A stretch of 64,000 nucleotides of DNA. It comes from Thermoproteota archaeon (GTDB lineage: Archaea > Thermoproteota > Thermoprotei > Thermoproteales > Thermocladiaceae). The stretch's first letter is position 1. Every line of letters begins with the position of its first letter. Of the stretch, positions 1-64,000 are shown piece after piece. The stretch covers positions 17,049-81,048 of the forward strand of contig JAADDN010000168.1 in the NCBI GenBank assembly GCA_013153895.1, in the 5' to 3' direction. The notes under the pieces were generated by a model. That model had not been told where the DNA came from. It ran no database searches and was given only the letters and a program-made list of their open reading frames with translations. The position numbers and the translations under genes are program-made.

Positions 1-3000
1 TTGTTCCTCAGAATAACTGCATATACCTTCTTCATTACGAAGAATCCTCTAGGAACAGAAAGTACAGTAACATTTACAGTCGTTCCAGTACGTAGACCAG
101 TGACGACAGCTATACCGCTCTTGTTCGTCTCTTTAATAATCTTCCTGGATCCATATATCACTGCTAGCTTGACATTACTTACAGGCTTCTTATCTACTGG
201 ATTCACCGTATATATTACCAGGATAGCCGTCTTGTTAACTGTTGGTGGAGGTGCATATGTAGGTATTATATATTTCAGATATATTCCATGTGTAACAACT
301 ATATTGCTCCATGAATGAGTAAAGACTTTTCCATCAACATGTGCAACAACAGTAATATTTATACGCACTCCAGCTTTCACATACGTCTCATACTTTCCTT
401 CACTGTCCGTCTTTCCACTTATTTTTCCTCCACTACTTGTCACTATCGTTACATCGGCTCCCTGGAATGGTGTACCATCCTCATACATTACCATAACAAT
501 TACAGGATACTTACTCACATGTCTACCCGTTACTGCTGGAGGTGCTCCACCTCCTCCAGTTACTCCTCCCCCACTTACTCCTCCACCTCCTCCACTGATC
601 GATATTCCTCCATTGCTTACAAGTGCTACATTTATTATAGTTGTCCTATTTGTTACATATATTGTTGATTCATATGGTGAATAACTATCATATGATACAT
701 CTATCTCATATTTATTAAACATTTTTACTATGAATACAGCTATTCCACTCGTGTTCGTCTTCTCACTCTTTATCTTTACAAATCCAGGTAATGCATATAC
801 TGTCACTGTTGCATTGGCAATATTCTTTCCACTATATGGATCATATACATGTACTATCAAGAGAGCTGGTCCATGTTTTGCAGGTGGTAATGTGACCCAT
901 GTCTTATATATGTCATTGCTTTTTACTGCGTCATATTCTGCATGTATTATCTTTGCTACTACTATAAGTATAGTATTGTTATATTTTGCTGATAATATAG
1001 GAAGATACTGCAGCATCTTAGACACAACACCTGCAATAGGTACTCTAGGACTAAGAGTAACATGGTCTCCATATGCTGTAAAGTTGACTGTAGCGTTCCC
1101 AAGATCATAGGCTATGTAGAGGCTACCATTAATGTTTGCTCCTAGATAGAAGTGGAAGAGAACACTGACGTTCTGTGTGACAGTGCTATACACGGCTACA
1201 CGTACATCATGTGGAATAGTGCTATAGGTCAATGAGCCATTTATGAAGATCCTCACAATACCTACATCTAGTGGCAATGTTCTCCATACTGTGAAACTAT
1301 ATACGCTACCTGGAACTAGGTAGCCTCCACCTAACTGAACTATGAGGCTTCTATTATAGGTTATGAAGTAGTCCAGTGTCATGTTCCTAAACTTTCTAGT
1401 ACCGTTCAGATTGAATAATGAACCATAGTGTACATATGCTTGCCATATTGTACTGTTACCAAATATCATACCTATCTTCTTTTCAAGACTCTTATTCACC
1501 CATGCTATACCACTCATAGCTGTCTTACCAATCTTCCAGTAATACTCAATGAAATATGCAGGAGATGGAATAGCAAAGATACCAATCTTCTCGACCCTGA
1601 ATACTGTGTTCTTTGGAGCCTTCTTCGGAGGATAATACACTAACTCGCATCTGTATCCTGCCTTGCTCATGTTTCCATAACTTACAGGTGTGCAATTTCT
1701 AATAAACAGGAACGTGGTTATCACCTTACCGTTAATAATAAAGTGTTGTAACCCAGTAACAATAAACCTTCTTAAAGGAACACTGAAATATATTGTACAT
1801 TCCGCATAATGTTTCTCAGGCACACATGTCACATTACTGATCAAGTTACCGTACTTAACCTTCAACATATTCTCAACTATCTGTGCAATAACTTTCGGAT
1901 CCTTAATCACATTATATTTAATGTATATTGCTGCAATGTGTGTAATAGCTCTGAATCCATCATAGAAATATGTTGGATTTGTATGAAACACATTATGAAG
2001 ACCCGCATATATTAACTGCCCTAGAGCACCGAAGAACCCCTGCGTATATGTAGTGAAGACAAATACTAGAGTGCCCGTTCCAAGTATCTCATCTGGATAT
2101 AGTGGTCCACTATCAGTCTCTATTACATAGGACCCATTTACTAGACGTATCGCTAAACTGCCAGCAAACCTGTAATAGCCTGGTGTGTTACTGCTAGTTA
2201 TTACATGTGTAGTAATTATATCATAGAGAAGCTTCTTCACATCATCTGCCGATACTCCACGTATCCTTACTGCTAGGTTATTCTGTATCTTAGATATTAT
2301 ATCGTTTAAATGATCACCAAAAACCATATATATACCACAATGTGTTCCGCTTGGTGAATATGCACCCCAACATGCATCTACTAACACATATGGTATTGTT
2401 ACGACACCATAGAACACTGTTCTTCCAAAGATCCACTCTGGGTGATATATCGCGTTTCCAACAACGTCTCCTAGAATTATTGCGAGAGTAGCTATACCTC
2501 CTGCCTGTGCGAGCCTACTTCCAAGTATCTCCTGTGCTATCTGTCTCAGTGTTATACCTGGAAAGAGCGCCGATATTGAGAATGTGACTCCAATCTTCTT
2601 ATGTTCTTTCTCAAATTTCTTGAGTATCTTGTCAATGTACTCTCCTTCTGCTGCTTTCATCCAGTACTTCCATATTCCTAATGCTCTGCTTCTAACATTG
2701 TCTAGATATGCTCTATTACTCATCAATCTATCCCACATTTTTATACAGTCCTTCTTTGTCATGTTCTCTCCAAGACATATCTTAACTATATCAACAGCAT
2801 CGTGATTAAGAACAGACATAACAACAGCCTTCCATAATGGAGCTAATCCACGTGGGAATCCTATAGGTAACGCAGTAAGGTACCGCCATGATGATCTTGG
2901 AACAGGAAATACACCACCAATAGTAACAACAGGATCGCCCTTACCTGGAGATACTGCAGGCTCAACAAGCTTGAGCTTATCTGGATGATCAATCATATTT

Positions 3001-4763
3001 ATTAGATCATTAACCATTTCAGTACTTAACAGAGCATTAATAGATATCTCATTTCTAGACTTGACAATTCTCCACTTTATTCCTGTGATTAATGCCCCAG
3101 GGGGAGCCCAAGCACCTGTTAAAGCGTGTGTTAAAGATGATTCAAGAAGAAATGATACAATATGAAACTCAAGTGCTGCAGCTCCATTAGAGAATGCTAC
3201 TCCGCTAACAACTGCAGGTGGGAACACTATGTCTACTGTTGGTGCCCCTGGAAGTACAAACCTTACATGGCTATTAATCTCTATTGACGGGAAGGAATAT
3301 GTCAGCCACATCCACTTTACAGAGATGTCTTTTACTCCTGTCTCAGCAAAATAATCATTAAACAAGATATCTACCGAGCCAACACGTACTCCTCTAAGGT
3401 ACTGACCATAATCCACCGTCTCTACATGCGCACTAACATCTTTATGTAGCCCCCATCCCCATGTTGTCGCTCCATACGCAAAAAGATGCACGTACCCAAA
3501 AGTCCTATAGACCACTCCTCTAGCTTCTGTAACCTTTATCTTAAATCCAGTAATAGCAAGACTATAGTTCCTACCCTCAAAACCAGATAACCTATTCACC
3601 AACGCGGTCAAGTTACCATTAAACGGAATCTCTAGATCACCCCAAACAAACAACGTAGGGCGGGTAATATTAGTCTCAACAGCTAGGTACACTCCTGTAG
3701 TAGTTGAAATAATTATATCACGAATACCTATACTCGAGATCCATATAGGTATGCCACTCACTTTAAAGTAAGATATCTGATAAACATTTCCATTACTAAT
3801 AGTATAAACATGAACAATACCTTCTCCATCCCCCGCTATTATATATGTATTATTTCCTTCTTTAACAGTTCTTACAACATAGAAACTTCCAGGTTCTCTA
3901 AATACTACTCCGAATGTTGGTGTAAGCACATATAGACCATTCATAGAAGCAACAACAATATATCTATTGTCTATAGTTTTAATATCCTGTATAAATCCTC
4001 CTAGATATGTTTTATCTACTATATCTAAAGATGGAGATACTTTAAGCAACCATCCATCATATGAACCAGCTAGTAAGTACCCACCTATGCTAGAAAATGC
4101 ATAAAACTGTGAAGAGAATGGAACAAGCTTAATCATTTTTCCATTAGATGCATCATATACTATAAATCCTTTAGCGGTCTCTAAAGTAGATACTAGGTAT
4201 CCATTCCAATAATAGACTGTATAACCTTCTGAATTGAATGGCAATGTTTTATTCCAGATTAATCTTGTTCCACATATCTTTCCTACTACATGCCCACATG
4301 TTGTTCCAAAGTACACACACCTTCCATCCGTAGTTAACCAGACCCCTTCTAGATCACCTATAAGTACATCTGCCTCTACAGATAATGACGGCAAAGATAT
4401 AGCAAATACATGTCCTTCTCCTGATCCTCCTCTATGAACTGTTGCATATAGTGTATTTCCAAGAAGGAGAAGTTGCCTAGCACGTATCATTGGGGCTTCA
4501 GCTCTAAATGCGAATCCTGGAGCGTTAAGTGTTATACATTTAACTTTTTTTAATGAAGAAATATCTACCATACATATACTTAATGGATATGCATTATATA
4601 TTATATAATTTCCATATACTACATTTGTTGTACTCGGCTTGTCTGATAAAGTATATACAACGTAGTAGAAAAATAATGTATTATTGCTTGCCGTTACTGC
4701 ATGCACCTTACATGCAAGTATTAACAGTATAAGAACAGTTATTACTAGAAGAAGCTTCCTCAT
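1..4763 (-). CDS. Very large secreted surface protein, C-terminus beyond the window (>=1587 aa here): signal peptide, possible beta-propeller region, Gly-rich linker, three prealbumin/CarboxypepD_reg-like repeats
   Basis: Absent from the ORF track because it has no stop inside the window. Manual reverse-strand translation from the ATG at 4763-4761 gives MRKLLLVITVLILLILACKVHAVTASNN... and stays open to position 1, with 2 nt left over. Linker GGISISGGGGGVSGGGVTGGGGAPP. Repeats such as PVIVMVMYEDGTPFQGADVTIVTSSGGKISGKTDSEGKYETYV. Confidence 0.8.
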   Translation of the reverse strand, partial: MRKLLLVITVLILLILACKVHAVTASNNTLFFYYVVYTLSDKPSTTNVVYGNYIIYNAYPLSICMVDISSLKKVKCITLNAPGFAFRAEAPMIRARQLLLLGNTLYATVHRGGSGEGHVFAISLPSLSVEADVLIGDLEGVWLTTDGRCVYFGTTCGHVVGKICGTRLIWNKTLPFNSEGYTVYYWNGYLVSTLETAKGFIVYDASNGKMIKLVPFSSQFYAFSSIGGYLLAGSYDGWLLKVSPSLDIVDKTYLGGFIQDIKTIDNRYIVVASMNGLYVLTPTFGVVFREPGSFYVVRTVKEGNNTYIIAGDGEGIVHVYTISNGNVYQISYFKVSGIPIWISSIGIRDIIISTTTGVYLAVETNITRPTLFVWGDLEIPFNGNLTALVNRLSGFEGRNYSLAITGFKIKVTEARGVVYRTFGYVHLFAYGATTWGWGLHKDVSAHVETVDYGQYLRGVRVGSVDILFNDYFAETGVKDISVKWMWLTYSFPSIEINSHVRFVLPGAPTVDIVFPPAVVSGVAFSNGAAALEFHIVSFLLESSLTHALTGAWAPPGALITGIKWRIVKSRNEISINALLSTEMVNDLINMIDHPDKLKLVEPAVSPGKGDPVVTIGGVFPVPRSSWRYLTALPIGFPRGLAPLWKAVVMSVLNHDAVDIVKICLGENMTKKDCIKMWDRLMSNRAYLDNVRSRALGIWKYWMKAAEGEYIDKILKKFEKEHKKIGVTFSISALFPGITLRQIAQEILGSRLAQAGGIATLAIILGDVVGNAIYHPEWIFGRTVFYGVVTIPYVLVDACWGAYSPSGTHCGIYMVFGDHLNDIISKIQNNLAVRIRGVSADDVKKLLYDIITTHVITSSNTPGYYRFAGSLAIRLVNGSYVIETDSGPLYPDEILGTGTLVFVFTTYTQGFFGALGQLIYAGLHNVFHTNPTYFYDGFRAITHIAAIYIKYNVIKDPKVIAQIVENMLKVKYGNLISNVTCVPEKHYAECTIYFSVPLRRFIVTGLQHFIINGKVITTFLFIRNCTPVSYGNMSKAGYRCELVYYPPKKAPKNTVFRVEKIGIFAIPSPAYFIEYYWKIGKTAMSGIAWVNKSLEKKIGMIFGNSTIWQAYVHYGSLFNLNGTRKFRNMTLDYFITYNRSLIVQLGGGYLVPGSVYSFTVWRTLPLDVGIVRIFINGSLTYSTIPHDVRVAVYSTVTQNVSVLFHFYLGANINGSLYIAYDLGNATVNFTAYGDHVTLSPRVPIAGVVSKMLQYLPILSAKYNNTILIVVAKIIHAEYDAVKSNDIYKTWVTLPPAKHGPALLIVHVYDPYSGKNIANATVTVYALPGFVKIKSEKTNTSGIAVFIVKMFNKYEIDVSYDSYSPYESTIYVTNRTTIINVALVSNGGISISGGGGGVSGGGVTGGGGAPPAVTGRHVSKYPVIVMVMYEDGTPFQGADVTIVTSSGGKISGKTDSEGKYETYVKAGVRINITVVAHVDGKVFTHSWSNIVVTHGIYLKYIIPTYAPPPTVNKTAILVIYTVNPVDKKPVSNVKLAVIYGSRKIIKETNKSGIAVVTGLRTGTTVNVTVLSVPRGFFVMKKVYAVILRN

Positions 4764-4802
4764 GTTTTTAAGTTGGGTTTTTGGGTTTTAATTTCTTATG
4801 TT

Positions 4803-7448
4803 TTATGTTTGTTTGAACATTTTTCTTCTTTTTTGTGTTATTATGCTTGTTTTATGTGCTAGGAGTATCAGTATTATGGCTATTATTGTTAGTGTGGCTA
4901 TTCCTGTTATTATGATTATTGGTGTTTTTTTCTGTGATATATTTATCTTTATTTTCATGTTACTGTTCTCAAATATTGTGCTGTTTCCTGCTGTTTCAAG
5001 TATTATTGTTCTGTTACATGATGGCATGGTTAGCATGAAGTTTCCATGTTTGTCTGTTCTTGTTGTGTTAATTATCTGTCTATTATTGCAGTATTCTACT
5101 GCTCTTATCTCTATGTTGGGTATTGGTGTAGCATTGTAGTCTACTACTGTTCCATTTATTACTACTTTTCCATTTACTGTTCTTGTTTTAACATTTTTAA
5201 ATATTAATGATACCTTATATATGGCTATTATAGTCATATTGTTTGGTTTCATTATTACTATACTTGTCTTATTTGCTAGTGGTAGCCCCAGCTTAAGTAC
5301 TCCTGCATGTACTGTCTTCTGTAGTGTTATGTTTGTTCCTGGGCACTTCCATATATGTAATATCTTTATTATTCTTCCTAATGCATCGCGTATTATTATT
5401 GTTAGGTTGTAGAGGTCCTCTATTATTGTTCTGTTGCTTCTGCAGTATACTTCTGCTATTGTCTTATTTTTTAATAGTAGTTTACATTTTCCTTCTATTA
5501 TACCTATTTTTGGTGGTAATGTACCATTTATGATTAGAGTGTAATTCGTAGAGTTTGCTAGTACTAGTGTCTTGGCGTATGGATAGATCTTTACTAGTGG
5601 TATCAGGGTAATGTTTATTGTAGCATTTGCAAGTATTGTTCTCTCTCCCTTATACGTTACTATTCTATGGATGTTGCATCTTGGTATTACTGTCACATTC
5701 ATATGAAAAGCATCTATTCTTGCTTTAGCTATACATATAGGTACGTGTATGAAATGTATCTTTATTGTCCAGTTTCCAGCTGTGAGGTTTGCTAGTCTAA
5801 TTATCTTCAGACACTTCAGTTTAATTGCCCTTCCACAGCATTCTGCATATATAGTTCCATGACATATTGGTGTTATAATGGTCATATTTGGTATAACGGT
5901 TTTTAGTCCTGTAGCTAGGTAGCCGAGAACTACGTTTCTTAGGTCTCTGTAATATACTGTTAGTATTGTTGGTCTTCTCACTATGAAGCATATCTCTGGT
6001 CTGTGAATGATGAGTGTCCTGTTTGTAACTACTTTCCATGTCTTGTTAATGTATTCTGCTATTACTATTCTTGGGTTAAATAGTCTGAACCATCTGTTTA
6101 TTAGACAGATATGACTCATGTTTGCTACTGTGTAGGTAGTGTTGAATCTTACTTCTCTACCGTCTATATATATTATTGTGTTGTTATATATATTATATAT
6201 CTTTCCTGCTATGTTTGGTACACCCATTAGATCTTTAATGTAGCATTCTATTGTTCCTTCTACAGGTTCCCAACATTTCTTCTCTCCTTTCGCCATTCTT
6301 ATTGTTGTGTTAATGTTCTCTGGATACCATATATGTCCATATGTTCTTATCCATGTAGTATTTATTCCAAACATCATTCCACAATATATCCATCTTGATC
6401 CATCATAGATATCGCATGGCACGTTCATTGTCATGTTTTTCATAAATGTAAACCACACTCCATTTATTGATAAACTGCCTCTTGACCATGTTGTCGCGTT
6501 TATTATGACCCAGATATAGCTAGTGAATACAGGTGAGTTAATTCTGGCTCTGTTGCCACAGTACTCTTTTATGGTTCTGTTGCTCAGCATAACTTTTACA
6601 CATATTTGATATTTGATGGATCCTCCTACTGTAATGTTAGCAGTATAGTTTATTAGTCTCATTATATATGATGGAAGGTATAGTAAATATTCTAGTATTC
6701 CCTCATTTAAATATCCTGACTCGTTATATGTGTCTATTAGTGCTACATAATCAATATTAACATAGTATGGATATTTAACATTGGTATAATTGTAACATAT
6801 CATCGTCATATTTATCTTACCAGTATAGTTAAGTGCTGGTACATGTATCCAATAGATCTCCCTTGTATTTGTCAGATTAATTGTTCGTAGGAAAGTCTTC
6901 TCTGGATATGTCATAGATAGGTTACATGCATATCCTATACTGCTTCCACCTACCGCTATTATTAGCCATGTCTTTTCTGTCTTTGATAGATATGGCTGTC
7001 TTACTTTGAAGACTAGTAATATTGTCTTGTTTGGACTATCTATCATATATTTGATATATTTTCCATCTAGCTTCCATATTAGACTGGTATTGAATATTCC
7101 TGTACTACTAATGTTTGTAATAGTTATTGATGGTATATATGTTATGTTTACTTTCCTTGAATAGAGCTCTATCTCATATATTCCCTGTTCTGGTGAATAT
7201 ATTGGCGCTATATTTGGCATCCCAGTCCTATAACTAATTTTTGTGTTCATTGGTGGAATAAAAAGAACATTATATATGAAGGTCAGATTGTATCTGAACC
7301 CGTTAGGTATGTTCCATGTCACAACTATTGGCGTCGCTATGTTAGATGGTAGTGGCTGTATTACTCTTATCTGTGCATTAACCATGCATGCTATAGCTAT
7401 TGCCAGCGCTAGCACTAGTATTAGACCTATCTTACCTATCTTATCCAT
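4803..7448 (-). CDS. Type I membrane glycoprotein (881 aa), surface or envelope protein
   Basis: Signal peptide MDKIGKIGLILVLALAIAIACMVNAQ. C-terminal TM helix IIIITGIATLTIIAIILILLA followed by a basic tail ending QKRRKMFKQT. Very many N-x-S/T sequons. CarboxypepD_reg-like segment VVINGTVVDYNATPIPNIEIRAVEY...TDKHGNF. Confidence 0.85.
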   Translation of the reverse strand: MDKIGKIGLILVLALAIAIACMVNAQIRVIQPLPSNIATPIVVTWNIPNGFRYNLTFIYNVLFIPPMNTKISYRTGMPNIAPIYSPEQGIYEIELYSRKVNITYIPSITITNISSTGIFNTSLIWKLDGKYIKYMIDSPNKTILLVFKVRQPYLSKTEKTWLIIAVGGSSIGYACNLSMTYPEKTFLRTINLTNTREIYWIHVPALNYTGKINMTMICYNYTNVKYPYYVNIDYVALIDTYNESGYLNEGILEYLLYLPSYIMRLINYTANITVGGSIKYQICVKVMLSNRTIKEYCGNRARINSPVFTSYIWVIINATTWSRGSLSINGVWFTFMKNMTMNVPCDIYDGSRWIYCGMMFGINTTWIRTYGHIWYPENINTTIRMAKGEKKCWEPVEGTIECYIKDLMGVPNIAGKIYNIYNNTIIYIDGREVRFNTTYTVANMSHICLINRWFRLFNPRIVIAEYINKTWKVVTNRTLIIHRPEICFIVRRPTILTVYYRDLRNVVLGYLATGLKTVIPNMTIITPICHGTIYAECCGRAIKLKCLKIIRLANLTAGNWTIKIHFIHVPICIAKARIDAFHMNVTVIPRCNIHRIVTYKGERTILANATINITLIPLVKIYPYAKTLVLANSTNYTLIINGTLPPKIGIIEGKCKLLLKNKTIAEVYCRSNRTIIEDLYNLTIIIRDALGRIIKILHIWKCPGTNITLQKTVHAGVLKLGLPLANKTSIVIMKPNNMTIIAIYKVSLIFKNVKTRTVNGKVVINGTVVDYNATPIPNIEIRAVEYCNNRQIINTTRTDKHGNFMLTMPSCNRTIILETAGNSTIFENSNMKIKINISQKKTPIIIITGIATLTIIAIILILLAHKTSIITQKRRKMFKQT

Positions 7449-7498
7449 AGAGTAATAATTCTTTAAGAGTCAAAAAGCATTTCCACTATATAGATACG

Positions 7499-7927
7499 TT
7501 ATAACCTATCTCCAATATATATTACTAGTCTATCTTTTCCATATCCTACCATTATACACTTGTCTTCTAATACACCTATCTCCGTTCTATCTATTCTATA
7601 TGTCTGTGATATCTTGAACATACATGCTGCTTTTAATGGTATTTTAAGTTCTCCCTTCCATATATGTCCATTATTGTCTTTTCCTTCTATCTTATCCTCA
7701 TCTATATATACTTCTCTCAGTGCTGTAAGATTCAGATCAGCTAGCGTAGATGACTCTGCTACTGTTGAAAGCTCCTCTCCTTTCCTGTTGAAGAGAAGTT
7801 CCATACATGTTGGAAGATGTGAGATCTCAAGGTTCCTAACTTCTCTCCCTGTTGCTCTTACTAGTGTTATCAGATTATGCTCTCTCCTACCTATCCTATA
7901 GACCTCGTTATTATAGGTGCAATACAT
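7499..7927 (-). CDS. Hypothetical protein, last gene of the left cassette (P6)
   Basis: ATG start. Lies 2 nt downstream of the stop of 7930-8643, on the same strand as the rest of the cassette. Confidence 0.7.
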   Translation of the reverse strand: MYCTYNNEVYRIGRREHNLITLVRATGREVRNLEISHLPTCMELLFNRKGEELSTVAESSTLADLNLTALREVYIDEDKIEGKDNNGHIWKGELKIPLKAACMFKISQTYRIDRTEIGVLEDKCIMVGYGKDRLVIYIGDRL

Positions 7928-7929
7928 GG

Positions 7930-8643
7930 TTAACTATGTGTTATAATGGCTTTAACATTGTTCTCTCCTTCAAGTATTAGGATTGGATGCTCATGTTCCC
8001 ATGGTAGGAAGAACATGTATACTCTTGCTGGCTTGATCTTCTCGAATGCTCTCCTGATCTCCTCGGTACTATATCTTCCTCTTCCTTTCCAGTTTCCTCT
8101 AAGCTCTAGCTCTGTGCTTAGATTTACATATTCTCCCTCTGCTATGATTCTCCTCTTCTCACCATCTATCTCTATGCTAGATGGTTCAAGTTCTAGAGCT
8201 GTTCTAAGCTTATCCATGTTCTCCGTCTCTATGTAGAGTCCATATTCTGGATCAAGCTTGATAAGCGATATACAGCAGCAGGCTCTGCAGTCTGCATAGT
8301 TTTCTGCTCTTATCTCTATGCTGTTCTTCTTTCTCTCTGCTTTCAATTCTATTCCTGTACTGCATCTAGATGATCCATACTCTTCTATGTAGCTCGCAGG
8401 TACGCAGCATACTGCTCCTCTGCCTATAATATATCCATGTGTTCTGTCTGGGCTGATACAGACTATGGTATTATTATTACAGTAGTATCTGACCATGTTT
8501 TTACAATATTTCTCAGCTATGTCTAGTATCTCTCTGCTAGGCTTCTCAACATATGTCTCAGCTATCGGTATCTTCTCCTCTGAGCTTCCACTTCTTAGAG
8601 CCGTGTCTACAAGTCTTTCTATTTTCTCTTCTATACTACTCAT
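7930..8643 (-). CDS. Hypothetical Cys-rich protein (P5)
   Basis: ATG start overlaps the upstream gene. The N-terminus MSSIEEKIERLVDTAL resembles the partial ORF at 63957 (MNSEKIRKTVEEAFE). Confidence 0.8.
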   Translation of the reverse strand: MSSIEEKIERLVDTALRSGSSEEKIPIAETYVEKPSREILDIAEKYCKNMVRYYCNNNTIVCISPDRTHGYIIGRGAVCCVPASYIEEYGSSRCSTGIELKAERKKNSIEIRAENYADCRACCCISLIKLDPEYGLYIETENMDKLRTALELEPSSIEIDGEKRRIIAEGEYVNLSTELELRGNWKGRGRYSTEEIRRAFEKIKPARVYMFFLPWEHEHPILILEGENNVKAIITHS

Positions 8644-9085
8644 GGTTTATCACCATACACATATAATCATAATATGTTTCCCTTTTCCTGTTCATCATAT
8701 ATGTAGCATAGTCTATCCTGCAGTTAATATCCATGTTACCATAATCATACCTCTTTCCCCTCCATAGAATAGTCATTCTCGGGTTCCCAATAACTTTCAT
8801 GCTCATGTTCATCATGTTCTCTAGATCTGTTATAGGTACAACACCATTATCTATGAAACATCTTGCCTCTATTGTGAAGTCCAGCTCTCTCCTGCCTGTC
8901 CTAAATATCTTGGAGAGAATGTTCTCTATCTCTTCGATGTTCTCTGCTGTCTCTATCATATCTTCTTCTCCAGATAATATCGATATTGTATAACTCTGCC
9001 TACCATTCAACATGTTACACATGTTTGAAAACTTTCTCAGAAGCTCACTGACCTCCCTATACTTTGGATGTAATCTATCGGTCAT
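8636..9085 (-). CDS. Hypothetical protein (P4), paralog of 63537-63953
   Basis: ATGA stop/start overlap with the upstream gene. Shared KRYDYG motif and matching length with 63537-63953. Confidence 0.8.
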   Translation of the reverse strand: MTDRLHPKYREVSELLRKFSNMCNMLNGRQSYTISILSGEEDMIETAENIEEIENILSKIFRTGRRELDFTIEARCFIDNGVVPITDLENMMNMSMKVIGNPRMTILWRGKRYDYGNMDINCRIDYATYMMNRKRETYYDYMCMVINHE

Positions 9086-9423
9086 GACTCTCCCTCGACT
9101 ATTTTTCCTGGAACTATTACTAGTCTATACTTATCTGTATCATCTATAATGAATATATATCTAATAAAGTTGCAATGTTCTTCTAATGGTAGCCTATTAC
9201 TATAATATACTATTACTGGCTTCTCCTCTCCTTTCATATAGATTTCTAATGGTATTCTATCAATTTTTAAACTGTTTTTAGATATGTAAGCTCCATCTAG
9301 GTTCTTCCTGTTTTTAAAATTGTTAGATACTATACATGTATTTCCCTGTCTCTCTCCTCCTAATAATGTACATAGTTGTTCTATGTCCAGTCTGTCTCCA
9401 TCTATCCTCTCTCGAGCTATCAT
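9082..9423 (-). CDS. Hypothetical protein (P3), paralog of 63226-63540
   Basis: ATGA overlaps on both sides. IEQLCTLLGGERQGNTCIVSNNF compares with LEELCNMFGGEYRDGMCIIKNF. Confidence 0.8.
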   Translation of the reverse strand: MIARERIDGDRLDIEQLCTLLGGERQGNTCIVSNNFKNRKNLDGAYISKNSLKIDRIPLEIYMKGEEKPVIVYYSNRLPLEEHCNFIRYIFIIDDTDKYRLVIVPGKIVEGES

Positions 9424-9755
9424 ATGATTATGATTCTGCTCTTCTCCTTATATACTGCTACCCTCCTAGCCAGTCCCCTAGCTCTATATGCTACTGTTCC
9501 TGCCTCTCCTCTTCCAAGTATGCCCATCTCTATGGTCTCTACATCTCTTAGATGTGCCTCCTCTACCTCTCCATGTACATGTTCCTCTCCTATTCTTCTA
9601 AGCTCTATCCTGTTAAGTATTGTTCTATTAGGCTTATAGTAGAGGTCTAATACTGTCTCTATATCATTGTTGAAATATGCTATACAGTAACTACCTGTCT
9701 CTACATATTTTCCACCATATTTATCTACTAGTCTTCTAAGCTGTTCACAGTTCAT
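9420..9755 (-). CDS. Hypothetical protein (P2), paralog of 62897-63229
   Basis: ATGA overlaps. MNCEQLRRLVDKYGGKYVETGSYCIAYF compares with MNCNVLRTLAEKLSGKFFENESACVVYF. Confidence 0.8.
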   Translation of the reverse strand: MNCEQLRRLVDKYGGKYVETGSYCIAYFNNDIETVLDLYYKPNRTILNRIELRRIGEEHVHGEVEEAHLRDVETIEMGILGRGEAGTVAYRARGLARRVAVYKEKSRIIII

Positions 9756-10054
9756 ATCTCCTCACATACTAGCTCCAGTATGAGTCTACCGTTTCTACTT
9801 GTTTTAACTATTCTACACTTCATATCTGCCCTGACATCGCAGAGCTTAGGCAGTAGATATGTTCTGAATAGTGCTTCACATATATGTGCTACTCCTCTAG
9901 GCATTGTACATGTTTCTCCCTGTTCTAGACATCCTCTACATATCAGCTCTCCATCTATTATATCAACTTCCCTACACTTCTCTCTCAACATTCTAACAAT
10001 ATCCTCTCGATACCTCTCCTCGCTAAGTCTAGCTATCTTCTCGAAAATACTCAT
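9752..10054 (-). CDS. Hypothetical Cys-rich protein (P1)
   Basis: ATGA overlaps with both neighbours. It holds the same position in the cassette as 62544-62900. Confidence 0.75.
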   Translation of the reverse strand: MSIFEKIARLSEERYREDIVRMLREKCREVDIIDGELICRGCLEQGETCTMPRGVAHICEALFRTYLLPKLCDVRADMKCRIVKTSRNGRLILELVCEEI

Positions 10055-10515
10055 CTCTTCACCTCTCTAAGATACTCCTCGACAGCTTTCCTAGTAGCCA
10101 TGTTTACAGCCTCCATTCCTGAGAAGACACAGTCATATAGGTTAGAGAGGTTCTTCTCACGTAGAGCAATGTGACAGTAATTTACTAGATCTTTCAGCCT
10201 GCTCTTCCTCTTCTCAAGCTCAGTGTTTACACATGTCATGAACCTGTTAAAGTCTCTATGTTTCTTATACTCGCTGTAACAGTTTATAAAGATATCATTA
10301 ATATTTTTATACTCATTATCTAACTGTTTTGCTACACATTTCTTAAATTCTTTAGGGTCAGAAATATTTAAACATGAGGAGACTATGCTCACAAGATGTT
10401 TGCCTGGGTCAAACTTTGATGTGTCTAAATATTCTTCTACTGGCTTCACACGGCTTATTATGGTTATGAACCTGTCAGCTATGTTACTCATCGATAGATC
10501 TATATACTCTATCAA
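10051..10515 (-). CDS. Hypothetical protein (P0), paralog of 57148-57597
   Basis: The track start is TTG at 10515, and an in-frame ATG at 10491 is the alternative start. HRDFNRFMTCV matches THDFNKFTACV, and the C-termini are similar. Confidence 0.75.
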   Translation of the reverse strand: MIEYIDLSMSNIADRFITIISRVKPVEEYLDTSKFDPGKHLVSIVSSCLNISDPKEFKKCVAKQLDNEYKNINDIFINCYSEYKKHRDFNRFMTCVNTELEKRKSRLKDLVNYCHIALREKNLSNLYDCVFSGMEAVNMATRKAVEEYLREVKR

Positions 10516-10655
10516 ATAAATACTATCCTAATGTTCAGAAGGAGAAAAGAGGAGAAGGAAGGAAAGAAGGAGAACATTCTAGATGAGGTGCTTGGGCTTG
10601 GAGAGAAGAAAAAGAAGGGAGATATGTGTATTGAGACTGACTGGAGAAGCAGCTG

Positions 10656-11516
10656 CTAGCATATTTCAATGCTTAGATTCTTATCAAGCAGATCAAAGTT
10701 CTTGTACACCATGTTTCCACATATGCCTCTTCTAATAGCCTCCTCCATGATCTTCATATGGTTTCCCACACGCAGCTTCTTTGCAAGTACAGCAACTAGT
10801 AGATAGGTTAGGCACTGTATTGACTGGTAGTGGTACTCTCTTACTGTCCTGTTCTTTAATAGTGTAATAGCTATCTTATATATTAATGGTCTAAATTGTT
10901 CATCTACATATTTAACTGCTTCTTCAAGTATTGGAACATACATTATCTCTTCTTTTATATATTTTGTAAACATTTTCTTTGCTTCTGGAAAATATTTATG
11001 ATCTACCCTTATCTTCTTCAGAATATATGTCATAGTCTTATAATGTATTCTAATCTTCTTACTATACTGTACATATAGTATCATCATTATCTTAACAAGT
11101 TTAAGCGTTCTCGTAGGGTCTCTAGTCTCATGTAGGAGACTTTCAACTATTTTTCTAAACGTTTCTAGTGGAATGTCAGATGTCTCTACCCTAATGTTCA
11201 GCATCTCGTTATATGCTCTCAGTGTTGATTCTAGTGCTGTGTCAAGTATTCTCCTTACCTCGTCTTCAAATGTTCTTATTCCTATCTTCTTCTTCTCCTC
11301 TATACTTATCCTGGATCCTATCATTGTTACCTTTGTTCTCTGTATATGCATACGTGCTAGATATTGTTCTGGTGTATATGCTCTTGGTTCTGGATGTTCT
11401 ATGTCTATTACTCTCTCCTGTATCACTGTTCCACAGTTTGTACATATGTATTCTCCTCTCTCTATGTCTAGTACTATTCTATCTGATCCACAGTATGGGC
11501 AGCGTTCTACTGCCAT
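10656..11516 (-). CDS. tfb: Divergent transcription factor B (TFIIB-like)
   Basis: N-terminal zinc ribbon CPYCGS...x...CTNCG, followed by IDIEHPEPRAY (B-reader/linker position) and about 200 aa of helical, cyclin-fold-sized region. GGAG lies 5 nt upstream of the ATG. Confidence 0.75.
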   Translation of the reverse strand: MAVERCPYCGSDRIVLDIERGEYICTNCGTVIQERVIDIEHPEPRAYTPEQYLARMHIQRTKVTMIGSRISIEEKKKIGIRTFEDEVRRILDTALESTLRAYNEMLNIRVETSDIPLETFRKIVESLLHETRDPTRTLKLVKIMMILYVQYSKKIRIHYKTMTYILKKIRVDHKYFPEAKKMFTKYIKEEIMYVPILEEAVKYVDEQFRPLIYKIAITLLKNRTVREYHYQSIQCLTYLLVAVLAKKLRVGNHMKIMEEAIRRGICGNMVYKNFDLLDKNLSIEIC

Positions 11517-11635
11517 GATGATCTCCTTTTTAGTTGTTCATATTCTTCGTCTGTGATTTTTATTATATATTGCTCCTCAATGTTATGCTTTCTTCTTTTT
11601 ATTCTTATCTTTATGTGATGTGGTTGATAGTGTTC

Positions 11636-11660
11636 AGACACGTGGATGTTCCACGTGTCT
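11636..11660. promoter_or_regulatory. Perfect 11-bp inverted repeat (hairpin or operator candidate) between the 70-aa ORF and the TFB gene
   Basis: AGACACGTGGA-TGT-TCCACGTGTCT read directly from the sequence. It contains two CACGTG palindromes. Confidence 0.5.
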
Positions 11661-11680
11661 ATTATTTAAGTGTTTCATCT

Positions 11681-11893
11681 TTATGAGTATATTATTATTC
11701 TGTTCTCTGTCTTCTCTATTCCGATTCTTCTGTCTCCTATCTTTACTATGTAGTGGTCTCTTGTTACTCTATGGATCTCTGCACGTATTTTCAATTCTTT
11801 TGTTACCTGTATGAGAATGTCTTCTAAGTCTATGTTCTCTGGTATGTCTTCAATATATGTTATTTTTATTTTCCTGCTCTCCTGCTTCTGCAC
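11681..11893 (-). CDS. Hypothetical 70-aa protein
   Basis: GTG start only. Purine-rich codon usage like neighbouring genes. Divergent from the helicase gene at 11925. Confidence 0.4.
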   Translation of the reverse strand: MQKQESRKIKITYIEDIPENIDLEDILIQVTKELKIRAEIHRVTRDHYIVKIGDRRIGIEKTENRIIIYS

Positions 11894-11924
11894 ATGTTAA
11901 CCTATTTATTAAGGTTTTTAAAAC

Positions 11925-13532
11925 ATGTTTAACATGGGTCATCTCCGCCATGATCAGGAGAGAGCGGTTTCACATGTATTAAAATGTCTTGAGAGGAGGA
12001 GGGTGACTGTTCTTAGGGCTCCTACAGGTTTTGGAAAGACTCTTACTGGGATCGAGATTGCTAGGAGGTGGGGTGAGTCTACTGTTGTAGCGGTTCGTAC
12101 TAGGAATCAGCTGTCTAGATATGTTGAGGATATGGTATTATTCTATAATGATGTTCCTAGGATTCTTCTTAATAGATTGTTAACATGTTTTAAATATGGT
12201 AGTAACTGTAAGTCATGCTTGTTTAACAATGTTCTTGATAAGAAGGTAATTATCAGTAATAGACTATTTGATCCATATAGTAGAGATGTCTTATACTTTT
12301 TCAGGAGTAGGGGAGCATGTTTGTATAGGTCTTTCACGTCTATTGACTCTAATCTGACTGTCTGTACGTATCCTTTCATTATTCATTCGCGTCTTCGTAG
12401 GAGGATTGGTTCTCCTTCTCTGTTGATTATTGATGAGGCTCATAATATTGAGAATATTACTTCTATTGTCATAGATGTTAATAGGGTTCTGAGATTGTTA
12501 TCAATGTTTCTTGATGTTGTTAAGAGGAGGAGAATACGTGATAGTATGGTTCTTCACTGTATGAATAATGTGATGACCTATATACGGTCTGTTAAGAATC
12601 TTGATCATGTTAGGGAGATTCTTACATGTCTTGAGACAGTTTTCTCGCGTCTCTTCTCTGATTCTTCTCCTCCTCTAGAGCTTGCTGAGCTTTTTGTTGA
12701 GGTTTGTTCATGTTTTGAGACTGTTCTTGAGATGGGTCTGGACTATATTACATATGATAATAACATGTTAATGTTTAGGACTCTTGATCTTGAGATGATT
12801 GGAAGGTTTCTAGAGCAGTTTGATAGGGTTGTCCTCATGTCTGCTACCCTGCCTGATAGATGGTTTCTGCGCCAGGTATGGGGTATAGATGATGTTGAGG
12901 TTATAGATGTTGATTATAGGTATGATAATATTTCTATAAGTATTATACCTGATGTCACGTCTAGATTCTCTAGACGTAGTGTAGAGATGTATCGTTCTAC
13001 TGCTGCTATTCTTGATCGTATAGTGTCTAGGGCTGATAAGAATGTTCTGATCTTCTTCCCATCATATGAATATCTTAGAAACACGGCAAGACACATGAGG
13101 ACCAGGATAGAACAGGTATCAGATATAGGCGAGGCTGTTAAGCTTGCTAGAGAGGGAAAACATGTATATGCAGATGTCATCGGTGGAAGACTTAGCGAGG
13201 GTATAGAGCTTGTGGATAGGGTGAGGAGGACTCTACTTGTTTCTGATCTAACTGTTGTTGGGATACCATATCCAAAATATGATGAATATATGAGAAGACT
13301 GTTGAAAAGGCTTGAAGATAGAGGCATAAGACCAGAAGTATATCTAATAGAGAAGGCTTGGACTGGTGTTAGACAGGCGATAGGTAGAGCATGTAGGTTA
13401 GGATATAGTGGGCATGTAAGAATATGGCTTCTAGATGAGAGGTATAGGTCTGAGATATGGCTTAGAAAGATATATACATTGAGTAGAGATGTTAGGATAG
13501 TACCTGCATGTTCTATAATAGGTCTATCTTAG
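11925..13532 (+). CDS. XPD/Rad3/DinG-family SF2 helicase
   Basis: Motif I APTGFGKT, motif II IIDEAHNIE (DEAH), motif III MSATL, GRLSEGIEL, motif VI QAIGRACR. Four Cys between motifs I and II (TC..NCKSC...AC) fit an FeS domain. Confidence 0.85.
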   Translation: MFNMGHLRHDQERAVSHVLKCLERRRVTVLRAPTGFGKTLTGIEIARRWGESTVVAVRTRNQLSRYVEDMVLFYNDVPRILLNRLLTCFKYGSNCKSCLFNNVLDKKVIISNRLFDPYSRDVLYFFRSRGACLYRSFTSIDSNLTVCTYPFIIHSRLRRRIGSPSLLIIDEAHNIENITSIVIDVNRVLRLLSMFLDVVKRRRIRDSMVLHCMNNVMTYIRSVKNLDHVREILTCLETVFSRLFSDSSPPLELAELFVEVCSCFETVLEMGLDYITYDNNMLMFRTLDLEMIGRFLEQFDRVVLMSATLPDRWFLRQVWGIDDVEVIDVDYRYDNISISIIPDVTSRFSRRSVEMYRSTAAILDRIVSRADKNVLIFFPSYEYLRNTARHMRTRIEQVSDIGEAVKLAREGKHVYADVIGGRLSEGIELVDRVRRTLLVSDLTVVGIPYPKYDEYMRRLLKRLEDRGIRPEVYLIEKAWTGVRQAIGRACRLGYSGHVRIWLLDERYRSEIWLRKIYTLSRDVRIVPACSIIGLS

Positions 13533-14346
13533 TCTCTATCATGTCTATACTGTTCTCTCTGGCAATCTCCTCAAGCTTCTTAGTAATGTCCTGCATCTCC
13601 TCTCCTAGACCGCTATCCTCTATCTTTCTAATTATTCTCATTATCTCGCTACGTATCTTCCCTGTTATTAGTATAGGATTGTTCCTGTACTCTCTCTCAA
13701 GCTTCTTCAGGAGCTGTCTAAGATCTCTAACCTCTTCACGTATACCTGCTTTTACAAGCTCTATCATAGTCTCTCTCTGCCTCTCGAAGAGGTCTGCAAG
13801 AGACCTATCTGGGAGATACTTCTCAGCTATCTCTCTAGGCAACATCGGGAGGTAGAATACTTTAAATCTCTCTGCAATGTTCTTGCTCACTATTCTCGAA
13901 ACATATGCTTCCCAGCTTATCTTCTCGTTCTCCTCTATTATTCTCCTAGCCTCTTCAACATATTTTAAAACTTGTTCAATATCTCTCCATACATTTCTCT
14001 TAGAACTCTTCCTATAGTATAATTTATCTATTTTTCCTTCTATAAGAAACCTTTTAAGATCGTTCTCAAACTGTTCCAGTTCTTTTCTATGTTTTTCTGC
14101 GGCTTTCTCTATTTTTGGTATGTTTGCTACCTTTGTAATATACATGTCTGTATACTTTATATGTATGGTATATTTTGATAGTTCATGTCTCCATCTGTTA
14201 TATAATGCTCTTAGATAGTCTCCAAAGTATTTTAATGGGTTAAGTATCTTGCTCCCATATTTCAGCCCTGTCTTTGTGTCTATAAGCTTGAAGATTACTG
14301 ATAGCTGTCCTGGGCTTGGGTGGTCATATGTTACTAAGGTTAACAT
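13513..14346 (-). CDS. Hypothetical, largely helical/coiled-coil protein
   Basis: ATG start, 277 aa, charged heptad-like sequence. No motif recognised. Confidence 0.75.
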   Translation of the reverse strand: MLTLVTYDHPSPGQLSVIFKLIDTKTGLKYGSKILNPLKYFGDYLRALYNRWRHELSKYTIHIKYTDMYITKVANIPKIEKAAEKHRKELEQFENDLKRFLIEGKIDKLYYRKSSKRNVWRDIEQVLKYVEEARRIIEENEKISWEAYVSRIVSKNIAERFKVFYLPMLPREIAEKYLPDRSLADLFERQRETMIELVKAGIREEVRDLRQLLKKLEREYRNNPILITGKIRSEIMRIIRKIEDSGLGEEMQDITKKLEEIARENSIDMIETKIDLL

Positions 14347-14379
14347 GATATTAATATGATTAGAAGGTTTTTAACAGGA

Positions 14380-15366
14380 CTAACGTATATTCTCTACTAG
14401 ACTTCCAATCCTCTTCTTGAAGTCCTCCACAAGCTTCTGCTTCATCTTCCTGCTCAGCTCGGCATTATCTATCAAGCATAGTACTACCTCTACCATGTTC
14501 CTAGTATAGTCTATACACATCTTCACGTTCTCCTCATCTTTGAACAGTGTCCTCTCTATATCCTCTCCTAGGACTGCTCGAACAATCCTTCTCACACCCT
14601 CAACATTTTCAACATTAAGTACAGGATTCCCATTACCCTCAGATACTGATATAGTCTGAACATTCTCCTCCCTCTCTCTACTCTCCTCCTCCTCTCCCTT
14701 TCCTCTCTCCTCTTCTTTCTCCTCCTCCGCTATCTTCTCGATCTCTTCTCTTGGTGGTCCAGCTTCCTCTACTGTCTCTTCTTTCTCCGTCTCCTCATGC
14801 TCCTCCTTCTTCTCTACTGGTTTAACTATCTGGTAGTGGAGGTATGTTATTACTCTGATATTTGCCTTCGTTGTCTCTGGATTGAACGCGTACATTACTA
14901 CTAGGTCTCCCTCACTTGCCTCTCCGTTCAGTTTCATTCCTTTTATAGAGAAGTCTCCTATTAGAAGGCTCTCCTTTCCGTCTACTGTATCTAGCCAATA
15001 TCTTACTCCGCTCCTGGCTTTTCTTAGGACGCCCATATATTTTGGTGGCAGCTTTCCACTGTACTCGCTATATGATATTATCTCTGTTATCCTGTTACCG
15101 AATACTCTTGCTCTCAGCTCTACACATTTAAGGTCCTGTAACATGTATACTATCTCTGTAACCTTATCATCTAGTCTAGCTACTAGTACCCTTTCTTGTC
15201 CATCAACTAGGCATGCTAGCTGGACCTCTCTAGATCCTACACGTGCATCTATCGCTATCATCTTCCTCTCCTCTCCAAGCGGTATGCCGCTGCTAGCCCT
15301 GTTTCTGAACTCTCTAAGCTTCTCCTCAAGCGCTTTGAGGACCTCCTCACTTATCTCGAAGCTCAT
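14380..15366 (-). CDS. Hypothetical protein with a long acidic low-complexity tract
   Basis: ATG start with ATGA coupling to the upstream gene. Contains EKKEEHEETEKEETVEEAGPPREEIEKIAEEEKEEERGKGEEEESREREE. Confidence 0.8.
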   Translation of the reverse strand: MSFEISEEVLKALEEKLREFRNRASSGIPLGEERKMIAIDARVGSREVQLACLVDGQERVLVARLDDKVTEIVYMLQDLKCVELRARVFGNRITEIISYSEYSGKLPPKYMGVLRKARSGVRYWLDTVDGKESLLIGDFSIKGMKLNGEASEGDLVVMYAFNPETTKANIRVITYLHYQIVKPVEKKEEHEETEKEETVEEAGPPREEIEKIAEEEKEEERGKGEEEESREREENVQTISVSEGNGNPVLNVENVEGVRRIVRAVLGEDIERTLFKDEENVKMCIDYTRNMVEVVLCLIDNAELSRKMKQKLVEDFKKRIGSLVENIR

Positions 15367-15863
15367 GCTGTGTCACCTAGAGTGAGCTTGCTATGTGCAA
15401 CCTTCATACAATCTATTACAAAGTTTCTTACACGTTCAGGCAATATATCGAGAAAGGTGTAGTAGAGGAGAAGAGCAACATGTATAATATTGCAGAGGCT
15501 TAACCTCATATTATTGAACGGGTATACATGATTATATGATTGTAAAAGTTTGAGCTTTATAACATTTAGAAGAACAGCAGTATCATATTTTATACCTATA
15601 TTAACATAATTCTTCTTCTTTCCAAGTTTCTGTAGATTAACAAGACTGTTCTCAAGTCCGCTTCCTAGATTATTAACGATTCTTTCAACCTCCTCCAGCT
15701 CCTTTATCAGGTTGTCGTCTATTGTTCCTAGGTCAACTATTTCTGTTCTCTCTCCATCGTTTCTATTTCTCTTCTTCTTACCGTACTTTCCTATACTTTT
15801 CTCCTCTCTCTCAAGCTCTTTCAAAATCTCTTCCAGCTTCTCGAGGTCCTCTCCCTCTTTCAT
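15363..15863 (-). CDS. Hypothetical protein
   Basis: ATG start. Its stop overlaps the start of 14380-15366. Confidence 0.75.
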   Translation of the reverse strand: MKEGEDLEKLEEILKELEREEKSIGKYGKKKRNRNDGERTEIVDLGTIDDNLIKELEEVERIVNNLGSGLENSLVNLQKLGKKKNYVNIGIKYDTAVLLNVIKLKLLQSYNHVYPFNNMRLSLCNIIHVALLLYYTFLDILPERVRNFVIDCMKVAHSKLTLGDTA

Positions 15864-15926
15864 ACATGTTCTAGGTTTATTACCTTTTTAAGTCGCAAGT
15901 TCACGATTAGTGTATTTTTATGATTA

Positions 15927-17315
15927 TTATTCCTCTACTAGTTCTTTCACTGTTCTAATTTTTACTGGTCTGCTGAGTCTCTGGTACCAGTCTCCTCTAA
16001 CCACATTTGCATAATGTCTCAATGTTTCTATCATTGCTTCCCATGATCGCACGTCTAGTAGCACGACGGTGTGCTCCATGTCTCTCCTCCTGTTTGATCT
16101 ATAGTATGACTGTACGTTCACTGCATTGTTCATTATCCGTACCATGTCATATGCTAGGTCTAGATCATCATCACAGTATCCATGTGTCATATACGTAGGG
16201 TCTGCTCCTGTAGGTGTCTGATATAGGCAGAAGATGATGTCTGTATCTGGTAGTGATACTCCTCTGAACCATCTTCCACGTGTTGTCCATATTATTACCT
16301 GTATGTTCTCACCATAGTGTGGCGGTTCTCTACATGATACGTCGCTTCTCACATCTATTCCACGTTCTCTCAACATTTCTTCCAGTCTAAGAGTTATCTG
16401 ATAGTTCTTTGACGCTATTCCAATACTTTTACCCCTATCTACGAGATCTATAACAGTCTCGGCTAGCTCAGGTACCCATCTTGAGGGGCTAAGGTATTTT
16501 CCTGCTCTCTGCTCTATGCCTTCTATACTTGAGAGGTACTGTGGATAGAGCGCATATCTGTCAAGTACCTGTGCACGTATCCCAGCGTAGTATATTGTAT
16601 ATGTCTGTGGAATATTGAAACATGATATGACACGTGGATGCAGTGTAGCAGAGATGAGAACTGTCAGCCGACCTAGAGGAAGCTCAGGACGGTAGAAGTA
16701 GAGGTTTCCGAACTGTATCACGGAACGGAGCACGCGTCTAACAACCTCTCTCCAGTATCTGTCCCTTCTCATGTTTCTTACAGCATGTTCAAGCTCTCTC
16801 CTGGTGAATGCGAGTCTATATAGGTCTGCTAGACTGTCAGCCTCATCTATGACTAGTATAGTACGGTTAAATACTCTACTATTCATAAGATAGAGAACAT
16901 AGAGAAGATTATGAGTCATAACCCATATATGTCCACTACCCTGAAAGAACTCACGTATCTGAGACCTGAACTCGCAGTACGATTCTCCGCATTCACCACA
17001 TGTACGTACAAGATTGTAAAGATATTCAAGAATGTTAGAGCAGTCATGTATGCTATCTCTAACATGTGGACAAGTCTCCTCCTTGCTCCTAATCATCTCT
17101 GCACTATATCCTAGCGATGGTATATACCTCTCCACAAGCCAGTTACGTAGACTACGTAAAGGTACAGAAACTATTAGCCTAGTACCTAGTGCCCTAGCTA
17201 GAAGAATCATAGAGTAGACAACAGTCCTAGTCTTCCCACCACCTGGAAGACCATAGATATTTAATATCTTGTTTCCAAGCCTATACATTGCTATTAGTGT
17301 CCTAGCATTAAGCAT
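15927..17315 (-). CDS. Second, more divergent Rad3/XPD-like SF2 helicase
   Basis: Walker A GLPGGGKT, Walker B LVIDEADSL, ISATL, RGVSLPD. Cys cluster CPHV...DC...CGECGESYC between motifs I and II. Confidence 0.8.
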   Translation of the reverse strand: MLNARTLIAMYRLGNKILNIYGLPGGGKTRTVVYSMILLARALGTRLIVSVPLRSLRNWLVERYIPSLGYSAEMIRSKEETCPHVRDSIHDCSNILEYLYNLVRTCGECGESYCEFRSQIREFFQGSGHIWVMTHNLLYVLYLMNSRVFNRTILVIDEADSLADLYRLAFTRRELEHAVRNMRRDRYWREVVRRVLRSVIQFGNLYFYRPELPLGRLTVLISATLHPRVISCFNIPQTYTIYYAGIRAQVLDRYALYPQYLSSIEGIEQRAGKYLSPSRWVPELAETVIDLVDRGKSIGIASKNYQITLRLEEMLRERGIDVRSDVSCREPPHYGENIQVIIWTTRGRWFRGVSLPDTDIIFCLYQTPTGADPTYMTHGYCDDDLDLAYDMVRIMNNAVNVQSYYRSNRRRDMEHTVVLLDVRSWEAMIETLRHYANVVRGDWYQRLSRPVKIRTVKELVEE

Positions 17316-18477
17316 TTATGACCACCTTCAAAGCATTAACAAGAATGTCAGGGCTATTTACAACAAGAGCAGACACCTTCCTAGCAAGAGTACTAGTACA
17401 GTAACATGGAACGAACCTCCCCGTAAGAGCATTACCAAGATATATCGGGCATATTCCCTTATAAGCAAAACTGTATGTACCCCTGAGAACATTATACCTA
17501 AGATTGTTCTCGGGAGGAGTCCTACAGATATACTCCTCCCCATTTACAGTATATCTCAAACGTTGAACAATACTAAACAGCTGATCCTCACTTAACCCAA
17601 CAATCTTCAAAGCACCTAGAAACTCAACCTCAAAAACCGTATGTAATCCACGTGGTATAGATGTGGGATATGTTATAGATGGAAGCTCTATAGGTCTATT
17701 ATTTATGAGACATGTAACATAGTACCTCGTACATTCACCACATCCAGCAGCAGAAAAACAGAGCTGAGCATAGACTAGAGCCCTCTCAAGAGGGAGAGAA
17801 GTCACAATCCTCCTGACAGGACCAGGAGCCTCAGCAAGCTCTACCCTGCCCTCGATCCGTTCAACATATGTACCATAGCACACATCCTCTACAGCACGTA
17901 CAAGCATTTTCAAACGATCATAAACATCTCTAAGACACTTCTCAACACTTTCAATACCAGTCCTACTAACCTTAACATAGTGAAGCACCTCCCTACCACC
18001 ATCATACTCTATGACCAGCCTAGACGGATAAGTAATAACATAACCAAAAGTCTTATTATCAAAAACCCCTTTAACACCAGTAAACTTCCTAGCCAGATCA
18101 AGCTCATCCCTCTCCAATCTCGTGACAATATGGTACCCACCTGTAGCAGTAACCTCAACAAAAACCTCATCAGGACTAAGAAACCTCCATATCAGATCAA
18201 TAGGAACCCTAGCATCAAGATCAAGAATAAATAATCTAGAAGGAGCACCAGCAACACCAAAAGCAGAACAACCAGCACAGACACGCCTAACAGCCATCTC
18301 AGAAACATCACTATACAAGACAGCACAATCATAACAGTACCTCAACCCCCTAGGAACAAGAGGACACTTCGCAACCGCAACAGCCTCCTCACGACTACAC
18401 CCCCTACCAAAACCCCTAACAGGAACCAGCATGAAACCCTTATTAAACAGCTCCCCCACAAAATCACAGAGACCCAT
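17308..18477 (-). CDS. Archaeo-eukaryotic primase superfamily prim-pol
   Basis: LFILDLDARV (DxD) and VEVTATGGYHIV (sGGxH) in the order expected for the Prim-Pol domain. Its 3' end overlaps the helicase start by 8 nt. Confidence 0.75.
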   Translation of the reverse strand: MGLCDFVGELFNKGFMLVPVRGFGRGCSREEAVAVAKCPLVPRGLRYCYDCAVLYSDVSEMAVRRVCAGCSAFGVAGAPSRLFILDLDARVPIDLIWRFLSPDEVFVEVTATGGYHIVTRLERDELDLARKFTGVKGVFDNKTFGYVITYPSRLVIEYDGGREVLHYVKVSRTGIESVEKCLRDVYDRLKMLVRAVEDVCYGTYVERIEGRVELAEAPGPVRRIVTSLPLERALVYAQLCFSAAGCGECTRYYVTCLINNRPIELPSITYPTSIPRGLHTVFEVEFLGALKIVGLSEDQLFSIVQRLRYTVNGEEYICRTPPENNLRYNVLRGTYSFAYKGICPIYLGNALTGRFVPCYCTSTLARKVSALVVNSPDILVNALKVVINA

Positions 18478-19812
18478 CAGAAACAGAAGAAGAGAAAAAA
18501 TAAAAACAAAACACTAAACACCAACACACAGTAATAACCCAAAAAACAACAGAAAAATACACCAAGGAACAAAACAACAAACCAAAACAAAACACCACAA
18601 AAATGCGAGTAATACCCACAAAATAAAAACACACCAAGGAACAAAACCGAGTCACACTCCACATTCTCCCCCAGTTCACAGACTAAACCACCCACCAAAA
18701 CTATACACTCTTTCCACACAACACCAAAACTTGTGAACTCCCAACCTCCCTACTTCGCGTAAGTATCTCCCCCGCTACATTAAATACGAGTGCGCCCCCG
18801 CCTTCACGGGTTGTGGAAAATCTCGCAAAATAACATCTCTCTACATGTCAAAAATAAACGATTAAAAACCAATTATGATAATGCTCACACAGACTTAAAA
18901 TAACAATAAAACACAAAAACATACAACCTTAAAAACCCAAAAGAAAAAACATCAACACACAACAAAAAACAATAAGACACAACAGAACAAGATACTTCAT
19001 ACCCCACATTTAGATACCAATAACATGAAAACGAGACCTTCACACCATATATTCTACAAGGCTACCATAAACTCCACAAGAAAACAAACAACTCCACAAG
19101 AAACATCATTACAAAAATCAATTAGCCCTAATTGACCAATGCATTACTCATCAATTAGAGATGCATTATGGTAGAATTGAAATATTAATGCATTCTCAAT
19201 TGACCACCAATTAACCCCCCAGCCGAGAATACATTAACTCTCAATTGAAGCTAATGCATGAAGAATAGAAACAAAATCACAGAAAGTACATGACAAGACC
19301 AAACACCCTAAAAAGAAAACAACACTCCCAAACCAGAACACCTGTGAAAAACATATACGTAATACCACACAAAAATACAAAAACAAACTTAATTAAACAG
19401 CAAAATAATAAATTAAAAAGAGAACGAAACAACACACAGAGGTTTTCTAAAGACAAACCATACACAACTACACAGAAAACAGCAGAAAACAAGTAAAACC
19501 AATAGAATAAATATACCAATAAACCATAAACTCTAGAAAACAAACAGCACTAGAAAACTAATAACATTGATAAAACATGTATAAAAACAATCAAAACAAT
19601 ACACCACACCAGACAGAATAACCATACAATAGACCACGTCGAAGATTATAACTCAAAGTAATACTACAATTTAAGAATAGAAAAACATAAAACATCATAA
19701 AAATACATTAAAACAATAATAACCATATATAGGTAATAAAGATCAAAATAAGACATAAATAAAGTAAAAAGATATAAAAGAAGACTAACATACATGAAAG
19801 AACATATGTACC
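18478..19812. other. Non-coding arm, extremely A+C-rich on the + strand, with short internal repeats and ATGCAT/CAATTG motifs
   Basis: Positions 18481-18540 contain 51/60 A+C (counted). ACACCAAGGAACAAAAC occurs twice, and AACTCCACAAGAAA occurs twice in tandem near 19069-19104. AATGCAT occurs near 19138, 19187 and 19253. Confidence 0.7.
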
Positions 19813-20277
19813 TTATTGACGGCTTTTCAATATATTTATCCATGGATTATCCATTAAGTCCATTAGAATGTTATTATCATGTTTCTTCTCTGTATTACTC
19901 TCATTTTTATACTCTATCTTTTCTATACGTTCTCTAATGTATGATTTATCTATTTTTGATGAAAGTTCTTCAATTTTTCTTTCAAGAATTTCAATCCTAT
20001 TTTGTAAACTTTTAACTATAGTATACATATCTATACTAGACCTATCTTCTACATACATTGCAGTATTATTCACATCTCTACATGATAGTATTTTTCTGAG
20101 GTATGAAGTATCTAGCCTAAATGCTATATCTCTCATAGTTTCTAAACCTAGATGATCTATAAGCAGTTTCACTATTTCCGCACCAAGTTCTATGATTCTA
20201 CTCTGAGAAACATGCAACATATCTGCTAACTGTTCTATAAGTTTTTTAGTATGCTCTCTTACTGTTAGTGTAGGCAT
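19813..20277 (-). CDS. Ribbon-helix-helix (CopG/Arc-like) DNA-binding protein with a coiled-coil C-terminal half
   Basis: MPTLTVREHTKKLIEQLADMLHVSQSRIIELGAEIVKLL fits a strand-helix-helix pattern. It is the only normal-composition ORF inside the 3.6-kb gap. Confidence 0.65.
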   Translation of the reverse strand: MPTLTVREHTKKLIEQLADMLHVSQSRIIELGAEIVKLLIDHLGLETMRDIAFRLDTSYLRKILSCRDVNNTAMYVEDRSSIDMYTIVKSLQNRIEILERKIEELSSKIDKSYIRERIEKIEYKNESNTEKKHDNNILMDLMDNPWINILKSRQ

Positions 20278-21082
20278 GTATATTATAGATATATGAGATA
20301 TATAAACATTCTTGATTAATCATGAAAGATGAGATTGATAATATTCATAAAATATATCTAAATTATATTTATCATGTAGACGTGTCGTCGTTCAACGTAT
20401 TACCGTACTAATATGATTCTATGTTTCTATTTCTAGAATATTGTTACATGTTTGATATAGTAGTTATAGATGGTTTTTGAAGGTTTATCTATATTATTTA
20501 GAATGTATATAAATGATGTGACTGACCAGGTAACAGAGTTGGTAGGGGTCTAGGACTACCTCATAGGATGGAATTGTTCTTCATTTTTTAATTGTTAATC
20601 TATGTATCTATATGTACTATAGGTTACATTTATTTTGTCTAGTTTTTAGACGTGGTTAAAATATTTATTTTCATGTATATACTTGTTACCGTGTTTTGTA
20701 TTATTTTCAGTGTTTTTAGAACGTTCTTATCAGTGTATAATATCTATTATCTATGCTATGTTATATGTATTATGATTATCTGTGTATATTATTCTCTTAT
20801 TATAACATGTTTGGGAGCTAATTGAAACTAATTGAAGTGAAGTTGGGTATTTTTCATGTTTTATATGTTCTATGTTTTTGTGTGTTGTTTTATGTGTTTT
20901 GTTGTTGTTTGATTGGTTTTTCTTTGGTCTTGGTTCTGTTTCTGGTCTGTGCTTGTTTTTGTGTTTTTGTCTTTTAGGATGGCATTTAATTGGACATGCA
21001 TTATATGTATTTTTATGTTGTTTTATGTACTTAATTAAACGTTAATTGATTTCTTGTTCCTGTTCTGTGATTTATTTTTGAT

Positions 21083-21121
21083 GGTTTATGTATTTTTGTG
21101 ATATACATTAGGGGTCAATTA
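21083..21121 (+). repeat. Iteron-like module, copy 1
   Basis: GGTTTATGTATTTTTGTGATATACATTAGGGGTCAATTA. Confidence 0.7.
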
Positions 21122-21243
21122 ACGTATGATTAAGTGTGTTAGTATTTATAAAAATACATTTAATGCATGCTCAATTAGGTCACTGGGTCTGAGTCTACGT
21201 GTCCGTTGGCTGTGCATTATGGTGTTAATATGTGATTATTATT

Positions 21244-21274
21244 GTATTTTTGTGAGATACATTAGGGGTTAATT
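21244..21274 (+). repeat. Iteron-like module, copy 2
   Basis: GTATTTTTGTGAGATACATTAGGGGTTAATT matches 21090-21120 at 29 of 31 positions (counted). Confidence 0.7.
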
Positions 21275-21315
21275 GGTCATGGTCCTATGTGGTAGTTGGG
21301 TGTGTTCTGATTGTT

Positions 21316-21334
21316 CAATTAGTCCCTAATGTAC
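21316..21334 (-). repeat. Inverted copy of the TACATTAGGG-N-CAATT core
   Basis: The reverse complement reads GTACATTAGGGACTAATTG. Another inverted core, CCTAATGTA, lies at 21507-21515. Confidence 0.6.
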
Positions 21335-21847
21335 TTGATAAAAGGTTATTGATGTATGTTTTTGGTGACCATAATGTATGGCTAATTATGTGTATGTTTT
21401 TGATCTTTTGTTATCATGTTTATTCGTTTAATGCATCTGCGGTTAGCTGGACTCTAGTGCAGCTAGTTATTTTATGTGTATTTATAACTTTTTATGATGG
21501 GGACGACCTAATGTATCCATGATGTGGTATTTTTCTCAAGTACATTGATATAATATAGGTTATAGATGTTTGTTATTGGTGTTTAATGTTTAGATGTTAG
21601 GTGATATGGAGTTGAAATGGGGGTTATAGAATTTCTATGTATTATTATACTGTTATGGTTATTAATGTTTTCTATTGTTTTTTATGTTTCTTAATTACTG
21701 GGTTTTCACAAGTTTTCTAGTTTGTGAATTGTTTCAGAATTTAAAATGTATAGTTATGTTGTTTTTTATATTTTTATGATATATGTCTGATATGTTTGTA
21801 TGTGGTTTATTGTTTTTGGTATCATGTTTTTGCTCTGTTTTTGTGTT

Positions 21848-21880
21848 GGTTTATGTATTTTTGGCAGGTACATTAGGGAG
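21848..21880 (+). repeat. Iteron-like module, copy 3 (more diverged)
   Basis: GGTTTATGTATTTTTGGCAGGTACATTAGGGAG. The first 15 nt are identical to 21083-21097. Confidence 0.6.
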
Positions 21881-22133
21881 TTTTGGAACAATAGTATTTG
21901 TTATTGTGTTTTTATGTTTTTGTTTGGTGTTTTGTGTTGTTTTTCGTGTTTGTGGTTTATTGTTTTTCATTGTTGTTTTGTTTTCTTTTCTATGTTTTGT
22001 TTCTCGGTTTTATGTCAATGTACTTCAGATTTTTGTTAGTGTTCTTGTGCTTCTAATGTGTTGGGGATCTGGCTGCAGGTAGTGCGGCTGTGCTGTATGT
22101 TCCTATTATTAATCTTGTTAGTTAGATAGTTCT

Positions 22134-22640
22134 ATGAGGCTGTATGTTCCGTCTAGTCTGGATGAGGCTAGGAGTGTTGTTCCTGGGATTGATGAGGAGA
22201 GGTTCAGGAAGTGGAGGCGTGAGGGTGCTGTTGAGCTTGTTCTTGAGGAGGTTTATGAGGTTGATAATGGGTCTGCATATGTTTTCAGGGATCGTACGGA
22301 GCTTGCATTGACGGGTCATAGGGTTGAGCTTGTTGAGAGGAGTGGACGTTCTATCTATGTTCTATGTCCTGATGCTGTGTATGTGCTTGTTACTGAGAGG
22401 ATTAATGTTCCTAGGAGGCTTCTACCTATAGATTTTAGACCGAGGTCAAGTATTGTACGTGCGGGATGGAATATTGCTACTGCTAATATTGATCCAGGTT
22501 TTAGAGGGAGGCTAATAGTTACATTATATACAGGGAGCAGAGTTACATTATATCTAGAGGATAGATGTAGAATAGTCCAGGTAAGGTTTCTCGAGCTGGA
22601 TAGTGAAGTAGAGGGATATTCAGGTCAGTGGAATGAGTAG
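22134..22640 (+). CDS. dCTP deaminase/dUTPase-family enzyme
   Basis: NIDPGFRGRLIVTLYTGSRVTLYLEDRCRIVQVRF matches the DPGF(R/K)G...Q signature of the trimeric dCTP deaminase/archaeal dUTPase family. Confidence 0.8.
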   Translation: MRLYVPSSLDEARSVVPGIDEERFRKWRREGAVELVLEEVYEVDNGSAYVFRDRTELALTGHRVELVERSGRSIYVLCPDAVYVLVTERINVPRRLLPIDFRPRSSIVRAGWNIATANIDPGFRGRLIVTLYTGSRVTLYLEDRCRIVQVRFLELDSEVEGYSGQWNE

Positions 22641-23001
22641 GAGATATACTACTATAACAGTTGAACGTGAGGTGAAGGAGAAGCTTGAGGAGATTATACG
22701 GGAAGCTGTCGGCGAGGTCTCATGGAACGAGCTGTTTAGGAAGATGGTGAGCAATAGAACGCTTACATTATCCTATATTAGGAAGCTGTATGCAGGCATA
22801 GTAGAGGAGGATCTTCTAAAGATAATGGTAAACATAGTAGAACTGTTATATATATCAATGAGGAAGAATGGACAGTTAAAAGATAAGGAAACTAGAATAC
22901 TACTATATTTAACGGTTAGAAATATTAGAGAGAAATTGAAGGAGCATGGTATGGAGGATGAACGGGTAGAGAGAATATATGAGGAGCTTACAGGAAGCTA
23001 A
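22633..23001 (+). CDS. Hypothetical protein, possibly with an RHH-like N-terminus
   Basis: ATG overlaps the end of the dUTPase gene. TTITVEREVKEKLEEIIRE has a strand-helix pattern. Confidence 0.6.
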   Translation: MSRRYTTITVEREVKEKLEEIIREAVGEVSWNELFRKMVSNRTLTLSYIRKLYAGIVEEDLLKIMVNIVELLYISMRKNGQLKDKETRILLYLTVRNIREKLKEHGMEDERVERIYEELTGS

Positions 23002-23309
23002 TCACTATAGAACATTGGTCTAATCTTCTCACCGATCTCAACATCTTTAACATGTCTCTCAACTACTATAAAGCTCCTAGACTCCTCATCATATATAGCT
23101 ACGAACCTCGTAGGATGAAGCTCATGAGAGATAAATGCAGCAGCCCAGGGAACCCTAGTAACTATACAGTATCCCCTGTTAAGCGGTAGCTGTCTAAGCT
23201 CTCTCTCAAGATACTCGAAGACTTCCCTAGTAGGCTGTAGCTCTCTATCATTAACCTCTATAACTGTACATGGTTCTGCTGGTATTATCCTGAGAAGGTT
23301 CCTCCTCAT
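22998..23309 (-). CDS. Divergent Csx3-like protein (second copy)
   Basis: VTRVPWAAAFISHELHPTRFVAIYDEESRSFIVVERH aligns with the ISGRGPxWL...FVAVYDPR...VVV core of Csx3. It is the last gene of the operon with 23351-23641. Confidence 0.55.
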   Translation of the reverse strand: MRRNLLRIIPAEPCTVIEVNDRELQPTREVFEYLERELRQLPLNRGYCIVTRVPWAAAFISHELHPTRFVAIYDEESRSFIVVERHVKDVEIGEKIRPMFYSD

Positions 23310-23350
23310 TGAAGAAAGAGGTGTGGAGGAGACTGAGAAATCTTACCCTC

Positions 23351-23641
23351 CTATTCTAGCTTGAACATCTGTCCTCTCATTGGTCCTGAAGTTACTATAC
23401 AGGCATTCATTCTCGGCTCATATGTTGCAACTATGTCACCCTCCTTAGCAAGCTCTATGCTGAGAGCAGAGTATAGCCATACTGGTCCTCTCCCTGATAT
23501 GCATACTGGCTTCTCGCTCTTTATCTCAGGCATTGACTGTATCACCTCATTAAGCTCTGATGGCTCTAGTATTCCACCCTCTATCTCGAACTTCAGTAGT
23601 AGAACATTCTTCTTGTCCTCGACCTCCCATCTAACTGGCAT
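23351..23641 (-). CDS. csx3: Csx3 (Crn3-type cyclic tetra-adenylate ring nuclease) homolog
   Basis: 96 aa. KFEIE, CISGRGPVWLYSAL and VATYEPRMNACIV are collinear with A. fulgidus Csx3 as I recall it (HFEIE, ISGRGPIWLHCFL, VAVYDPRLGAVVV). Confidence 0.75.
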   Translation of the reverse strand: MPVRWEVEDKKNVLLLKFEIEGGILEPSELNEVIQSMPEIKSEKPVCISGRGPVWLYSALSIELAKEGDIVATYEPRMNACIVTSGPMRGQMFKLE

Positions 23642-23666
23642 ATGTACATGTACTATGATTCTCTTA

Positions 23667-24305
23667 TTAAGAATTATCTCTGTTTCTCATCTTCTCCTCA
23701 TCATATACGAACATTACTATCCTCATTGTCAGCCTGTTAACAGCATCTTTAAGAGGTAGTGGTGGACTAGGAGCATTCTCTCTTGTGAGACCAGTAAGAA
23801 TACATGTACCTGTCTCAAAGTCTACTCTCGGCTCTCCCTCTAGAGCTGACTCGCATATAGCTACTATATCTACGTTAGGAGTCCTCGATTTTATCTGGTT
23901 AACCCATCCCATCACACAGCTCTCAAAGTCATCTCTCCTGCATAGCACTATGACGCCATCAACATTTCTAAGAATCTTCTCGTTCTCAGCTGTTACTCTT
24001 ATAGGAGGCTTTCCTCCTCCTATATCTACTATAACAATATCAATATTATTATTCTTTCTAAGACCCTCCAATGATCTGACAATCCATTCAAGCTTCTTCT
24101 CAACATTCTGTCTAGATATCTCTTTCAACCTAGTCCTAAGCTCCTCTCTAAGAGACTCTAAGTACCAGGGAGGAGTAGGACTATATAGCTCAGCATCTTG
24201 AAACATTGTTCTTATACCTGACTCTGCAAGTGTACGATATATTAAATGTGATAGAACGCTCTTACCAGTATTGGGATCACCTACAACACCTATAATCCTA
24301 GCCAT
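23667..24305 (-). CDS. P-loop NTPase (SIMIBI-like), possibly a Clp1/Grc3-type polynucleotide kinase
   Basis: Walker A VVGDPNTGKSV and Walker B-like VIVDIGGG. The kinase assignment is inferred only from resemblance to the GxxDxGKS...DxGQ pattern. Confidence 0.7.
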   Translation of the reverse strand: MARIIGVVGDPNTGKSVLSHLIYRTLAESGIRTMFQDAELYSPTPPWYLESLREELRTRLKEISRQNVEKKLEWIVRSLEGLRKNNNIDIVIVDIGGGKPPIRVTAENEKILRNVDGVIVLCRRDDFESCVMGWVNQIKSRTPNVDIVAICESALEGEPRVDFETGTCILTGLTRENAPSPPLPLKDAVNRLTMRIVMFVYDEEKMRNRDNS

Positions 24306-24339
24306 ATAGGATAATACTCTTCTACATGTCTAAAATATT

Positions 24340-25476
24340 ATGAGCTTCTACCCTACAGAGCAGGAGAAGGAGAGCATACGTGTAATGATAGATGGACTGA
24401 TAGATCTGTTGAGAAGAGAGCTGGAGAGGAGAGGAGTACGGTTCTATAAGATAGTTCCAGGAGGCTCAACAGCACAGGGAACCTTCCTACATGGTGATCA
24501 TGATATAGATATTTTCATAGTAACATCAGAGCCAGACAGAGCAATCAGAGTAGTCAGAGAGCTGTTTCCAAGAGGAGTCGAGAAGAAGGGAGAGCTAGAG
24601 ATATGGAACACACATGTAGACGATTATAATATTGATATAGTAGCAGTTAATCCAGAAACCGTAGAAAGATGGTTCACACTTAAACATACTGAGATCTATT
24701 CAAAGATGAGTAATGAACAGAAAAGAATAGCGATAGCACTGAAGGCACTGTTCAAAACATGGTGCGCATATGGAGCAGAGAACGGGGGAATAAGTGGAGT
24801 AGCAGTTGAGGAGCTCGTGAGAAGATTCACAGAGCCAGGAGATACCGTAGACAGAGGAATAGTCAAAGTATGTGAACAGATAGTCATACATGAAGAACCA
24901 TTCTGGCTGCAGGACCCAGCAGCAGAGAGACATGGAATACCTAGGAACCTCCTAGCATCAGTAGTAGAAGAAAAGTGGAGCCTACTACAGAAAGCGTGTA
25001 TAGAATATTTCAACACACGTCAGATACCATATACACCACCAGGAGCGGAGAAATATAGATTCATAAGAGAAAGCGAGGGATGGAAAACAATACAGCTAGA
25101 ATCAACAGGAAACAAGCACCTAGACTTCCACAAGACCAGAAGCATCTGCATAACATACTGTAACAAGCTGAGAAACAGTGAAAAAGATGTACAAGAATGC
25201 ATCTGCGACTCATATAGCGATGGAAAGAAGGTGATAGTAGCAGTAAAAGTACCAGAACAGTTACCACCATATAGGACAGTCTGCATAGAGCCTTGGAAGA
25301 TAGGTAGAGAAGCAGTAGAAAATTTCATAGAAAAGCATCCAGATTATTATATAGATAATTATGGTAGAATATGTACAACAGTACCAAGAAAAATAACAAG
25401 ACCATTCGAATATATTAAACAAAACATAGAGAAAGAATGGGAAAGATATCTAAAAGAGAAGACAAGACACAGCTAG
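24340..25476 (+). CDS. cca: Class I (archaeal-type) CCA-adding tRNA nucleotidyltransferase homolog
   Basis: GGSTAQGTFLHGDHDIDIFIV (GS...DxD), IDIVAV, ERWFTLKHTE, ALKALFKTWCAYGAENGGISGVAVEELV and FWLQDPAAERHGIPRNL are collinear with A. fulgidus CCA enzyme motifs. Confidence 0.75.
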   Translation: MSFYPTEQEKESIRVMIDGLIDLLRRELERRGVRFYKIVPGGSTAQGTFLHGDHDIDIFIVTSEPDRAIRVVRELFPRGVEKKGELEIWNTHVDDYNIDIVAVNPETVERWFTLKHTEIYSKMSNEQKRIAIALKALFKTWCAYGAENGGISGVAVEELVRRFTEPGDTVDRGIVKVCEQIVIHEEPFWLQDPAAERHGIPRNLLASVVEEKWSLLQKACIEYFNTRQIPYTPPGAEKYRFIRESEGWKTIQLESTGNKHLDFHKTRSICITYCNKLRNSEKDVQECICDSYSDGKKVIVAVKVPEQLPPYRTVCIEPWKIGREAVENFIEKHPDYYIDNYGRICTTVPRKITRPFEYIKQNIEKEWERYLKEKTRHS

Positions 25477-25486
25477 ATGCAGTATA

Positions 25487-25609
25487 ATGCATATACATGC
25501 ATTTAGATACTATAAACAATAATAAAAGAACAATACATTACTATATATTATACAATATATCACAATGCATTGCAATGCAATATACTGCATATATATGCAT
25601 ATACATGCA
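25487..25609. repeat. ATGCAT-rich convergent intergenic element with a 15-nt direct repeat
   Basis: ATGCATATACATGCA occurs at 25487-25501 and 25595-25609. Further AATGCAT/TGCAAT units lie near 25563-25580. Confidence 0.55.
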
Positions 25610-25650
25610 GTCACAGTCACCTGTTTAAATATTCGCTACCACAACAAGCA

Positions 25651-26934
25651 TTAGAATATGCTACACGACCCACCTAGCGGACAGATATCAGGTACATAGA
25701 GCCTACTATCAAACATGTTGAAGTGATATAAGTGACCACTCTCTAACAGTCTCTTACATAGGTTTCTTCTAGTTATTTTCGATAGATAACATATGTCCCA
25801 GCTCGCGAAGTCACCACCAACATACTTAAACGATAATTTCTCCAATAGTGGCTTAAGGAACCAGAAGTATACCTTTTCTGGCGGTACCTGTGCTAGCTCT
25901 GGTATTGTCGGCTTATACATTAATGGCAGTATCGATAGTCTAGACTCTATATAGCTTGCAGAAGCATAGTCGAGACCCATAGTAATATCTAGAACATCAT
26001 CATAAGCCGTATCTCTATCTTTCCAACATGCTAGAACCATCAGACACGTCTTAACGTCAAGATCATTAAGTAGCTTAAACGTGTCAGTAATATACTTCAA
26101 GTCATGTGCAACATTTATCAGACCCATATTCTGCATCCACTTTGGTCTAAATGACCATCCAATACATATCTTACTCATATCTACATCATTGTTCTCTAAT
26201 CTGCTAACCAACTCAAACGGCATTGATGTTGAGATCGTGTAGTATGTATATACGTCCATTATGTTTCTACCACGTCTATCATAGAACTCAATTATGTAAT
26301 CACAATACTTGTTTAGATCAACACTGTATCCACTTGGTAGATCCATGCCACGTATAATATATCTTAGATCAGTTACGCGGTATAGGTCATCTATTAAATC
26401 ATTAAGCACTAGATATGGCTCACACGACCCACCAAATGATATCGAGAGATGATAAGTCGGTGGAAGCCCCCTACTATTCTTCTCTCTAATAGTCCTATAA
26501 AGAAGCTTAAGCAGTAGATTCCTTACGGCAGATACGGTCCCAGACTTAACACATGTTACATATCTCGTCCTAGAACCATAGCCTGGCGACTGAGCATAAC
26601 AGAATCTGCATCCTATTGGGCAAGTTCTCTTGTATGATACTACGAGCATTATAGCACTATCATAATCATTATCCTCAATATCTAGGTAAAAATACTCAAA
26701 ACCATTTCCACCTAATGAAGCAATTGGCAGATCACTATCCTGCCTATAATCATCTATAGTTGTAATTATTTTCTCACTACCTCTAACATATATATCATAT
26801 AGCAATCTATCAGCATCTCGTATATTTAAGACATCATCAGCAGATGAACCTCCATAACTATTATCACTATACTTTATACTCAATCTTAATCTAGAACAGT
26901 TGAACTGTATTTGAGAAAGAACCAACTTCCTCAT
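25651..26934 (-). CDS. Radical SAM enzyme with an N-terminal extension of about 100 aa and a C-terminal Cys cluster
   Basis: CPIGCRFCYAQ (CxxxCxxC) at about residue 104. Four Cys in the last 50 aa or so (DICY...NLCK...DICPLGGSCSIF). Confidence 0.85.
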   Translation of the reverse strand: MRKLVLSQIQFNCSRLRLSIKYSDNSYGGSSADDVLNIRDADRLLYDIYVRGSEKIITTIDDYRQDSDLPIASLGGNGFEYFYLDIEDNDYDSAIMLVVSYKRTCPIGCRFCYAQSPGYGSRTRYVTCVKSGTVSAVRNLLLKLLYRTIREKNSRGLPPTYHLSISFGGSCEPYLVLNDLIDDLYRVTDLRYIIRGMDLPSGYSVDLNKYCDYIIEFYDRRGRNIMDVYTYYTISTSMPFELVSRLENNDVDMSKICIGWSFRPKWMQNMGLINVAHDLKYITDTFKLLNDLDVKTCLMVLACWKDRDTAYDDVLDITMGLDYASASYIESRLSILPLMYKPTIPELAQVPPEKVYFWFLKPLLEKLSFKYVGGDFASWDICYLSKITRRNLCKRLLESGHLYHFNMFDSRLYVPDICPLGGSCSIF

Positions 26935-27069
26935 TAAATATATTGGTAGCTAAGTAAGATAAAACCGTTAAAACAACATAACTATATAGAAAAACAGGTA
27001 ATAGCACATGAAAATAGATAACACAGGAAAAAGGAAGAAGAAAATAGGAGAGAAAGAATAGAAAGAAAA

Positions 27070-27243
27070 TTAGACTAGCCCCTGAATACACTTCTCATAA
27101 CAATCACATGCTAATTTATTTTCACAGTCACATACCTCCCAGCACATTAGGTCTTCAAGTTCCTCCTCATCAATATCATTAGAAAGATTATACTTCCTAA
27201 CAATATTTTCAATTAATTGATCATTAATATTTTTTATTGTCAT
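27070..27243 (-). CDS. Small Cys-rich acidic peptide (57 aa). Candidate RiPP precursor or zinc-binding miniprotein.
   Basis: Below the ORF-track length cutoff. Translated base by base: MTIKNINDQLIENIVRKYNLSNDIDEEELEDLMCWEVCDCENKLACDCYEKCIQGLV. TATA-like TTAAATATT is centred about 25 nt upstream. Confidence 0.5.
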   Translation of the reverse strand: MTIKNINDQLIENIVRKYNLSNDIDEEELEDLMCWEVCDCENKLACDCYEKCIQGLV

Positions 27244-27263
27244 GTGACTGAACTATCTTAACT

Positions 27264-27272
27264 AATATTTAA
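27264..27272 (-). promoter_or_regulatory. TATA-like box for the 57-aa ORF
   Basis: The reverse strand reads TTAAATATT, centred about 25 nt from the ATG at 27243. Confidence 0.45.
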
Positions 27273-27369
27273 CCTTTATACCATTCACATAATATATATT
27301 ATGTATTATTCACGTTTTCTAGAAAACATGGAGAAGAGAAAAAGAAGGAAAACAATGCTCTGTATGCTA

Positions 27370-28206
27370 TTACTTGAGTTCTCTCTTCACATGTTTTAGC
27401 ATCTGTCGAACTTTCTCTCTATTCGGCAGCTCATAGTTATGTTTTCTGCATTCTTCTTCTATGTATCTCCATACGTTATTTATCGAAATAGTCTCAATCC
27501 TTCTACCCTTACTTGTTAATTCCATTATTGCTGTCCTAAGAGCATTAAGAATCTCATGGTCAGGTAAGACATCTCTCTTCACCTCTTCAATTTTCTTTCC
27601 TTCTAGAGCATCTAGTAACAGTTTCCACTCGTTCCTGTTCTCCCACTTAATCTTAAGACCAATGAACCTCCTCTGATAAGCTCTCCTCAGACCAGGATAT
27701 CTTGAACTTCCAGTAAATCCATATAACTTGACTATTACTCCCTCTACCTTTCTACCAAGTTCATTCAGTTTCTTAACTGCGAAGTCTATTGCCTGTCTTA
27801 GATCATTAAATGTCCAGTATTCTACCACCTTAAGATCATCCCTTCTAAGATCATCAACATATCTCTCAAGAGGCTCTAGTGTATAGATATCAAATACGCG
27901 ATAATCATAATCACCTTCCCATCCCTCTCTAAAACCTGCTGGAGAGTTCTTTAGTCCACCAAACTCAAAATAGAAATCGTATCTAGACTTCAATATTTCT
28001 GGAAATCTTTCCCTGATAATTTTCATTAAGTTGTCTGGTATTGGATTTAGATTACGAGTATATAACATATCGCCAAATTTTAGAATATTCGCACCATCAT
28101 ACTTCGGCTCAACATATATAACATCAAGCCTTGACTCATTGTTAAGTACTGAATAGATTACCTTTACAAACTCCTTCGGGTTTAAAAGTTCAGGATACTT
28201 TCTCAT
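27370..28206 (-). CDS. ATP-dependent RNA ligase-like nucleotidyltransferase (minimal, no OB domain)
   Basis: Motif I EPKYDGANI (KxDG), III FYFEFGG, IIIa YRVFDIY, IV EGVIVKL, V IGLKIKW. The helical C-terminal 70 aa replace a DNA-ligase OB fold. Confidence 0.8.
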   Translation of the reverse strand: MRKYPELLNPKEFVKVIYSVLNNESRLDVIYVEPKYDGANILKFGDMLYTRNLNPIPDNLMKIIRERFPEILKSRYDFYFEFGGLKNSPAGFREGWEGDYDYRVFDIYTLEPLERYVDDLRRDDLKVVEYWTFNDLRQAIDFAVKKLNELGRKVEGVIVKLYGFTGSSRYPGLRRAYQRRFIGLKIKWENRNEWKLLLDALEGKKIEEVKRDVLPDHEILNALRTAIMELTSKGRRIETISINNVWRYIEEECRKHNYELPNREKVRQMLKHVKRELK

Positions 28207-28276
28207 GTTTCTATACTTCCCTGTTTCTAATATATTTCCTATATCATTTATAGTATATAATGTCTTCCATCATAGC

Positions 28277-28284
28277 TTTATAAG
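28277..28284 (+). promoter_or_regulatory. TATA box
   Basis: TTTATAAG centred 26 nt upstream of the ATG at 28306. Confidence 0.5.
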
Positions 28285-28305
28285 TCTAATAGTGTTAGAC
28301 TAGAT

Positions 28306-29376
28306 ATGAGTAGTAGAGAGATAATTAGAAAGATACGTGAACTATCTTACCCACCTAAACATGTTAATATAAATAATGGAAGATTTAACATTATAGAACT
28401 ATTAGACAAACATAATAAAGACCTAATAAATATTATAAACCCAATATTTGAATATATTGAAGAAAATATAGACAATATAGATAATCTATTACTAATGTTT
28501 AGAAACGGTACATATATGATAGAGATATTACATGATAATCCACTAACAGATATTGATAAAATAATTAACATGATAGGTAACAGATATGATATATATGTTA
28601 TATATGATAAATATATGACAAAGATATATGCAACACCGAGAAAATATGAAGAGACAGTAAAAATATTGAAAGAACTGTTAAACTATGGGAGACCATATGC
28701 ATTAGGCATAGAATATGGAGTGATACATTGTAGTCCACTTGTAACTACTAGAGAAAACATTAGAAATATTATACAGATTTTAAAGAAAGCTTACTCATAT
28801 ATGGACAAGTTATCAATATATGTTAGAGGAATATTAATAAATATATCATATATAACAGATATAGATGATATATTGAGACTAGTTGAGGAGATATGCAGGA
28901 CAGGTACATGTAATGAATCGAACATTATAGAGTTCATGTTCGAGGGAACAACAATAACTGAGGACAGTAAGATACGTGTATTACCACATGAACTGGTACA
29001 TAGATGTGTACAACTATTAGAAAGGTATAGAATACCAGTATTCAGAATATATCCACACACTGAGACAAGTGGATACGAGATATATATGATTGGGAGCGAG
29101 GAGATGCTAAGTAAAATACTGTCAGAGATTTCTAATATAACAGTAGTAAAAACATATGAGAAATATATTGGAAACATGAAGGAAACATATGTACTAGTTG
29201 GAGAAGATGAGAATCATGTTGAGAAAGTTAGAAGAGAATATGAAGAATATGAGAAGAAGTTTAAAGAGGAAATAATAAGAACAGCAGAAAAAGTGGCGAA
29301 GGAATATGGATGTTTTCAATATGATGAAGATATAGAGGAACTAGAAGACTATTTTAATGATGAAGAAGAGTGCTAG
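28306..29376 (+). CDS. Hypothetical protein with an acidic C-terminus
   Basis: ATG start with a TATA box at -26. 356 aa. No motif recognised. Confidence 0.8.
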   Translation: MSSREIIRKIRELSYPPKHVNINNGRFNIIELLDKHNKDLINIINPIFEYIEENIDNIDNLLLMFRNGTYMIEILHDNPLTDIDKIINMIGNRYDIYVIYDKYMTKIYATPRKYEETVKILKELLNYGRPYALGIEYGVIHCSPLVTTRENIRNIIQILKKAYSYMDKLSIYVRGILINISYITDIDDILRLVEEICRTGTCNESNIIEFMFEGTTITEDSKIRVLPHELVHRCVQLLERYRIPVFRIYPHTETSGYEIYMIGSEEMLSKILSEISNITVVKTYEKYIGNMKETYVLVGEDENHVEKVRREYEEYEKKFKEEIIRTAEKVAKEYGCFQYDEDIEELEDYFNDEEEC

Positions 29377-29380
29377 CATA

Positions 29381-29923
29381 CTAGCCAATCAGCTTTTCAA
29401 GTATGCATTCTCTAAACATCTCATATTTCTCTTCTACTTCTTCAGTACTGATCTTCTTCCATAATTCTACCAGGAGGTAGTATGTTCCCTGGTTGAACCA
29501 TTTAACTTCCAGCTTCTCTGGTGCCTCAATTATTGGGTATGTATGTACACAGTTTCCTTCTTCCATACATTTCTCAATTTCTCTTAACCACTGTATGAAT
29601 TCTTTTACAAGTTCTTCACTTATTCCAACATATCTGTCTCCGTCATATGCATATGCTAGTATTCCGCAATATTTTTCTGTCACTGCATCAATTATGAAGA
29701 ATAGTGCATTATGTCTAACCTTTCTAGCATATATCTCAACATTGTCTAAATATACTACGCCATCATGTACTTCACATGTTTTTACTCCATTAATGTATAT
29801 GTTTATCCAGTCCTTATAGAACTCTATTACTATATCATCAAATCTTAATCTTCTTGTAATAGTTGGAACATATTCTCCTTTCTCTATTCTCCATAATGCT
29901 ATTGCCCAGTTGCTTAGCGCCAT
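29381..29923 (-). CDS. Hypothetical protein
   Basis: ATG start, 180 aa. Confidence 0.8.
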   Translation of the reverse strand: MALSNWAIALWRIEKGEYVPTITRRLRFDDIVIEFYKDWINIYINGVKTCEVHDGVVYLDNVEIYARKVRHNALFFIIDAVTEKYCGILAYAYDGDRYVGISEELVKEFIQWLREIEKCMEEGNCVHTYPIIEAPEKLEVKWFNQGTYYLLVELWKKISTEEVEEKYEMFRECILEKLIG

Positions 29924-29943
29924 GTATCTATCTGTCTACTATG

Positions 29944-29951
29944 TTTATAAG
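29944..29951 (+). promoter_or_regulatory. TATA box
   Basis: TTTATAAG centred 26 nt upstream of the ATG at 29973. It is the same octamer as at 28277. Confidence 0.5.
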
Positions 29952-29972
29952 GATATTACATCTAGTAGAAAT

Positions 29973-30617
29973 ATGATGAGATCGATAGCTGGATTATTAG
30001 ATAGTGAGAAGATAGATTCATCCACTGTTAGACCTGTATCTGATCTTTTTGAGAGGATAGTTGAGAAGCTTGAGAATGAGAAGGTGCTACGTACTAGGAG
30101 GGCTATTGTGAAGATATGTTATAATGATTATGATTTTAATAATTTTGAGATAGATTATAGTCCTATAAATATTGAGAAGCTTGTAACAGATATGGGAAAA
30201 AGTATTCATAGTATAGGAATGTTTCTTCTCGATTATGATCTCTATATGATGATGTATAGTATAGACCTTTTAAAGATATTGAATACTAATTTTGAGATAT
30301 GGTCATCATATGTTTTAATGAGCATAGATGAAGCATGTAGAATGATGTTAGATATAGTAGAGAAGTATGAGAATATTAGAACAATACATGCAGGAACAGG
30401 AACAGCAGTACGTCCATGTATGAGACTAGTATCAATATATAGGACAGTTAGAGACCTAGAATATGAAATAGAGAAGAGCACAGGAAAGAAGCTGTTAAAC
30501 ATAGAGAAGAAACTTGAGAATATTGATATAGTAGAGATGAGGAACAGTATGATAATAGTAAGAGCTGAAAATCCTAGAGAATATTTCGAAAAATTCTACA
30601 TGAAGATACTATCCTAG
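29973..30617 (+). CDS. Hypothetical protein
   Basis: The track ORF starts at TTG 29910 and overlaps the divergent gene. I prefer the ATG at 29973 (MMRSIAGLL...) because of the TATA position. Confidence 0.7.
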   Translation: MMRSIAGLLDSEKIDSSTVRPVSDLFERIVEKLENEKVLRTRRAIVKICYNDYDFNNFEIDYSPINIEKLVTDMGKSIHSIGMFLLDYDLYMMMYSIDLLKILNTNFEIWSSYVLMSIDEACRMMLDIVEKYENIRTIHAGTGTAVRPCMRLVSIYRTVRDLEYEIEKSTGKKLLNIEKKLENIDIVEMRNSMIIVRAENPREYFEKFYMKILS

Positions 30618-32632
30618 CTAGAATTACTTCTCTTACCGTTAAACTTTCTTAGAGCTCTCAATAGCTCTCTTATTCCAGTCTCAACATCTTCAGTATTTAT
30701 ACTAGTCATATAGATGAACAGCTGATCAAGCCCGAAAGACAACCTCTTCTTCACAAGCTTCTCAAGGTTCTCTCTCCTAAACATCACCTCTACAAACTTA
30801 GCTACGTACCTTGGATCACTATCTCTCAGCAGTCTTCTATAGCTCTTAAATATATTCACCAGTACCTCACCAATCCTATCATACTCCTGATCAATTAATC
30901 CCTCCCTCGCTAGTGATCTCATGATCTGTGCACCCTTTCTACATGTCTCTGCTAGCTGGTCAGCTGGTAGGATATCGGGGTTATAGAGCGCGTATAGGAC
31001 AGCATCAATATCAGGCTCAACAAGCTGCTCAATTCTGGCATTAAACTTCTTAGCAATCCTCTCAACAAGATAAAGCTTTGTTGAACTATCCTCCTCTATG
31101 TCTCGTATATAGATCTCCGCCTCAGGAACATAATACTCAAATGGCGGTGCCTTGCACAGTATCTTCTTCTCATCAAACATTTTCTCCACAGTCCAAACCT
31201 TCTGTAACAGGTAAGATACTGCTAGTACAAATGCTAGTGCAGACTCTATTCTGGACTCCCTGTTCAGATTCTCAAGCTCCTTCCAGTAACCATAGTTGAA
31301 ATAGAAGTCGAAGAGCGGGAAGAGGTATGACGGAACGTACTCTCTCGCTAGTACCCTCCCAAGAGGAGTCAGCTTGTTCTCCTCGTCTATTAGCCTAAGT
31401 TTCTTACAGATCTCAACTCCCGTAGAAAGCTCTGACTTATCTATGAACGGTGGAGCATATCTGACCCATATGTCAATGCTTTTTCCACTGTATGCTAAAC
31501 GTATTGGAAGTACATAATAGTCACCTAATGTTTCTAACCTACCATAAATCCTCTCTAGTGCCCTATTCACAACATCTTCCTCATCTGATGTATATATTAT
31601 GAATCCGTAGCCAACGTTCCAATATCCTGGACGTCCAGCCCTACCCAATACCTGCTGTATCACTGCAGGCTCAATATACTTGACCTCGCCTGGCAGAAAG
31701 AGCTTCAATCCAAGTACTATCACTGTCCTGAAACTGAAGTTGACTGACTGAGATAGCGTGTCAGTAGCAATAATGATCCTATACTTAGGCTCAAGCTTCT
31801 TAAGCTCGTTCTCGATCTCCCTCCTCTTATTAGTTGGTAGCCCAGCATGATGATGAACTATTTCTTCTTCACTTACCCATCCAATCCTATCACATGCTTT
31901 TCTCAATCTCTCAGCAATCTTCTCAGCCATTCTACGACATGGTACATATATTAGTATTGGCGTATATGACCTATCAAGCCTCTTCAACAGTGAAATAAGT
32001 ACCTCATATTTCGTGTTATAGTAAGGCTCAGCTCCTCTACCAAACACGTTTCCACTCATGGGAACCTTCTCTATCCTCAGCTCAACAGGTCTACCATCTA
32101 GAGCAATGACCTCAGCGTTCAGATACTTTTTCAATTCTTCGATCATTGGCATTGTTGCTGATAACATGACTATTCTAGTCCTAGCTCTCTCACTAATCAT
32201 CTTCAAGTGACATAAAATGTCGATTATAGCTGTAGCACGTTCAGGAAACAGTATATTATGAGCCTCGTCTAGGATAATTATAGAATCGTTAAGTATTTCA
32301 TGAAACATCATGATAATAGAGTCAGCACGCTCATACGTTGTAACGATAACAGGTTTAGACCATGTTACATCGAGACGCCAGTTAGGGTCTAAACGTGCGT
32401 CCGAAGTATCAACACCAACATTGTTAGGACCAGCAATTGAACGAGCAGTACGAGCAATATCATCACATGCAGCACGAGTAGGAGCAAGAATAATAATACG
32501 AGAATATTTACCCTCCTGAACAAGCTTCCAAGCAGAGGAAATAGAGTTATATGTTTTTCCAGAACCAGTAGGAGCAATAATGAGGAGGTTAGAAGATTCG
32601 AGAATTTTTGGATCAATTTTTATGAAGACCAT
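30614..32632 (-). CDS. Ski2/Hel308-like SF2 helicase
   Basis: APTGSGKT, ILDEAHNI (DEAH), LSATMP, HHAGLP, ATDTLSQSVNF, QVLGRAGRPGY. Confidence 0.85.
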   Translation of the reverse strand: MVFIKIDPKILESSNLLIIAPTGSGKTYNSISSAWKLVQEGKYSRIIILAPTRAACDDIARTARSIAGPNNVGVDTSDARLDPNWRLDVTWSKPVIVTTYERADSIIMMFHEILNDSIIILDEAHNILFPERATAIIDILCHLKMISERARTRIVMLSATMPMIEELKKYLNAEVIALDGRPVELRIEKVPMSGNVFGRGAEPYYNTKYEVLISLLKRLDRSYTPILIYVPCRRMAEKIAERLRKACDRIGWVSEEEIVHHHAGLPTNKRREIENELKKLEPKYRIIIATDTLSQSVNFSFRTVIVLGLKLFLPGEVKYIEPAVIQQVLGRAGRPGYWNVGYGFIIYTSDEEDVVNRALERIYGRLETLGDYYVLPIRLAYSGKSIDIWVRYAPPFIDKSELSTGVEICKKLRLIDEENKLTPLGRVLAREYVPSYLFPLFDFYFNYGYWKELENLNRESRIESALAFVLAVSYLLQKVWTVEKMFDEKKILCKAPPFEYYVPEAEIYIRDIEEDSSTKLYLVERIAKKFNARIEQLVEPDIDAVLYALYNPDILPADQLAETCRKGAQIMRSLAREGLIDQEYDRIGEVLVNIFKSYRRLLRDSDPRYVAKFVEVMFRRENLEKLVKKRLSFGLDQLFIYMTSINTEDVETGIRELLRALRKFNGKRSNSS

Positions 32633-32676
32633 GTGAGAGAGAAAACTATCTAATGTATAAGCCTATAATCATTAAA

Positions 32677-33150
32677 CTATATAATATGGTCAACATGTTT
32701 CATAACTTCTCTACATGCTTTCATGAACTTTTCCACATGATATACATATCCTTCAATTGATGATAATATACTCTTCTTAACTTCTTCATATTCTTTATCA
32801 ATGTTTGATACATAGTACATGAAGTTTTTCTTAATATCGCTATATACTGTAATGCATAGCATTACACGTTTACGAGATCTCAACCTACTATATGATGATA
32901 CTATCATTATGGGCAGTATAGTGATATCTCTTCCAGTAACTACACGATAGATAAGTCTGAACATGTAGATGTTTCTCTCGGTCTCCTCCAGATAGTCTGG
33001 CAAAGACTCTATTAATGATTTCACTATCTTTCTATTCTTCTCATCTATATTGCTTATAATATCACTTATAGCCGTCTCTAATGGTCTGCTAATTTTTACA
33101 GCAACTACTTTGTTTTCCAGGCTATGTTCACATTCTATTCTTATGATCAT
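32677..33150 (-). CDS. Hypothetical protein
   Basis: ATG start, 157 aa. Confidence 0.75.
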   Translation of the reverse strand: MIIRIECEHSLENKVVAVKISRPLETAISDIISNIDEKNRKIVKSLIESLPDYLEETERNIYMFRLIYRVVTGRDITILPIMIVSSYSRLRSRKRVMLCITVYSDIKKNFMYYVSNIDKEYEEVKKSILSSIEGYVYHVEKFMKACREVMKHVDHII

Positions 33151-33200
33151 GATGTTCTAGAGGTATTAGGTATTTAAGAGAGTGATAGAACATGTATATA

Positions 33201-33800
33201 TTATTTATCTTCCTCTTCACCTTCCTTTAACGCTTCCTTAAGCTCGTTAATTAGACGGCTCAAGCTGGCACGCATGTTTTCTAACCTTGTCATCATCTCG
33301 GATACTGCCTCTCTTACATTGCTCATGTCTCTGCTCACGGATACTAGCTTGCTTATCGTGTCCTCTGTAAGATTTATCAGTCGATTGACCTCGCTGTTTG
33401 CCTGTTCTATTCTACTGTTTATACTGTTTACAGCATCTACAAGCTTGTTCATTACCATACTAATCTTCTCATCTATGACCTTAGAAACCACTCCTATAAT
33501 CCCTTTAACAATATTGTTCAGTACCTCATTAGTAATTGACTCTAGAACCGTTTTAATACTTGCACGTATAGTATTCTCAACAATCATATAGTGGAAATTT
33601 GACTCTACCTGGCTGAGCCTGCTGTTCAAGTTTGCGATAACTATCTCATGCCTATTTAAGATATCTATAACATCGTTCAACTTCTTCTCAACTAGGCTGA
33701 ACTTTTCATTAATATATTTCTCTATGGCTGGTGCAATAATTGCAACTATCTTATTTATCTCATCAGGAAGAGGCTCGGGAGGAGGAACATCATATGACAT
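33201..33800 (-). CDS. Long alpha-helical/coiled-coil protein
   Basis: ATG start shares 1 nt with the upstream stop. Heptad-like N/S/V/I/E-rich sequence with an acidic tail. Confidence 0.8.
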   Translation of the reverse strand: MSYDVPPPEPLPDEINKIVAIIAPAIEKYINEKFSLVEKKLNDVIDILNRHEIVIANLNSRLSQVESNFHYMIVENTIRASIKTVLESITNEVLNNIVKGIIGVVSKVIDEKISMVMNKLVDAVNSINSRIEQANSEVNRLINLTEDTISKLVSVSRDMSNVREAVSEMMTRLENMRASLSRLINELKEALKEGEEEDK

Positions 33801-34189
33801 TACCTTTCACCTCTATTTCCGCTCCTATATACTCTTCTAATAGAGAACATCAGTATCTCACTGCTAGTAGAATCATCAGGTCTAGCATTTACATCTGCCC
33901 CCTTGCTCTTTAACTGGCTGATCATATTCATTATCGATTCAACATCTATAAACTTTCTACTCTTCTTCATCTCCTTCTCCATCTCTATCCTATACTCAAG
34001 ATCTAGAAAGTAGAGTATAAGTATTGTGGATACTGCACTAGCAAAAGTAATGATCATTATAGGAACAAGCAGGCTAGCATGACCAGCAGCCATGCTTGCT
34101 AGACCATATACAAGAGCAACATATGATGTTACACCTACAATAACTATAGATATTGCAGCTACTAGTATTATCCTAAGGTTCAGCTTCAT
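33800..34189 (-). CDS. Small 2-TM membrane protein
   Basis: The track ORF starts at TTG 34258. The in-frame ATG at 34189 (MKLNLRIILVAAIS...) removes the overlap with the divergent gene. Confidence 0.7.
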   Translation of the reverse strand: MKLNLRIILVAAISIVIVGVTSYVALVYGLASMAAGHASLLVPIMIITFASAVSTILILYFLDLEYRIEMEKEMKKSRKFIDVESIMNMISQLKSKGADVNARPDDSTSSEILMFSIRRVYRSGNRGER

Positions 34190-34219
34190 AAATAGGGTAG
34201 AAATATTAGAAATATAACC

Positions 34220-34966
34220 ATGTCTCTCAGAGAGGATAGAGATCAGAGAGATCCTCAACGTGCTGAGAGAGAGTTTGAGAGGATGCTTGAGATGGCTAGG
34301 ATAGGTAGGAAGATAATGATAGTATTAGTAATATTCCAGGGAATATATGTAATATGTCAGCTATTTCATATAAATATTTACCAGCTCTTCACCCTGGCAA
34401 GACATGTAAACATTATAAGGATCATAAGAGAGAACAAGTGGCTTCAGCCATATATAGATTTCAGCCTATGGCTGCTGATGATCATTGACCTAGCAATATG
34501 TAATCGAGCTTCAATATTCGAGAAGATGAGTCCAAGAACAGTCTTCCCAATCATAGTTATCGGTCTCTTCCTGTCAATGCTCTCAATGATGTATAGTATC
34601 ACTCCGATGAATCTGATCCTCTTCATAATATATCTAGTCTCGCTAATATATCTGCTGTCTGGGAAGGTAAGCATAGTAGAGCTCCATAGGACAGCTACAG
34701 TTGAGAGGAGGAGATCAGTTCTTAAGAGTCCAGAAACTGTACTTGAGCTCTCTTATCCTGCGTGTATAGCTTATAGTGAGGAGAACCGCAAGTATCATTC
34801 CAGTAGTTCCGAGACAGGTAGAGGTTATGGCATATATCCCATCGCTGATTATGGCAGTGAGAATAAACATGGCAGAGACATAGTATACTATGGCTATGAT
34901 TATTCTAGCACAGGTAACAATCTCAAAACTGTTAAGAATTGGGAGAATAGTATACCACCATCTTAA
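34220..34966 (+). CDS. Multi-pass membrane protein whose 3' end overlaps the convergent gene
   Basis: ATG with CATAAATAGG about 30 nt upstream. Four hydrophobic segments. The last 84 codons or so overlap 34715-35140(-) and have atypical S/G/Y-rich composition. Confidence 0.55.
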   Translation: MSLREDRDQRDPQRAEREFERMLEMARIGRKIMIVLVIFQGIYVICQLFHINIYQLFTLARHVNIIRIIRENKWLQPYIDFSLWLLMIIDLAICNRASIFEKMSPRTVFPIIVIGLFLSMLSMMYSITPMNLILFIIYLVSLIYLLSGKVSIVELHRTATVERRRSVLKSPETVLELSYPACIAYSEENRKYHSSSSETGRGYGIYPIADYGSENKHGRDIVYYGYDYSSTGNNLKTVKNWENSIPPS

Positions 34967-35140
34967 CCATATTAATACGAACATTATTATAAACGTTAGA
35001 ACAGTGAAAACATATGCTATAGGGTTACCATATATGAAAAATATTCCACTACTCATAGAGAGAAGAGAAGTAAGAAAAGCGAGAACACTCATAAAATTCA
35101 TAACCTCGCGCCTGAGCTCCAGATAGCTCTGGCTAACCAT
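34715..35140 (-). CDS. 4-TM membrane protein with a YSFWTLKN C-terminus
   Basis: ATG start and four clear hydrophobic helices. The tail resembles the RYWxxRE family. Confidence 0.7.
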   Translation of the reverse strand: MVSQSYLELRREVMNFMSVLAFLTSLLSMSSGIFFIYGNPIAYVFTVLTFIIMFVLIWLRWWYTILPILNSFEIVTCARIIIAIVYYVSAMFILTAIISDGIYAITSTCLGTTGMILAVLLTISYTRRIRELKYSFWTLKN

Positions 35141-35167
35141 TAAAATCTTTATAGAGATCAGAAATAT

Positions 35168-35497
35168 ATGATTAACCTAGTCATCCTCATATCCATCATC
35201 TTCACATATATTCTAATCCACATAATGATACATGAGTTCTCACTATATTATCCGAACATTCTTAGAAAGATTGGACTCTTCCTCTCACTTATAAGCGATA
35301 TAGTTTTTCTCTACTCACCAATGATTGGACTAGGAATATATCTTATAGTAGTTGCAATATGTTTAAACTGTTTTGAAACATGGTTAAAATATTTAATATT
35401 GATAAAGCTTGGATACCTAGTATGTCCACTTTTCCTGCTCGTCCCTACAGTCCTAATATACGTAATTATATACCTAGCAGAAAGATGTTCAGGATAG
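35168..35497 (+). CDS. 3-TM membrane protein
   Basis: ATG start, hydrophobic throughout. Confidence 0.7.
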   Translation: MINLVILISIIFTYILIHIMIHEFSLYYPNILRKIGLFLSLISDIVFLYSPMIGLGIYLIVVAICLNCFETWLKYLILIKLGYLVCPLFLLVPTVLIYVIIYLAERCSG

Positions 35498-35733
35498 AGA
35501 ACGAGAACATACACCTCTCATACCATTTCTGCCCCGATACAGATACACGTATCCTCGACCTATATAGGGACAGTGAACATGTTGCGAGAATAGTATCAGG
35601 ATATATTATCAAGATGGAGGGAGAGGCAGACGGAGTAGAGACATACTCTACAAATCTTGAGAAAAGTACAGGACAGTGGACACTGACCATAGTACGGTTA
35701 TATAATTTTAACGGGATCATAAGAATAGTATAA
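35485..35733 (+). CDS. Hypothetical 82-aa protein
   Basis: Internal ATG of track ORF 35380-35733, chosen because it overlaps the stop of the preceding gene (coupled). The N-terminal part of the track ORF lies inside 35168-35497. Confidence 0.5.
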   Translation: MFRIENENIHLSYHFCPDTDTRILDLYRDSEHVARIVSGYIIKMEGEADGVETYSTNLEKSTGQWTLTIVRLYNFNGIIRIV

Positions 35734-35734
35734 T

Positions 35735-36283
35735 ATGACCATTGCATGGGAGATAGTAGAAAGATGCGGAAGAGGACTAGAAAGATGTGCCATAAGACCT
35801 GTAGAGCTCAAGTACAGGCTCATAATATATCCATACGGGGAATCATACCTAGAATCAGCACCGAGAGTAGATCTAGGAGACCTCCATTATATTAGGTCCA
35901 GGATAAGACTGAGCGCAGACAGGGAAAGCATAGTAATAGAAGGAGCAGCAGAAGGTGTAGAAGTAGACGGAGCGTTCATACAGCCGAGAAAAGGAAGAGA
36001 AGAGCTATCTTTCAGAGAGGCATGTGTTAGGATAGGAGGAGAGTATGCACGTAGAGGAGAATACGAGATCTGTAGTATAAAGGGAGAGGTAACAATAGTA
36101 GAGGACTATGTAACAGATAGAGTAAGAATAGACAATATAGATATAGAGAACACTAGAACAGTAATAACTGAACATAGAGGAGAACTAGACCCATACTATC
36201 CAGAGAGAATCATTACACTAACATGTATAGACAAGCCATGTATAGTAGTTAAACATGGAGACAGAATAATAATACCAGAATAA
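35735..36283 (+). CDS. Hypothetical protein
   Basis: ATG 1 nt after the previous stop. 182 aa. Confidence 0.75.
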   Translation: MTIAWEIVERCGRGLERCAIRPVELKYRLIIYPYGESYLESAPRVDLGDLHYIRSRIRLSADRESIVIEGAAEGVEVDGAFIQPRKGREELSFREACVRIGGEYARRGEYEICSIKGEVTIVEDYVTDRVRIDNIDIENTRTVITEHRGELDPYYPERIITLTCIDKPCIVVKHGDRIIIPE

Positions 36284-36288
36284 TCTAC

Positions 36289-36296
36289 TTATAAAT
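36289..36296 (+). promoter_or_regulatory. TATA box inside a shared 14-mer
   Basis: TTATAAAT lies about 25 nt upstream of the ATG at 36317. ATAAATCAGATAGA (36291-36304) recurs at 42253-42266. Confidence 0.5.
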
Positions 36297-36316
36297 CAGA
36301 TAGACAATAATAAACC

Positions 36317-36724
36317 ATGTCACATACAGCGGAGATAAGAGTACGAGTAAAAATAACCAACATTTACGCACTGAAAGAAGCAATAAAAGCCGCATTCAGA
36401 GCAATACTACACCAGAATGTTGAAGTAAGAGAGGGAGGATACGTAACAGATCTATCAGGAAGAAAAACAAAAGTAGACCTAGTAGTACCATTTAAAGGAC
36501 CATTGAAAGCAAGAAACATAGGATTTAAAATAGAGAACGGTGAGCTAAAGATGGTATATGAAAGCATGATGATACCATATACAAAGGCGGAACAGCTTCT
36601 AAACGCTGTAAGAGACGCCTATACTGCATATATTGCTATGCAGGCACTGAAAAACATGGGATATAATGTAAAAGTAGACTATAGAAACGAGAGCTTTGAA
36701 ATAGTAGCAGAGTCGGTGATATGA
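36317..36724 (+). CDS. DUF1257 (Ycf35-like) family protein
   Basis: MSHTAEIRVRVKITNIYALKEAIKAA..., VREGGYVTDLSGRKTKVDLVV, NIGFKIENGELKMVYES and AYTAYIAMQALKNMGYNV follow the DUF1257 pattern as I recall it. Confidence 0.65.
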   Translation: MSHTAEIRVRVKITNIYALKEAIKAAFRAILHQNVEVREGGYVTDLSGRKTKVDLVVPFKGPLKARNIGFKIENGELKMVYESMMIPYTKAEQLLNAVRDAYTAYIAMQALKNMGYNVKVDYRNESFEIVAESVI

Positions 36725-36933
36725 TGACCAGGAGAATAATTATCAGAATAAAGGATGGTAAAGTAGACATGGACTTCCAGGGATTTATAGGACCATCATG
36801 TTTCAGAGAGCATGATAAGATCAGGCAGATACTGGAGAAGATGGGTATAAAATATGAGGACATTAAGACAAGAGAGAAACCAGAAGCAAAAATGACAGTA
36901 GGAGAGAAACATGACAGTTCAGTTAATTATTAG
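36721..36933 (+). CDS. DUF2997 family small protein
   Basis: ATGA coupling to the DUF1257 gene. RIIIRIKDGKVDMDFQGFIGPSCFREHDKIRQILEKMG fits the I.I..DG.V....G..G.sC......L pattern. Confidence 0.65.
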   Translation: MMTRRIIIRIKDGKVDMDFQGFIGPSCFREHDKIRQILEKMGIKYEDIKTREKPEAKMTVGEKHDSSVNY

Positions 36934-37060
36934 AAACGGTAGAATAATCATATATACTGAACGAGAAAAAACATGTAAAATAGTTAATGAATTAACAAGA
37001 AAACTAGAGGAGAATAATATTAAAATAGTTACAAAACTAGAAAACCTACACTGCGGTTAA
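36911..37060 (+). CDS. Second DUF2997-like miniprotein (49 aa)
   Basis: Not in the ORF track (<60 aa). MTVQLIIRNGRIIIYTEREKTCKIVNELTRKLEENNIKIVTKLENLHCG aligns with the preceding gene. It overlaps that gene by 23 nt in another frame. Confidence 0.45.
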   Translation: MTVQLIIRNGRIIIYTEREKTCKIVNELTRKLEENNIKIVTKLENLHCG

Positions 37061-37212
37061 TCTTCTTCATCTTTTTCATTCTCTTCCTCAATATAGTACT
37101 CGATCTCTTCTAGATGATCTTTCCAACATTTAATTATTCTTAAAACTTCTACCCCTATTACTACTATTATGATAATCATGTTATCTAGTGCGCAGCATGC
37201 AAGAGGAACCAT
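37057..37212 (-). CDS. Possible 51-aa single-TM protein with an acidic tail
   Basis: Not in the track. MVPLACCALDNMIIIIVVIGVEVLRIIKCWKDHLEEIEYYIEEENEKDEED. Confidence 0.35.
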   Translation of the reverse strand: MVPLACCALDNMIIIIVVIGVEVLRIIKCWKDHLEEIEYYIEEENEKDEED

Positions 37213-37262
37213 GTGTCTTTCCTATTTAGATTGATTATTTATGTGTTTGTTTGTCAATAGTT

Positions 37263-37730
37263 TTATAAAGAAGCTTGTTCTGCTAATGGTCTTCTATGAA
37301 ATATTTCTCTATATAGACCATATCCTGGCTTTGCTATTCCGAATGTGAATGCTGATACTATTATGTCATCCATAACTATGTGACGTACAGTTGGGTTCTC
37401 CTCTGTGCCTAGGTCAGGTAGTCCACGTATACAGCCTACACCTACTTTACAGAAGTATACTTCTGGGAATGGGTGTCTATGATGGTATCTTTCCATTCCT
37501 CTCCAATACATTTCAAAGTATATTCGTTTAGCATTCTCGTAAAGTGGTGAGTACTCTCCTGCTCTTGATGCATAGTACATTAGTTCTATTGGATCCCAAC
37601 ATGTTGGTGCTGGATATGCTTCCTCTCTCCAGTATGGGTTCTCTGGTAGATCGCTTCTACATATCACGAGTCGGTACTCTGGTAGTCTCTTCTTCATATG
37701 TCTACTTGAGGCTAAGTAACAGTTAAGCAT
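37263..37730 (-). CDS. Hypothetical protein (His/Trp/Tyr-rich)
   Basis: ATG start, 155 aa, contains HHRHPFPE. No family recognised. Confidence 0.75.
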   Translation of the reverse strand: MLNCYLASSRHMKKRLPEYRLVICRSDLPENPYWREEAYPAPTCWDPIELMYYASRAGEYSPLYENAKRIYFEMYWRGMERYHHRHPFPEVYFCKVGVGCIRGLPDLGTEENPTVRHIVMDDIIVSAFTFGIAKPGYGLYREIFHRRPLAEQASL

Positions 37731-37759
37731 TAATCTTTGGATGTGATGATTAGCATGTT

Positions 37760-38323
37760 ATGTCTCTACCTGATATTGGTGTTGAGATTGATTTCACAGT
37801 TTATAGGGAGGGTTCTAGGGTTCGTGGTAGGGAGCTTCATAGGCTTGTGGATATGTTAGCAGGTGAGGGTTACTGTATTAGTATTGAGGGTGGTCCTAGT
37901 CCTAGACTGGAGGTGAAGTTATGTAAGCCTGTTAAAGATGTTAGACAGATTGTAAATTATTTTGATAGTATTATCAGGAGACTGAGAGACATGGGCTACA
38001 GTGTAGACCTATCGAGAGGAAGGACACATATAACCTTGGACTATCTAGTAGACCATGAGCCATGCTTTGGAGGGAGCTTCATGAGAAAGTATCTTAATCT
38101 TGTCCTCTTGTTAGACAATTTTGATAGGAAGGTAACGTCTATCTCTGCATTATCTAGAAGTAATAGACCAATCATACCTCTAGAATCTAGAATAATGTTC
38201 CTTATAGAGGGCATGAGAAATAATGTTGAATTAGTAAAGGAGAGAGGATGCAATTACTGGCTTGTACTTGATAGGGAACTGTTAGAGCTATTAGCCAGGG
38301 GAGAGGTAAGTATAGAGGGATAG
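37760..38323 (+). CDS. Hypothetical protein
   Basis: ATG start, 187 aa. The N-terminal IGVEIDF faintly recalls amidoligase starts, but I do not rely on that. Confidence 0.75.
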   Translation: MSLPDIGVEIDFTVYREGSRVRGRELHRLVDMLAGEGYCISIEGGPSPRLEVKLCKPVKDVRQIVNYFDSIIRRLRDMGYSVDLSRGRTHITLDYLVDHEPCFGGSFMRKYLNLVLLLDNFDRKVTSISALSRSNRPIIPLESRIMFLIEGMRNNVELVKERGCNYWLVLDRELLELLARGEVSIEG

Positions 38324-38324
38324 T

Positions 38325-38963
38325 ATGCGTATAGTATCTTCAGAACGTAGAGCACTTCTCAGGACTAGGAACAGGGAAAAGATAACTATTTTCAGGAATA
38401 TTAATAGAATGTTTATACCAGTATTGAAGGACAGTTTTAAAATTGTGTTAAAAATAGATAAGAAATATATTGATATTATTGATAGGTTAGATAATTATTG
38501 TATGAAGATTAATGAAGATAGTAAATATATAACATATGAATGTTCTATAGATATTGAAGATGTTCCAACAAGCACCTTAGTAGCAGTAGAGTATAGAGGA
38601 CAGATGGCTATGACTGGAAGAGACCTAGAGAACTTAATAGCAAGCCTCATCATGTTACATCTAGATAATGTTGAGAGAAGTGAACCAAGGTTCAGAAATG
38701 TGGAGTTTCTGAGAGAGGAGAACATTATAAGAAGCGAATTAGCTAGCACGCTAATATTTGAAATATCTATAATAGAGAACTATCTTAAACATGCTTTAAA
38801 GAGCCCTGCAGAGAACTTTAATTATCTTAAAAAGGTAAGTACTGAGCTCCATAACGAGTTTATGAGTCTGTGGGAGAAGTATGGTAACATTCTTAAAAGT
38901 GAATACAGTATAGAGGAGCCTCCATCAAGATCATTCCTAGAGAAGAAGCTCAACGTCTTCTAG
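38325..38963 (+). CDS. Hypothetical protein
   Basis: ATG 1 nt after the previous stop. 212 aa. Confidence 0.75.
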   Translation: MRIVSSERRALLRTRNREKITIFRNINRMFIPVLKDSFKIVLKIDKKYIDIIDRLDNYCMKINEDSKYITYECSIDIEDVPTSTLVAVEYRGQMAMTGRDLENLIASLIMLHLDNVERSEPRFRNVEFLREENIIRSELASTLIFEISIIENYLKHALKSPAENFNYLKKVSTELHNEFMSLWEKYGNILKSEYSIEEPPSRSFLEKKLNVF

Positions 38964-39957
38964 GTCTTAACCTAGCTATCTCCTCTCTATAATATTCTAA
39001 GGATCTTCTAAATCTCTCCCAAGCCTTCCTATAACATGATGCCTTCTCTTCTATAGATATGTTAGGATCCTCAGGTCTTGGACAGCGCACTATCTCTGAG
39101 CTAAATATCATTGCTTCAACTTTTTCATCAGGTGTGAACAGTGTCTGGCAGTATCCTATCTCTTTTAAATATTCTAGGTATTTTCTACCCTTCTCTGTAC
39201 CATATGGTAATGGATATATGCAGTGTCTAGCATATTCATAGTCTAATGCTTCTTCTGGAGTATAGTTCATTCCAATATACTTCTCACCTAGTCTCCTCCT
39301 CTCCTCTACTATGTTTCTCCATAACTCTTCAAGTGTAAGTGGACCATAGATGTCTTCATTGTTTTCCGACTTTCTTATCAATATGTCTGGTGTCTTCTCT
39401 ATCTTTCCAAATGTTGGATCAATCATATATTTGCTACCTGTTACAGGGTTCTGAACTATTAGACTTATATGACTGTAACCTGGTCGGTAGGCTGCTACGG
39501 GTAAGCCAATTCTTTTAAGAACTGTTAACAGTGCTAGACTAAGCTCGCTTGATGATCCTCTCCCAAGTCTAAGCACCTCTCCAGGTGTGAGAAATGTATA
39601 TGCAAGAGAGTTCCAGTATCTTTCAGCGTTGGCATGTATCTCATCATAGTCTAGATATGTTTTGAATAGGTTAACTATCTTTGAAAGATAGTTAACAAAC
39701 TCCTCATCGTTCATGGGAGGGGGACCAGCAAGCTCGATTATTCTCTTGCTAATGGTCTCTGCTATATTGGATCTAGGTACAGTCTCTGTCTCAAACTGTG
39801 ATAGGTCTCTTACTTCTCCTCTAAAGTATCTACACCAGGGACATGGATCGTTGCTTTTCAATTCTGTTCCCATGTAATCGTATAATGGCTGTGCCATATG
39901 GTTAAGATATCTCTCCTCCAGCTTCTCAAGCTCCAGTATTCTCTGGTTTCTGCTCAT
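38950..39957 (-). CDS. Transglutaminase-like (papain-fold) protein with Ser at the nucleophile position
   Basis: GRGSSSELSLALLTVLKRIGLPVAAY...YSHISLIV...YMIDPTFG is collinear with the G-x-C-x-x-F...GIPAR...H-x-W...DPT core, with Ser in place of Cys. Confidence 0.65.
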   Translation of the reverse strand: MSRNQRILELEKLEERYLNHMAQPLYDYMGTELKSNDPCPWCRYFRGEVRDLSQFETETVPRSNIAETISKRIIELAGPPPMNDEEFVNYLSKIVNLFKTYLDYDEIHANAERYWNSLAYTFLTPGEVLRLGRGSSSELSLALLTVLKRIGLPVAAYRPGYSHISLIVQNPVTGSKYMIDPTFGKIEKTPDILIRKSENNEDIYGPLTLEELWRNIVEERRRLGEKYIGMNYTPEEALDYEYARHCIYPLPYGTEKGRKYLEYLKEIGYCQTLFTPDEKVEAMIFSSEIVRCPRPEDPNISIEEKASCYRKAWERFRRSLEYYREEIARLRPRRR

Positions 39958-39996
39958 TAGGTAACTGATATTTTTCTTCTACTTATCAGTAATAGC

Positions 39997-40314
39997 ATGT
40001 ATAGTAAGGTCCTAGCTGAGAAGTCTAGTGTTAGTAGTCTAGTTGTTCCTGATCAGATATTTATGTTTGGTAGTTATATATGTGGTAGAGTGTTTATAAA
40101 TGATGAAGTAGACTTAGAGACATATCAGAGAATAGAGGATGAGATGTATGGTATAGCTGTCCTAGAATCGGACAAGGAGCCTGAGAACAGGGTAAAGGTG
40201 AGAAGCATTGTAACATGTATACGAGGCATAGGTGAGAGAAATCTGAATGATCTAGCTAGGAGTATAGTGATAGCTTACATAAATCTGAGAGATATGTATA
40301 GGATGAGAAGATGA
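39997..40314 (+). CDS. Hypothetical 105-aa protein
   Basis: ATG start. Its stop overlaps the next start (ATGA). Confidence 0.7.
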   Translation: MYSKVLAEKSSVSSLVVPDQIFMFGSYICGRVFINDEVDLETYQRIEDEMYGIAVLESDKEPENRVKVRSIVTCIRGIGERNLNDLARSIVIAYINLRDMYRMRR

Positions 40315-41336
40315 GCCTATCACAGTCTCTTCTAAGGATTGAGGAGGAGCTTAGGAATCTTGCAACAGAGCTGCAGGAGGCTAGGACTGGGAGAGATACA
40401 TATAGTGGGGACAGGTTTCTAGAGGTCTATCATAAGCTTGTAGATGTTAATCTGAAGCTTGAGAGCATCTATAGGACGTGTCTAGAACGTTCAGAGACGG
40501 AGAAGCCGTTACAGCTCTTCTGTAGGTTGATATATAATATATATCTAGGATTGAATGATCTTATACATGACATGAATAAAAATTGTAATGTATCTAATGG
40601 AGTATTTACATGTCTTAATATTAATGTTGAGAAGATTAGAAGAGAACTATGTAACAATGTTCTAGAGCTGACTGGAAGAAAATGCGGTAACCTGATACTC
40701 TATGATACGAGCCTTCAGCCACCAGCAATTATAGATGGCATAGCTAACTGTGTACATGTACTAGCTGAGGAGCTGATGAAGATGGAGACCTGGAGAAGAG
40801 TAGGAAGATGCTACTTGAATGAGAACTCTAGCAGAAGCATTGTAGAGCTCTGTGAGAAGTGGAGCGAGTATATTAACAGGTTCGATCCATATTATATGAG
40901 TGAGGATATTGAGAACGTTTTCGGATATGGTATAGATGGTAAAGCATATTTTAGAGTAGGATCAGCAGCGGGACATGCAGCAAATATAGATTTTAACAGT
41001 GGGACATTCACATATTATGATAATGATCTTAATGTTGTATCTCTAGTACATACATATGTTGAAAAGTATATGAATGGTGCATGCATGTTTAATAGAGAGA
41101 ACAGTGAATTAAAATGTACTATACCGAATATTGATAAGAAGATAGATGATATAGCATATCTCCTAGCATCTGTAACCAGCATGGATATTAGACTAGCAAA
41201 CGCTAATGTAGATGCTAAGAAGCTTATACCGATAAAGATAGCAAAGTCAACATATAACTATGATAGAGAGATAGCATTAGAGAAAGGTCTCGAGAACACT
41301 TCTAGAACATATATAACAGTTCTAGGAGGAGAGTAG
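40311..41336 (+). CDS. Family-A protein, copy 1 (paralog of 43566-44567)
   Basis: Shares TGRxCGNLxLY..S.Q.PAxIDGxANCxHVxAEEL, RVGRC and RVGSxxGHAxxIDF with copy 2. Confidence 0.85.
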   Translation: MSLSQSLLRIEEELRNLATELQEARTGRDTYSGDRFLEVYHKLVDVNLKLESIYRTCLERSETEKPLQLFCRLIYNIYLGLNDLIHDMNKNCNVSNGVFTCLNINVEKIRRELCNNVLELTGRKCGNLILYDTSLQPPAIIDGIANCVHVLAEELMKMETWRRVGRCYLNENSSRSIVELCEKWSEYINRFDPYYMSEDIENVFGYGIDGKAYFRVGSAAGHAANIDFNSGTFTYYDNDLNVVSLVHTYVEKYMNGACMFNRENSELKCTIPNIDKKIDDIAYLLASVTSMDIRLANANVDAKKLIPIKIAKSTYNYDREIALEKGLENTSRTYITVLGGE

Positions 41337-41337
41337 T

Positions 41338-42243
41338 ATGGAGCCGATACATGTTAAAGAAATTATAAACAGGATAGCTGAGACCGTTAGAGACCTCGCT
41401 AGAGTAAAAACATGTTTAACATCTAATAATAGGAGAGAAGAAGTATCATGCCTATTAGACCTATATGAGAGAAGAGATAGACTGCTCGCACTTGTAGATG
41501 ATTTGAAGAAGCTTGCAGTAGCAGCACGGTACTTATATGGTCCAGAGTTCGGATACGTTCTCTACTATGTTAATAATATGGCTAGAGATGTTGACAAGAT
41601 AGTGAAGACGTTGGACTATGAGATAAATAGCTCAACTATAAGAAAGATGCCTACGAGACTTATAGCCCATGAGATAGGTGATGAATTGCAGGAACTAGTT
41701 ATTAACATGGTAGAGCTGGCAGACGTGTTGAGAAGACTTGGAAATGAGGATCTCTACATCTATGGTACATGTATCATACGTGGAGAACCTAGAACAGATC
41801 TGAAAACACGGTACATATGTGCAGGAGGACCTACACCACTTATAGTTGACAGAGATAAGATAGTTACATATGGAATAGACTTCCAGGGAAAAGAATATGC
41901 AGCAGAGCTTAGAGACCATGAGATAAAGCTAGAGTTTGAACTGCCTGTACTAGAGACTGGGAGAGAGTATTACCATGAGATACTTCCAAAAGATATGAAA
42001 TGTGAATCAACTATAGATGAGGAAGCTGGAACGCTAGTATATACATGTAGAGGAACAGTGCCAGATATGAAGGAGATTCTGAAAAATATTGAGCTAGCAA
42101 GAGAGCTTGAATCAATATCTCCACCACATGTAGAGAACATTCTTAGAGACACAATGCTTAGAGGAATGGAGATAGATAAGAACATGCCACTAGACATGAA
42201 CTGGAGAAGAGCACTCAAGCTGTCACTACCATTACCAGGGTAG
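41338..42243 (+). CDS. Family-B protein, copy 1 (paralog of 44564-45418)
   Basis: NEDLYIYGTCIIRGEP compares with NEDLHIYSGCIVRGRP. It holds the same position, right after the family-A gene. Confidence 0.85.
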   Translation: MEPIHVKEIINRIAETVRDLARVKTCLTSNNRREEVSCLLDLYERRDRLLALVDDLKKLAVAARYLYGPEFGYVLYYVNNMARDVDKIVKTLDYEINSSTIRKMPTRLIAHEIGDELQELVINMVELADVLRRLGNEDLYIYGTCIIRGEPRTDLKTRYICAGGPTPLIVDRDKIVTYGIDFQGKEYAAELRDHEIKLEFELPVLETGREYYHEILPKDMKCESTIDEEAGTLVYTCRGTVPDMKEILKNIELARELESISPPHVENILRDTMLRGMEIDKNMPLDMNWRRALKLSLPLPG

Positions 42244-42250
42244 CATCTAG

Positions 42251-42258
42251 TAATAAAT
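42251..42258 (+). promoter_or_regulatory. TATA box inside a shared 14-mer
   Basis: TAATAAAT lies about 25 nt upstream of the ATG at 42279. Confidence 0.5.
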
Positions 42259-42278
42259 CAGATAGATATAGTTAGATC

Positions 42279-43100
42279 ATGAAGAGACCAGTACAGATAC
42301 TTGAGAAACTGTTAGAAAAATATTACAGGTATAGAGAATCTAGACATTGTGAAGAACTTTTCAACAATGTTGAAATATGTATAGAAATAATAGGAGAGCG
42401 GAGAGGAGAGAGAACACTGATAGATAGGGAACATGTTAATGGTAGAGAGATAATATTAAACTATAATGAGCAGATATATACATTAAACATATCTGTTAGA
42501 CATGGAGAAGAGAAGGAAAGCAGAATAATAACAGTTAGAACACTAGTAGCATCAGCACCAGTAAGACTAGAAGGAGACAGGATAATAGATGTAGAGAGTA
42601 ATGGGGAACATATTATCATTTCTCTCTGTGATGATTTTGACAGCGCGGTACTCTCAATAGTTCACTCATTATTATTAAAATGTAAGGATATTGAGGTAAA
42701 GTTAAAATATTATGAGAATCTTATAAACACTATTACAGATCTAGTATATGGTGAAATTGTTAAGAAGATTAATAATAATATTATTGATAGGAGTATAAAG
42801 ATTGGAGACATGGTGATAAGGTTCATATTTACATGTGATGGAGATAGGATACATCTTACAGTGTTTGCGGATGGTAGAGCTATATATGATGAGGATAGTG
42901 TAGATAATCTTAGAGATATGATACGTAGAGCAGTTCATAGATTATTCACATCTTACTATGTTGATGATCTTATCAGCATACTATCCGTGCTGGATCGTGT
43001 GATGTCTATTGAATATGTTAGTAATAGGAGCAGGAGGCTATTGAGAACGCTCTCTAGAATATGTTCATCTATTATCTCCATGTTTTCAGGGAAAATCTAA
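42279..43100 (+). CDS. Hypothetical protein
   Basis: ATG start, 273 aa. Confidence 0.8.
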   Translation: MKRPVQILEKLLEKYYRYRESRHCEELFNNVEICIEIIGERRGERTLIDREHVNGREIILNYNEQIYTLNISVRHGEEKESRIITVRTLVASAPVRLEGDRIIDVESNGEHIIISLCDDFDSAVLSIVHSLLLKCKDIEVKLKYYENLINTITDLVYGEIVKKINNNIIDRSIKIGDMVIRFIFTCDGDRIHLTVFADGRAIYDEDSVDNLRDMIRRAVHRLFTSYYVDDLISILSVLDRVMSIEYVSNRSRRLLRTLSRICSSIISMFSGKI

Positions 43101-43130
43101 CATATTAACCCTCTCTATGATTAGTCTACT

Positions 43131-43535
43131 ATGGGTATAATAAGCAGGTTAATTGATTTTGGCATACTTATCGATCTAGTATATCTCTGCTATATCTATA
43201 GTCAGATAAGTACATTAGCCTTTCTGCTACATGTTGTACTTCTCTTTGCTTTTTCTGCATATCTTGCAATAGATATATCCAGGAAGCATCTTGTCTCTCC
43301 AGTATTCTACTATATTTATGTTCTTACTATAGGTATAGCATGTGGATGTGCTCTTTTTCTAGCTGTTGTTGATCTATATATATCAGTGTATAGTTTCCCG
43401 TTTTATCCTCTTATTCTATCAATGTTGTATATATCTGTTGCTGGTATACTTATAAAAAGCATTTTCAATCTTAAAGTGCTCTCAACCATAATGAGCGAGA
43501 GAAGGAGAAGGAGATACTGGGATCTTAGGGAATAG
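43131..43535 (+). CDS. Multi-pass membrane protein with an RRRRRYWDLRE C-terminus
   Basis: Hydrophobic helices followed by a terminal basic cluster and the YW motif. Confidence 0.8.
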   Translation: MGIISRLIDFGILIDLVYLCYIYSQISTLAFLLHVVLLFAFSAYLAIDISRKHLVSPVFYYIYVLTIGIACGCALFLAVVDLYISVYSFPFYPLILSMLYISVAGILIKSIFNLKVLSTIMSERRRRRYWDLRE

Positions 43536-43565
43536 CTTATCATTTTTCTACCTGCTATATCAAGC

Positions 43566-44567
43566 ATGGAGCTATCTAACATAGTTAGCGAGATGATGAG
43601 GATTGAGGAGGAGCTTAGGAATCTTGCAACAGAGCTGCAGAAGTCCAGGATCGAGAGGAACGAGTATGTTTATGATATTCAGAATGTTAAGAAGGTTTTA
43701 AATAATATATGTGAGAAGCTTAACAAGATTAGTGAGGAGCCGTGTGCGGATATGATATCTAACATATTGAAAAATATGGTAGATCTTGCATATGATTATA
43801 TTTCTACTATATGTAATAGGGAGGATGGTTATTATAAATGCTCCAACATTAGTACAAGAGAATTTAGAAAGTTTATAGAAGAATTTGAGAAAGTTACGGG
43901 TAGAACATGTGGGAACCTTCTACTCTATATGGACTCGGTCCAGCTTCCTGCTGTTATAGATGGACTTGCTAACTGTATACATGTTGCCGCTGAGGAGCTA
44001 GCTAAAATTAACAAACATGGTAGGAGAGTTGGTAGATGCATCATAGTTGGCTATGCTGATCCAAGGATCATAGAGCTATGTAAAAAGTGGACGGATCTTG
44101 TAGAGAAGTATCATAATATGGGTATCTACCTGGAGGAGGATTATAATAGTCTTATAGGTATTGGAAGAGGACTCTCTCTTGATCTACGTGTAGGTTCCTC
44201 TCCTGGACATGCAATGAAGATAGATTTTAAGAATGGTACACTGAAATATTATGATTCTGATATGAATGTTATAGATACTGTACGAGTATTCATAGAGAAG
44301 CATCTAGATGGGTCATGTATGTATGATTATGCGAACCAGGAGCTGACATGTAGGTTCGATCCAGGTGCTGATAAGGTATCTGACAAGCTTGCATGGATTG
44401 CTGCTAATGTTACAAGTCTAGATGTTTACCTTGATGATGAGATTCCCGAATATATGAAGGATAGAGTATCCTCAGCTGCCCGTTCTGTACAGTTGAACTA
44501 TGAGGAGGCTAGTATGAGTATTAGAGAGATGATGGATAAAGCTAGTAGAATGGTGATGCTAATATGA
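43566..44567 (+). CDS. Family-A protein, copy 2
   Basis: See 40311-41336. Contains the 42-nt stretch identical to copy 1. Confidence 0.85.
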   Translation: MELSNIVSEMMRIEEELRNLATELQKSRIERNEYVYDIQNVKKVLNNICEKLNKISEEPCADMISNILKNMVDLAYDYISTICNREDGYYKCSNISTREFRKFIEEFEKVTGRTCGNLLLYMDSVQLPAVIDGLANCIHVAAEELAKINKHGRRVGRCIIVGYADPRIIELCKKWTDLVEKYHNMGIYLEEDYNSLIGIGRGLSLDLRVGSSPGHAMKIDFKNGTLKYYDSDMNVIDTVRVFIEKHLDGSCMYDYANQELTCRFDPGADKVSDKLAWIAANVTSLDVYLDDEIPEYMKDRVSSAARSVQLNYEEASMSIREMMDKASRMVMLI

Positions 44568-45418
44568 GGCTTGTAGATTATCTTAGACAGATTAGGGAGA
44601 AGCTTGAACATATATATGAAACATGTATGAGAGATGTTGAGTCATGTATATTTGAGTATTTTACACTTGCACTTGAGCTGCCTGCGCTGGAAAAGTTGAA
44701 GAATAGTGCATGGTCAATGTATGCTGCTGAGAAGAGAAGGGAGGATAAGTATCTGTACGAGCTATTCAACTCGCTATATACTGGACATCTCCCATCTAGA
44801 TATGCGAGAGATATCTCTTCTAAAGCATCTGCAGAGGCTCTGGCAGAGACTATTAGAGAGATTGTAGAAGATGTTAAGGAACTTGAGAAATATTATGAGA
44901 ATGAGGATCTTCACATCTATTCTGGATGTATAGTGAGGGGTAGACCAGGACCAGAGAAGCTATCTATGATAGGTGCAACATGTGACACATATGGAGGATA
45001 CTATAGTAATAATAGGCTAGTAGCTGCTAATAATGATATAGCTCTCGAGCTAGATACTGAGAATCCTAGAGAGGCAAGATGCTTCTCACTTCATCCTGAG
45101 TATAAAATGTGTGAGAGACTGCTAGTATCTTCAATATCTGACTGTTATAGCAGGAATGGTGAGGTATACTGTACATCTCCTCCATATCACAATCTTGGAT
45201 ATATTTATAGGGCTCTAGATAAGGTGGAAGAGTTTAGGACATTATTATCATCTCTTGTACATACTACACTATATGGTATATATAGTAGAGGATTTGTAGA
45301 GAAGCTGGCAATGGCAGATGCATATACTAGGAAGGAGTTTGAGACTCCTCTAGTAGTTAACATGCGCAGAGAGATCGATAACGCTGCGAGCAGGGTCTTT
45401 GGAGAAAAAAGAGAATAG
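44564..45418 (+). CDS. Family-B protein, copy 2
   Basis: ATGA coupling to the family-A gene. Paralog of 41338-42243. Confidence 0.85.
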   Translation: MRLVDYLRQIREKLEHIYETCMRDVESCIFEYFTLALELPALEKLKNSAWSMYAAEKRREDKYLYELFNSLYTGHLPSRYARDISSKASAEALAETIREIVEDVKELEKYYENEDLHIYSGCIVRGRPGPEKLSMIGATCDTYGGYYSNNRLVAANNDIALELDTENPREARCFSLHPEYKMCERLLVSSISDCYSRNGEVYCTSPPYHNLGYIYRALDKVEEFRTLLSSLVHTTLYGIYSRGFVEKLAMADAYTRKEFETPLVVNMRREIDNAASRVFGEKRE

Positions 45419-45440
45419 GTAGGGTAGAGAAGTCTCTCAC

Positions 45441-46904
45441 ATGTTCGAGCTTGATGGAAAGAGGGTAAGACCTGAACGTAGACGGATGTTTAAAACTCAT
45501 CTTAAAGCGTTAATCCTTATTCTTATTGTTATGATCTGTATATCAATGTTCTTATTATATCATTATGGTATAACAATGACATTATCAAACGTTGATCCCT
45601 GGGTAGTACGCAGCGTGCTATCAGGTGAGAACACTCCTGTATGGGTATACACGTGGATAGGGGCTAAACTGCCGAAGGACTTTATAGTATGGAGGTTCGA
45701 TACTTTTGAGATAGCTGTAGGATATGTACATAGTTTATCAACATTGGAGTATCTTTCAAAACATAGCTGGTATGTTGGAGGACTAGACTACTATATTATC
45801 GCGCCTCCTAGAATGCCAGTATACTTTCCTAGGAGCGATGCATTGAATGCTTCTAGAGTGAACTATCTCGTAAAGATTCATAATCCATATATGGTATATA
45901 ACGGTACTAATGTTACCATAGCTATTCTAGATACAGGAATAGACTATCTTCTCCCAGTATTCTACACTAACTGTCATGTATCTACAAAATATAGTCATAT
46001 AATTGCAATGGTGAGCTTTGTGGATGGTGGCAGAGTATATATATGGAGTAGAAAGTACTGGCTAGAGGGAAAGAACATGTCATTAACAGAATTATATAGT
46101 TGGGAACAGTCAATATATTCTGTATACGGTGTATATCCATTCATGGACATTGTAGGACATGGAACCGCTGTAGCATCAGTAATCGTTGGACAGCCATGTT
46201 ACTATCATGGTTTCAGCGGTGTAGCTCCAGGTGCTAGGATAGTAATGTTGAAGGTCTTTCCAGACAAGTCAACTACAAGTATCATAATACTGATAGAGGC
46301 ATTGCACTGGCTCTACTTTCACTATAAGGAGTATCATATAAAGATAGTTAGCATGAGCTTGAACGCTTTCACACCAAGCTTCGGAACTTTTTCAGATCCA
46401 ATAAACATTATTCTTCAACATCTAGCAGAGAAGGGGCTCATAATCCTAGTAGCCTCAGGAAACGAGGGAAACTTTCCAGGAAGCCTAGACTCTATAGGAA
46501 ATGCTCCTAATGTATATCTTGTAGGTGCTTGGGATCCTATCCACTGGAAGATCGCGTACTTCACCTCTATGCCTACAGTTGGGCAGCATCCTATTAACTT
46601 TCTAGGAGATGGTTACATGGTGTGGAGTGTTGTTCCTAATAGTAGCATGATATTTAGAGCGGTAAGCGAGTATGTTCCATATCTGATAATGGATAAGAAA
46701 CATGGAATGGTCCTTCTCTCAGGAACATCTCTTGCAACTCCTGCTGTTGCTGGAGTAGTAGCAGACTGGTATCAGTGGTATCTAGAACATTATCATCGTG
46801 CTTCTGCTCCTGAGACACTTGTCAGGATAATATGCTCGAGAGGGTACATTACTGGGAGAATACCGCTAATAGTTACATGTGGTCTTGTGAGAGCGCCTAA
46901 ATAG
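45441..46904 (+). CDS. Membrane-anchored subtilisin-like serine protease (S8)
   Basis: N-terminal TM LKALILILIVMICISMFLLY. Catalytic motifs AILDTGIDY (D), HGTAVASVI (H), ASGNEGN (N), SGTSLATPAVAGV (S). Confidence 0.9.
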   Translation: MFELDGKRVRPERRRMFKTHLKALILILIVMICISMFLLYHYGITMTLSNVDPWVVRSVLSGENTPVWVYTWIGAKLPKDFIVWRFDTFEIAVGYVHSLSTLEYLSKHSWYVGGLDYYIIAPPRMPVYFPRSDALNASRVNYLVKIHNPYMVYNGTNVTIAILDTGIDYLLPVFYTNCHVSTKYSHIIAMVSFVDGGRVYIWSRKYWLEGKNMSLTELYSWEQSIYSVYGVYPFMDIVGHGTAVASVIVGQPCYYHGFSGVAPGARIVMLKVFPDKSTTSIIILIEALHWLYFHYKEYHIKIVSMSLNAFTPSFGTFSDPINIILQHLAEKGLIILVASGNEGNFPGSLDSIGNAPNVYLVGAWDPIHWKIAYFTSMPTVGQHPINFLGDGYMVWSVVPNSSMIFRAVSEYVPYLIMDKKHGMVLLSGTSLATPAVAGVVADWYQWYLEHYHRASAPETLVRIICSRGYITGRIPLIVTCGLVRAPK

Positions 46905-46924
46905 GTCCTATAGATATTATACCT

Positions 46925-47710
46925 ATGCTAATGATAGACTACTCTACTAGGATAGTAACCATTTCATCACCATTCTACCAGTTCTTAACATATCATAATC
47001 ACGTACCTGTAGAGAAGGGTGATCACTTGATCATGGTGCCAGCATTCTCACAGTACCGTGCCTCATATAGTGAAGGATTCTACTATCTTCTCGACATGGA
47101 GGAGCTTAAAATAATGAAGGTTGGAGTAGGGATAAGAGAGGTCTTGAATGATCATGATATTATTAGCCTTATGAGAAGGATAGTTAGGCTTCTAGGAATA
47201 GATGTAAGATATGGTGAGAACTATATCTATCTTGGTAGGCGGGCAAGAGTATTTAAATGTCCATTAATGTCAGTATATGCACTAGTTTTCGGCACTTTCA
47301 GACTAGTAGTAGAGCCGTTAGATGTGACTGATAGGATATCTCTTCTAGATCTTCCAGTTCTTGTTCAGTATGGTCCATATATGGTATATATTGATGAGGG
47401 ACGTATAATACCTATACCAGATAACTCAAATATTTACCATATAGTTAAGATAGGTAAGATAGATATCAACTATATTGGTCTTGATTCAACATTTAGAGTA
47501 TATAATCACTGTAGGCTGATACGTTCTCATGATGTGATTATTCTACGTACATGGAGGAGAGATATTGTTAAGCTATTGTCAGGTTATGTATGTAGGATAG
47601 TGAATATAGGTGATCAATATTTCCTATATTTTAACAAGGATATAGATGTTGAACGGATAGTACAGTCAGCATCTGCAGGACATATTGCTGATAAGATTGA
47701 CCTGTTATAA
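46925..47710 (+). CDS. Hypothetical protein
   Basis: ATG start, 261 aa. Confidence 0.8.
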   Translation: MLMIDYSTRIVTISSPFYQFLTYHNHVPVEKGDHLIMVPAFSQYRASYSEGFYYLLDMEELKIMKVGVGIREVLNDHDIISLMRRIVRLLGIDVRYGENYIYLGRRARVFKCPLMSVYALVFGTFRLVVEPLDVTDRISLLDLPVLVQYGPYMVYIDEGRIIPIPDNSNIYHIVKIGKIDINYIGLDSTFRVYNHCRLIRSHDVIILRTWRRDIVKLLSGYVCRIVNIGDQYFLYFNKDIDVERIVQSASAGHIADKIDLL

Positions 47711-47715
47711 TAATG

Positions 47716-47723
47716 TTTAAATT
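47716..47723 (+). promoter_or_regulatory. TATA box
   Basis: TTTAAATT centred about 25 nt upstream of the ATG at 47745. Confidence 0.5.
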
Positions 47724-47744
47724 TTTATTACAGGGAAGATACCT

Positions 47745-48032
47745 ATGGCAGAGGAGGCAGGAAAGGTAGAGATCACGGAATCAATAATATCTAAGACGCT
47801 GAGAATAATTAGAACACCAACATTTATAGCTGGTGTGGCGTTCATGCTACTTGGACTAGTATGCATGTTTGCGTTCCCAGCAATGTTTGGTCCTTTCGGT
47901 GTGCTACTTGGTATACTATGTATGACATTTCTAGAAGGTATTGCAATAGTGTTCTATGTGCTCACTGCTAAATATGTTGGCACGGTATTCAGGAGAAAGA
48001 GAACTTACAAGTATTGGGATAGTAGAGAATAA
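47745..48032 (+). CDS. 2-TM membrane protein with an RRKRTYKYWDSRE C-terminus
   Basis: Two hydrophobic helices followed by the terminal motif. Confidence 0.8.
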   Translation: MAEEAGKVEITESIISKTLRIIRTPTFIAGVAFMLLGLVCMFAFPAMFGPFGVLLGILCMTFLEGIAIVFYVLTAKYVGTVFRRKRTYKYWDSRE

Positions 48033-48057
48033 TTATATAGTTCTAACCTAGGTCTAT

Positions 48058-48065
48058 TTTTAAAT
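48058..48065 (+). promoter_or_regulatory. TATA box
   Basis: TTTTAAAT centred about 25 nt upstream of the ATG at 48086. Confidence 0.5.
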
Positions 48066-48085
48066 CCATTCTTCTCAGATCTATC

Positions 48086-49795
48086 ATGGACTGGGTTCTC
48101 AGACTATTAGAAGAATGTTACATATATAGGTACTCTACTATAGGTATAGTAGAGACAGGAGATCTGCGTCATAGTATTATTATACTCTTAAAGAAGTGTG
48201 TAAACATTAGAGATGCATTCAAGGATAGTGATGTTCCACTTCCTGAGAGAGTGATCTTCTACTCTGGTACGCAGCTATATGAGCCATATGTTGAGGAGGG
48301 GAGGATAAAGCTTAGAAAGATAAGTCTTGGGGAAGAGAACATATTTCAGAGTGGTGATGATAATATTGTTACACCATTACAGGCACTGTCATATTATAGG
48401 AAGCTTGTATATGAGGAAGGTAGGATACTTATGATATTTTCACTCTATGGCTTTCCTAGAGACAGCATAGTGACTCTCTATCCAATGATCTCTGAGATAA
48501 TTGCTGACCCTAGCCTACAGTATCAGCGTTCTGGATCTATGCTCATATTTATTGTTGATGATAGGGAGAAGCTTGCTCCCTTCATTGGGAACAGTATCCA
48601 TGTTCATGATGAGGTAAGTGATGATGAGATTAGAAGTATAGTTACTAGGTTTAGAGCGAAAATGTCTAAATATGGTTATAGTATAGATGTCTCTGATGAT
48701 AAGATAATTGAATTGTTAAGAGGGTTAGAGTATAAAGATGTTGAGAACATTATTGCAAAGATTGGACAGAAAATGAAGAGTCTTAAACCTGAAGAAGCCA
48801 AAAAGCTCAATATTATCCATGAGATTATAAGTGAGCGTAATAGGATAATCATACAGCAGCTACCGTGTCTAGAACCTATCGAGCCGAAACATGGGTTTGA
48901 AGCAGTGGGAGGATATAGCGATGTTAAGGAGATTGTTCGGAGAACATTTATCAATATATGGAAGCATAGGGACCTGGCTAGAAGTCTAGGAGCAGAGCTT
49001 CCTAAAGGAATGCTCCTCTTCGGTATACGTGGCACGGGTAAGACATGGTTTGTAAAGTGTATGGCTAAGGAGCTTGATCTGCCAATGTATAGGTTCATTA
49101 TAGAGAGCGTGAAGAGTAAATGGTATGGTGAGAGCGAGAGAGCTCTTAGACATGTTTTCAAGATGTTGAGGAAGATACAGCCAGTAATACTCTTCATAGA
49201 TGAGATAGATAAACTGATGACAGAGAGAGGAGGACAGCAGGAGCATGAGGTTTCTAGAGCTCTGAAGAATATTATTCTAGAGGAGATGAGTGAGAAGGAT
49301 GATATAATTCTTATATGTACAACAAACTTTCCTGAACAGCTTGACAAGGCTTTCCTACGTGCTGGACGTATCGATATTAAGCTACCATTCCTATTGCCAG
49401 ATTATGATGCTAGGAGACAGATCCTTGAGATACATACGAGAGTAGTAAGAAAGGTTCCTCTTGACAGGGATGTAAACCTAGACGAGCTAGCTAGAAAGAC
49501 CAGTGGATGGACTGGTGCAGAGATCGAGCAGCTTGTTAAGGAAGCTATAATATATGCGTTAGATGAGGCTGTTAGACGCGGTATAAAGAGGATGAAGGTA
49601 GGTATGAGACATTTCGAGGAGGCGTATAATAATATTGTTGTTGACCGTAAGACACGTGCAGCAGAGCTTGACAGGTTTGTAAACATTGCAAAATCATTGA
49701 CAAGCCATAGAGAGGTGATCAGATATGTAGAGAAGCAGAAGAACATGGTTACAAGCGAGATATCTATAGTAGAGGACAAGACAATATTCCTATAA
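48086..49795 (+). CDS. Classical-clade AAA+ ATPase (CDC48/FtsH/Ycf46-like module) with a unique 270-aa N-terminal region
   Basis: Walker A GIRGTGKT, GESE, Walker B ILFIDEIDKL, sensor-1 CTTN, arginine fingers LRAGRID, TGAEIEQL. Confidence 0.9.
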   Translation: MDWVLRLLEECYIYRYSTIGIVETGDLRHSIIILLKKCVNIRDAFKDSDVPLPERVIFYSGTQLYEPYVEEGRIKLRKISLGEENIFQSGDDNIVTPLQALSYYRKLVYEEGRILMIFSLYGFPRDSIVTLYPMISEIIADPSLQYQRSGSMLIFIVDDREKLAPFIGNSIHVHDEVSDDEIRSIVTRFRAKMSKYGYSIDVSDDKIIELLRGLEYKDVENIIAKIGQKMKSLKPEEAKKLNIIHEIISERNRIIIQQLPCLEPIEPKHGFEAVGGYSDVKEIVRRTFINIWKHRDLARSLGAELPKGMLLFGIRGTGKTWFVKCMAKELDLPMYRFIIESVKSKWYGESERALRHVFKMLRKIQPVILFIDEIDKLMTERGGQQEHEVSRALKNIILEEMSEKDDIILICTTNFPEQLDKAFLRAGRIDIKLPFLLPDYDARRQILEIHTRVVRKVPLDRDVNLDELARKTSGWTGAEIEQLVKEAIIYALDEAVRRGIKRMKVGMRHFEEAYNNIVVDRKTRAAELDRFVNIAKSLTSHREVIRYVEKQKNMVTSEISIVEDKTIFL

Positions 49796-49830
49796 CCTAT
49801 CAATTATATACCCTATAAAACATATCAATC

Positions 49831-50112
49831 ATGGATAAGAGAGATATAGTCCTAAATGATATATCTGAAAGACTTGTAAGCTATATTCTAGCTAACTGGA
49901 GAAGATATGCATATCTAGACAATTCTAACTGTATAAACATGCCGCTTACCAGGATAGCTAAAGAAGTTGTTAATGAGAGAGTTGACAGAGCAACACTTGG
50001 ACAGGCATATTCAAAGGTGAGGGAAAGATTCAGGAAGATGGGTTATAGGGTAGTACTGAAGAGGAGGTGGGCTAAGAATGGTTCTACCTGGATAGAGATA
50101 TGTAGGGACTAG
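49831..50112 (+). CDS. Small basic protein, possibly winged-helix
   Basis: ATG start, 93 aa. LTRIAKEVVNERVDRATLGQAYSKVRERFRKMGY looks HTH-like. Confidence 0.65.
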   Translation: MDKRDIVLNDISERLVSYILANWRRYAYLDNSNCINMPLTRIAKEVVNERVDRATLGQAYSKVRERFRKMGYRVVLKRRWAKNGSTWIEICRD

Positions 50113-51998
50113 CTTAGAACTGTCTTTCTTCTCCTGCTCATGAACTCTGCTCTTCTTCCAGGGTTCCAGTTGCTTATTGGTCTATAGTATCCGACTATTC
50201 TATCCCACTTCTCTATGTTTCTGCTACCACAGTTTGGACATTCATCATATATTCCTGTTAGTACTGTCCAACAGTTTCTACATATTGACTGTACTGGCTT
50301 ATATGCTATATATGGTATGTACGTGCTTCTACATATTTCTGTGACTAGTTTAGCAACTTTCTCAGCTTCTAGATACATTGGTGCATGGATAAACATTACA
50401 TAGCCACCATCGTAGAGCGGCTTGTTCATGAATCTGGGTCTGCATAGCTCGTTCTCTATCCATACCTTCTCCTCTAGTGGGTATATACTATAGTATGGTA
50501 CTGTCTGTGAACTATAGTATAGTTCTATTCTACCTGTCTCTGGATCAACATCACGTGGAATAAACATAAGCATCTTAGGATGATATTCAGCGTCCATCAT
50601 TGCAAGCTTGATAGAAGCCTCCTCAGCAGGTGCCTGCTCTAGATTATATAGTACCTGGTCAGCCTCGGCAAACTCTCTCAACCTCTTCTTAACATGTTCT
50701 AGAACCTTGACAGCATAGTAGACCATCTCCTTTTTAACGTTCCTATCAGGTATGTTCCATGCAGAGTAGAATGGTATGCTGTTGATCTCTGGCAGACCTG
50801 TCCTAGCTAGCTTCATTGTCTCAGAGTCATCATGATTTAGAAGATACATGATTGACATATACTCAGCTATTCCAATAGTAGCAACAGTGTTAAAATATGT
50901 TCTAAACGGGTTAGAGAGCCTATACGGATCATTTAACAGCCATGCAGTAGTCGGGTACAGACCCATCTTATAGAAGTCCAAGTATCTTCTTTTCAGATAC
51001 ATTAACGCGTTTCTACATGTCTCCAATATATCGTCTAGCATTGGAATTATCTTCTCGGGCTCTCCCCTAGATAGCCAGGCTAGTCTAGGCATGTTGATCC
51101 CTATATATCCTATAGATCCTGTAAGTATGACCCATCTCCCAGTCACTGGCACATGCTTCAATATTTCTTGTACATCTATCCTCAATCTACAGCAGAAACT
51201 TAGCGCCTCACCAGGCTCTGAAACGTTTGGATTCATGAAGTAGAATGTTCCTCTCCTAGCTATCAGCTCCCAGAACATTTCCCATAGATCATGCTCTCTC
51301 AGAATCTTGAGAAAGAAGTCTGTAAGATAGACCGAGGGTATTGGAAAGGTTAGCGGTCTTCCATGTGCGTCTCCTCTCATGAAGCTTCTAATAGTCTCTC
51401 CCATGTACTTCACTGCGTTATCTATCATTTCTATTCCTGTACCAATCTTCTTACCACATTTATATACTTCTAATTCTTTTAGAGGTTTCTCACCCATAGA
51501 TATTCCATATATCTCGTTTATGAACATTGACTGGCTGACATATCTACTAGGCTTGTTAACATTATAATGGTAGAACTCTACCATCTGTCTCAGCTCTCTA
51601 TCATCTGTTATGTATGGTGCTGCTGCAATATCAAGATAGTTTAATCCTACTGCTCCTGTACGTTCTTGTGTGAGGTATAGCGCTATATCTAATACATGGT
51701 TCATAAATACTGTACCATATTTAGCACATCTATATGTTAGGCATGTAGTCTCGATCAGTTCTCTCTTACCTATCTCAGTAGCGTTGAACCCTCCGCAGTA
51801 TGGTTCCATCCATCCTCCTGAACGTATCTTAAAAGTATATAATGTTCCTGTTATCTCATATCTATACCATTTATCGTTTATTTTAGCTATTGTTGGAAGA
51901 ATATGATTCTCCCATAGACACCTCTCCTCTAATCCTACTAGAATAGATACTGCTGTTGGCGGTATGTTCGCGTTCCTCTTTATAAGATACTCATCCAT
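50109..51998 (-). CDS. nrdD: Anaerobic (class III) ribonucleoside-triphosphate reductase
   Basis: C-terminal Zn ribbon CRNC...CPNCGS followed by the glycyl-radical motif RIVGYYRPISNWNPGRRAEF. 629 aa. Confidence 0.85.
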   Translation of the reverse strand: MDEYLIKRNANIPPTAVSILVGLEERCLWENHILPTIAKINDKWYRYEITGTLYTFKIRSGGWMEPYCGGFNATEIGKRELIETTCLTYRCAKYGTVFMNHVLDIALYLTQERTGAVGLNYLDIAAAPYITDDRELRQMVEFYHYNVNKPSRYVSQSMFINEIYGISMGEKPLKELEVYKCGKKIGTGIEMIDNAVKYMGETIRSFMRGDAHGRPLTFPIPSVYLTDFFLKILREHDLWEMFWELIARRGTFYFMNPNVSEPGEALSFCCRLRIDVQEILKHVPVTGRWVILTGSIGYIGINMPRLAWLSRGEPEKIIPMLDDILETCRNALMYLKRRYLDFYKMGLYPTTAWLLNDPYRLSNPFRTYFNTVATIGIAEYMSIMYLLNHDDSETMKLARTGLPEINSIPFYSAWNIPDRNVKKEMVYYAVKVLEHVKKRLREFAEADQVLYNLEQAPAEEASIKLAMMDAEYHPKMLMFIPRDVDPETGRIELYYSSQTVPYYSIYPLEEKVWIENELCRPRFMNKPLYDGGYVMFIHAPMYLEAEKVAKLVTEICRSTYIPYIAYKPVQSICRNCWTVLTGIYDECPNCGSRNIEKWDRIVGYYRPISNWNPGRRAEFMSRRRKTVLS

Positions 51999-52055
51999 GT
52001 GTTTATAATAGGTTATGCGATATTAAAGCGGGATCTATGATGGTTAAGTGAGTAG

Positions 52056-52063
52056 TTTATATA
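52056..52063 (+). promoter_or_regulatory. TATA box
   Basis: TTTATATA centred 27 nt upstream of the ATG at 52087. Confidence 0.5.
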
Positions 52064-52086
52064 CCCTAACACTCATCTACGGTAAC

Positions 52087-53268
52087 ATGAGTTCGAAAGT
52101 TGTTGAGAAAGAGAAGAAGACACGGGCACGGGCTAGAATAAGGGTGAAGAAGAGTAATGATGTTATTGCTAAGATTCTGGATGTAGCCTTTCCTGTAGGT
52201 GATATCCAGCTTGACCATAGTATAGAGGTACGCTCAGTATATCATCTATATGAGATGATGAAGCGTGGAGTAATATACATTGATCCAGATCTCCAGCGTG
52301 GATACGTATGGGATGATGTTAAGGCTAGCCTCTTCATCGATAGTCTCTATCGTGGATATCCTGTCCATATGATACTCCTAGCCAGGCTAGGTAAAGATAG
52401 GTACACTGTGATAGATGGTGTACAGAGACTAGTAACTATTAGAAGGTTCTTCGATAACGAGCTCAGAATACTGAAAGTATCTGTAATCCATCCAGATATA
52501 CGTGGAAGAAGCTTCTCATCGCTTAAACATGATATCCGTGAGAAGTTTGTTACCTCTATATCCATGCCCGTATGCTTTATAAATCTTGGCAATCTAGATG
52601 AGAAGGCTATATCTGTAATAACAGATATGCTGCGTAGAGTAAACATTAGTGAGCAGAAGATGACTACAATGCAGGTAATATTCTGTACATTTAAGACACC
52701 TAGTATACAGCTTATAAAGAGAATGTCAGAATATGAGAACTATAGAAAACTTCTAAAGTTCACTGAAAGTGAGATAAAGGCAATGTATGATAAGGTTCTT
52801 CTAATGAACCTTGCAATATCTGTACATAGTGGAAAGGTAGTATACTTACAGGGATACTGTTTCAGGTCAAGCATGCCATACTTCTCAAAGTTCATACTGG
52901 AGAACGATGAGAAGAAGCTTAGAGATGTTGAACAGTGGATAAAAGATATTATAGATACATGTATAGAGCTTGGACTAGAGAGGAAACATTTCACCACATC
53001 CTACTATGGTCTCTCACGTGCTATGAGAGAGGTAGTGTCGAAGTGGATCTTCACTGCTATAACGGTAGCATTGTTCAGACTGTTACGTGAACATGATAGG
53101 GAGGAGGTTATAAAGAGGAGGGAGGAGCTTGTTAGAGCTATCGAGGACTATTTCAGGAATATTGACAAGACATTATATGTACATGTTCTACGTGCATCAT
53201 CTATAGATCATATAGCTAAGATAGTTGATGGTCTGTACATGAGGTTAGAATCTGTTTTCAAGTCATAA
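52087..53268 (+). CDS. DUF262 (ParB-like/GmrSD N-terminal type) protein without a recognisable nuclease domain
   Basis: IDPDLQRGYVWDDVKASLFIDSLYRGYPV...YTVIDGVQRLVTIRRFF matches the DUF262 signature. The track ORF begins at GTG 52048, and I prefer the ATG at 52087 given the TATA position. Confidence 0.8.
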   Translation: MSSKVVEKEKKTRARARIRVKKSNDVIAKILDVAFPVGDIQLDHSIEVRSVYHLYEMMKRGVIYIDPDLQRGYVWDDVKASLFIDSLYRGYPVHMILLARLGKDRYTVIDGVQRLVTIRRFFDNELRILKVSVIHPDIRGRSFSSLKHDIREKFVTSISMPVCFINLGNLDEKAISVITDMLRRVNISEQKMTTMQVIFCTFKTPSIQLIKRMSEYENYRKLLKFTESEIKAMYDKVLLMNLAISVHSGKVVYLQGYCFRSSMPYFSKFILENDEKKLRDVEQWIKDIIDTCIELGLERKHFTTSYYGLSRAMREVVSKWIFTAITVALFRLLREHDREEVIKRREELVRAIEDYFRNIDKTLYVHVLRASSIDHIAKIVDGLYMRLESVFKS

Positions 53269-53296
53269 TTATTAATCTCCTCTACATAGTAAAACT

Positions 53297-54358
53297 GTGT
53301 CTAATCTATATAGTTACATATTGAGAGAGTATTCTGGACATGGTAGAGACAGACCGCCTACACTACCATATGAGCCTAGGACTCCTCCAGGTTTTCTAGG
53401 ACTGTATGGTCGTTATGCATATGTTCATGATATCTATCCAACTATCTATCAGATACTTGGTGTCAATATTCTCCATGATCATTATAGTGGCAGGAGAGTT
53501 CTTAGGTTCAGACTTGGGATAATAGAGGTATGGGCTTACCATCCTGAGACTAAGGATGCTATACCTCTCTCGGTTTTCGGTGTGCCTCTCAGCTACGTTC
53601 CACAGGTTATGAATAGGTTGAGAGAGGAGGGTTATAGGTTAATGACTATTGAGCAGGGTTTAGCATATTATACTGTTCCTGAGGAATATGTATACAATAT
53701 TGAACATGTTACTGAGGGTATGAGTGATGTAGTTATAATAGATCCGCATGGTCTCATGTATAAGGCAGGGGCTGTACTGCCTCCTCATGAACAGCTTAAC
53801 CGTCTAATGGAGACCGAGGAGGAGCTTCATAGGCTGCGTCTTCTCCTGACTAACCTATCTATACAGCATAGGAAGGTTCTAGGAGACTACTCTGTTCTTA
53901 GAGAGACTGTTGATAGAATGAGCAGTCTAGTAGAGACGCTCTATGCAGAGCTTAGAAACGCATTGTCTAGACTTTCAAGTCTTGAATCAGAGCTTCATAA
54001 GCTTGAGGAGGAGATTAGACTACGCTCACGTGAGGCGCTGCTCTACAGGACAATGTATAGCTATAAGGAGCTTGAGAGCATGAGTCTCACAGGTGAGATG
54101 TCTACATCATTGAAAGAGCTTAGAACAGAGATATCAACATTAATGGATATTGTACGAACATTGAGAGAAGATGTAGAGAGAATAAAGGGAGAGGTAGAGA
54201 GAACACTTACAACACCACCATCACCACATGTAGGACAGGGACAGGCAGGTACACAGGCTCCTGCCCCTGCCAGGGTCCCTGCTGCATCTCTCTTTTATAG
54301 ATCTGGTAGATACTTTAATATTGATGCCAGGAGAGAAGAAGAGGAAGGAGGAAAGTGA
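53297..54358 (+). CDS. Hypothetical protein with a coiled-coil and a Pro/Ala/Gly-rich tail
   Basis: GTG start with ATAATTATTAATC about 25 nt upstream. Long heptad region from ELHRLRLLL to VERIKGEVE. Confidence 0.7.
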   Translation: MSNLYSYILREYSGHGRDRPPTLPYEPRTPPGFLGLYGRYAYVHDIYPTIYQILGVNILHDHYSGRRVLRFRLGIIEVWAYHPETKDAIPLSVFGVPLSYVPQVMNRLREEGYRLMTIEQGLAYYTVPEEYVYNIEHVTEGMSDVVIIDPHGLMYKAGAVLPPHEQLNRLMETEEELHRLRLLLTNLSIQHRKVLGDYSVLRETVDRMSSLVETLYAELRNALSRLSSLESELHKLEEEIRLRSREALLYRTMYSYKELESMSLTGEMSTSLKELRTEISTLMDIVRTLREDVERIKGEVERTLTTPPSPHVGQGQAGTQAPAPARVPAASLFYRSGRYFNIDARREEEEGGK

Positions 54359-54977
54359 GGGATATTCTGGTCCTGGTATAGACTTATCATATCAATATGC
54401 TAGTAGTCTAGTCCAGAGATGTCTCAGTCTTCTCTCAAGTCTGGAGACTGGCAAGGTCATAGATGTCTCTACTATACTAGGAGAAGTGCGTATACTCCTC
54501 TCTAGGCTTAGATCTTCACTATTTATCTCTGATGTATATATTGGTAAGATGAGTGATACGAGGTTTGAATATATTATGAAGAAGCTTGAAGACCTTAACA
54601 ATAATATAAACATTGCACTGGAACACTTGGATAGAAAGGATATTCCATCACTTAGAGCAAAACTCTATGAGATAGATCGCGACTTATTACTATATTATCA
54701 AGCGCTCTCGCTTATAGGTAGACCAGCAGCGGCACGTAATGTAGACAGTGTGATTATAGGCATGGCAGAGCTCCCTGAGGAGACTGATAGAATGGTTCCA
54801 GAGTATGCTAAGCCTGTCCTAGCATATATACAGTCCAGGAAGAGGGTAACCATGAGAGAGCTTGTTAGAAGGTTTGGAAATGCTGTGATAGATATTTTAG
54901 AGGATCTTAAACGGCTAGGACTGATACGTTCTGGAGTAGATAAAAGGGGAGAGGTAATCTATCTCATACCCCAGTAA
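54324..54977 (+). CDS. Protein with a C-terminal winged-helix domain
   Basis: ATG one codon after the track TTG. VLAYIQSRKRVTMRELVRRFGNAVIDILEDLKRLGLIRSG. Confidence 0.7.
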   Translation: MPGEKKRKEESEGYSGPGIDLSYQYASSLVQRCLSLLSSLETGKVIDVSTILGEVRILLSRLRSSLFISDVYIGKMSDTRFEYIMKKLEDLNNNINIALEHLDRKDIPSLRAKLYEIDRDLLLYYQALSLIGRPAAARNVDSVIIGMAELPEETDRMVPEYAKPVLAYIQSRKRVTMRELVRRFGNAVIDILEDLKRLGLIRSGVDKRGEVIYLIPQ

Positions 54978-55330
54978 GCTCTTCCAAGCTTTCTTGCAAG
55001 AACCCTATTTATAGTCTCTGTCACTTTGTCTGGCATATTTATTGGGAGCTGTATCTCCTCTTCCATACTGTTCATAATACTGTTAAAAAGTTCCTCGACC
55101 TCGTTCCATACTCTATCAATCTTACGGTATATCCTGTCCATTATCCTGCTCATCTCCTCGAGCTGTATCTGCCTGAAAACCTCCTTCTTTATTTCCTCAA
55201 CAAGCTCCCTCTTCTCCTCAGGGCTCAGCTTCTTCAGCTTCTCTAGAAGCTCCCTATCCGTCGAGACTACTGTTACACGTGTATTACCATTCTTCTCTAC
55301 GATTTTTATTCCAAAAATGCTCGCATCCAT
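54959..55330 (-). CDS. Coiled-coil protein ending GRAYWGMR
   Basis: The track ORF starts at TTG 55372. I prefer the ATG at 55330 (MDASIFGIKIV...). Confidence 0.65.
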   Translation of the reverse strand: MDASIFGIKIVEKNGNTRVTVVSTDRELLEKLKKLSPEEKRELVEEIKKEVFRQIQLEEMSRIMDRIYRKIDRVWNEVEELFNSIMNSMEEEIQLPINMPDKVTETINRVLARKLGRAYWGMR

Positions 55331-55371
55331 ATATGAAACATCTTTTAACAGGAATATAATTATTTCCACCA

Positions 55372-55866
55372 ATGAGAACAGTAAGACTCATCTACCAGCA
55401 CACTACCATGTGCCCTTTCTGTGAATCAGCGAGCTATCTAATAGACATGTTTAAACGAGCAGGAATAGAAGTAGTAGAGGACATTCTAGACGCAGGAACA
55501 CGGAGACCAAGCATGAATATGGAAGTACTGAAAAGAAAGGGAATACCTGTAGGAGAAGGAACATGGGTACCATGCCTAATAGTAGAGTTCATAGAGAATG
55601 GAAAGACCGTGTATAGGCTAGTAATAAACATTGAAGAATATGTAGAATATGAAGGAAGGAAATATCCCTGCAGAATACCTTATACACATGCAGGAGCACT
55701 AGCAAGAGAGCTATTACAGACATATGGTAGAAACGCGATAGAGCTATTGGACAACATGTTTGGAGAAGACTGGAAGATAGGATTTCTCTGCTTGAGAAGA
55801 TATGAGGAGATTTTTAGAAAGATTATGAAAATAGTTTACAGCTGGGTCAGAGCTAGGAGAAGTTAA
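55372..55866 (+). CDS. Glutaredoxin/NrdH-like redoxin with a C-terminal extension
   Basis: VRLIYQHTTMCPFCESASYLIDMFKRAGIEV has the strand-CPxC-helix pattern. Confidence 0.6.
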   Translation: MRTVRLIYQHTTMCPFCESASYLIDMFKRAGIEVVEDILDAGTRRPSMNMEVLKRKGIPVGEGTWVPCLIVEFIENGKTVYRLVINIEEYVEYEGRKYPCRIPYTHAGALARELLQTYGRNAIELLDNMFGEDWKIGFLCLRRYEEIFRKIMKIVYSWVRARRS

Positions 55867-56530
55867 ACATTTTCCTGCTCTTTCTAGACATTATAGTACC
55901 TCTCTTAGCAACTATAGCTATAAGTATGAGCACTATAGCTACACCAAGTAGAATATATATGAACGGTATACCAAAGATGGCAACAGTCTTATAATTCACC
56001 TTAGCTGTTCCAGAACCATCAAATACTACTTCTCTACTAGATGAGATATACTTAACATCTCCACTTGTAGACACATTCTCAAGCTTATACATTCCAAACG
56101 GTGGAGAGTACGTAGCCTCTGGAAGCACCATACTTACAGGAGCATTGAAACATAGCTTCAGTGACTTATCTATTGTTAGACTGGTCTCAGTATTCTTGAG
56201 AAGCACGCCATGTATAGCTATGTTACTTGTAATGTTACCACAGTACGGTAGCTTAGATATATCTATTACAGTACTGTTAGCCTTAACCTCTACAACATAG
56301 AGTACACCGTTATATGTGAACGATATATTTACAGGATATGTAACAGGTATAGTCACGTTACCCTTCTCTATGCTTACAGTACCACACTTACCCTTCGCAC
56401 AGTAGTGCGCAGTCACATTTAGTAGCTTTGTCCCATATTTAAATGTTGCTTTCGTACATGCAGCATAGGCTGGGACTGTTATAGCTATTACAGCTATTAG
56501 GGACAGTAGAATCAGCAGACTTCTCCTCAT
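55853..56530 (-). CDS. Type I membrane glycoprotein
   Basis: Signal peptide MRRSLLILLSLIAVIAITVPAYA, several N-x-S/T sequons, C-terminal TM helix, and tail RKSRKMFNFS resembling the tail of 4803-7448. Confidence 0.8.
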   Translation of the reverse strand: MRRSLLILLSLIAVIAITVPAYAACTKATFKYGTKLLNVTAHYCAKGKCGTVSIEKGNVTIPVTYPVNISFTYNGVLYVVEVKANSTVIDISKLPYCGNITSNIAIHGVLLKNTETSLTIDKSLKLCFNAPVSMVLPEATYSPPFGMYKLENVSTSGDVKYISSSREVVFDGSGTAKVNYKTVAIFGIPFIYILLGVAIVLILIAIVAKRGTIMSRKSRKMFNFS

Positions 56531-56534
56531 AGTT

Positions 56535-57107
56535 TCACCTCTCCTTACTTTCTTCTAAAACTTTATTATCTTCAAACCTCCAGTACCTCATATATTTAGA
56601 AGCCATTATAGACGACGACTTTGTAGCCGCACCATGTTCTGAGTGAGATGATGTTCCTGTCTTTGTTTTTCTATGCATGTGTATGTAATATAATTCAAGA
56701 TTCTTCATCATTGCATAAATTATTGTAACAACCATGAATGCCACATCAGCTAGCAAAGCATAGTTCTGTGGGTAAGGTATCTTCCATGTAGTAAGTATCT
56801 GATAGAGCAGGTAGATACCGATAACAAGAAGTGCTCCACATATGATTACATCTCCTGCAAGGCTAGAAGGAGTAAAAGATATTGGTTTCTCTAGAGAACG
56901 CAGGTCATAATAGATGTCATACCCCACACGTACCAGACCACCAAAACATAGTATAAACAGTATTATCCACTTATAATCAAAAGCTGTCAACAGTTCAAAC
57001 ATTGATAGAGCCATACCATATATAGCTGCTAACAGTAGAGACACTAGTCCAAACATCTTCAACTCTACTGACATTATGCTCGACTTCTTTCCCATAGGTA
57101 CCTTCAT
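56535..57107 (-). CDS. Multi-pass membrane protein with a near-terminal KYMRYWRFED
   Basis: Hydrophobic helices followed by a soluble tail carrying the YW motif. Confidence 0.8.
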   Translation of the reverse strand: MKVPMGKKSSIMSVELKMFGLVSLLLAAIYGMALSMFELLTAFDYKWIILFILCFGGLVRVGYDIYYDLRSLEKPISFTPSSLAGDVIICGALLVIGIYLLYQILTTWKIPYPQNYALLADVAFMVVTIIYAMMKNLELYYIHMHRKTKTGTSSHSEHGAATKSSSIMASKYMRYWRFEDNKVLEESKER

Positions 57108-57147
57108 TGGCTATAAGATTTAAAAATTATTTGTATGGACTAGACAT

Positions 57148-57597
57148 GTGAGCACTTTTCTGACATATGTAAAAGACTATCTTAACAAGCTTACTTTCAA
57201 CCTAAAGAACATTCCTGGAAGCGAGATATTTAACGATTTCATAACATCATGCATAACAACAGACCAGCAGCTTACAACAGTACGTAGAAGCGAGATAAAA
57301 CAGTTCTACCGTTGCATACGTAGGAACGTTGATCTAGGAAGCAGATTGTTCGATACTGCAGTATCATCATGCTTATCATCATGGTACAGGACACATGACT
57401 TCAACAAGTTCACAGCATGCGTACTTGACCGTGTTGGGAGGCACCCTATATCTAACATAGTTAAAATATGTGCAGAATCACTTCCAGAGGATGAGAAGCT
57501 TCCATACGCATTGACAATGTGTGTATATGGTGGTATAGAACTGTTTAACAGTGCAGTAAATAGACTATATAAGGACCTTAAGAAGATAGTCAAGTGA
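57148..57597 (+). CDS. Paralog of 10051-10515 (P0 family)
   Basis: GTG start. See the P0 motifs above. Confidence 0.7.
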   Translation: MSTFLTYVKDYLNKLTFNLKNIPGSEIFNDFITSCITTDQQLTTVRRSEIKQFYRCIRRNVDLGSRLFDTAVSSCLSSWYRTHDFNKFTACVLDRVGRHPISNIVKICAESLPEDEKLPYALTMCVYGGIELFNSAVNRLYKDLKKIVK

Positions 57598-57958
57598 CTG
57601 GTCCATTAACATGTTTAACAGGTATAGCAATCCTATAACCATGAACGATAATATATACTCTCCTACACTGTTTAACAATTAGATCACAATAATGGATATT
57701 ATATCCATTTAATGATATGTTAGTAACAGTGTTATCGCATCCAATTCCAGATATGTTCAACATATTGTTTGAATGAATAATAATGCATATATATGTACTA
57801 TTCTCTAATGCTACTGCGTATGTTATTCCTACAACTCTCGGGTTCATATATCTTACAGGTGGAGGGGCAACATAGGTGAATGCGCATATTAGTACATAGA
57901 TGGTGAAGAGTGCAATAACAAATATGAATAGTATAGTAAGATCCTTCCAGAGATCCAT
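57590..57958 (-). CDS. Single-TM (N-terminal anchor) protein
   Basis: ATG start. LTILFIFVIALFTIYVLICAF. Confidence 0.7.
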   Translation of the reverse strand: MDLWKDLTILFIFVIALFTIYVLICAFTYVAPPPVRYMNPRVVGITYAVALENSTYICIIIHSNNMLNISGIGCDNTVTNISLNGYNIHYCDLIVKQCRRVYIIVHGYRIAIPVKHVNGPVT

Positions 57959-57982
57959 GATCTCTTCTTCATATTAGGTATA

Positions 57983-58516
57983 TTAGAGACGGAGCGTCCA
58001 GTACCTATTAGATCTTACCGTGATATTGCTTCTCCTTAATTTCTCTACTATTAGCGCAATAATATTGTTGATCATATGCATTGCTACAGGTACAATATAT
58101 GACAATACTATGGATATCTTAAACAGTAATATACATGGTATGGAATAGATGAATGCAGATATAATATAGTGACCAAAGACTAGAGCCATTGGCTCGTTAC
58201 TATATAATGATTTTATTGTACCATAGTGAGCAATTACCCACATAATATTCATAAGAATGAGAGGAATAATACATCCAGTAATATAGTAGATTACTGTTGG
58301 CAGATATCTGAAAATGAATTCCTCTACTATAGGAGCACCAAGAGCAACATAGATGATCTCACTCCAAGTATCTAACACTGCTGGTAGAGTCGACTTTGTG
58401 GTAGGGTTGAGAATGCGTAGATACGCGCACTCAGAGATAATATATACCCTGCTTGAGAAGACTGCTGTAATCATAGAGATAGCATATAGTACTATTATTA
58501 AGACTAGGAGCATCAT
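57983..58516 (-). CDS. CPBP-family (CAAX/Abi-type) intramembrane protease ending RSNRYWTLRL
   Basis: EEFIFR (EExxxR), WVIAH (FxxxH-like) and HMINN (HxxxN), in that order, within hydrophobic helices. I prefer the ATG at 58516 over the track GTG at 58555. Confidence 0.75.
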   Translation of the reverse strand: MMLLVLIIVLYAISMITAVFSSRVYIISECAYLRILNPTTKSTLPAVLDTWSEIIYVALGAPIVEEFIFRYLPTVIYYITGCIIPLILMNIMWVIAHYGTIKSLYSNEPMALVFGHYIISAFIYSIPCILLFKISIVLSYIVPVAMHMINNIIALIVEKLRRSNITVRSNRYWTLRL

Positions 58517-58517
58517 C

Positions 58518-58940
58518 TTACCCACCTCTCTTTTCTTTTTCCTTTTCACTCTCACTTTTAATATCAGGCTCGACCTCTATACCCATCATCTCTCTCAGCG
58601 CCTCCGCAACATATGGAGTGATAAGCTCTCTACTGCTCAACACGATCGTGCTAGGACCAGAACCAGTAGAACCTTCAGATTTTTCCTGTCCTGCTAGTTC
58701 AGGTACCAGATTTCTAGGAGGTATCAGGAGAGGAATATCAACATAGAGCGAGGGATCGATAATAGCAAGCTTCTGAGGATCGATCCTAATAGTAGCATAC
58801 CTACAGTCATATACTATAGGACGAAGCTGAACAACAGACTGTCTCTGTATCTGCTCCTCCTCTCTTCTCCTCTTAAAAGAGAGCTCTACAATCTTCTCTA
58901 TTAGCCTGCTAATAGCCTCTACAAATATTAGAAAGCTCAT
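58518..58940 (-). CDS. Hypothetical protein
   Basis: ATGA coupling to the upstream gene. 140 aa. Confidence 0.7.
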   Translation of the reverse strand: MSFLIFVEAISRLIEKIVELSFKRRREEEQIQRQSVVQLRPIVYDCRYATIRIDPQKLAIIDPSLYVDIPLLIPPRNLVPELAGQEKSEGSTGSGPSTIVLSSRELITPYVAEALREMMGIEVEPDIKSESEKEKEKRGG

Positions 58941-59188
58941 GTTTTAACAATCTCAAAAATCTTTTTAAGACACTCAAGAACCATTCTTCCACGATCGGTC
59001 AAGCGTAGAATCCTCCTATGATTATATGCTAGTTCCTCTGCCAGACCAGCCTCTCTCAATATCTTCTTTATCCTCCTCATGCTACGTGTATCCAGTCTAC
59101 ATTCATATGCCAGCTCAGTCACAGTCTTCTCCTCTCTCTCAAGCTCCTCTAACACGCATAGAAGCATCTCATGTATGCACCGTCTCAC
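58937..59188 (-). CDS. Winged-helix (ArsR-like) transcription regulator
   Basis: LLCVLEELEREEKTVTELAYECRLDTRSMRRIKKILREAGLAEE...RILRLTDRG. GTG start overlaps the upstream stop. Confidence 0.7.
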   Translation of the reverse strand: MRRCIHEMLLCVLEELEREEKTVTELAYECRLDTRSMRRIKKILREAGLAEELAYNHRRILRLTDRGRMVLECLKKIFEIVKT

Positions 59189-59553
59189 ATGTGATCTACT
59201 TTTCCTATTCTTCTAAACACGTCTCTTACATTACCATACTCATCAACAAACAGTATAGTATAACCATGATACTTATTAACAATATACTTAGCAACATCAT
59301 CACAACTATTACCAACAGCAACAATCCTAGAACCATAAACATATAGAAACATTGTACACACAGGCTCATACAGTGTAGAACGAGAGGAACAGTATACTGG
59401 TCTGAAAAACACCATCTTAACAATTCTTATATCACAATCATCAGAACATTCCAACATGGTTTTAACACGTATACTAACATTCCTACACTTACACCCATAC
59501 TCATAGATACTAACAATGAAATTATACTCTCGAGGAAGCTCTACCAGAGACAT
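59185..59553 (-). CDS. Hypothetical Cys-rich protein
   Basis: ATG start, 122 aa. Confidence 0.7.
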   Translation of the reverse strand: MSLVELPREYNFIVSIYEYGCKCRNVSIRVKTMLECSDDCDIRIVKMVFFRPVYCSSRSTLYEPVCTMFLYVYGSRIVAVGNSCDDVAKYIVNKYHGYTILFVDEYGNVRDVFRRIGKVDHM

Positions 59554-59599
59554 GGAGATAGAATAGAGTAGAGAAATTTAAAGGAGACAGATAAAATAA

Positions 59600-59902
59600 C
59601 TAATATACAAGACAGACCTTAAATACTCTACTAATAAAATTATTATAATATTCTAGAAAAGAAATATCAAAACATGAACGTTTTATAATATTTAAAACAT
59701 TTAGAACAGCATTACTATTAAGACCGTTCGATCTTATAATCCTAATAATCTTATCAATATTTACATGGTTTTTAAAGTCCTCTGTAAACATGATAATTAG
59801 CCTATCTCTTTCCTGTATTATCTCCAGCTCAGTACTTATCTTCCTCTCATATTCTTCTTTCACTATCTTTCCATTCTCAATAACTAGTTTATAGATCTTC
59901 AT
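59600..59902 (-). CDS. Hypothetical protein
   Basis: ATG start overlaps the stop of the small upstream ORF (ATGA). Confidence 0.7.
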   Translation of the reverse strand: MKIYKLVIENGKIVKEEYERKISTELEIIQERDRLIIMFTEDFKNHVNIDKIIRIIRSNGLNSNAVLNVLNIIKRSCFDISFLEYYNNFISRVFKVCLVY

Positions 59903-60051
59903 CTCTTCCAGTCTAATAGTGCAAGTGCTATTCCTGTTATTGCGGATATTATTATGAGATAGGCTATGTTTCCTGTAAGTGCAGATACAGCTACTGCCGC
60001 TGTCACTCCTCCTGCTAGTGTTCCTATCTTTATCTTTATTCTGCTTCTCAT
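59899..60051 (-). CDS. Possible 50-aa two-helix hydrophobic protein
   Basis: Not in the track. MRSRIKIKIGTLAGGVTAAVAVSALTGNIAYLIIISAITGIALALLDWKR. Its TGA overlaps the ATG of 59600-59902. Confidence 0.5.
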   Translation of the reverse strand: MRSRIKIKIGTLAGGVTAAVAVSALTGNIAYLIIISAITGIALALLDWKR

Positions 60052-60127
60052 GATTGATATAATGTATAGTTGATTAATAGTTGGACCGTAATGAAAGATA
60101 AAAAAGATCTAGAGGAATCTACTATCT

Positions 60128-60418
60128 ATGAGTGAGGAAGAGAAGATTGGTCCTAGGATTGGTCCTAGACTGCTTATATATCTTGTGGCTGTTATAGTGC
60201 TGATAATAATAGCGTATAAGTATGGTTATCTATGGGTATTAGAGGGGTATGGTGCTGGTTGGGTAACAATAGCTCTCTGTGTTGTAGGTATAGTAGCATT
60301 ATTATCTACCTATATTTTTATAAACATTAAGACGCATGGCGAGCTGGCAACAGTTGCAAAGTATAGAAAGTATTGGTCATATAGAGAGGATAGTGAGAAG
60401 AGAAAGAGGAGAAGATAG
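60128..60418 (+). CDS. 2-TM membrane protein with a KYRKYWSYRE tail
   Basis: Two hydrophobic helices, then the YW motif and a basic end. Confidence 0.8.
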   Translation: MSEEEKIGPRIGPRLLIYLVAVIVLIIIAYKYGYLWVLEGYGAGWVTIALCVVGIVALLSTYIFINIKTHGELATVAKYRKYWSYREDSEKRKRRR

Positions 60419-60451
60419 TTCGGATATATATCTCGTCATGTATTTACTATT

Positions 60452-60940
60452 ATGGATAAGAGAGTAAAAATACTTGTATCAGTACTTGACCTATTATATT
60501 CACTATTCATTATATATGTTCTATATCTTACTAGTCTATACGCTATAAATCATGTAACGCTTACAAGACTAATAAAGTATTTTATCATTTATACAGTACT
60601 AACATTAGTATTTGGATGGAGAACAGGAACGGTTTTTAGTAGCATGTTATCTATATTTGGTGTATATTATATGACTAAACTGTTAAACTATGTTGCAGGA
60701 TATTATAGTGTTATTGGTTCAGTAATATTTTTCTCTCTAATAGTCATATATTTCTCAGTAAAGTATAGAAATGAGATTCTCAATGGAAAGTCGCTGGTTG
60801 TTAGAGGAGTCCTATTAATATTGTATGCAGTTATTGTTGAAGGTTTGCTTTATAGATCTCCTATAGGTCTCTCATTATTTATCGGGATAGGCGTGTTCAT
60901 GATCTTTCTCCGTCTCTTCATGGAGATAGACCAGCTTTAA
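60452..60940 (+). CDS. Multi-pass membrane protein
   Basis: ATG start, hydrophobic throughout. Confidence 0.75.
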   Translation: MDKRVKILVSVLDLLYSLFIIYVLYLTSLYAINHVTLTRLIKYFIIYTVLTLVFGWRTGTVFSSMLSIFGVYYMTKLLNYVAGYYSVIGSVIFFSLIVIYFSVKYRNEILNGKSLVVRGVLLILYAVIVEGLLYRSPIGLSLFIGIGVFMIFLRLFMEIDQL

Positions 60941-60964
60941 AACCTAGATCATCATATATATCTA

Positions 60965-61807
60965 ATGTTTATTGATTTAACAGGTATCGAGCTCAAGATT
61001 CCAGTCTTTGCCAGCTCTCTTCCATGCTCTGTCTATTATCCCTATGTTCTCACTCATGTTAACTCTATTGATCGTGAATATAGGTACATGATTAAGGCTA
61101 GGCTGATCATATTAGATATTAATGTTCATAGATTCACAAGAATAGGAGACTATCCTATAAGAGAGCTAGCACGGTACTACTATACTGCTAGAAGCCTTGC
61201 TAGAAGACTGGGGGAGAGGCTGATTATCGTGCTTCCTGATCTTCCATGGGATGACTATTTTAGAGGAACTAGATACATAGATAATATACGTAGAACATAT
61301 ACATACCATTACGCATTGATTAGCAGAATAGTTGAAATATGTAGGAAATACGGTTCAAAGATGATGCCAGTAATACAGCATAGACATAGTCTAGATACGG
61401 TAACAAGATCATCACTCTATGTCCTGGACATAGCTGAGAGATATAGAGACTATATATATGGTATAGGAATAGGAAGCCTCTGCGTATCTAGAAGCATTAG
61501 AAAGATAGTCAACATAGTTAACACTGTTAGATGGGTACTAGGATATGACTATAGACTACATCTCTTCGGAGTATCTATACGCGTGCTCGACCATGTTAAA
61601 GACAGGATAAGTATAGATAGTACAGGCTGGACAAGACCAGTAGATGAAGCAACATGGAGAACAGTAGAAGGAAAGAGAAGATCGTGCACAAGCGAGAGAG
61701 CGAGAACAGTATATTTCCTACTATGGATAAGAAAGATACTTGAGAAGCTTGGACAGGATGTAGATATTGTCGATAAATATATTAATATGATAATAAAAAG
61801 ATTTTAA
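60965..61807 (+). CDS. Minimal tRNA-guanine transglycosylase superfamily protein (DpdA-like candidate)
   Basis: The ordered motifs KIPVFASS, LIILD, VLPDLPW, MPVIQHRH, YGIGIGSL, RLHLFGVS and SIDSTGWTRP parallel ArcTGT motifs TPAIMPV, DSGSFQ, LDIPTP, ATIQGS, PIGGV, VHLFGAG and LFDSASY. There is no CxCxxC zinc motif and no PUA domain. Confidence 0.6.
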   Translation: MFIDLTGIELKIPVFASSLPCSVYYPYVLTHVNSIDREYRYMIKARLIILDINVHRFTRIGDYPIRELARYYYTARSLARRLGERLIIVLPDLPWDDYFRGTRYIDNIRRTYTYHYALISRIVEICRKYGSKMMPVIQHRHSLDTVTRSSLYVLDIAERYRDYIYGIGIGSLCVSRSIRKIVNIVNTVRWVLGYDYRLHLFGVSIRVLDHVKDRISIDSTGWTRPVDEATWRTVEGKRRSCTSERARTVYFLLWIRKILEKLGQDVDIVDKYINMIIKRF

Positions 61808-61839
61808 AATTATAGAAAATAAAAGTTAGAGAGAAGAGC

Positions 61840-62487
61840 CTAAATTATTAATTCTCTAATCTTTTTAACAGATTCCTCAGCTATTTTTCTTAACTCTTCT
61901 TCACTTATGTCTTCAATCATGCTTAATATTTCTATTATTTTTCTGATTATTCTATCCTTCTTATAGTATAGGATATCATATAATAGGTCCATATTTTTAG
62001 TATTGATAATTTTTTCAAATACTCTCTGAGGCAATGGTATTGATATTATTGTATACTTTTCCTCATATGTATGTATGTGATCTATAGGTGACTGATATGA
62101 TAATGGTTTGAAATAGGTTCCATATATAATATCTTTTCTCAGACCTGATGCATGTGTGTTCTCTATCATGATCTCTGCTTTAAACGGTCTCTTAGAATAA
62201 TAGCAAATTATCCAGCTACTGTATCTCCATTTTTCGTCAATCATCATATATGGTTTTGTTCTATGGTCTTGATCTTCATCATGTTCCTCAGAAACTTTAA
62301 TGCTGTTAGGTATAGTTTCATGTCTTGTAAATATGTCCCATGCTTTTATTTTCGCTCTTCTGTTATCTTCAGAATGTGAGTAGTATACAAGTGTTCTTGT
62401 ATCATATTCATCATATTCATACTCTCTTTCTACTTCCCATATTTCATAGTCTTTTTCCTTAATAAATACTGTCCATATTATAGTCAT
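61840..62487 (-). CDS. Hypothetical protein
   Basis: ATG start, 215 aa. Confidence 0.75.
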   Translation of the reverse strand: MTIIWTVFIKEKDYEIWEVEREYEYDEYDTRTLVYYSHSEDNRRAKIKAWDIFTRHETIPNSIKVSEEHDEDQDHRTKPYMMIDEKWRYSSWIICYYSKRPFKAEIMIENTHASGLRKDIIYGTYFKPLSYQSPIDHIHTYEEKYTIISIPLPQRVFEKIINTKNMDLLYDILYYKKDRIIRKIIEILSMIEDISEEELRKIAEESVKKIRELII

Positions 62488-62543
62488 AGCATATATGTGC
62501 TTTATCTTACATATATTTTCTATATCGTTTATAGTTTTTTAAT

Positions 62544-62900
62544 ATGGTACTGTTTATTAGTTTTCTCATGGTTCTCTATGTTATGGATGTTGGAGATGTT
62601 CTAGATATTGTTGAGAGGACTAGTATGGAGCTGTTTATGAGGAAGCTTACTGAACGGTTGTCTAAAATGTGTAGGAGTGTTAGTATTGTTGGTACAGAAG
62701 TTATAGGTGATGACTGTATAACCTGTAGTGACCTGCGTAGGCTTGGGGGCGAGTCGTTTAAGGCTGATGCAATGTTTGTAGAGGAGGATTATTATCCAGA
62801 TATTGTTAATATTCGTACAAGATTTATAGGGAAGATAAAAGTTGAAAAGGGAGAGAACATGTTTATGATAGGTATAGAGTTTCCAGGTGAGAGGATATGA
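62544..62900 (+). CDS. Right-cassette P1' protein
   Basis: First gene of the right cassette. The start is uncertain: ATGs at 62544, 62568 and 62583, with GTTTATAGTT only about 10 nt upstream of the first. Confidence 0.65.
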   Translation: MVLFISFLMVLYVMDVGDVLDIVERTSMELFMRKLTERLSKMCRSVSIVGTEVIGDDCITCSDLRRLGGESFKADAMFVEEDYYPDIVNIRTRFIGKIKVEKGENMFMIGIEFPGERI

Positions 62901-63229
62901 ACTGTAATGTTCTTAGGACTCTTGCTGAGAAGCTGAGTGGAAAATTTTTCGAGAATGAGAGTGCATGTGTTGTATATTTTGACCGTCCTGTGAGGGCTAG
63001 GGCTGTTGTTGATTTTGATAGTGTTTCATATAGGGTTAATAATATTTTTCTTGAAGATGTTGATAATGTTTCTATTAATTCTGATATAATGTACATGTTT
63101 ATGACTGATGTGGAGGCTAAGGAATATGGTATAGCTGTTACTAGTGATAGAGTAGATATATATAGGGTCAGCGGTAATGTTCGTAGGATCGTAATTGATA
63201 AGAGGATTGGAAAGATGTATATGTTATGA
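62897..63229 (+). CDS. Right-cassette P2' (paralog of 9420-9755)
   Basis: ATGA coupling and the shared N-terminal motif. Confidence 0.8.
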   Translation: MNCNVLRTLAEKLSGKFFENESACVVYFDRPVRARAVVDFDSVSYRVNNIFLEDVDNVSINSDIMYMFMTDVEAKEYGIAVTSDRVDIYRVSGNVRRIVIDKRIGKMYML

Positions 63230-63540
63230 GGCTTGAAGAGCTCTGTAACATGTTTGGTGGAGAGTATAGGGATGGGATGTGTATTATTAAGAATTTTGTA
63301 ACATCTGAAAAATATCTGGATGCTACTGATAGTATTACTCTGAGGAATAGTGATATTCTAATAATTAGGAAGCCGTTTGGTGAGATAGTTAGTTCTGATA
63401 AGCCTATTATAGTTGCATTCAGCGATAAGTTGAATGTTTCTGAATATGGTCCATACTATATCTATGATATGGTTATTGGAGAGTCTGGAAACTATCTCAT
63501 TATTCTGCTTCCCGAGAAGGTGCGTAAGGTGGTGAGATGA
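63226..63540 (+). CDS. Right-cassette P3' (paralog of 9082-9423)
   Basis: ATGA coupling and the shared motif. Confidence 0.8.
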   Translation: MRLEELCNMFGGEYRDGMCIIKNFVTSEKYLDATDSITLRNSDILIIRKPFGEIVSSDKPIIVAFSDKLNVSEYGPYYIYDMVIGESGNYLIILLPEKVRKVVR

Positions 63541-63953
63541 GTCTTGGAGGGATCCTATCTAGGTTGGAAATGTTTGACAGGTTCTGCCGTTCTGTTAATG
63601 GTGTTCCAGAGTATAGGGTGGAGATATCTATGAGTAGTAGCAGTATTGAGTTCAGTACAGGTAGGCTGGATGAGGTTGAGAGCAGGATTAGTCGTCTTCA
63701 TCTTGAGAATGCTAGGAGATTTAACATGTATATAACTGCGTCATGTATAGTGTCGGGGATAGTTCCGACAGCTGAGATAAGTTCAAGATTTGACGCTCCT
63801 GTTGATGGTGTTGGCAGGTTAGCGATCTATTATAACAGGAAGAGGTATGATTATGGTGTTGGTAAGCTGAGATGTATGTATGGTATATATAAATTTAATG
63901 ATAGGAGTTATGATAATGAGAGCTGTAGTCTAAGTATAATAGAGGGTGAGTAG
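63537..63953 (+). CDS. Right-cassette P4' (paralog of 8636-9085)
   Basis: ATGA coupling and KRYDYG. Confidence 0.8.
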   Translation: MSLGGILSRLEMFDRFCRSVNGVPEYRVEISMSSSSIEFSTGRLDEVESRISRLHLENARRFNMYITASCIVSGIVPTAEISSRFDAPVDGVGRLAIYYNRKRYDYGVGKLRCMYGIYKFNDRSYDNESCSLSIIEGE

Positions 63954-63956
63954 TTA

Positions 63957-64000
63957 TGAACAGTGAGAAGATTAGGAAAACAGTTGAGGAAGCGTTTGAG
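63957..64000 (+). CDS. Right-cassette P5', N-terminal fragment running off the window
   Basis: ATG at 63957 gives MNSEKIRKTVEEAFE. Not in the track because it has no stop. It resembles the start of 7930-8643. Confidence 0.5.

Follow-up and report, generated by a model that had tools for sequence, protein, structure and literature searches.

What does a run of closely spaced plus-strand genes, built around two copies of a gene pair (A and B), a membrane-anchored subtilase and an AAA+ ATPase, do for the archaeal DNA that carries it? The window, the whole 64-kb stretch analysed here, is part of a 90.9-kb metagenomic contig filed at NCBI as a MAG of a 'Crenarchaeota archaeon'. Given that label, an ordinary host chromosomal operon for cell-envelope biogenesis or quality control could be envisaged; cellular genomes commonly encode membrane subtilases and Cdc48-like ATPases, and one A-family member was found in an Infirmifilum sp. 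MAG. We regard this as very unlikely, however. No tRNA, rRNA or recognisable housekeeping gene was found across the 64 kb, and the neighbouring genes are those for an integrase, a resolvase, a Prim-Pol and virus-like helicases. Further, two pattern scans of 185,579 GTDB species representatives returned no A, whereas near-identical patterns (one shared, one shifted by a residue) retrieved eight metagenomic loci that carry it. Searches of GTDB genomes, IMG/VR, GenBank phage records and PLSDB plasmids also found no A.

From its gene content, this DNA looks like a mobile element or virus. The window ORFs are mostly ORFans. Its Rad3-like helicase is nearest to fusellovirus helicases, its TFB-like protein to rudivirus proteins and its AAA+ ATPase, among viral proteins, to A525 of Acidianus tailed spindle virus (ATSV). 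NrdD, a dCTP-deaminase-like gene and a GmrSD_N protein are also encoded, and a resolvase gene lies on the same contig just past the window edge. This viral or mobile appearance makes plausible the morphogenesis or envelope-remodelling role proposed in the preliminary description. Counting against an assembly role, we recognised no virion hallmark in the window, such as a capsid protein or a packaging ATPase, and the contig is absent from IMG/VR.

The coordinates, strand and lengths of all twelve ORFs are exactly as first described, with spacing that ranges from 4-nt overlaps to 53-nt gaps. The run opens with p105 (39997..40314, +), a small soluble protein gene whose stop overlaps the start of A1 (40311..41336, +) by 4 nt (ATGA), and B1 (41338..42243, +), the partner of A1, follows after 1 nt. 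Next come p273 (42279..43100, +), TM134 (43131..43535, +), A2 (43566..44567, +) and B2 (44564..45418, +), the start of the last overlapping the A2 stop by 4 nt, again as ATGA. The subtilase (45441..46904, +), p261 (46925..47710, +), TM95 (47745..48032, +) and the AAA+ ATPase (48086..49795, +) complete the cluster, and p93 (49831..50112, +), a small basic protein without a family match, ends the plus-strand run. The remaining intergenic gaps in the cluster measure 20-53 nt. TATA-like boxes lie ~27 nt upstream of several start codons, inside these short gaps, so some cluster genes may have their own promoters and may be transcribed independently, an arrangement that counts against the assembly reading.

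A duplicated module had been proposed from the gene order. The A-B pair and a C-terminal tail motif are indeed duplicated, but the duplication is confined to these. The 273-aa and 261-aa ORFs are dissimilar, and TM134 and TM95 are alike only in their last 7-13 residues. The p273 gene is a variable filler: nothing in the related loci matches it, and a 157-aa ORF occupies the corresponding place there. The p261 ORF encodes a soluble protein. The p105 gene is kept upstream of A in the related contigs L001 and L004 (E 1e-43 to 1e-45) and has no family match. Divergently transcribed from p105 is a conserved transglutaminase-like gene (38950..39957, -; 335 aa) whose orthologues adjoin p105-A-B in the same two contigs (E 1e-158). 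The L004 orthologue matches PF01841 at 23.8 bits (cut-off 23), and its nucleophile Cys is replaced by Ser in the window copy (GICGE in L004, GSSSE here).

A1 and A2 share 41% identity over 294 aa (E 9e-70; A2 against the A-family HMM, E 6.6e-90) and are clearly paralogous. B1 and B2 are weak paralogues, 27% identical over 106 aa (E 1e-7) and about 25% identical when the whole family is aligned. As first noted, A1, B1, A2 and B2 are Cys-rich (11, 10, 6 and 8 Cys) and helical in their N-terminal halves; neither A nor B matched Pfam, PHROGs, NCBIfam, PADLOC or PDB sequences. With 235 cluster representatives, family A is a real, unnamed and new family. The AlphaFold2 model of A1 is confident (pLDDT 89.6); the protein has a conserved helix at its N-terminus (ExxLRxLATxxQ), a stalk of three helices and an alpha/beta head whose conserved residues include Cys, His and Asp. 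A capsid fold had been raised for A, but the model matched neither a capsid nor any other known fold in Foldseek (PDB and BFVD, E<=1e-3). The B1 model is poor (pLDDT 57). A comparison of an A clade with the B family by hhalign gave 75.9% probability and E 2.3e-5 across just 23 columns, and B1 is possibly a degenerate A paralogue. Both proteins are predicted to be cytoplasmic. In several lineages the A gene overlaps or directly adjoins the B gene, an arrangement that would suit coupled translation and a 1:1 output of the two proteins.

Could the A-B pair simply be a heterodimeric enzyme for a soluble substrate (a nucleic acid, a nucleotide or a host protein), with A active and B degenerate, that shares only its timing with the membrane genes nearby? 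Eleven positions of A are near-invariant (C125, C147, H149, C167, C181, H222, D237, D239, S290, D292 and R294) across 60 sequences with mutual identity of only 20-30%, and B retains the cysteine framework of A without its conserved polar motifs, as an inactive partner might. The distant A genes adjoin integrase, Prim-Pol or MoxR+VWA genes; those beside replication genes such as Prim-Pol also suit an enzyme, and the distant A loci examined carry no B, S8 or YW-tailed protein, so the 'system' may be clade-specific. The same absence counts against assembly. Nevertheless, an enzyme seems doubtful to us. A has no sequence or fold similarity to any enzyme family, its N-terminal helix and coiled-coil stalk of variable length (about 100 to 330 residues) are typical of structural or tethering proteins, and the two or three tandem paralogues that an element often carries would be unusual for an enzyme.

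A functional link between the cluster genes, part of the original inference, is supported by the preservation of gene order. In L016, a distant contig with 35% identity in A, the A gene is still followed in the same order by a B-like gene, the gene for a TM protein with the ending KYWELKE and a membrane S8 gene, and closer contigs retain p105-A-B-x-TM(YWELRE)-A2. The conserved core comprises A, B, a 4-TM protein with a cytosolic [RK]YW[DE]x[RK]E end and an N-terminally anchored subtilase. To this the window adds the A-B duplicate, a second tail-tagged membrane protein and the Cdc48-D2-like AAA+ ATPase. The AAA+ gene is seen beside the cluster in this window only, because the related contigs stop short of its position; this too counts against the assembly reading.

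The subtilase was correctly recognised at the outset as a TM-anchored S8 protease. It matches PF00082 at 98 bits with an intact triad and oxyanion Asn (D164/H240/N341/S430), is 47% identical to its L016 orthologue (E 5.8e-155) and is only about 25% identical to anything named. Like other membrane-anchored subtilases (Tk-SP-like S8 proteins and mycosins), it has the S8 fold and a tethered catalytic domain predicted to lie outside the cytoplasm. Unlike them, it has a cytosolic N-terminus with RRRMFK and is encoded on a virus-like element beside A and B; its anchor, an N-in signal anchor, is N-terminal, whereas that of mycosins is C-terminal. The best NCBIfam match of the subtilase is a T7SS mycosin (E 5.5e-16), the AAA+ ATPase weakly matches EccA, and the tandem A and B genes encode proteins whose N-terminal bundles are helical. 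One could therefore envisage T7SS-like export of A and B as substrates, with the subtilase as processing protease and the AAA+ as an EccA-like chaperone. We consider this extremely improbable: the scores fall far below cut-off (mycosin 58.6 against 278.75; EccA 16.3 against 466.65), neither an FtsK-like EccC nor an EccD-type channel was found in the cluster, signal sequences and WXG or YxxxD/E motifs are missing from A and B, and T7SS is bacterial.

Topology was predicted from hydropathy and the positive-inside rule, and placed the S8 domain outside and the YW tails in the cytoplasm. This prediction speaks against the proposal that the protease acts on A, B or the tails, since it puts them on opposite sides of the membrane and so rules against such action within the cell. 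The cytoplasmic AAA+ alone could reach the YW tails.

The AAA+ ATPase is, as first described, a classical AAA+ protein; it has a single AAA domain. PF00004 and AAA_lid_3 cover residues 309-512, and Walker A and B, a W-Y-G pore loop and Arg fingers are present. Its N-terminal region, up to about residue 200, matched nothing in our searches. In the PDB, the D2 domains of VAT and Cdc48 match best (E 5e-74), and these unfoldases have the same module and motifs; however, the window protein has one AAA domain instead of two, lacks the Cdc48 N-domain and scores 177.9 bits against TIGR01243 (CDC48; cut-off 802.65). Its best viral relative is ATSV A525 (31.5% identity over residues 208-557, E 4e-37). 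An AAA+ protein and a subtilase in one neighbourhood recall IetAS (IetA AAA+ and IetS subtilase), and a defence or counter-defence pair of this kind could ride on the element with the remaining genes as passengers. PADLOC matched the AAA+ to IetA models (best E 3.8e-35) and the S8 to IetS (E 1.7e-6) and a 'subtilase' model (E 3.6e-14), NCBIfam matched the AAA+ to IteA_antiphage (E 4.1e-31), and the GmrSD_N protein lies in the same window. Yet the IetA match spans only the generic AAA module and scores below CDC48, the IteA score is 108.5 against a cut-off of 510, and the IetS match (24.7 bits) covers only the core. Two genes intervene between S8 and AAA+; the conserved neighbours of the S8 are A, B and the TM protein (L016); and an extracytoplasmic, membrane-anchored protease domain would fit poorly with a cytoplasmic ATPase partner. 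We therefore hold this pair to be highly improbable.

TM134 (~4 TM helices) has the cytosolic tail RRRRRYWDLRE, and its orthologues end in RRRRYWELRE (L002, L004) and KTKYWELKE (L016; E 4e-55 and 3e-31), with the protein sequence of the tail preserved and codons that differ. TM95 has two TM helices and the cytosolic tail RRKRTYKYWDSRE. Outside the cluster, related motifs occur in TM96 (60128..60418, +; a third small 2-TM protein, KYRKYWSYRE...), an Rce1/CPBP-like membrane protease (57983..58555, -; C-terminal SNRYWTLRL), a polytopic membrane protein (56535..57107, -; RYWRFE near the C-terminus) and a soluble coiled-coil protein (54959..55372, -; C-terminal GRAYWGMR). Both ends of TM95 and TM96 are predicted inside. 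'YW' falls within the last 20 residues of 6 of the 82 window ORFs against 0.86 expected, and only 2 of 5000 shuffles reached six; this enrichment is beyond chance, and five of the six are membrane proteins. Three copies of a second motif, [RK][RK]MF[KN], occur among the window ORFs as a whole, all of them in cytosolic segments beside a TM helix: in the subtilase N-terminus, in an 881-aa surface protein (4803..7448, -; signal peptide, CarboxypepD_reg domain, C-terminal TM, tail KRRKMFKQT) and in a 225-aa type I membrane protein (55853..56530, -; tail SRKSRKMFNFS). In the L016 subtilase, the cytosolic N-terminal segment includes RYW. Directly upstream of A in a distant high-GC clade lies a gene for a small TM protein that combines a basic cluster with an aromatic tail (...EAEWVW).

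Holins are small proteins with 1-4 TM helices and charged C-termini. TM95, TM96 and TM134 (95-134 aa, basic tails) have this build, and TM(YW) and S8 remain neighbours in L016, as in phage holin/SAR-endolysin cassettes. The cluster might thus serve lysis or egress, with the outward-tethered subtilase, its triad intact, as a SAR-type lysin that cuts the S-layer and releases particles, and with A/B and AAA+ as regulators or unrelated neighbours. This appears unlikely. The proteins share no sequence relation with such cassettes, PHROGs and Pfam gave no match to any family of holins or lysins, the hydrolase here, a protease, would have the S-layer as its target wall, and the literature searched yielded no archaeal viral protease that degrades S-layer. 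Moreover, a holin role would not explain YW tails on the CPBP-like, polytopic and soluble proteins and leaves the conserved, coupled A-B pair unaccounted for. The fusellovirus major capsid proteins VP1/VP3 also resemble the small TM proteins (a length of about 90 aa, a pair of hydrophobic helices and a short C-terminal tail of basic-aromatic type; AYKIYKD in SSV7, TYKYWDSRE here), but sequence similarity is not detectable (1-2 bits), and the Rad3-like helicase is the sole gene that SSV7 shares with the window.

Our own, tentative preference is a module for membrane assembly or egress, whose tail tags would be read by the cytosolic A/B proteins and the AAA+ unfoldase. A further observation counts against it: invariant residues of A (H149, D199, H222, D237, D239, S290, D292 and R294) resemble an active or metal site more than a scaffold. 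The cluster matches no described system, and by gene content it looks to belong to a large virus-like mobile element, as yet uncultivated, of hyperthermophilic Thermoproteota (Crenarchaeota). We propose that this element may mark its own membrane proteins with short cytosolic tags, namely the YW tail on at least five membrane proteins, with R[RK]MF[KN] marking two surface proteins as well as the subtilase. These tags would be recognised by cytosolic A-B complexes, by the N-domain of the AAA+ or by both, which would gather the tagged proteins at the host membrane or remodel them there, with ATP-driven unfolding or extraction provided by the AAA+. On the other side of the membrane, the subtilase would either cleave the S-layer or process ectodomains on the surface proteins that the element encodes, and the product may be a virion envelope, a coat or an exit structure.

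Our analysis has shown that the ORFs between 39997 and 50112 (p105, A1, B1, p273, TM134, A2, B2, S8, p261, TM95, AAA+ and p93, all on the + strand) agree in coordinates, strand and length with the preliminary description. They are tightly packed, with 4-nt overlaps (ATGA) at p105/A1 and A2/B2, a spacing of 1 nt between A1 and B1, and remaining gaps of 20-53 nt. The two copies of family A are 41% identical across 294 residues (E 9e-70), and the B proteins encoded beside them show a weak but detectable kinship (27% across 106 residues, E 1e-7). The 273- and 261-aa proteins, p273 and p261, proved to be unrelated when compared. Similarity between the membrane proteins TM134 and TM95 is confined to their final residues (RRYWDLRE and KYWDSRE), and their predicted topologies are unlike, with about four and two TM helices, respectively. 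Thus, duplication extends to the A-B pair and to the tail, but not to the whole five-gene module proposed previously.

Related arrangements were found at metagenomic loci carrying family A. In close relatives, whose A proteins are 47-49% identical, a transglutaminase-like gene on the − strand is followed by p105 and the A-B pair, then by an ORF of 157 aa, a TM protein with the C-terminus RRRRYWELRE and the beginning of another A copy; one of these loci (L001) has an extra A'-B' pair upstream. The decisive case for the cluster as a unit comes from L016, whose A shows no more than 35% identity. Downstream of it lie genes for a B-family protein of 324 aa and a TM protein of 131 aa with the C-terminus RKTKYWELKE, then one small − strand ORF and, where the contig ends, a 496-aa subtilase that shares 47% identity and the same N-terminal anchor with S8, the membrane-anchored subtilase of the window. 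At L019 and L020, the downstream gene overlaps A without matching the B profile. A further gene of L020 (3505-4083) overlaps the start of A and encodes a 192-aa protein with a JAB/MPN-like HTH...D stretch and a sub-threshold DUF4329 match; it is unrelated to p105. The transglutaminase-like neighbor is conserved beside the cluster and lies at 38950-39957 (−) in the window. Its L004 orthologue matches PF01841 (23.8 bits vs a cut-off of 23) and contains GICGE...SH...D, while the window copy has no Pfam match and reads GSSSE, with Ser at the presumed nucleophile Cys.

When 1.84 billion cluster representatives were searched in full with HMMER, 235 relatives of family A were recovered at E<=1e-3, including 90 at E<=1e-30. 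No relevant Pfam family was matched by any of 60 aligned members. The family begins with a helix of signature ExxLRxLATxxQ, continues with a variable helical stalk (total protein length is about 300 to 620 aa) and ends in a head with the motifs G..C125, NDxAxC147xH149, GKC167, C181xxW184, RVGSxxGH222, YYD237xD239xxVN, C258...GVxC269 and TS290MD292xR294 (A1 numbering). Nearly all of these motifs are present in A1 and A2 (e.g. IDGxANCxH in place of NDxAxCxH), which score E 1.5e-88 and 6.6e-90 against the family HMM. An AlphaFold2 model built from the 60-sequence alignment is confident (pLDDT 89.6, pTM 0.81); in it, three long helices lead into a mixed alpha/beta domain. The suggestion that A might adopt a capsid fold did not survive a Foldseek search of this model: no entry of PDB or BFVD, viral structural fold or otherwise, matched at E<=1e-3, and the best TM-scores were about 0.15-0.25. 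Similarity to DHH phosphoesterases was at noise level (E about 0.1-0.2, TM about 0.15) with a misfit in motif order, and a MIM-like reading of the N-terminal helix fitted the motif poorly. Profile searches of PDB sequences with A returned coiled-coil noise only. Searches of GenBank phage and archaeal-virus records, PLSDB and IMG/VR and pattern scans of 185,579 GTDB species representatives did not find family A; a scan with almost identical patterns, one of them in common and the other displaced by one residue, recovered eight JGI metagenome loci.

Family B may be a degenerate paralogue of A judging from its profile. The best A-versus-B profile comparison gave a probability of 75.9% and E 2.3e-5, but over 23 columns only, aligning 'EL.K..rvGrCii' of A with 'l..eDl.iyG.CIi.G' of B at an equivalent position; a late Cys-x10-12-Cys hairpin is also common to both. 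The profile comparisons gave 1.6%, 22.6% and 75.9% probability, over <=30 columns; we do not regard B as a clear paralogue and the relationship stays a lead. The B model, built from a two-sequence alignment, is poor (pLDDT 57, C-terminal half below 50), and Foldseek matched it to generic four-helix bundles, none at E<=1e-3. That A and B went unrecognized in the preliminary description was borne out: A, B, p105, p273, p261 and the TM proteins gave at most coiled-coil composition matches in Pfam, PHROGs, NCBIfam, PADLOC and PDB sequences. The many invariant polar residues of A favor an enzyme paired with a pseudo-enzyme and unrelated to membranes, a reading of A-B that we nevertheless consider improbable.

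The motif [RK]YW..[RK] occurs four times among window ORFs, in each case in the C-terminal tail of a membrane protein, namely TM134, TM95, a 96-aa 2-TM protein (60128-60418) and an Rce1/CPBP-like protease (57983-58555). Two looser copies lie near the C-terminus of a polytopic membrane protein (RYWRFE, 56535-57107) and at the end of a soluble coiled-coil protein (GRAYWGMR, 54959-55372), so that four YW-tailed proteins are encoded outside the cluster, within 54959-58555 and 60128-60418. Overall, YW falls in the last 20 residues of 6 of 82 non-overlapping ORFs against 0.86 expected, and six was reached in 2 of 5000 per-protein shuffles. Because the tail codons differ between copies, selection acts on the peptide. 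A further motif, [RK][RK]MF[KN], is found at exactly three sites in window ORFs, always adjacent to a TM segment on the predicted cytosolic side: at the N-terminus of the subtilase (45441-45500), where the L016 enzyme has RYW in the corresponding segment, and in the C-terminal tails of an 881-aa (4803-4830) and a 225-aa (55853-55880) surface protein. The tail peptides include RRRRRYWDLRE, RKRTYKYWDSRE and KRRKMFKQT. In other clades the theme is the same with different tails: at L010 and L011 an 85-aa TM protein ending ...EAEWVW lies directly upstream of A, and a 204.6-kb contig encodes type I membrane proteins ending RRRR...(T)E(F/L)(V/A). Reading the YW tail as the YxxxD/E signal of T7SS fails on spacing.

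Topology was predicted from hydropathy and the positive-inside rule. It places the tails and RKMF motifs in the cytoplasm and the subtilase domain outside the membrane, and hydropathy revealed no hydrophobic segments in A, B, p105, p273, p261 or AAA+. With the S8 domain outside and A, B and the tails cytoplasmic, the protease is predicted to be unable to cut A, B or the tails inside the cell, whereas the tails can be reached by AAA+, A and B. This prediction argues against part of the earlier proposal that protease and ATPase act on A/B or on the tail-tagged membrane proteins, namely the action of the protease on A, B or the tails inside the cell. A rival reading is a lysis cassette that combines holins (the TM proteins) with the tethered protease. 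The TM proteins have the appropriate architecture (small, with TM helices and a predicted cytosolic, charged C-terminus) and match no PHROG or Pfam holin family; we think it rather unlikely that the cluster serves lysis in this way.

Both enzymes belong to known superfamilies (S8 and classical AAA), as described previously, and both assignments are firm. The subtilase (45441..46904) matches PF00082 with 98 bits (cut-off 21.8, E 7.9e-28), and its triad and oxyanion Asn are complete: D164 (DTGID), H240 (GHGT), N341 (GNEG) and S430 (GTSLATP). AAA+ (48086..49795) matches PF00004 with 110.8 bits and AAA_lid_3 with 49.9 bits, and it carries Walker A (GIRGTGKT), Walker B (FIDEID), a W-Y-G pore loop (KWYG) and Arg fingers (RAGRID). 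It is nearest to the VAT/Cdc48 D2 domain (E 5e-74). The claim of a novel N-domain, put at 270 aa, holds for residues 1 to about 200, which have no match. The C-terminus (...TIFL) loosely resembles the HbYX tails by which archaeal unfoldases bind to the 20S proteasome, but the fit to this motif is poor and we do not favor such a reading.

Neither enzyme reaches the threshold of a named subfamily (CDC48, IetA, IetS, mycosin or EccA). AAA+ is not a CDC48/VAT member by TIGR01243 (177.9 vs 802.65 bits); its single AAA domain aligns to D2, and the N-terminal 200 aa are unmatched. PADLOC matches raised the possibility of an IetAS-like defense pair, but they span generic domains only and lie below NCBIfam cut-offs. 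The IetA model NF042959 gives AAA+ 108.5 bits (cut-off 510) and covers the AAA module alone, the IetS model gives S8 24.7 bits (E 1.7e-6) over 105 residues, and two genes separate S8 from AAA+. We therefore judge a defense pair to be very unlikely. Least probable of all is a T7SS-like export system, for which the ESX equivalogs scored far under threshold (mycosin 58.6 vs 278.75 bits, EccA 16.3 vs 466.65 bits) and no FtsK-like or EccD-like protein was found in the cluster.

GXO26_08235, a protein identical to A1, is encoded on a 90,945-bp contig in a MAG that carries the label 'Crenarchaeota archaeon'; this contig is JGI record Ga0072504_101352, of which the window covers positions 17383-81382. 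Most window proteins lack a Pfam family. Those that are recognizable include a Rad3/XPD-like helicase, DEAD-box helicases, a TFB zinc ribbon protein, a nucleotidyltransferase, a dCTP-deaminase-like protein, the anaerobic ribonucleotide reductase NrdD, a GmrSD_N/DUF262 protein and an Rce1-like protease, with virus-like information and nucleotide genes at 10656-13532, 22134-22640 and 50109-53268. A resolvase and a T4-RNA-ligase-like protein lie just outside the window on the same contig. The nearest relatives among GenBank phage and archaeal-virus records are genes of crenarchaeal viruses (fusellovirus helicases for the helicase, rudivirus proteins for the TFB-like protein, and A525 of Acidianus tailed spindle virus, ATSV, for AAA+). 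Based on these relatives, the mostly family-less proteins, and the absence of tRNA and Rfam matches in the window, we take the contig to be a large, virus-like mobile element rather than chromosomal. The window yielded no recognizable capsid or packaging gene, and the contig is not in IMG/VR, where searches with AAA+ and S8 found nothing either. We find it highly improbable that the cluster is a cellular envelope operon.

Distant members of family A lie among many ORFans. An integrase neighbors A in L006, and L005 has two A copies with MoxR plus VWA genes and a transposase nearby. On the 65.8-kb Infirmifilum sp. MAG contig JBMFJP010000001.1 (L023), an RHH protein and an 879-aa Prim-Pol replicase precede three tandem A paralogues (7274-12833) directly 3' of the replicase; these measure 583, 622 and 587 aa and have long coiled coils as stalks. 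Two A genes lie about 87 kb apart on the 204.6-kb contig Ga0190369_1000001. Like the window, this contig encodes GmrSD_N, AAA+lid_3 and giant surface proteins with CarboxypepD_reg, and it may represent a very large relative of the window's element. It also encodes a PAPS reductase; the C-terminal pattern ...[RK]x[VI]x[VI] is found on many of its ORFs, and RRRR...(T)EF(V/A) on membrane proteins.

Two ORF-poor stretches of the window were also observed. The first (18400-21900, ~3.4 kb) is rich in AT, with GC falling to 0.29, and its composition is mirrored: A/C-rich repeats of ACAAAAACA type lie on the left and T/G-rich repeats on the right. It contains a palindrome at 20279-20356 and copies of TACATTAGGGG in either orientation, and may serve as a replication origin or regulatory region. 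The second (1110-4798) comprises 3.7 kb without an ORF of >= 90 aa and with weak repeats only, and could hold genes that are decayed or very small, or else non-coding RNA.

Our proposal for the cluster starts from conserved synteny, coupled A-B pairs, tag enrichment, predicted topology, intact catalytic motifs and the mobile-element context, all reported here as findings. We propose that the element tags its own membrane proteins on the cytosolic side and that the tags would be read by A-B complexes, the AAA+ N-domain, or both. These readers would gather or remodel the tagged proteins at the host membrane into an envelope, coat or exit structure, while the subtilase would act outside, on ectodomains or the S-layer. 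This mechanism as a whole is put forward tentatively, as a possibility that may well prove wrong. Still more speculative, and on balance doubtful, is the broader view that the window belongs to a new lineage of viruses or virus-like elements, 91 to more than 200 kb in size, which infect or inhabit hyperthermophilic Thermoproteota and use previously unseen sorting and assembly machinery. In such a lineage, [RK]YWxx[RK]E tails and R[RK]MF[KN] motifs would mark the element's membrane proteins as cytosolic tags, the new fold family A with its partner B would read the tags as an adaptor or matrix, and a subtilase facing outward and a dedicated Cdc48-like unfoldase would finish assembly of the envelope or exit structure.

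Large tailed spindle viruses such as ATSV have AAA+ alone in common with the window, and fuselloviruses the helicase alone; the TM proteins score only 1-2 bits against VP1/VP3 of the fusellovirus SSV7 (phmmer). We therefore rejected kinship with either group. Neither the family nor the cluster is described in the literature searched, and no counterparts of families A and B, the TM134 family or the tail tags came to light in the libraries and papers covered. As a system, the cluster is in our view categorically new, and its proposed function is putative.

To our knowledge, the assembly of membranes, coats and exit structures of archaeal viruses is understood for a few model viruses only, and we know of no description in archaea of viral membrane proteins being sorted by cytosolic tail tags. 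Family A is common in geothermal metagenomes (235 cluster representatives) but still has no name, and neither of the two structure libraries searched holds a relative of its confident model; it could thus be a marker gene for a group of elements that viral detection pipelines appear to miss, since searches of IMG/VR, GenBank phage and archaeal-virus records and GTDB representatives did not find it. Further, the cluster yields testable pairs, namely tail peptide with AAA+ N-domain or A/B and subtilase with S-layer, and such pairings could reveal a new way of recruiting an AAA+ unfoldase to membrane proteins.

Follow-up and report, generated by a model that had tools for sequence, protein, structure and literature searches.

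Recruitment of classical-clade AAA+ ATPases commonly relies on short peptides at protein termini or on small adaptors in the membrane. In particular, Vps4 employs MIT–MIM contacts, p97 uses its N-domain together with VIM, VBM and SHP motifs, and Pex1/6 uses Pex15/26; the motifs bound by the p97/Cdc48 N-domain occur, for example, in the membrane proteins Hrd1 and gp78. A further C-terminal signal, HbYX (Hydrophobic-Tyr-X), makes up the final three residues of an AAA ATPase. Beyond these ATPases, a Y-x-L motif in the tail of alphavirus E2 docks into a pocket of the capsid protein, and the KKFF end of ERGIC-53 is a di-basic/di-aromatic tail of a eukaryotic type-I cargo receptor (to our knowledge, archaea lack COPI and COPII). 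In Sulfolobus, PAN-dependent degradation of CdvB is driven by C-terminal sequence determinants (PMC12909875).

The window analyzed here is a 64,000-nt stretch of DNA belonging to a contig of 91 kb that was obtained from the chimney of a deep-sea vent. It appears to derive from a virus or plasmid of hot-vent archaea, rare and uncultivated, whose virus nature stays putative because none of the contig proteins was identified as capsid, matrix or another virion component. The nearest described virus is Acidianus tailed spindle virus (ATSV), by virtue of an AAA+ ATPase with 31.5% identity. When all contig ORFs were compared with 60 kb of ATSV (blastp, E<1e-3), the matches were this ATPase and one 70-aa protein only. 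The element resembles ATSV and the large tailed (Bicaudaviridae-like) spindle viruses in these two proteins, in size (71 kb for ATSV) and in having a hyperthermophilic archaeal host. However, the 60 kb of ATSV contain neither of the two C-terminal tails described below (YW and MF), and the same search found no contig homologue of the putative major coat protein of ATSV (D135 type) or of its other conserved proteins. We therefore do not class the element as a Bicaudaviridae-like spindle virus, the conserved core of that group, major coat protein included, not having been found at E<1e-3.

Tyr-Trp tails on otherwise dissimilar proteins

A first-pass annotation of this DNA listed seven C-termini and described them by the motif [KR]-Y-W-x-x-R-[ED]. 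All seven are present in the sequence as described. The [RK]-Y-W part of the motif stands and is invariant; the x-x-R-[ED] part does not, the residues in question being variable (proteins end in SSR, HVM, GMR or TLRL). The Y-W pair lies 3–14 residues from the C-terminus, and the tails contain no Cys, no Pro and no Leu heptad. Carriers are mostly small polytopic membrane proteins, clustered at 43–60 kb.

Among 114 ORFs in 78.8 kb of the contig, five have [RK]YW within their last 20 residues (0.14 expected; 0 of 2000 within-protein shuffles), and four have YW within their last 8 residues (0.44 expected; 1 of 2000 shuffles). The window ORF set holds 19 YW dipeptides, of which 6 fall no more than 16 residues from a protein end. 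An unbiased scan, in which all dipeptides were scored at each distance from the C-terminus, ranked YW followed by 4 residues fourth (3 against 0.087 expected, p 1e-4), a signal that by itself fails correction for the 4400 tests made. In control sets, [RK]YW was found in the last 20 residues once among 406 unrelated ORFs, and the 60 kb of ATSV, with 19 TM-containing ORFs, yielded zero YW-tailed proteins. When 596 Gb of reference genomes were searched for RRYWxxRE followed by a stop codon, there were 57 scattered matches, of which a single one is a long ORF that includes a TM helix, and across 185,579 reference genomes the tail occurs at roughly the frequency expected by chance. By all of these measures (shuffles, ATSV, the 596 Gb and the 406 ORFs) the tail is not equally frequent in shuffled or unrelated proteomes, and it is specific to this element family.

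The first carrier is a 134-aa membrane protein with four TM helices (43131–43535, plus strand), whose predicted cytoplasmic tail ends in SERRRRRYWDLRE (tail codons at about 43497–43532). Its orthologues in three further lineages end in RRRRRYWELRE, KRKTKYWELKE and GKRRRRYWRFED. The second, a 95-aa membrane protein with two TM helices (47745–48032, plus strand), ends in RRKRTYKYWDSRE and is encoded directly upstream of the AAA+ ATPase gene, as are its orthologues L017:4046-4321 (ending in RRRRVLKYWSSR) and L016:1899-2150 (YRRRNKYWHVM). At 24% identity this family retains 14 invariant columns only, K-Y-W among them. A 96-aa membrane protein with two TM helices (60128–60418, plus strand) ends in KYRKYWSYREDSEKRKRRR, in which KYRKYWSYRE is followed by a 9-residue charged extension; its orthologue, L018:1625-1996 on the minus strand, has KYRRYWSFRED and then a differing end, RSDS. 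The 186/190-aa membrane protein at 56535–57107 (minus strand; four TM helices) ends in SKYMRYWRFEDNKVLEESKER, where SKYMRYWRFED, some 40 residues past the last TM helix, is followed by NKVLEESKER; the orthologue P0125, at 47% identity, ends in SKYSRYWRFEEDANNKVLEESERVR, and the linker ahead of its motif has diverged. An Rce1-like (CPBP) intramembrane protease (57983–58555, JGI start 58516, minus strand) ends in RSNRYWTLRL, and its orthologue L018:3254-3808 in RRNRYWTFRE. The sixth carrier is a soluble coiled-coil protein without TM segments (54959–55372, start probably 55330, minus strand) that ends in RKLGRAYWGMR (orthologue L018:6455-6829, RRLGSRYYWGVK). A possible variant carrier, a 141-aa protein with four TM helices (34715–35140, minus strand), ends in RIRELKYSFWTLKN (KYSFWTLKN); no orthologue was recovered, and the gene overlaps the convergent ORF 34220–34966 by 252 nt, codon statistics favoring neither. 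Its FWTLKN resembles the YWTLRL of the CPBP protein.

Relatives of the element were recovered as sequences encoding an A protein (see below) or an AAA+ ATPase 38–65% identical to that of the window (A protein, 56% or 38%; ATPase, 65% or 43%), together with a fourth lineage in which a protein 39% identical to the 134-aa tail protein retains Y-W. In this comparison, which rests on three or four lineages, all metagenome-derived, Y-W is invariant in the orthologues of all six families, and the TM bodies, linkers, codons and neighboring residues change. Loss of the tail in orthologues, the outcome that would have spoken against the first-pass claim, is thus not what we observed, and we take this conservation as decisive support for the tail being real. 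Codons around the invariant Tyr-Trp differ synonymously (AGA/AGG/CGT, TAC/TAT, GAA/GAG and CTT/TTA/CTA), which argues that selection acts on the peptide and not on the DNA, so that the recurrent feature claimed earlier is maintained at the protein level.

The TM bodies, described in the first-pass annotation as not obviously homologous, are indeed non-homologous: blastp detected no paralogy among the carriers (E<1e-4), and hhalign, applied to two family profiles, aligned the last 19 residues only. The proposed topology also agrees with the positive-inside rule. In every membrane carrier K+R density is highest in the C-terminal loop, and YW follows the basic cluster, 14–40 residues past the last TM helix, placing the tail on the cytoplasmic side. 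Residues after YW are partly conserved (x-L/F-R/K-E), and in two families 9–14 residues extend beyond the motif, which means that recognition cannot always depend on a free C-terminal carboxylate. Taken together, the tail is real, recurrent, conserved, independent of the body that carries it and, by the positive-inside rule, cytoplasm-facing.

A candidate docking signal and its possible reader

These tails are best read as a putative docking motif of a new kind, C-terminal and cytoplasmic. In this reading [RK]n-Y-W-x(3-4) would be a short linear motif at the C-terminus, exposed to the cytoplasm, selected as protein and carried by at least six proteins that are not homologous to one another, five of them polytopic membrane proteins and the sixth a soluble coiled-coil protein. 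The same motif on all carriers means that one common partner could bind them all, and the tail is probably an address label for such a partner; we consider it likely that the carriers share a docking tag recognized by some partner common to them, and we infer a single reader.

The leading candidate is the AAA+ ATPase of the element (48086–49795, plus strand), which has a single AAA domain of the classical type, complete with lid (Pfam AAA, E 8.6e-32, and AAA_lid_3), and an unassigned N-terminal region of ~290 aa. It earns this place because its gene directly follows that of the 95-aa tail protein in three lineages; the orthologues P0005 (65%) and P0006 (43%) are always found in this position. 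The gene of a 261-aa protein (46925–47710, plus strand; orthologues L017:3298-4005 and L016:947-1849 in the same position) precedes the pair, and the resulting trio is held in three lineages, although downstream genes may differ. The 261-aa protein matches no family and is unrelated to ATSV B262 or E272. Further upstream, a membrane-anchored subtilase (Peptidase_S8, Pfam E 7.9e-28; 45441–46904, plus strand) belongs to the conserved module and adjoins it in lineages b and c. The A (333 aa) and B (284 aa) proteins (43566–45418, plus strand; paralogous pair at 40311–42243) are encoded beside the 134-aa tail protein, an arrangement found in lineages a, b and c. An AF2 model of the A protein (pLDDT 80.7) gave no match in fold searches of the PDB and BFVD.

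On grounds of synteny, the ATPase is only a tentative assignment as the partner. It would read the tail through its ~290-aa N-terminal region, with the 95-aa protein acting as its membrane anchor or adaptor and the remaining tailed proteins being clients recruited for remodeling, extraction or assembly. Counting against this assignment, synteny connects the ATPase to one of the six carriers only, and ATSV has homologous AAA+ ATPases and no YW tails in the 60 kb compared; the extensions past the motif in two families and the small, wholly metagenomic set of lineages also weigh against it. Residues 1–285 of the ATPase had no match in Pfam, no sequence match in the PDB and no recognizable peptide-binding domain, and in a poor AF2 model (pLDDT 62) this region is mixed alpha/beta and of low confidence.

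Comparison with known reader systems places the tail near several of them and inside none. The first-pass annotation had likened it to archaeosortase/exosortase signals (PGF-CTERM, PEP-CTERM) and to the peptides that dock ESCRT-III proteins to Vps4-type ATPases; neither analogy extends to membership. The sortase systems share with the element a recurrent C-terminal module of motif, TM helix and basic residues on many unrelated proteins of one genome. However, they need these parts in the order motif, TM helix, basic cluster, whereas the tails run TM helix, basic cluster, Y-W, end. Moreover, their substrates are secreted proteins that start with a signal peptide and have one TM helix only, at the C-terminus, whereas YW carriers have 2–4 or more TM helices or, in the soluble case, none, and keep the motif in the cytoplasm. 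Among the scanned proteins and contig annotations no archaeosortase or exosortase was matched in Pfam, the sole match, and the one polytopic enzyme, being the CPBP/Rce1-like protein. ESCRT-III MIMs and the MIT domain of Vps4/CdvC offer a precedent, present in Thermoproteota, for the recruitment of an AAA+ ATPase by a peptide at the C-terminus, but the carriers are not ESCRT-III proteins, and the tails ([RK]n-Y-W-x3-4, with no Leu heptad and no Pro) fit neither MIM1 ((D/E)xxLxxRLxxL(K/R)) nor the proline-rich MIM2. No MIT domain was matched by Pfam in the N-region, where the model is of low confidence and residues 1–285 have no PDB sequence match.

Closer in logic are the VBM, VIM and SHP motifs of p97 and the Pex15/Pex26 anchors, which are short cytosolic motifs, often near the C-terminus of unrelated membrane proteins, that recruit classical-clade AAA+ ATPases. 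VBM resembles ERRRRRYWDLRE in being rich in arginine and containing hydrophobic residues, and the Pex15/Pex26 anchors find a counterpart in the small membrane protein encoded beside the element's ATPase. Yet the latter has a single AAA domain, Pfam found in it AAA and lid only and not the Cdc48 N-domain (PF02359/PF02933) that cellular CDC48 homologues carry, the core of the tail is Y-W and not the VBM/VIM consensus, and the reader role is itself putative; we accordingly do not count the tail among p97/Cdc48 adaptor motifs. Nor is it an HbYX proteasome-docking motif, given that none of the carriers is an ATPase and that 3–14 residues separate Y-W from the end.

A second tail class and alternative explanations

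The unbiased scan also brought out a second class of tail, in which a basic cluster is followed by M-F and exactly three residues. This is the strongest C-terminal dipeptide signal found (6 against 0.28 expected, p 5e-7). A 225-aa type-I surface protein (55853–56530, minus strand), which carries both a signal peptide and a C-terminal TM helix, ends in SRKSRKMFNFS (orthologue L018:5267-5941, SRSRRQMFKLSS), and an 881-aa type-I surface protein (4803–7448, minus strand) in QKRRKMFKQT. Left of the window lie the C-terminus of an adjacent 2298-aa protein (RRRRKQMFKLE) and, further left, a 124-aa protein (RRRRMFKLD). Two tandem Csx3-like soluble proteins (22998–23641, minus strand; Pfam Cas_csx3, E 1.5e-8 and 3.4e-13) end in IRPMFYSD and RGQMFKLE. 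The combination of signal peptide and single C-terminal TM helix is found only in surface proteins of the MF class.

These proteins bear on another explanation, in which the tail is a virion or envelope incorporation signal that binds a core, matrix or nucleoprotein at the assembly site and so co-packages YW membrane proteins, MF spikes and some soluble cargo. The grouping of mostly small polytopic carriers, the parallel tail on large type-I surface proteins, the MF ends of the Csx3-like proteins (sensible as packaged anti-defense cargo) and the ATPase and 70-aa protein held in common with a large tailed spindle virus all point this way. The E2 and ERGIC-53 tails would be parallels, being likewise short, basic and cytoplasmic, with critical aromatics near the C-terminus, and letting one cytoplasmic reader serve several membrane proteins; there is, however, no homology, and particles of the element are putative. 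Against incorporation stand the failure to identify any virion protein in the contig and the want of a named candidate partner. We regard this explanation as rather unlikely, although it is compatible with, and does not exclude, a role for the ATPase.

It is improbable that the tail is instead a processing site, at which the CPBP protease would clip the last 3–4 residues after YW or MF much as Rce1 removes -AAX after a prenylated Cys. The protease matched the Rce1 family (PF02517, E 1.1e-4) at 22.8 bits against a cutoff of 22.4, barely above threshold. Its motifs EEFIFR, WVIAH and HMINN (EExxxR, xxxH and HxxxN) are intact and also conserved in L018 of lineage b, and it is encoded amid the carriers. 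Most carriers, as in a CAAX box, end 3 (sometimes 4) residues after a hydrophobic determinant, exactly 3 in the six MF proteins, and the tails are cytoplasmic, the side from which Rce1 substrates enter. But a CAAX box needs a prenylated Cys at –4, and no tail contains Cys or hence a prenylation site. In addition, two families run on for 9–14 residues, the protease bears a tail itself, and partial conservation of x-L/F-R/K-E is not expected of a discarded peptide; cleavage here is putative.

We give equally little credence to a generic membrane-protein feature, in which a positive-inside cluster and interfacial aromatics (Trp and Tyr are typical interfacial residues) anchor the C-terminus at lipid headgroups, or bind DNA non-specifically. 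The K+R-rich C-terminal loops would suit such a feature, but YW lies past the basic cluster and not at the helix end, Y-W is invariant where basic residues vary, and the element's membrane proteins at 60452–60940, 35168–35497 and 59899–60051, like 19 of 19 ATSV TM ORFs, have no tail. Moreover, one carrier is soluble, which favors a binding tag over a feature of membrane topology. Very improbable is chance recurrence or a translated DNA signal (at gene ends, a promoter or terminator, for instance). In its favor one may cite the position-specific YW value, which by itself fails correction, and the DNA AATAAAGTTTTAGA, which coincides with the conserved NKVLEES extension in the 56535 family. This DNA is unchanged in lineage b and begins the next gene's upstream region at a distance of ~20–35 nt, and this portion may therefore be promoter. 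The shuffles and control sets oppose the explanation, and orthologue conservation together with synonymous change largely refutes it.

Returning to the docking reading, the two tail classes raise the more speculative and, in our estimate, quite unlikely possibility of a two-code system of C-terminal addressing private to this element family. YW would mark polytopic and coiled-coil proteins, MF would mark type-I surface proteins and Csx3-like anti-defense proteins, and element machinery (the AAA+ ATPase and partners) would read both, with the CPBP protease possibly trimming them, and would sort membrane and soluble cargo into a virion or vesicle. If this were true, no signal for sorting or packaging would have been described earlier from an archaeal virus, and the tails would be the first, as well as a case of CAAX-like processing without prenylation.

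Tyr-Trp tails and their conservation

The seven C-termini described in the first-pass annotation all match exactly on re-reading of the sequence. In the 78.8 kb of the contig that was assembled, [RK]YW occurs within the last 20 residues of 5 of 114 ORFs, where 0.14 would be expected. An unbiased scan covering each dipeptide at each C-terminal distance ranked "YW + 4 residues" fourth (p = 1e-4), but this signal alone fails correction for 4400 tests, so that the counts by themselves can suggest but not decide the matter. Neither shuffled nor unrelated sequences carried the motif at a similar frequency: none of 2000 within-protein shuffles reached five, an [RK]YW tail ended 1 of 406 unrelated control ORFs, and Acidianus tailed spindle virus (ATSV; 60 kb examined, 19 TM-containing ORFs) had none. 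Among 185,579 species-representative genomes, a scan restricted to the strict motif, with arginine encoded by AGR only, gave 57 matches to RRYWxxRE followed by a stop, a total close to the chance estimate. These matches were spread over unrelated bacteria, with none in Thermoproteota; nearly all lay in non-ORF contexts, and only one ended a long TM-containing ORF.

We regard conservation among orthologous sequences as the decisive evidence for the YW tail. Using as anchors the A protein (of the A/B gene pair at 43566-45418) and the AAA+ ATPase (48086-49795), we recovered related contigs from other vent metagenomes. Lineage a is ~98% identical to the window; in lineage b the identity is 56% for the A protein and 65% for the AAA+ ATPase, and in lineage c it is 38% and 43%, respectively; a fourth lineage is represented by a single protein. 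The Y-W pair is invariant in all six families. In the 134-aa membrane protein at 43131, the terminal RRRRRYWDLRE of the window corresponds to RRRRRYWELRE in lineage b, KRKTKYWELKE in lineage c and RRRRYWRFED in the fourth lineage, and in the 95-aa membrane protein at 47745-48032 the terminal RRKRTYKYWDSRE corresponds to RRRRVLKYWSSR (b) and YRRRNKYWHVM (c). The window and lineage b end, respectively, in KYRKYWSYREDSEKRKRRR and KYRRYWSFREDRSDS in the membrane protein at 60128, NRYWTLRL and NRYWTFRE in the protease at 57983, and GRAYWGMR and SRYYWGVK in the soluble coiled-coil protein at 54959. In the family at 56535, SKYMRYWRFED in the window and SKYSRYWRFEED in lineage b are followed by further residues, and the linker ahead of the motif has diverged. 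The family at 47745, compared at 24% identity, retains only 14 invariant columns, K-Y-W among them. Moreover, synonymous codon differences surround the invariant Tyr-Trp, and selection therefore acts on the peptide, not on the DNA. Judged by these alignments, the YW motif is under purifying selection on unrelated carriers.

The orthologues also refine the motif: a basic cluster leads into the invariant Y-W, and the protein usually ends 3-4 residues later; the residue before Y-W is R or K, or Ala or Tyr in the soluble family. The x-x-R-[ED] portion of the originally proposed [KR]-Y-W-x-x-R-[ED] is common yet dispensable. In the family at 56535, a post-motif extension, NKVLEES, is conserved at the 3' end of the gene (56535-56575, minus strand). 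The DNA encoding it, AATAAAGTTTTAGA, shows no change in lineage b. It is situated ~20-35 nt ahead of the next gene, which starts at 56530 after a 4-nt gap from the 56535-57107 gene, and may be an embedded TATA-like promoter. Separately, a soluble 105-aa protein (39997-40314) ends in MYRMRR in the window and in the tail-like RRRIWRRE in its lineage-b orthologue (L012:1-207), a difference due perhaps to chance, perhaps to such an end having been gained or lost.

Simple membrane-protein analysis assigned an even number of TM helices to the membrane carriers, with K+R density peaking in the C-terminal loop (5-11 residues) and falling to zero in odd-numbered loops; under the positive-inside rule, this distribution indicates that the YW tails face the cytoplasm. 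The 54959 protein has no TM segments. The first-pass annotation's view that the TM domains of the carriers are not obviously homologous was borne out: all-against-all blastp of the carriers returned only weak matches over the last TM helix and tail, profile-profile alignment of the 43131 and 47745 families was confined to the final 19 residues, and a self-search of the contig proteome found several paralogous pairs, none including a tail protein. Elsewhere in the window, two convergent, membrane-protein-like ORFs (34220-34966, plus strand; 34715-35140, minus strand) share 252 nt, over which each frame has a coding-like score (0.26 and 0.21 log-odds per codon; typical antisense frames, -0.40), although codon statistics are ambiguous.

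A second class of C-terminal tail

Type-I surface proteins of the element have C-termini built from a TM helix, then a basic cluster, then M-F plus three final residues. They comprise proteins of 2298 aa (ending RRRRKQMFKLE), 881 aa (4803-7448, minus strand; QKRRKMFKQT), 225 aa (55853-56530, minus strand; SRKSRKMFNFS) and 124 aa (RRRRMFKLD), and their four anchor modules look alike; the carriers to the left of the window lie at window coordinates -4477 to -4103 and -2133 to 4763. No C-terminal signal of the element was stronger in the unbiased scan than M-F followed by exactly three residues (6 observed, 0.28 expected, p = 5e-7). The M-F of the 225-aa protein is kept in lineage b, as MFKLSS. 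A seventh M-F ending, MFSGKI (42279-43100), is not conserved in lineage b and was discounted as chance.

Soluble proteins carry the M-F tail as well, namely two tandem Csx3-like proteins (22998-23309 and 23351-23641, both minus strand) that end in QMFKLE and RPMFYSD and match Pfam Cas_csx3 (E = 1.5e-8 and 3.4e-13). These are candidate ring-nuclease-type anti-CRISPR proteins directed against type III systems; the pair adjoins a P-loop protein (23667-24305). The YW and M-F classes are built alike, with a run of basic residues, then a pair of hydrophobic or aromatic ones and a short end; this likeness strengthens the case for a C-terminal code, although orthologue data for M-F are thin. The presence of the M-F tail on both surface and Csx3-like proteins suggests a possible common addressing logic for membrane and soluble cargo.

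The element and its relatives

The gene for the 95-aa protein is present on one public contig, Ga0072504_101352 (90,945 bp) of JGI metagenome 3300005095, of which the window is positions 17,383-81,382. IMG 3300005095 and 3300005096 are the two IMG assemblies deposited by a study on sulfide chimneys at deep-sea hydrothermal vents (PMC7329443), and at NCBI the same proteins are filed in a MAG that carries the label Crenarchaeota archaeon. The contig encodes a TFB-like protein, XPD-type and DEAD-box helicases, a dCTP-deaminase-like protein, an anaerobic ribonucleotide reductase, a nucleotidyltransferase, a resolvase, the two Csx3-like proteins, a subtilase, the AAA+ ATPase and very large surface proteins; the majority of its proteins have no known family. 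Because ribosomal and other housekeeping genes are absent from the contig annotations examined, we infer that the contig is a large virus or other mobile element of archaea; none of its proteins was identified as a capsid protein.

The nearest described virus is ATSV; it and the element share nothing beyond the AAA+ ATPase (31.5% identity) and a single 70-aa protein. The latter (36721-36933, within 36317-36933, plus strand) resembles an ATSV ORF matching C70 (31% identity, E = 3e-4) whose gene sits shortly downstream of one for an AAA+ ATPase, a likeness that may be a faint sign of ancestry shared with large tailed spindle viruses. Searches of 20 kb for near-identical DNA in GenBank phages, of IMG/VR with the A protein, the AAA+ ATPase and an A-protein alignment, and of reference genomes with that alignment found no relatives. 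A single-sequence search of 1.84 billion representative proteins, clustered at 50% identity, found the element family in only three clusters; it is rare and uncultivated, and known only from deep-sea vent chimney metagenomes.

Two further features of the window were observed. The stretch at ~18400-22100 looks non-coding, with extreme, switching GC and AT skew, only short Cys/Phe/Leu/Val-rich ORFs and several imperfect 20-nt tandem repeats, and could be an origin or regulatory region. In addition, a block of four or five small genes (7499-10515, minus strand) is duplicated inverted at 57148-57597 and 62897-63953 (plus strand), with paralogues 24-32% identical, the same gene order and opposite strands; the right copy runs on to ~65124, beyond the window's right edge.

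Candidate readers of the tails

The YW motif is short, independent of its place in the protein body, cytoplasm-facing and present on unrelated carriers. These properties, together with selection on the motif, typify a docking motif that a shared partner recognises, and we consider it probable that the tail is one. The first-pass annotation was right in outline in proposing a new tail tag for a common, still putative partner. Gene order is all that discriminates among candidate partners. In particular, the genes for a 261-aa protein (46925-47710), the 95-aa tail protein and the AAA+ ATPase directly adjoin in this order in lineages a, b and c, and the genes downstream of the trio differ in lineage c. 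Recruitment of classical AAA+ ATPases typically depends on a short peptide at a protein terminus or on a small adaptor in the membrane. In Sulfolobus, PAN-dependent turnover of CdvB is driven by C-terminal determinants (PMC12909875). On the strength of the gene order and these precedents we tentatively propose that the AAA+ ATPase would read the YW tails and that the 95-aa protein would act as its membrane adaptor.

PDB sequence searches with the AAA+ N-region and the A-protein profile gave only noise, and an AF2 model of the AAA+ ATPase from a three-sequence alignment had a pLDDT of 62, with an unusable N-region. The A/B gene pair is duplicated (40311-42243 and 43566-45418; A/A' 41%, B/B' 27% identical). 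Many Cys and His residues of the A protein are invariant, and its fairly confident AF2 model (pLDDT 80.7) found no fold match by Foldseek in PDB or BFVD (best E = 0.13, TM < 0.3). Pfam, PHROGs and NCBIfam gave nothing above threshold for the A, B, 261-aa, 273-aa, coiled-coil and other proteins. The idea that the 261-aa and 95-aa proteins are equivalents of ATSV B262/E272, encoded upstream of the ATSV AAA+ genes, was rejected (hhalign probability < 1%). A CdvB-like role in reading C-terminal peptides was unsupported for the 54321-54977 protein, a helical N-part with a C-terminal winged helix, which gave only a weak match to the DDRGK1 winged helix (E = 0.015) and none to Snf7 or CdvB.

The main rival, which we hold to be rather unlikely, has the tail bind a core component and so direct its carriers into a virion or vesicle; it better accounts for M-F tails on surface and Csx3-like proteins, but no structural protein was identified. 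An improbable reading is that the tail is a CAAX-like clipping site for the co-encoded protease. The carrier at 57983-58555 (minus strand) is indeed an Rce1-like/CPBP intramembrane protease with EEFIFR, WVIAH and HMINN intact, conserved in lineage b, and the fixed 3-4 residue spacing to the C-terminus would suit clipping; however, the tails have no Cys, two families have long post-motif extensions, and the supposedly discarded residues are partly conserved. We know of no archaeal CPBP protease with established physiological substrates. Generic topology or lipid anchoring is similarly disfavoured, given a motif far from the TM end, an invariant Y-W, a soluble carrier and other membrane proteins of the same element without the tail. 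Chance or a DNA-level signal is essentially excluded, the latter ruled out by the synonymous variation around Tyr-Trp.

The tail differs from the signals to which it was first likened. Unlike archaeosortase/exosortase-type signals, it has its elements in reversed order and sits on polytopic carriers, with no sortase found; nor is it a MIM of the ESCRT-III/Vps4 kind, since it fails a tested defining feature of the MIM, as it does for the CAAX box and the HbYX motif. In its proposed function it would most resemble the motifs by which membrane proteins engage p97/Cdc48 as adaptors, or the assembly signals in the cytoplasmic tails of enveloped-virus proteins, and we class it with C-terminal short linear docking or sorting motifs, in an element family that is metagenomic only.

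To our knowledge, little has been established on the way in which archaeal viruses and other mobile elements of archaea bring their membrane proteins together, or on the role of their widespread Cdc48-like AAA+ ATPases. The finding, confined to metagenomic sequences from an uncultivated host and with its partner inferred, is specific and testable: a conserved, transferable tail common to unrelated proteins offers a direct experimental handle on both the partner and its client set.

Follow-up and report, generated by a model that had tools for sequence, protein, structure and literature searches.

A divergent, minimal DpdA-like protein of the tRNA-guanine transglycosylase superfamily in a virus-like element of hydrothermal-vent archaea

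In viruses, DpdA counts as the hallmark of 7-deazaguanine DNA modification (PMC10516641). In Escherichia phage CAjan, DpdA1 (gp35; a DpdA1 is also known from phage 9g) is a zinc-less protein of about 300 amino acids encoded beside a full preQ0 pathway and a transporter, the DNA is modified at 32% of G (PMC6884629), and D63 and D206 of DpdA form the catalytic pair, with D206 as the nucleophile (PMC7544227); DpdA expressed alone in E. coli modifies DNA with host preQ0 (PMC6884629). The DpdA proteins of crenarchaeal viruses, represented by STSV2_15 and STSV1 ORF18 of the Bicaudaviridae and by SIRV1 gp06 (ORF306), SIRV2 gp13 (ORF310) and others of the Rudiviridae, are minimal TIM barrels of about 290-310 amino acids, with ArcS encoded alongside in STSV and a permease of about 399 amino acids in SIRV. 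The DpdA of Salmonella Montevideo (PDB 7UI4, with DpdB/DpdC) contains four insertions together with a CxCx2Cx22H zinc site, and it depends on the DpdB ATPase. A double-displacement mechanism has been proposed for bacterial DpdA, and three aspartates are invariant throughout tRNA-guanine transglycosylase (TGT) and DpdA (PMC10164549). Phage dpdA genes are commonly found near nucleotide-metabolism genes, such as that of ribonucleotide reductase in phiST.

In the 64,000-nucleotide window (the whole stretch of DNA that was analysed), a genuine open reading frame encodes a product of 280 amino acids with a pI of 9.8 (Table 1). The initial annotation had taken this product for a minimal TGT-superfamily protein and candidate DpdA-like DNA transglycosylase on the basis of seven TGT barrel motifs, all of which were located in the ORF in the order given. 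Its description of the protein as lacking a zinc site and PUA-type domains also holds: there is no CxCxxC, cysteine being present only at positions 21, 126, 173 and 241, and 280 residues are too few for C-terminal domains of that kind, none of which was found by Pfam search. The protein stops soon after the barrel, and the C1, C2 and PUA RNA-binding domains of ArcTGT-type enzymes are missing. A TATA-box-like sequence upstream of the start codon makes it possible that the gene has its own promoter and a leaderless mRNA. A scan for promoters and terminators of bacterial type was uninformative, with 12 sites versus 10 expected.

Table 1. Coordinates, in the window, of the gene for the 280-residue protein, its motifs and codons of interest, and other features discussed in the text
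Feature	First residue	Position	Strand	Remark
427-aa CxxxCxxC protein		25651-26934	-	
DUF262/ParB-like NTPase		52048-53268		no nuclease domain; DpdB architecture
Two co-directional membrane-protein genes directly upstream		60128..60940	+	96 aa (YW tail); 162 aa (six predicted TM helices)
TTTAAAA, TATA-box-like		60935..60941	+	about 27 nt 5' of ATG; read from sequence
ORF of the 280-aa protein		60965-61807	+	
KIPVFASS	11			
LIILD	47			
D51 codon (LIILD)	51	61115..61117	+	predicted general acid/base
VLPDLPW	89			
D92 codon (VLPDLPW)	92	61238..61240	+	predicted base-recognition Asp
MPVIQHRH	134			
Q138-H139-R140 codons (VIQHR)	138	61376..61384	+	counterpart of TGT IVQGG Gln / viral DpdA His
YGIGIGSL	165			
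G170-S171-L172-C173 codons	170	61472..61483	+	equivalent of Gly-rich substrate loop (GGL in TGT/DpdA)
RLHLFGVS	197			
H199-L-F-G202 codons (RLHLFGVS)	199	61559..61570	+	
SIDSTGWTRP	216			
D218 codon (SIDSTGW)	218	61616..61618	+	predicted catalytic nucleophile

The query had no Pfam match at E <= 10, PF01702 and PF23859 included, and no match in NCBIfam or PADLOC; sequence searches of the PDB with the protein and with profiles A1 and A3 returned chance matches only, tblastn found no match among 50,697 records of phages and archaeal viruses, and no relative was found in IMG/VR. The validated CAjan DpdA and STSV2_15, searched as controls, likewise had no Pfam match at E <= 1. The only library family matched directly was PHROG 1279, which consists of phage proteins of about 260 amino acids, and the match was weak and partial (E 2e-4, residues 105-223 on profile positions 103-218 of 260); this profile was matched, with E values of 2e-4 to 7e-5, by four of six close family members, the query among them. 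The function given for PHROG 1279, 'queuine tRNA-ribosyltransferase', is an annotation label only.

A search among 5.8 billion proteins placed the query in a family of 14 proteins, only 35-79% identical to it and all with a pI of 9.2-9.8. The alignment of this family is shallow (Neff 2.6), and its profile alone gave non-significant results against STSV2_15, the STSV/SIRV profile, CAjan DpdA, DpdA3 and E. coli TGT; the gap was bridged only by a profile rich in intermediate sequences. These intermediates, about 150 clusters of proteins of approximately 250 amino acids matched by the query family, form a profile to which the family aligns over 242 columns (hhalign 100%, E 6e-43). The intermediates in turn align with the STSV/SIRV DpdA proteins over 151 columns that hold all three aspartates (hhalign 92-93%, E 3-5e-7), and the intermediate-rich profile aligns with CAjan DpdA (hhalign 68%, E 5e-5). 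In alignment A3, which comprises the query and 46 intermediates, Pfam PF23859 (DpdA) was matched by 11 of the 47 sequences (best 2.7e-9) and phrog_1279 by 18 (best 2.4e-11). Homology of the query to TGT and DpdA is supported by this chain of profiles, the link to DpdA being transitive, via the intermediate sequences. The DpdA3 type (Cellulophaga phiST CGPG_00065) gave hhalign probabilities below 1% with both A3 and A2, and the DpdA4 type (HVTV-1, PF20314 DUF6610) was unmatched by the query or any of the 47 A3 sequences. E. coli TGT was tried as a bridge to phage DpdA proteins and recovered genuine tRNA TGTs only.

An AlphaFold (AF2) model of the query (pLDDT 84, pTM 0.85) is a TIM barrel of eight beta-strands alternating with helices, in which each of the seven motifs lies at the C-terminal end of a beta-strand. 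A Foldseek search of the PDB gave TGT-fold support to the assignment, the top 25 matches all being tRNA-guanine transglycosylases (probability 1.00) and a generic TIM barrel appearing at rank 26, with moderate TM scores of 0.45-0.57 overall and 0.45-0.53 for the PDB top 25. The best matches in BFVD include 'queuine tRNA-ribosyltransferases' of Vibrio phage nt-1, a mycobacteriophage and an Arthrobacter phage, and a putative TGT of SBRV1; annotated and presumed DpdA proteins are among the best viral fold matches of the model.

The three aspartates are conserved and in register with those of characterised enzymes. In both global and local hhalign alignments, D51 corresponds to D63 of CAjan (FLDSGAF) and D44 of STSV2_15 (VDSGGYQ); D92 is aligned to CAjan D105 and STSV2_15 D78 (SLDIP, LDIP motif), and D218 to CAjan D206, STSV2_15 D187 (SVDT motif) and the FDCV aspartate of E. 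coli TGT. Between them, Q138-H139-R140 is aligned to IQG of E. coli TGT and VIH of STSV/SIRV, the G170 loop to AVGGL of E. coli TGT and FGGI of STSV2_15, and the H199-G202 segment to IHVLG (STSV2), LHAFG (CAjan) and YLMGVG (TGT). The spacing of catalytic motifs is 41/46/32/48 in the query versus 35/51/25/50 in S. Montevideo DpdA (PMC10164549). Within the 14-member family, D92, Q138-H139-R140, G170, L172, C173, H199, G202, S216, D218, T220, W222 and T223 are invariant, and D51 is kept in all 13 members that cover the position; D92 and D218 are also invariant in A2 and in A3, H199 is invariant in 47 of 47 A3 sequences, and G202 is nearly so. Conservation of the motifs at 35-79% identity indicates that they are beyond chance, and the profile chain, the modelled fold and the register of the aspartates together support the TGT-superfamily, DpdA-like identity proposed initially. 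Of the findings named in the initial annotation as able to refute it, the two that sequence analysis could address, a lack of TGT-fold support and non-conserved catalytic aspartates, both turned out in its favour.

The query shares with the STSV/SIRV proteins a minimal TIM barrel that lacks both the zinc motif and the PUA domain, three aspartates, H-x-x-G and an S-x-D-[ST] nucleophile motif in register, and an origin in viruses or virus-like elements of thermophilic Thermoproteota. It differs from them in having D-I-[NH]-V-H-R-F where they have DSGG[FY]Q, Q-H-R where they have the histidine of VIH, and neither an adjacent ArcS nor the permease. Throughout the query family D-I-[NH]-V-H-R-F replaces DSGG and GS replaces GG, the loop aligned with the Gly-rich GG-L after beta-6, which grips the 7-substituent, being G170-S171-L172-C173 and conserved within the family, and these replacements suggest that the substrate pocket differs. 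CAjan DpdA1 resembles the query in size, in lacking zinc ligands and in its predicted catalytic pair, whereas no counterpart of the preQ0 genes and transporter beside it was detected in the query element. S. Montevideo DpdA is of the same superfamily and has the three conserved aspartates, but its insertions and zinc site are missing from the query. Since CxCxxC is also missing from CAjan DpdA1 and STSV2_15, its absence excludes the query from bacterial DpdA and TGT proper, not from viral DpdA. With TGT and ArcTGT (PF01702) the query has in common the motif order D...D...Q...G-loop...G...D, but it lacks the zinc subdomain, the lid at the N-terminus and the C-terminal and PUA domains (TM about 0.5). 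Judged by its sequence, the query is a new divergent branch of the known viral DpdA kind, and it opens no new category because DpdA homologs had already been recognised in crenarchaeal viruses by 2019.

The carrier is a virus-like element of about 91 kb from uncultivated hyperthermophilic hydrothermal-vent archaea, the host being probably of Thermoproteales type. Pfam searches of essentially all ORFs of at least about 66 amino acids in the window found no QueC, QueD, QueE or FolE, in agreement with the initial annotation, and no QueF, ArcS or DpdB/C families; no 7-deazaguanine transporter gene and no tRNA genes were detected in the window, which does encode NrdD and a dCTP deaminase. A 427-residue CxxxCxxC protein considered as a possible QueE had no Pfam, PDB or other family match. 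The two membrane-protein genes directly upstream of the query have no Pfam match, and their synteny is kept in the contig of the closest relative (L021). The 162-residue protein was considered as a QueT-/YhhQ-like 7-deazapurine transporter, but it has no similarity to the L018 QueT or CAjan gp41 and no conserved counterpart in the upstream regions of more distant relatives, and it gave an AF2 model of pLDDT 63 with no fold match; the transporter reading is unsupported, though not disproved. A DUF262/ParB-like NTPase with the DpdB architecture was likewise rejected as a partner, being 8 kb away in another operon, not conserved near relatives and showing no co-occurrence, and is kept as a lead.

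The neighbourhoods of six relatives, searched to a distance of about 10 kb, contained no detectable genes for 7-deazaguanine synthesis, ArcS or transporters. A gene for QueT (a queuosine-precursor transporter) lies 25 nt upstream of a related intermediate, a more distant member of the clade. Two distant relatives, P0012 and P0013, lie on large virus-like contigs between NrdD and a metallophosphatase, in blocks with PriL primase and thymidylate synthase; the block of L007 carries ThyX together with dCTP deaminase, and that of L008 a ThyA fusion. The STSV2_15 gene, too, is near a thymidylate synthase gene.

The query is most likely a DNA guanine transglycosylase fed by host 7-deazaguanine precursors. 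Stated in full, the chances are about even that it is a very divergent, minimal, zinc-less DpdA of the viral branch that exchanges guanine in the element's DNA for host-derived 7-deazaguanine, as a defence against restriction. Homology, fold, conserved catalytic residues in register, basic charge and a viral nucleotide-metabolism context are observed, whereas we infer that DNA is the substrate, which base is inserted, how far the DNA is modified and to what purpose. By analogy with TGT and DpdA, base exchange would proceed by double displacement at the C-terminal face of the barrel: D218 would attack C1' of a flipped-out deoxyguanosine to give a covalent enzyme-DNA intermediate, D51 would act as the general acid/base, and D92, Q138 and the G170-S-L-C loop would grip the purine, so that guanine would depart and be replaced by a 7-deazaguanine base, either preQ0 or an intermediate close to it in the pathway. 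Because no synthesis genes were detected in the element, this base would come from the archaeosine pathway of the host, and the expected purpose is shielding of the element's DNA from host restriction. That the replicon's DNA is hypermodified, as suggested initially, is unproven, and the suggestion is weakened by published LC-MS measurements on viruses in which DpdA is the only such gene: no modification was detected in phage Orion and only traces in phage 7-11 (PMC6884629). In STSV2, which encodes DpdA and ArcS, dCDG was present at 0.04% of G and was not the predicted modification (PMC10516641).

Such low values could also mean that proteins with a DpdA-like fold produce little or no natural modification or have a non-catalytic, DNA-binding role, and Hutinet et al. 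remark that singleton DpdA proteins may have diverged functionally. For the query this is rather improbable, as the three aspartates and about 20 more residues are strictly invariant across members that are only 35-40% identical, which indicates selection for catalysis. Catalysis on DNA might nevertheless involve a base other than 7-deazaguanine, either by exchange for another purine analogue or by excision as a plain glycosylase, for example one directed against host or competitor DNA. The pocket motifs unlike those of all characterised DpdA and TGT proteins (DI[NH]VHRF, GS), the extra invariant residues H139, R140, C173, W222 and R247, the lack of detected 7-deazaguanine genes in the element or near relatives, and the discrepancy between predicted and observed modification in STSV2 (PMC10516641) would all fit this explanation. 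It is unlikely, however, given that all three double-displacement aspartates and a glutamine equivalent to Q203 of TGT are retained and that QueT is directly coupled to one member of the intermediate clade. In addition, no enzyme of the TGT fold is known to have a different base specificity. A bolder form of the DpdA reading, in which the 14 proteins constitute a distinct new DpdA subfamily restricted to large vent and hot-spring Thermoproteota viruses with a remodelled DI[NH]VHRF/QHR/GSLC pocket, perhaps producing a novel DNA base and perhaps paired with the DpdB-like NTPase, is quite unlikely.

An RNA substrate (tRNA of the host or the virus, or some other RNA) for a minimal archaeosine-type TGT is suggested by the superfamily and by the RefSeq name of the nearest viral relatives, 'queuine tRNA-ribosyltransferase', and the basic charge would suit any nucleic acid. 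This is very unlikely, considering that the zinc subdomain and the C-terminal and PUA domains, with which ArcTGT recognises tRNA, are missing, that the window has no tRNA genes, and that relatives on L007 and L008 are placed among DNA-precursor and replication genes; the nearest characterised relatives, moreover, modify DNA (CAjan DpdA) or are associated with modified DNA (STSV2) (PMC6884629, PMC10516641). That same placement of the L007 and L008 genes, between NrdD and metallophosphatase and followed by thymidylate synthase genes (with dCTP deaminase in L007), and the presence of NrdD and dCTP deaminase in the window might be taken to indicate a nucleotide-pool enzyme, which would act on free (deoxy)nucleosides or nucleotides, either swapping their base or removing it, within a dNTP-supply module of the element. 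Such a function is highly improbable: to our knowledge no TGT-fold enzyme acts on free nucleotides, the high pI suggests a polymeric substrate, phage dpdA genes such as that of phiST are also commonly near nucleotide-metabolism genes, and all known 7-deazaguanine DNA modifications have been concluded to be post-replicative (PMC10516641).

The family was missed by Pfam, NCBIfam and PADLOC models and by tblastn of the phage collection, yet keeps the complete predicted catalytic machinery, and it would extend the range of DpdA-like proteins to virus-like elements from hydrothermal-vent archaea, large and so far uncultivated. If the enzyme is active, the DNA of these elements is predicted to contain modified guanines that originate in the host's archaeosine pathway, which would affect its behaviour in restriction, CRISPR targeting and sequencing. 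If a pairing of the DpdA/DpdB kind were true, it would be the first such viral pair and the first evidence of 7-deazapurine DNA in this virus group. The family sequences and their alignment would improve detection models; the query sequence itself is present in one vent metagenome run only, where it is stored as assembled contigs.

The seven barrel motifs of tRNA-guanine transglycosylases (TGTs) that the initial annotation read in the 280-aa protein related to DNA 7-deazaguanine transglycosylase (DpdA) are all present in the order proposed, at residues 11, 47, 89, 134, 165, 197 and 216. The zinc site said to be lacking is indeed absent (no CxCxxC; four cysteines in total), which distinguishes the protein from TGT and bacterial DpdA, with their structural CxCx2Cx22H site, but not from DpdA1 of Escherichia phage CAjan or the crenarchaeal-virus protein STSV2_15, from which the motif is likewise missing. 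The protein is strongly basic (pI 9.8). Scans of Pfam, NCBIfam and PADLOC gave no match even at E <= 10, and the only direct library matches were two PHROG families, both annotated as queuine tRNA-ribosyltransferase: phrog_1279 (E 2e-4; colinear, residues 105-223 on profile positions 103-218 of 260) and phrog_887 (E 0.011). As CAjan DpdA and STSV2_15, examined as controls, also had no Pfam match at E <= 1, this silence of Pfam is no argument against membership.

Only 14 close relatives were found among 5.8 billion clustered proteins (33-79% identity), all of them metagenomic and unnamed and none with a Pfam domain; pI values across the family are 9.2-9.8. When 1.84 billion representatives were searched by profile, 154 proteins came up at E <= 1e-3, mostly of about 250 aa and matching end to end, and 46 of these intermediates were aligned with the DpdA-like protein. 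Among the resulting 47 sequences, PF23859 ('DpdA') matched 11 (best 2.7e-9), phrog_1279 matched 18 (best 2.4e-11) and PF01702 (TGT) matched one. Each link of homology was tested on its own, the DpdA-like protein having first been taken out of the intermediate set. By hhalign, the 14-protein family matched the intermediates with 100% probability (E 6e-43, 242 columns), and the intermediates matched a profile of crenarchaeal-virus DpdAs (STSV2_15, SIRV1, SIRV2, SIRV9, SIRV11 and V65) with 92.4% (E 5e-7, 151 columns), or 93% with the DpdA-like protein included; the experimentally validated CAjan DpdA matched the profile of all 47 sequences with 68% (E 5e-5). The family alone, a shallow alignment (Neff 2.6), matched no reference profile directly, and the assignment is therefore transitive. 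The proposed kinship with DpdA clades extends, via the intermediates, to CAjan DpdA1 and the STSV/SIRV group, and not to DpdA3 of phage phiST, which did not match the 47-sequence profile, or to the DpdA4 family PF20314, which matched none of the 47 sequences. The protein very probably belongs to the TGT/DpdA base-exchange superfamily, and its nearest characterised relatives are phage DpdA1 and the zinc-less DpdAs of crenarchaeal viruses.

In the DpdA of S. Montevideo, Asp95 is the general acid/base and Asp256 the nucleophile, the base is read by Asp130 and His181, Gly206 and Gly207 make up the substrate loop, and all three of these Asp are invariant across TGTs and DpdAs (PMC10164549); the predicted pair of CAjan DpdA is Asp63 and Asp206 (PMC7544227). 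In local and global profile alignments, D51 of the DpdA-like protein corresponds to CAjan D63 (FLDSGAF) and STSV2_15 D44 (VDSGGYQ), D92 to CAjan D105 and STSV2_15 D78 (SLDIP), Q138 to the His of VIH in STSV/SIRV and the Gln of IQG in E. coli TGT, H199-x-x-G202 to IHVLG, LHAFG and YLMGVG, and D218 to CAjan D206, STSV2_15 D187 and the Asp of FDCV in E. coli TGT. The catalytic aspartates expected of such an enzyme (D51, D92 and D218) are kept in the family, D51 in each member whose sequence spans that position, and are in register with CAjan DpdA. The spacing of D51-D92-Q138-G170-D218 (41/46/32/48) is similar to that in S. Montevideo DpdA (35/51/25/50). Invariant residues of the family are D92, P94, D96, F99, G101, N107, T111, Y114 and H115 in the first half of the alignment, Q138, H139, R140, S149, G170, L172, C173, H199 and G202 in the middle, and S216, D218, T220, W222, T223 and R247 toward the C-terminal end; only D92, H199, S216 and D218 are invariant in the 47-sequence alignment, with the consensus motifs IIDsGV, IPDYPDDY, viQg, IHaFG and SfDSxAWT. 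All characterised enzymes differ from the DpdA-like protein in having DSGG[FY] where it has D-I-[NH]-V-H-R-F, and a GG loop where it has G-S-L-C; H139, R140, C173, W222 and R247 are extra invariant residues of its family.

An AlphaFold2 model built from the 14-sequence alignment (mean pLDDT 84.4, pTM 0.85) has eight beta-strands with helices between them, each conserved motif lying at the C-terminal end of a strand. The suspected TGT fold was recovered by Foldseek: the 25 best PDB matches were all Zymomonas TGT (E about 1e-5, probability 1.00), with TM-scores of only 0.45-0.53; rank 26 went to an unrelated TIM barrel. Predicted viral structures that ranked at the top include a protein of Vibrio phage nt-1, several 'queuine tRNA-ribosyltransferases' of actinophages and, from Sulfolobales Beppu rod-shaped virus 1, a putative TGT; an unnamed 240-aa protein gave the best viral superposition (TM 0.57/0.65, rmsd 4.9 A).

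The window belongs to a 90.9-kb metagenome contig, and the same gene is found on contigs of two more assemblies and one hydrothermal-vent sequencing run; among 185,579 species genomes the sole match was on an 8.4-kb contig assigned to the bin of a Thermoproteales MAG. Coding sequence, for the most part ORFans, fills 88% of the window, which has no tRNA genes; the recognisable genes encode NrdD, dCTP deaminase, three helicases, an S8 protease, an AAA+ ATPase, a TFIIB-type zinc ribbon, Csx3, a nucleotidyltransferase and a DUF262 (GmrSD_N) protein. Just past the window's edge are genes for a resolvase and a T4-type RNA ligase. The reported lack of preQ0 synthesis genes in the window was upheld (no QueC, QueD, QueE or FolE), and QueF, ArcS and DpdB/C families were not found there either. 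Two membrane-protein genes lie 5' of the DpdA-like gene, an arrangement kept in the closest relative, and a TTTAAAA sequence upstream of the gene could be its own promoter. The two-TM protein and its counterpart on the contig of the closest relative share 76% identity; for the neighbouring six-TM protein of 162 aa the figure is only 34%. A QueT- or CAjan-type transporter role for the six-TM protein was set aside as unsupported, as it has no detectable relation to either; it is not conserved in more distant relatives, and its low-confidence model gave no fold match. The DUF262 protein, with a helical C-terminal half and no nuclease domain, shares the architecture reported for DpdB, a ParB-like ATPase needed by bacterial DpdA; its gene is in a separate operon 8 kb from the DpdA-like gene, and no DUF262 gene was seen near relatives of the latter. 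The 427-aa protein with a radical-SAM-like motif had no Pfam or PDB match and is assignable neither to QueE nor to an NrdG activase.

Features of the window and of contigs carrying relatives of the DpdA-like gene
Feature	Location	Strand	Remarks
DpdA-like ORF, 280 aa	60965-61807	+	ORF reading
TTTAAAA element	~27 nt 5' of the DpdA-like gene's ATG	+	sequence reading
Two-TM protein, 96 aa	60128-60418	+	YW tail KYRKYWSYRED
DUF262/GmrSD_N protein, 406 aa	52048-53268	+	N-terminal domain with IDGVQRL (DGQQR-type NTPase motif)
Radical-SAM-like motif protein, 427 aa	25651-26934	-	CPIGCRFC (CxxxCxxC)
Conserved viral block	L007 4744-14544; L008 5394-14760		PriL-type primase large subunit, NrdD, DpdA-like, metallophosphatase, ThyX/ThyA
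MtrA-like domain + thymidylate synthase (ThyA) fusion, 604 aa	L008 12946-14760		ENA ERZ27262685 k141_323135
QueT (queuosine-precursor transporter S-component, 156 aa) + 242-aa DpdA-like protein	L018 6609-7832		Logan SRR32473244_22121

Every relative is on a virus-like contig of similar kind. Two distant family members, on contigs of 80 kb (L007) and 61 kb (L008), have the gene within a block of nucleotide-metabolism and replication genes that starts with PriL primase and NrdD; on one contig it comes immediately after NrdD, and on the other a single ORF lies in between. A metallophosphatase is encoded a few ORFs 3', as is ThyX or a ThyA fusion, and the block of the 80-kb contig alone has dCTP deaminase. 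These ORFan-rich contigs seem to represent large archaeal viruses, so far undescribed, that provide their own dNTPs. The MtrA-like/ThyA fusion, an unusual architecture encoded a few genes 3' of the DpdA-like relative, might be a sign of pyrimidine hypermodification. Other relatives are near a PD-(D/E)XK nuclease, an AAA_24 ATPase, Prim-Pol, DUF5131 or a resolvase, and STSV2_15 adjoins thymidylate synthase and ArcS. In the rudiviruses examined (SIRV1, SIRV2, SIRV9, SIRV11 and V65), an 'amino-acid permease' of about 399 aa is always directly before the TGT/DpdA-like gene, which suggests a conserved transporter-transglycosylase pair. On the phage-like contig L018, which also carries a D12 adenine methyltransferase, QueT lies 25 nt upstream of an intermediate-clade DpdA-like protein, and the pair has the look of a compact module of the 'import plus insert' type.

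The DpdA-like protein is a rare and very divergent new branch of the DpdA kind in a new element group, the kind itself counting as already known because DpdA homologs of crenarchaeal viruses, those of 12 Ligamenvirales and 2 Bicaudaviridae, were catalogued in 2019. Archaeosine synthesis in Thermoproteota passes through preQ0. The most likely function, held with middling confidence, is post-replicative: guanine in the DNA of the element would be swapped for a 7-deazaguanine supplied by the host. Sulfolobus hosts are reported to have G+ pathway genes; of two DpdA-only viruses, phage Orion has no modification and phage 7-11 has traces, about 50 dADG per 1e6 nt (PMC6884629), and STSV2, with DpdA and ArcS, has dCDG at 0.04% of G (PMC10516641). 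On rival, less probable readings, the protein of the present element may be largely inactive, or it may swap in a different base or be a plain glycosylase; its substrate may be RNA, or it may have a role in the nucleotide pool, as is suggested by the surroundings of NrdD and thymidylate synthase.

An unannotated hypothetical protein of Methanobacterium virus PhiF1 (MK994522.1, 11181-11825) is 25% identical to an intermediate-clade DpdA-like protein (E 1e-4) and is, judged by this similarity, a possible overlooked DpdA-like gene product in a methanogen virus.
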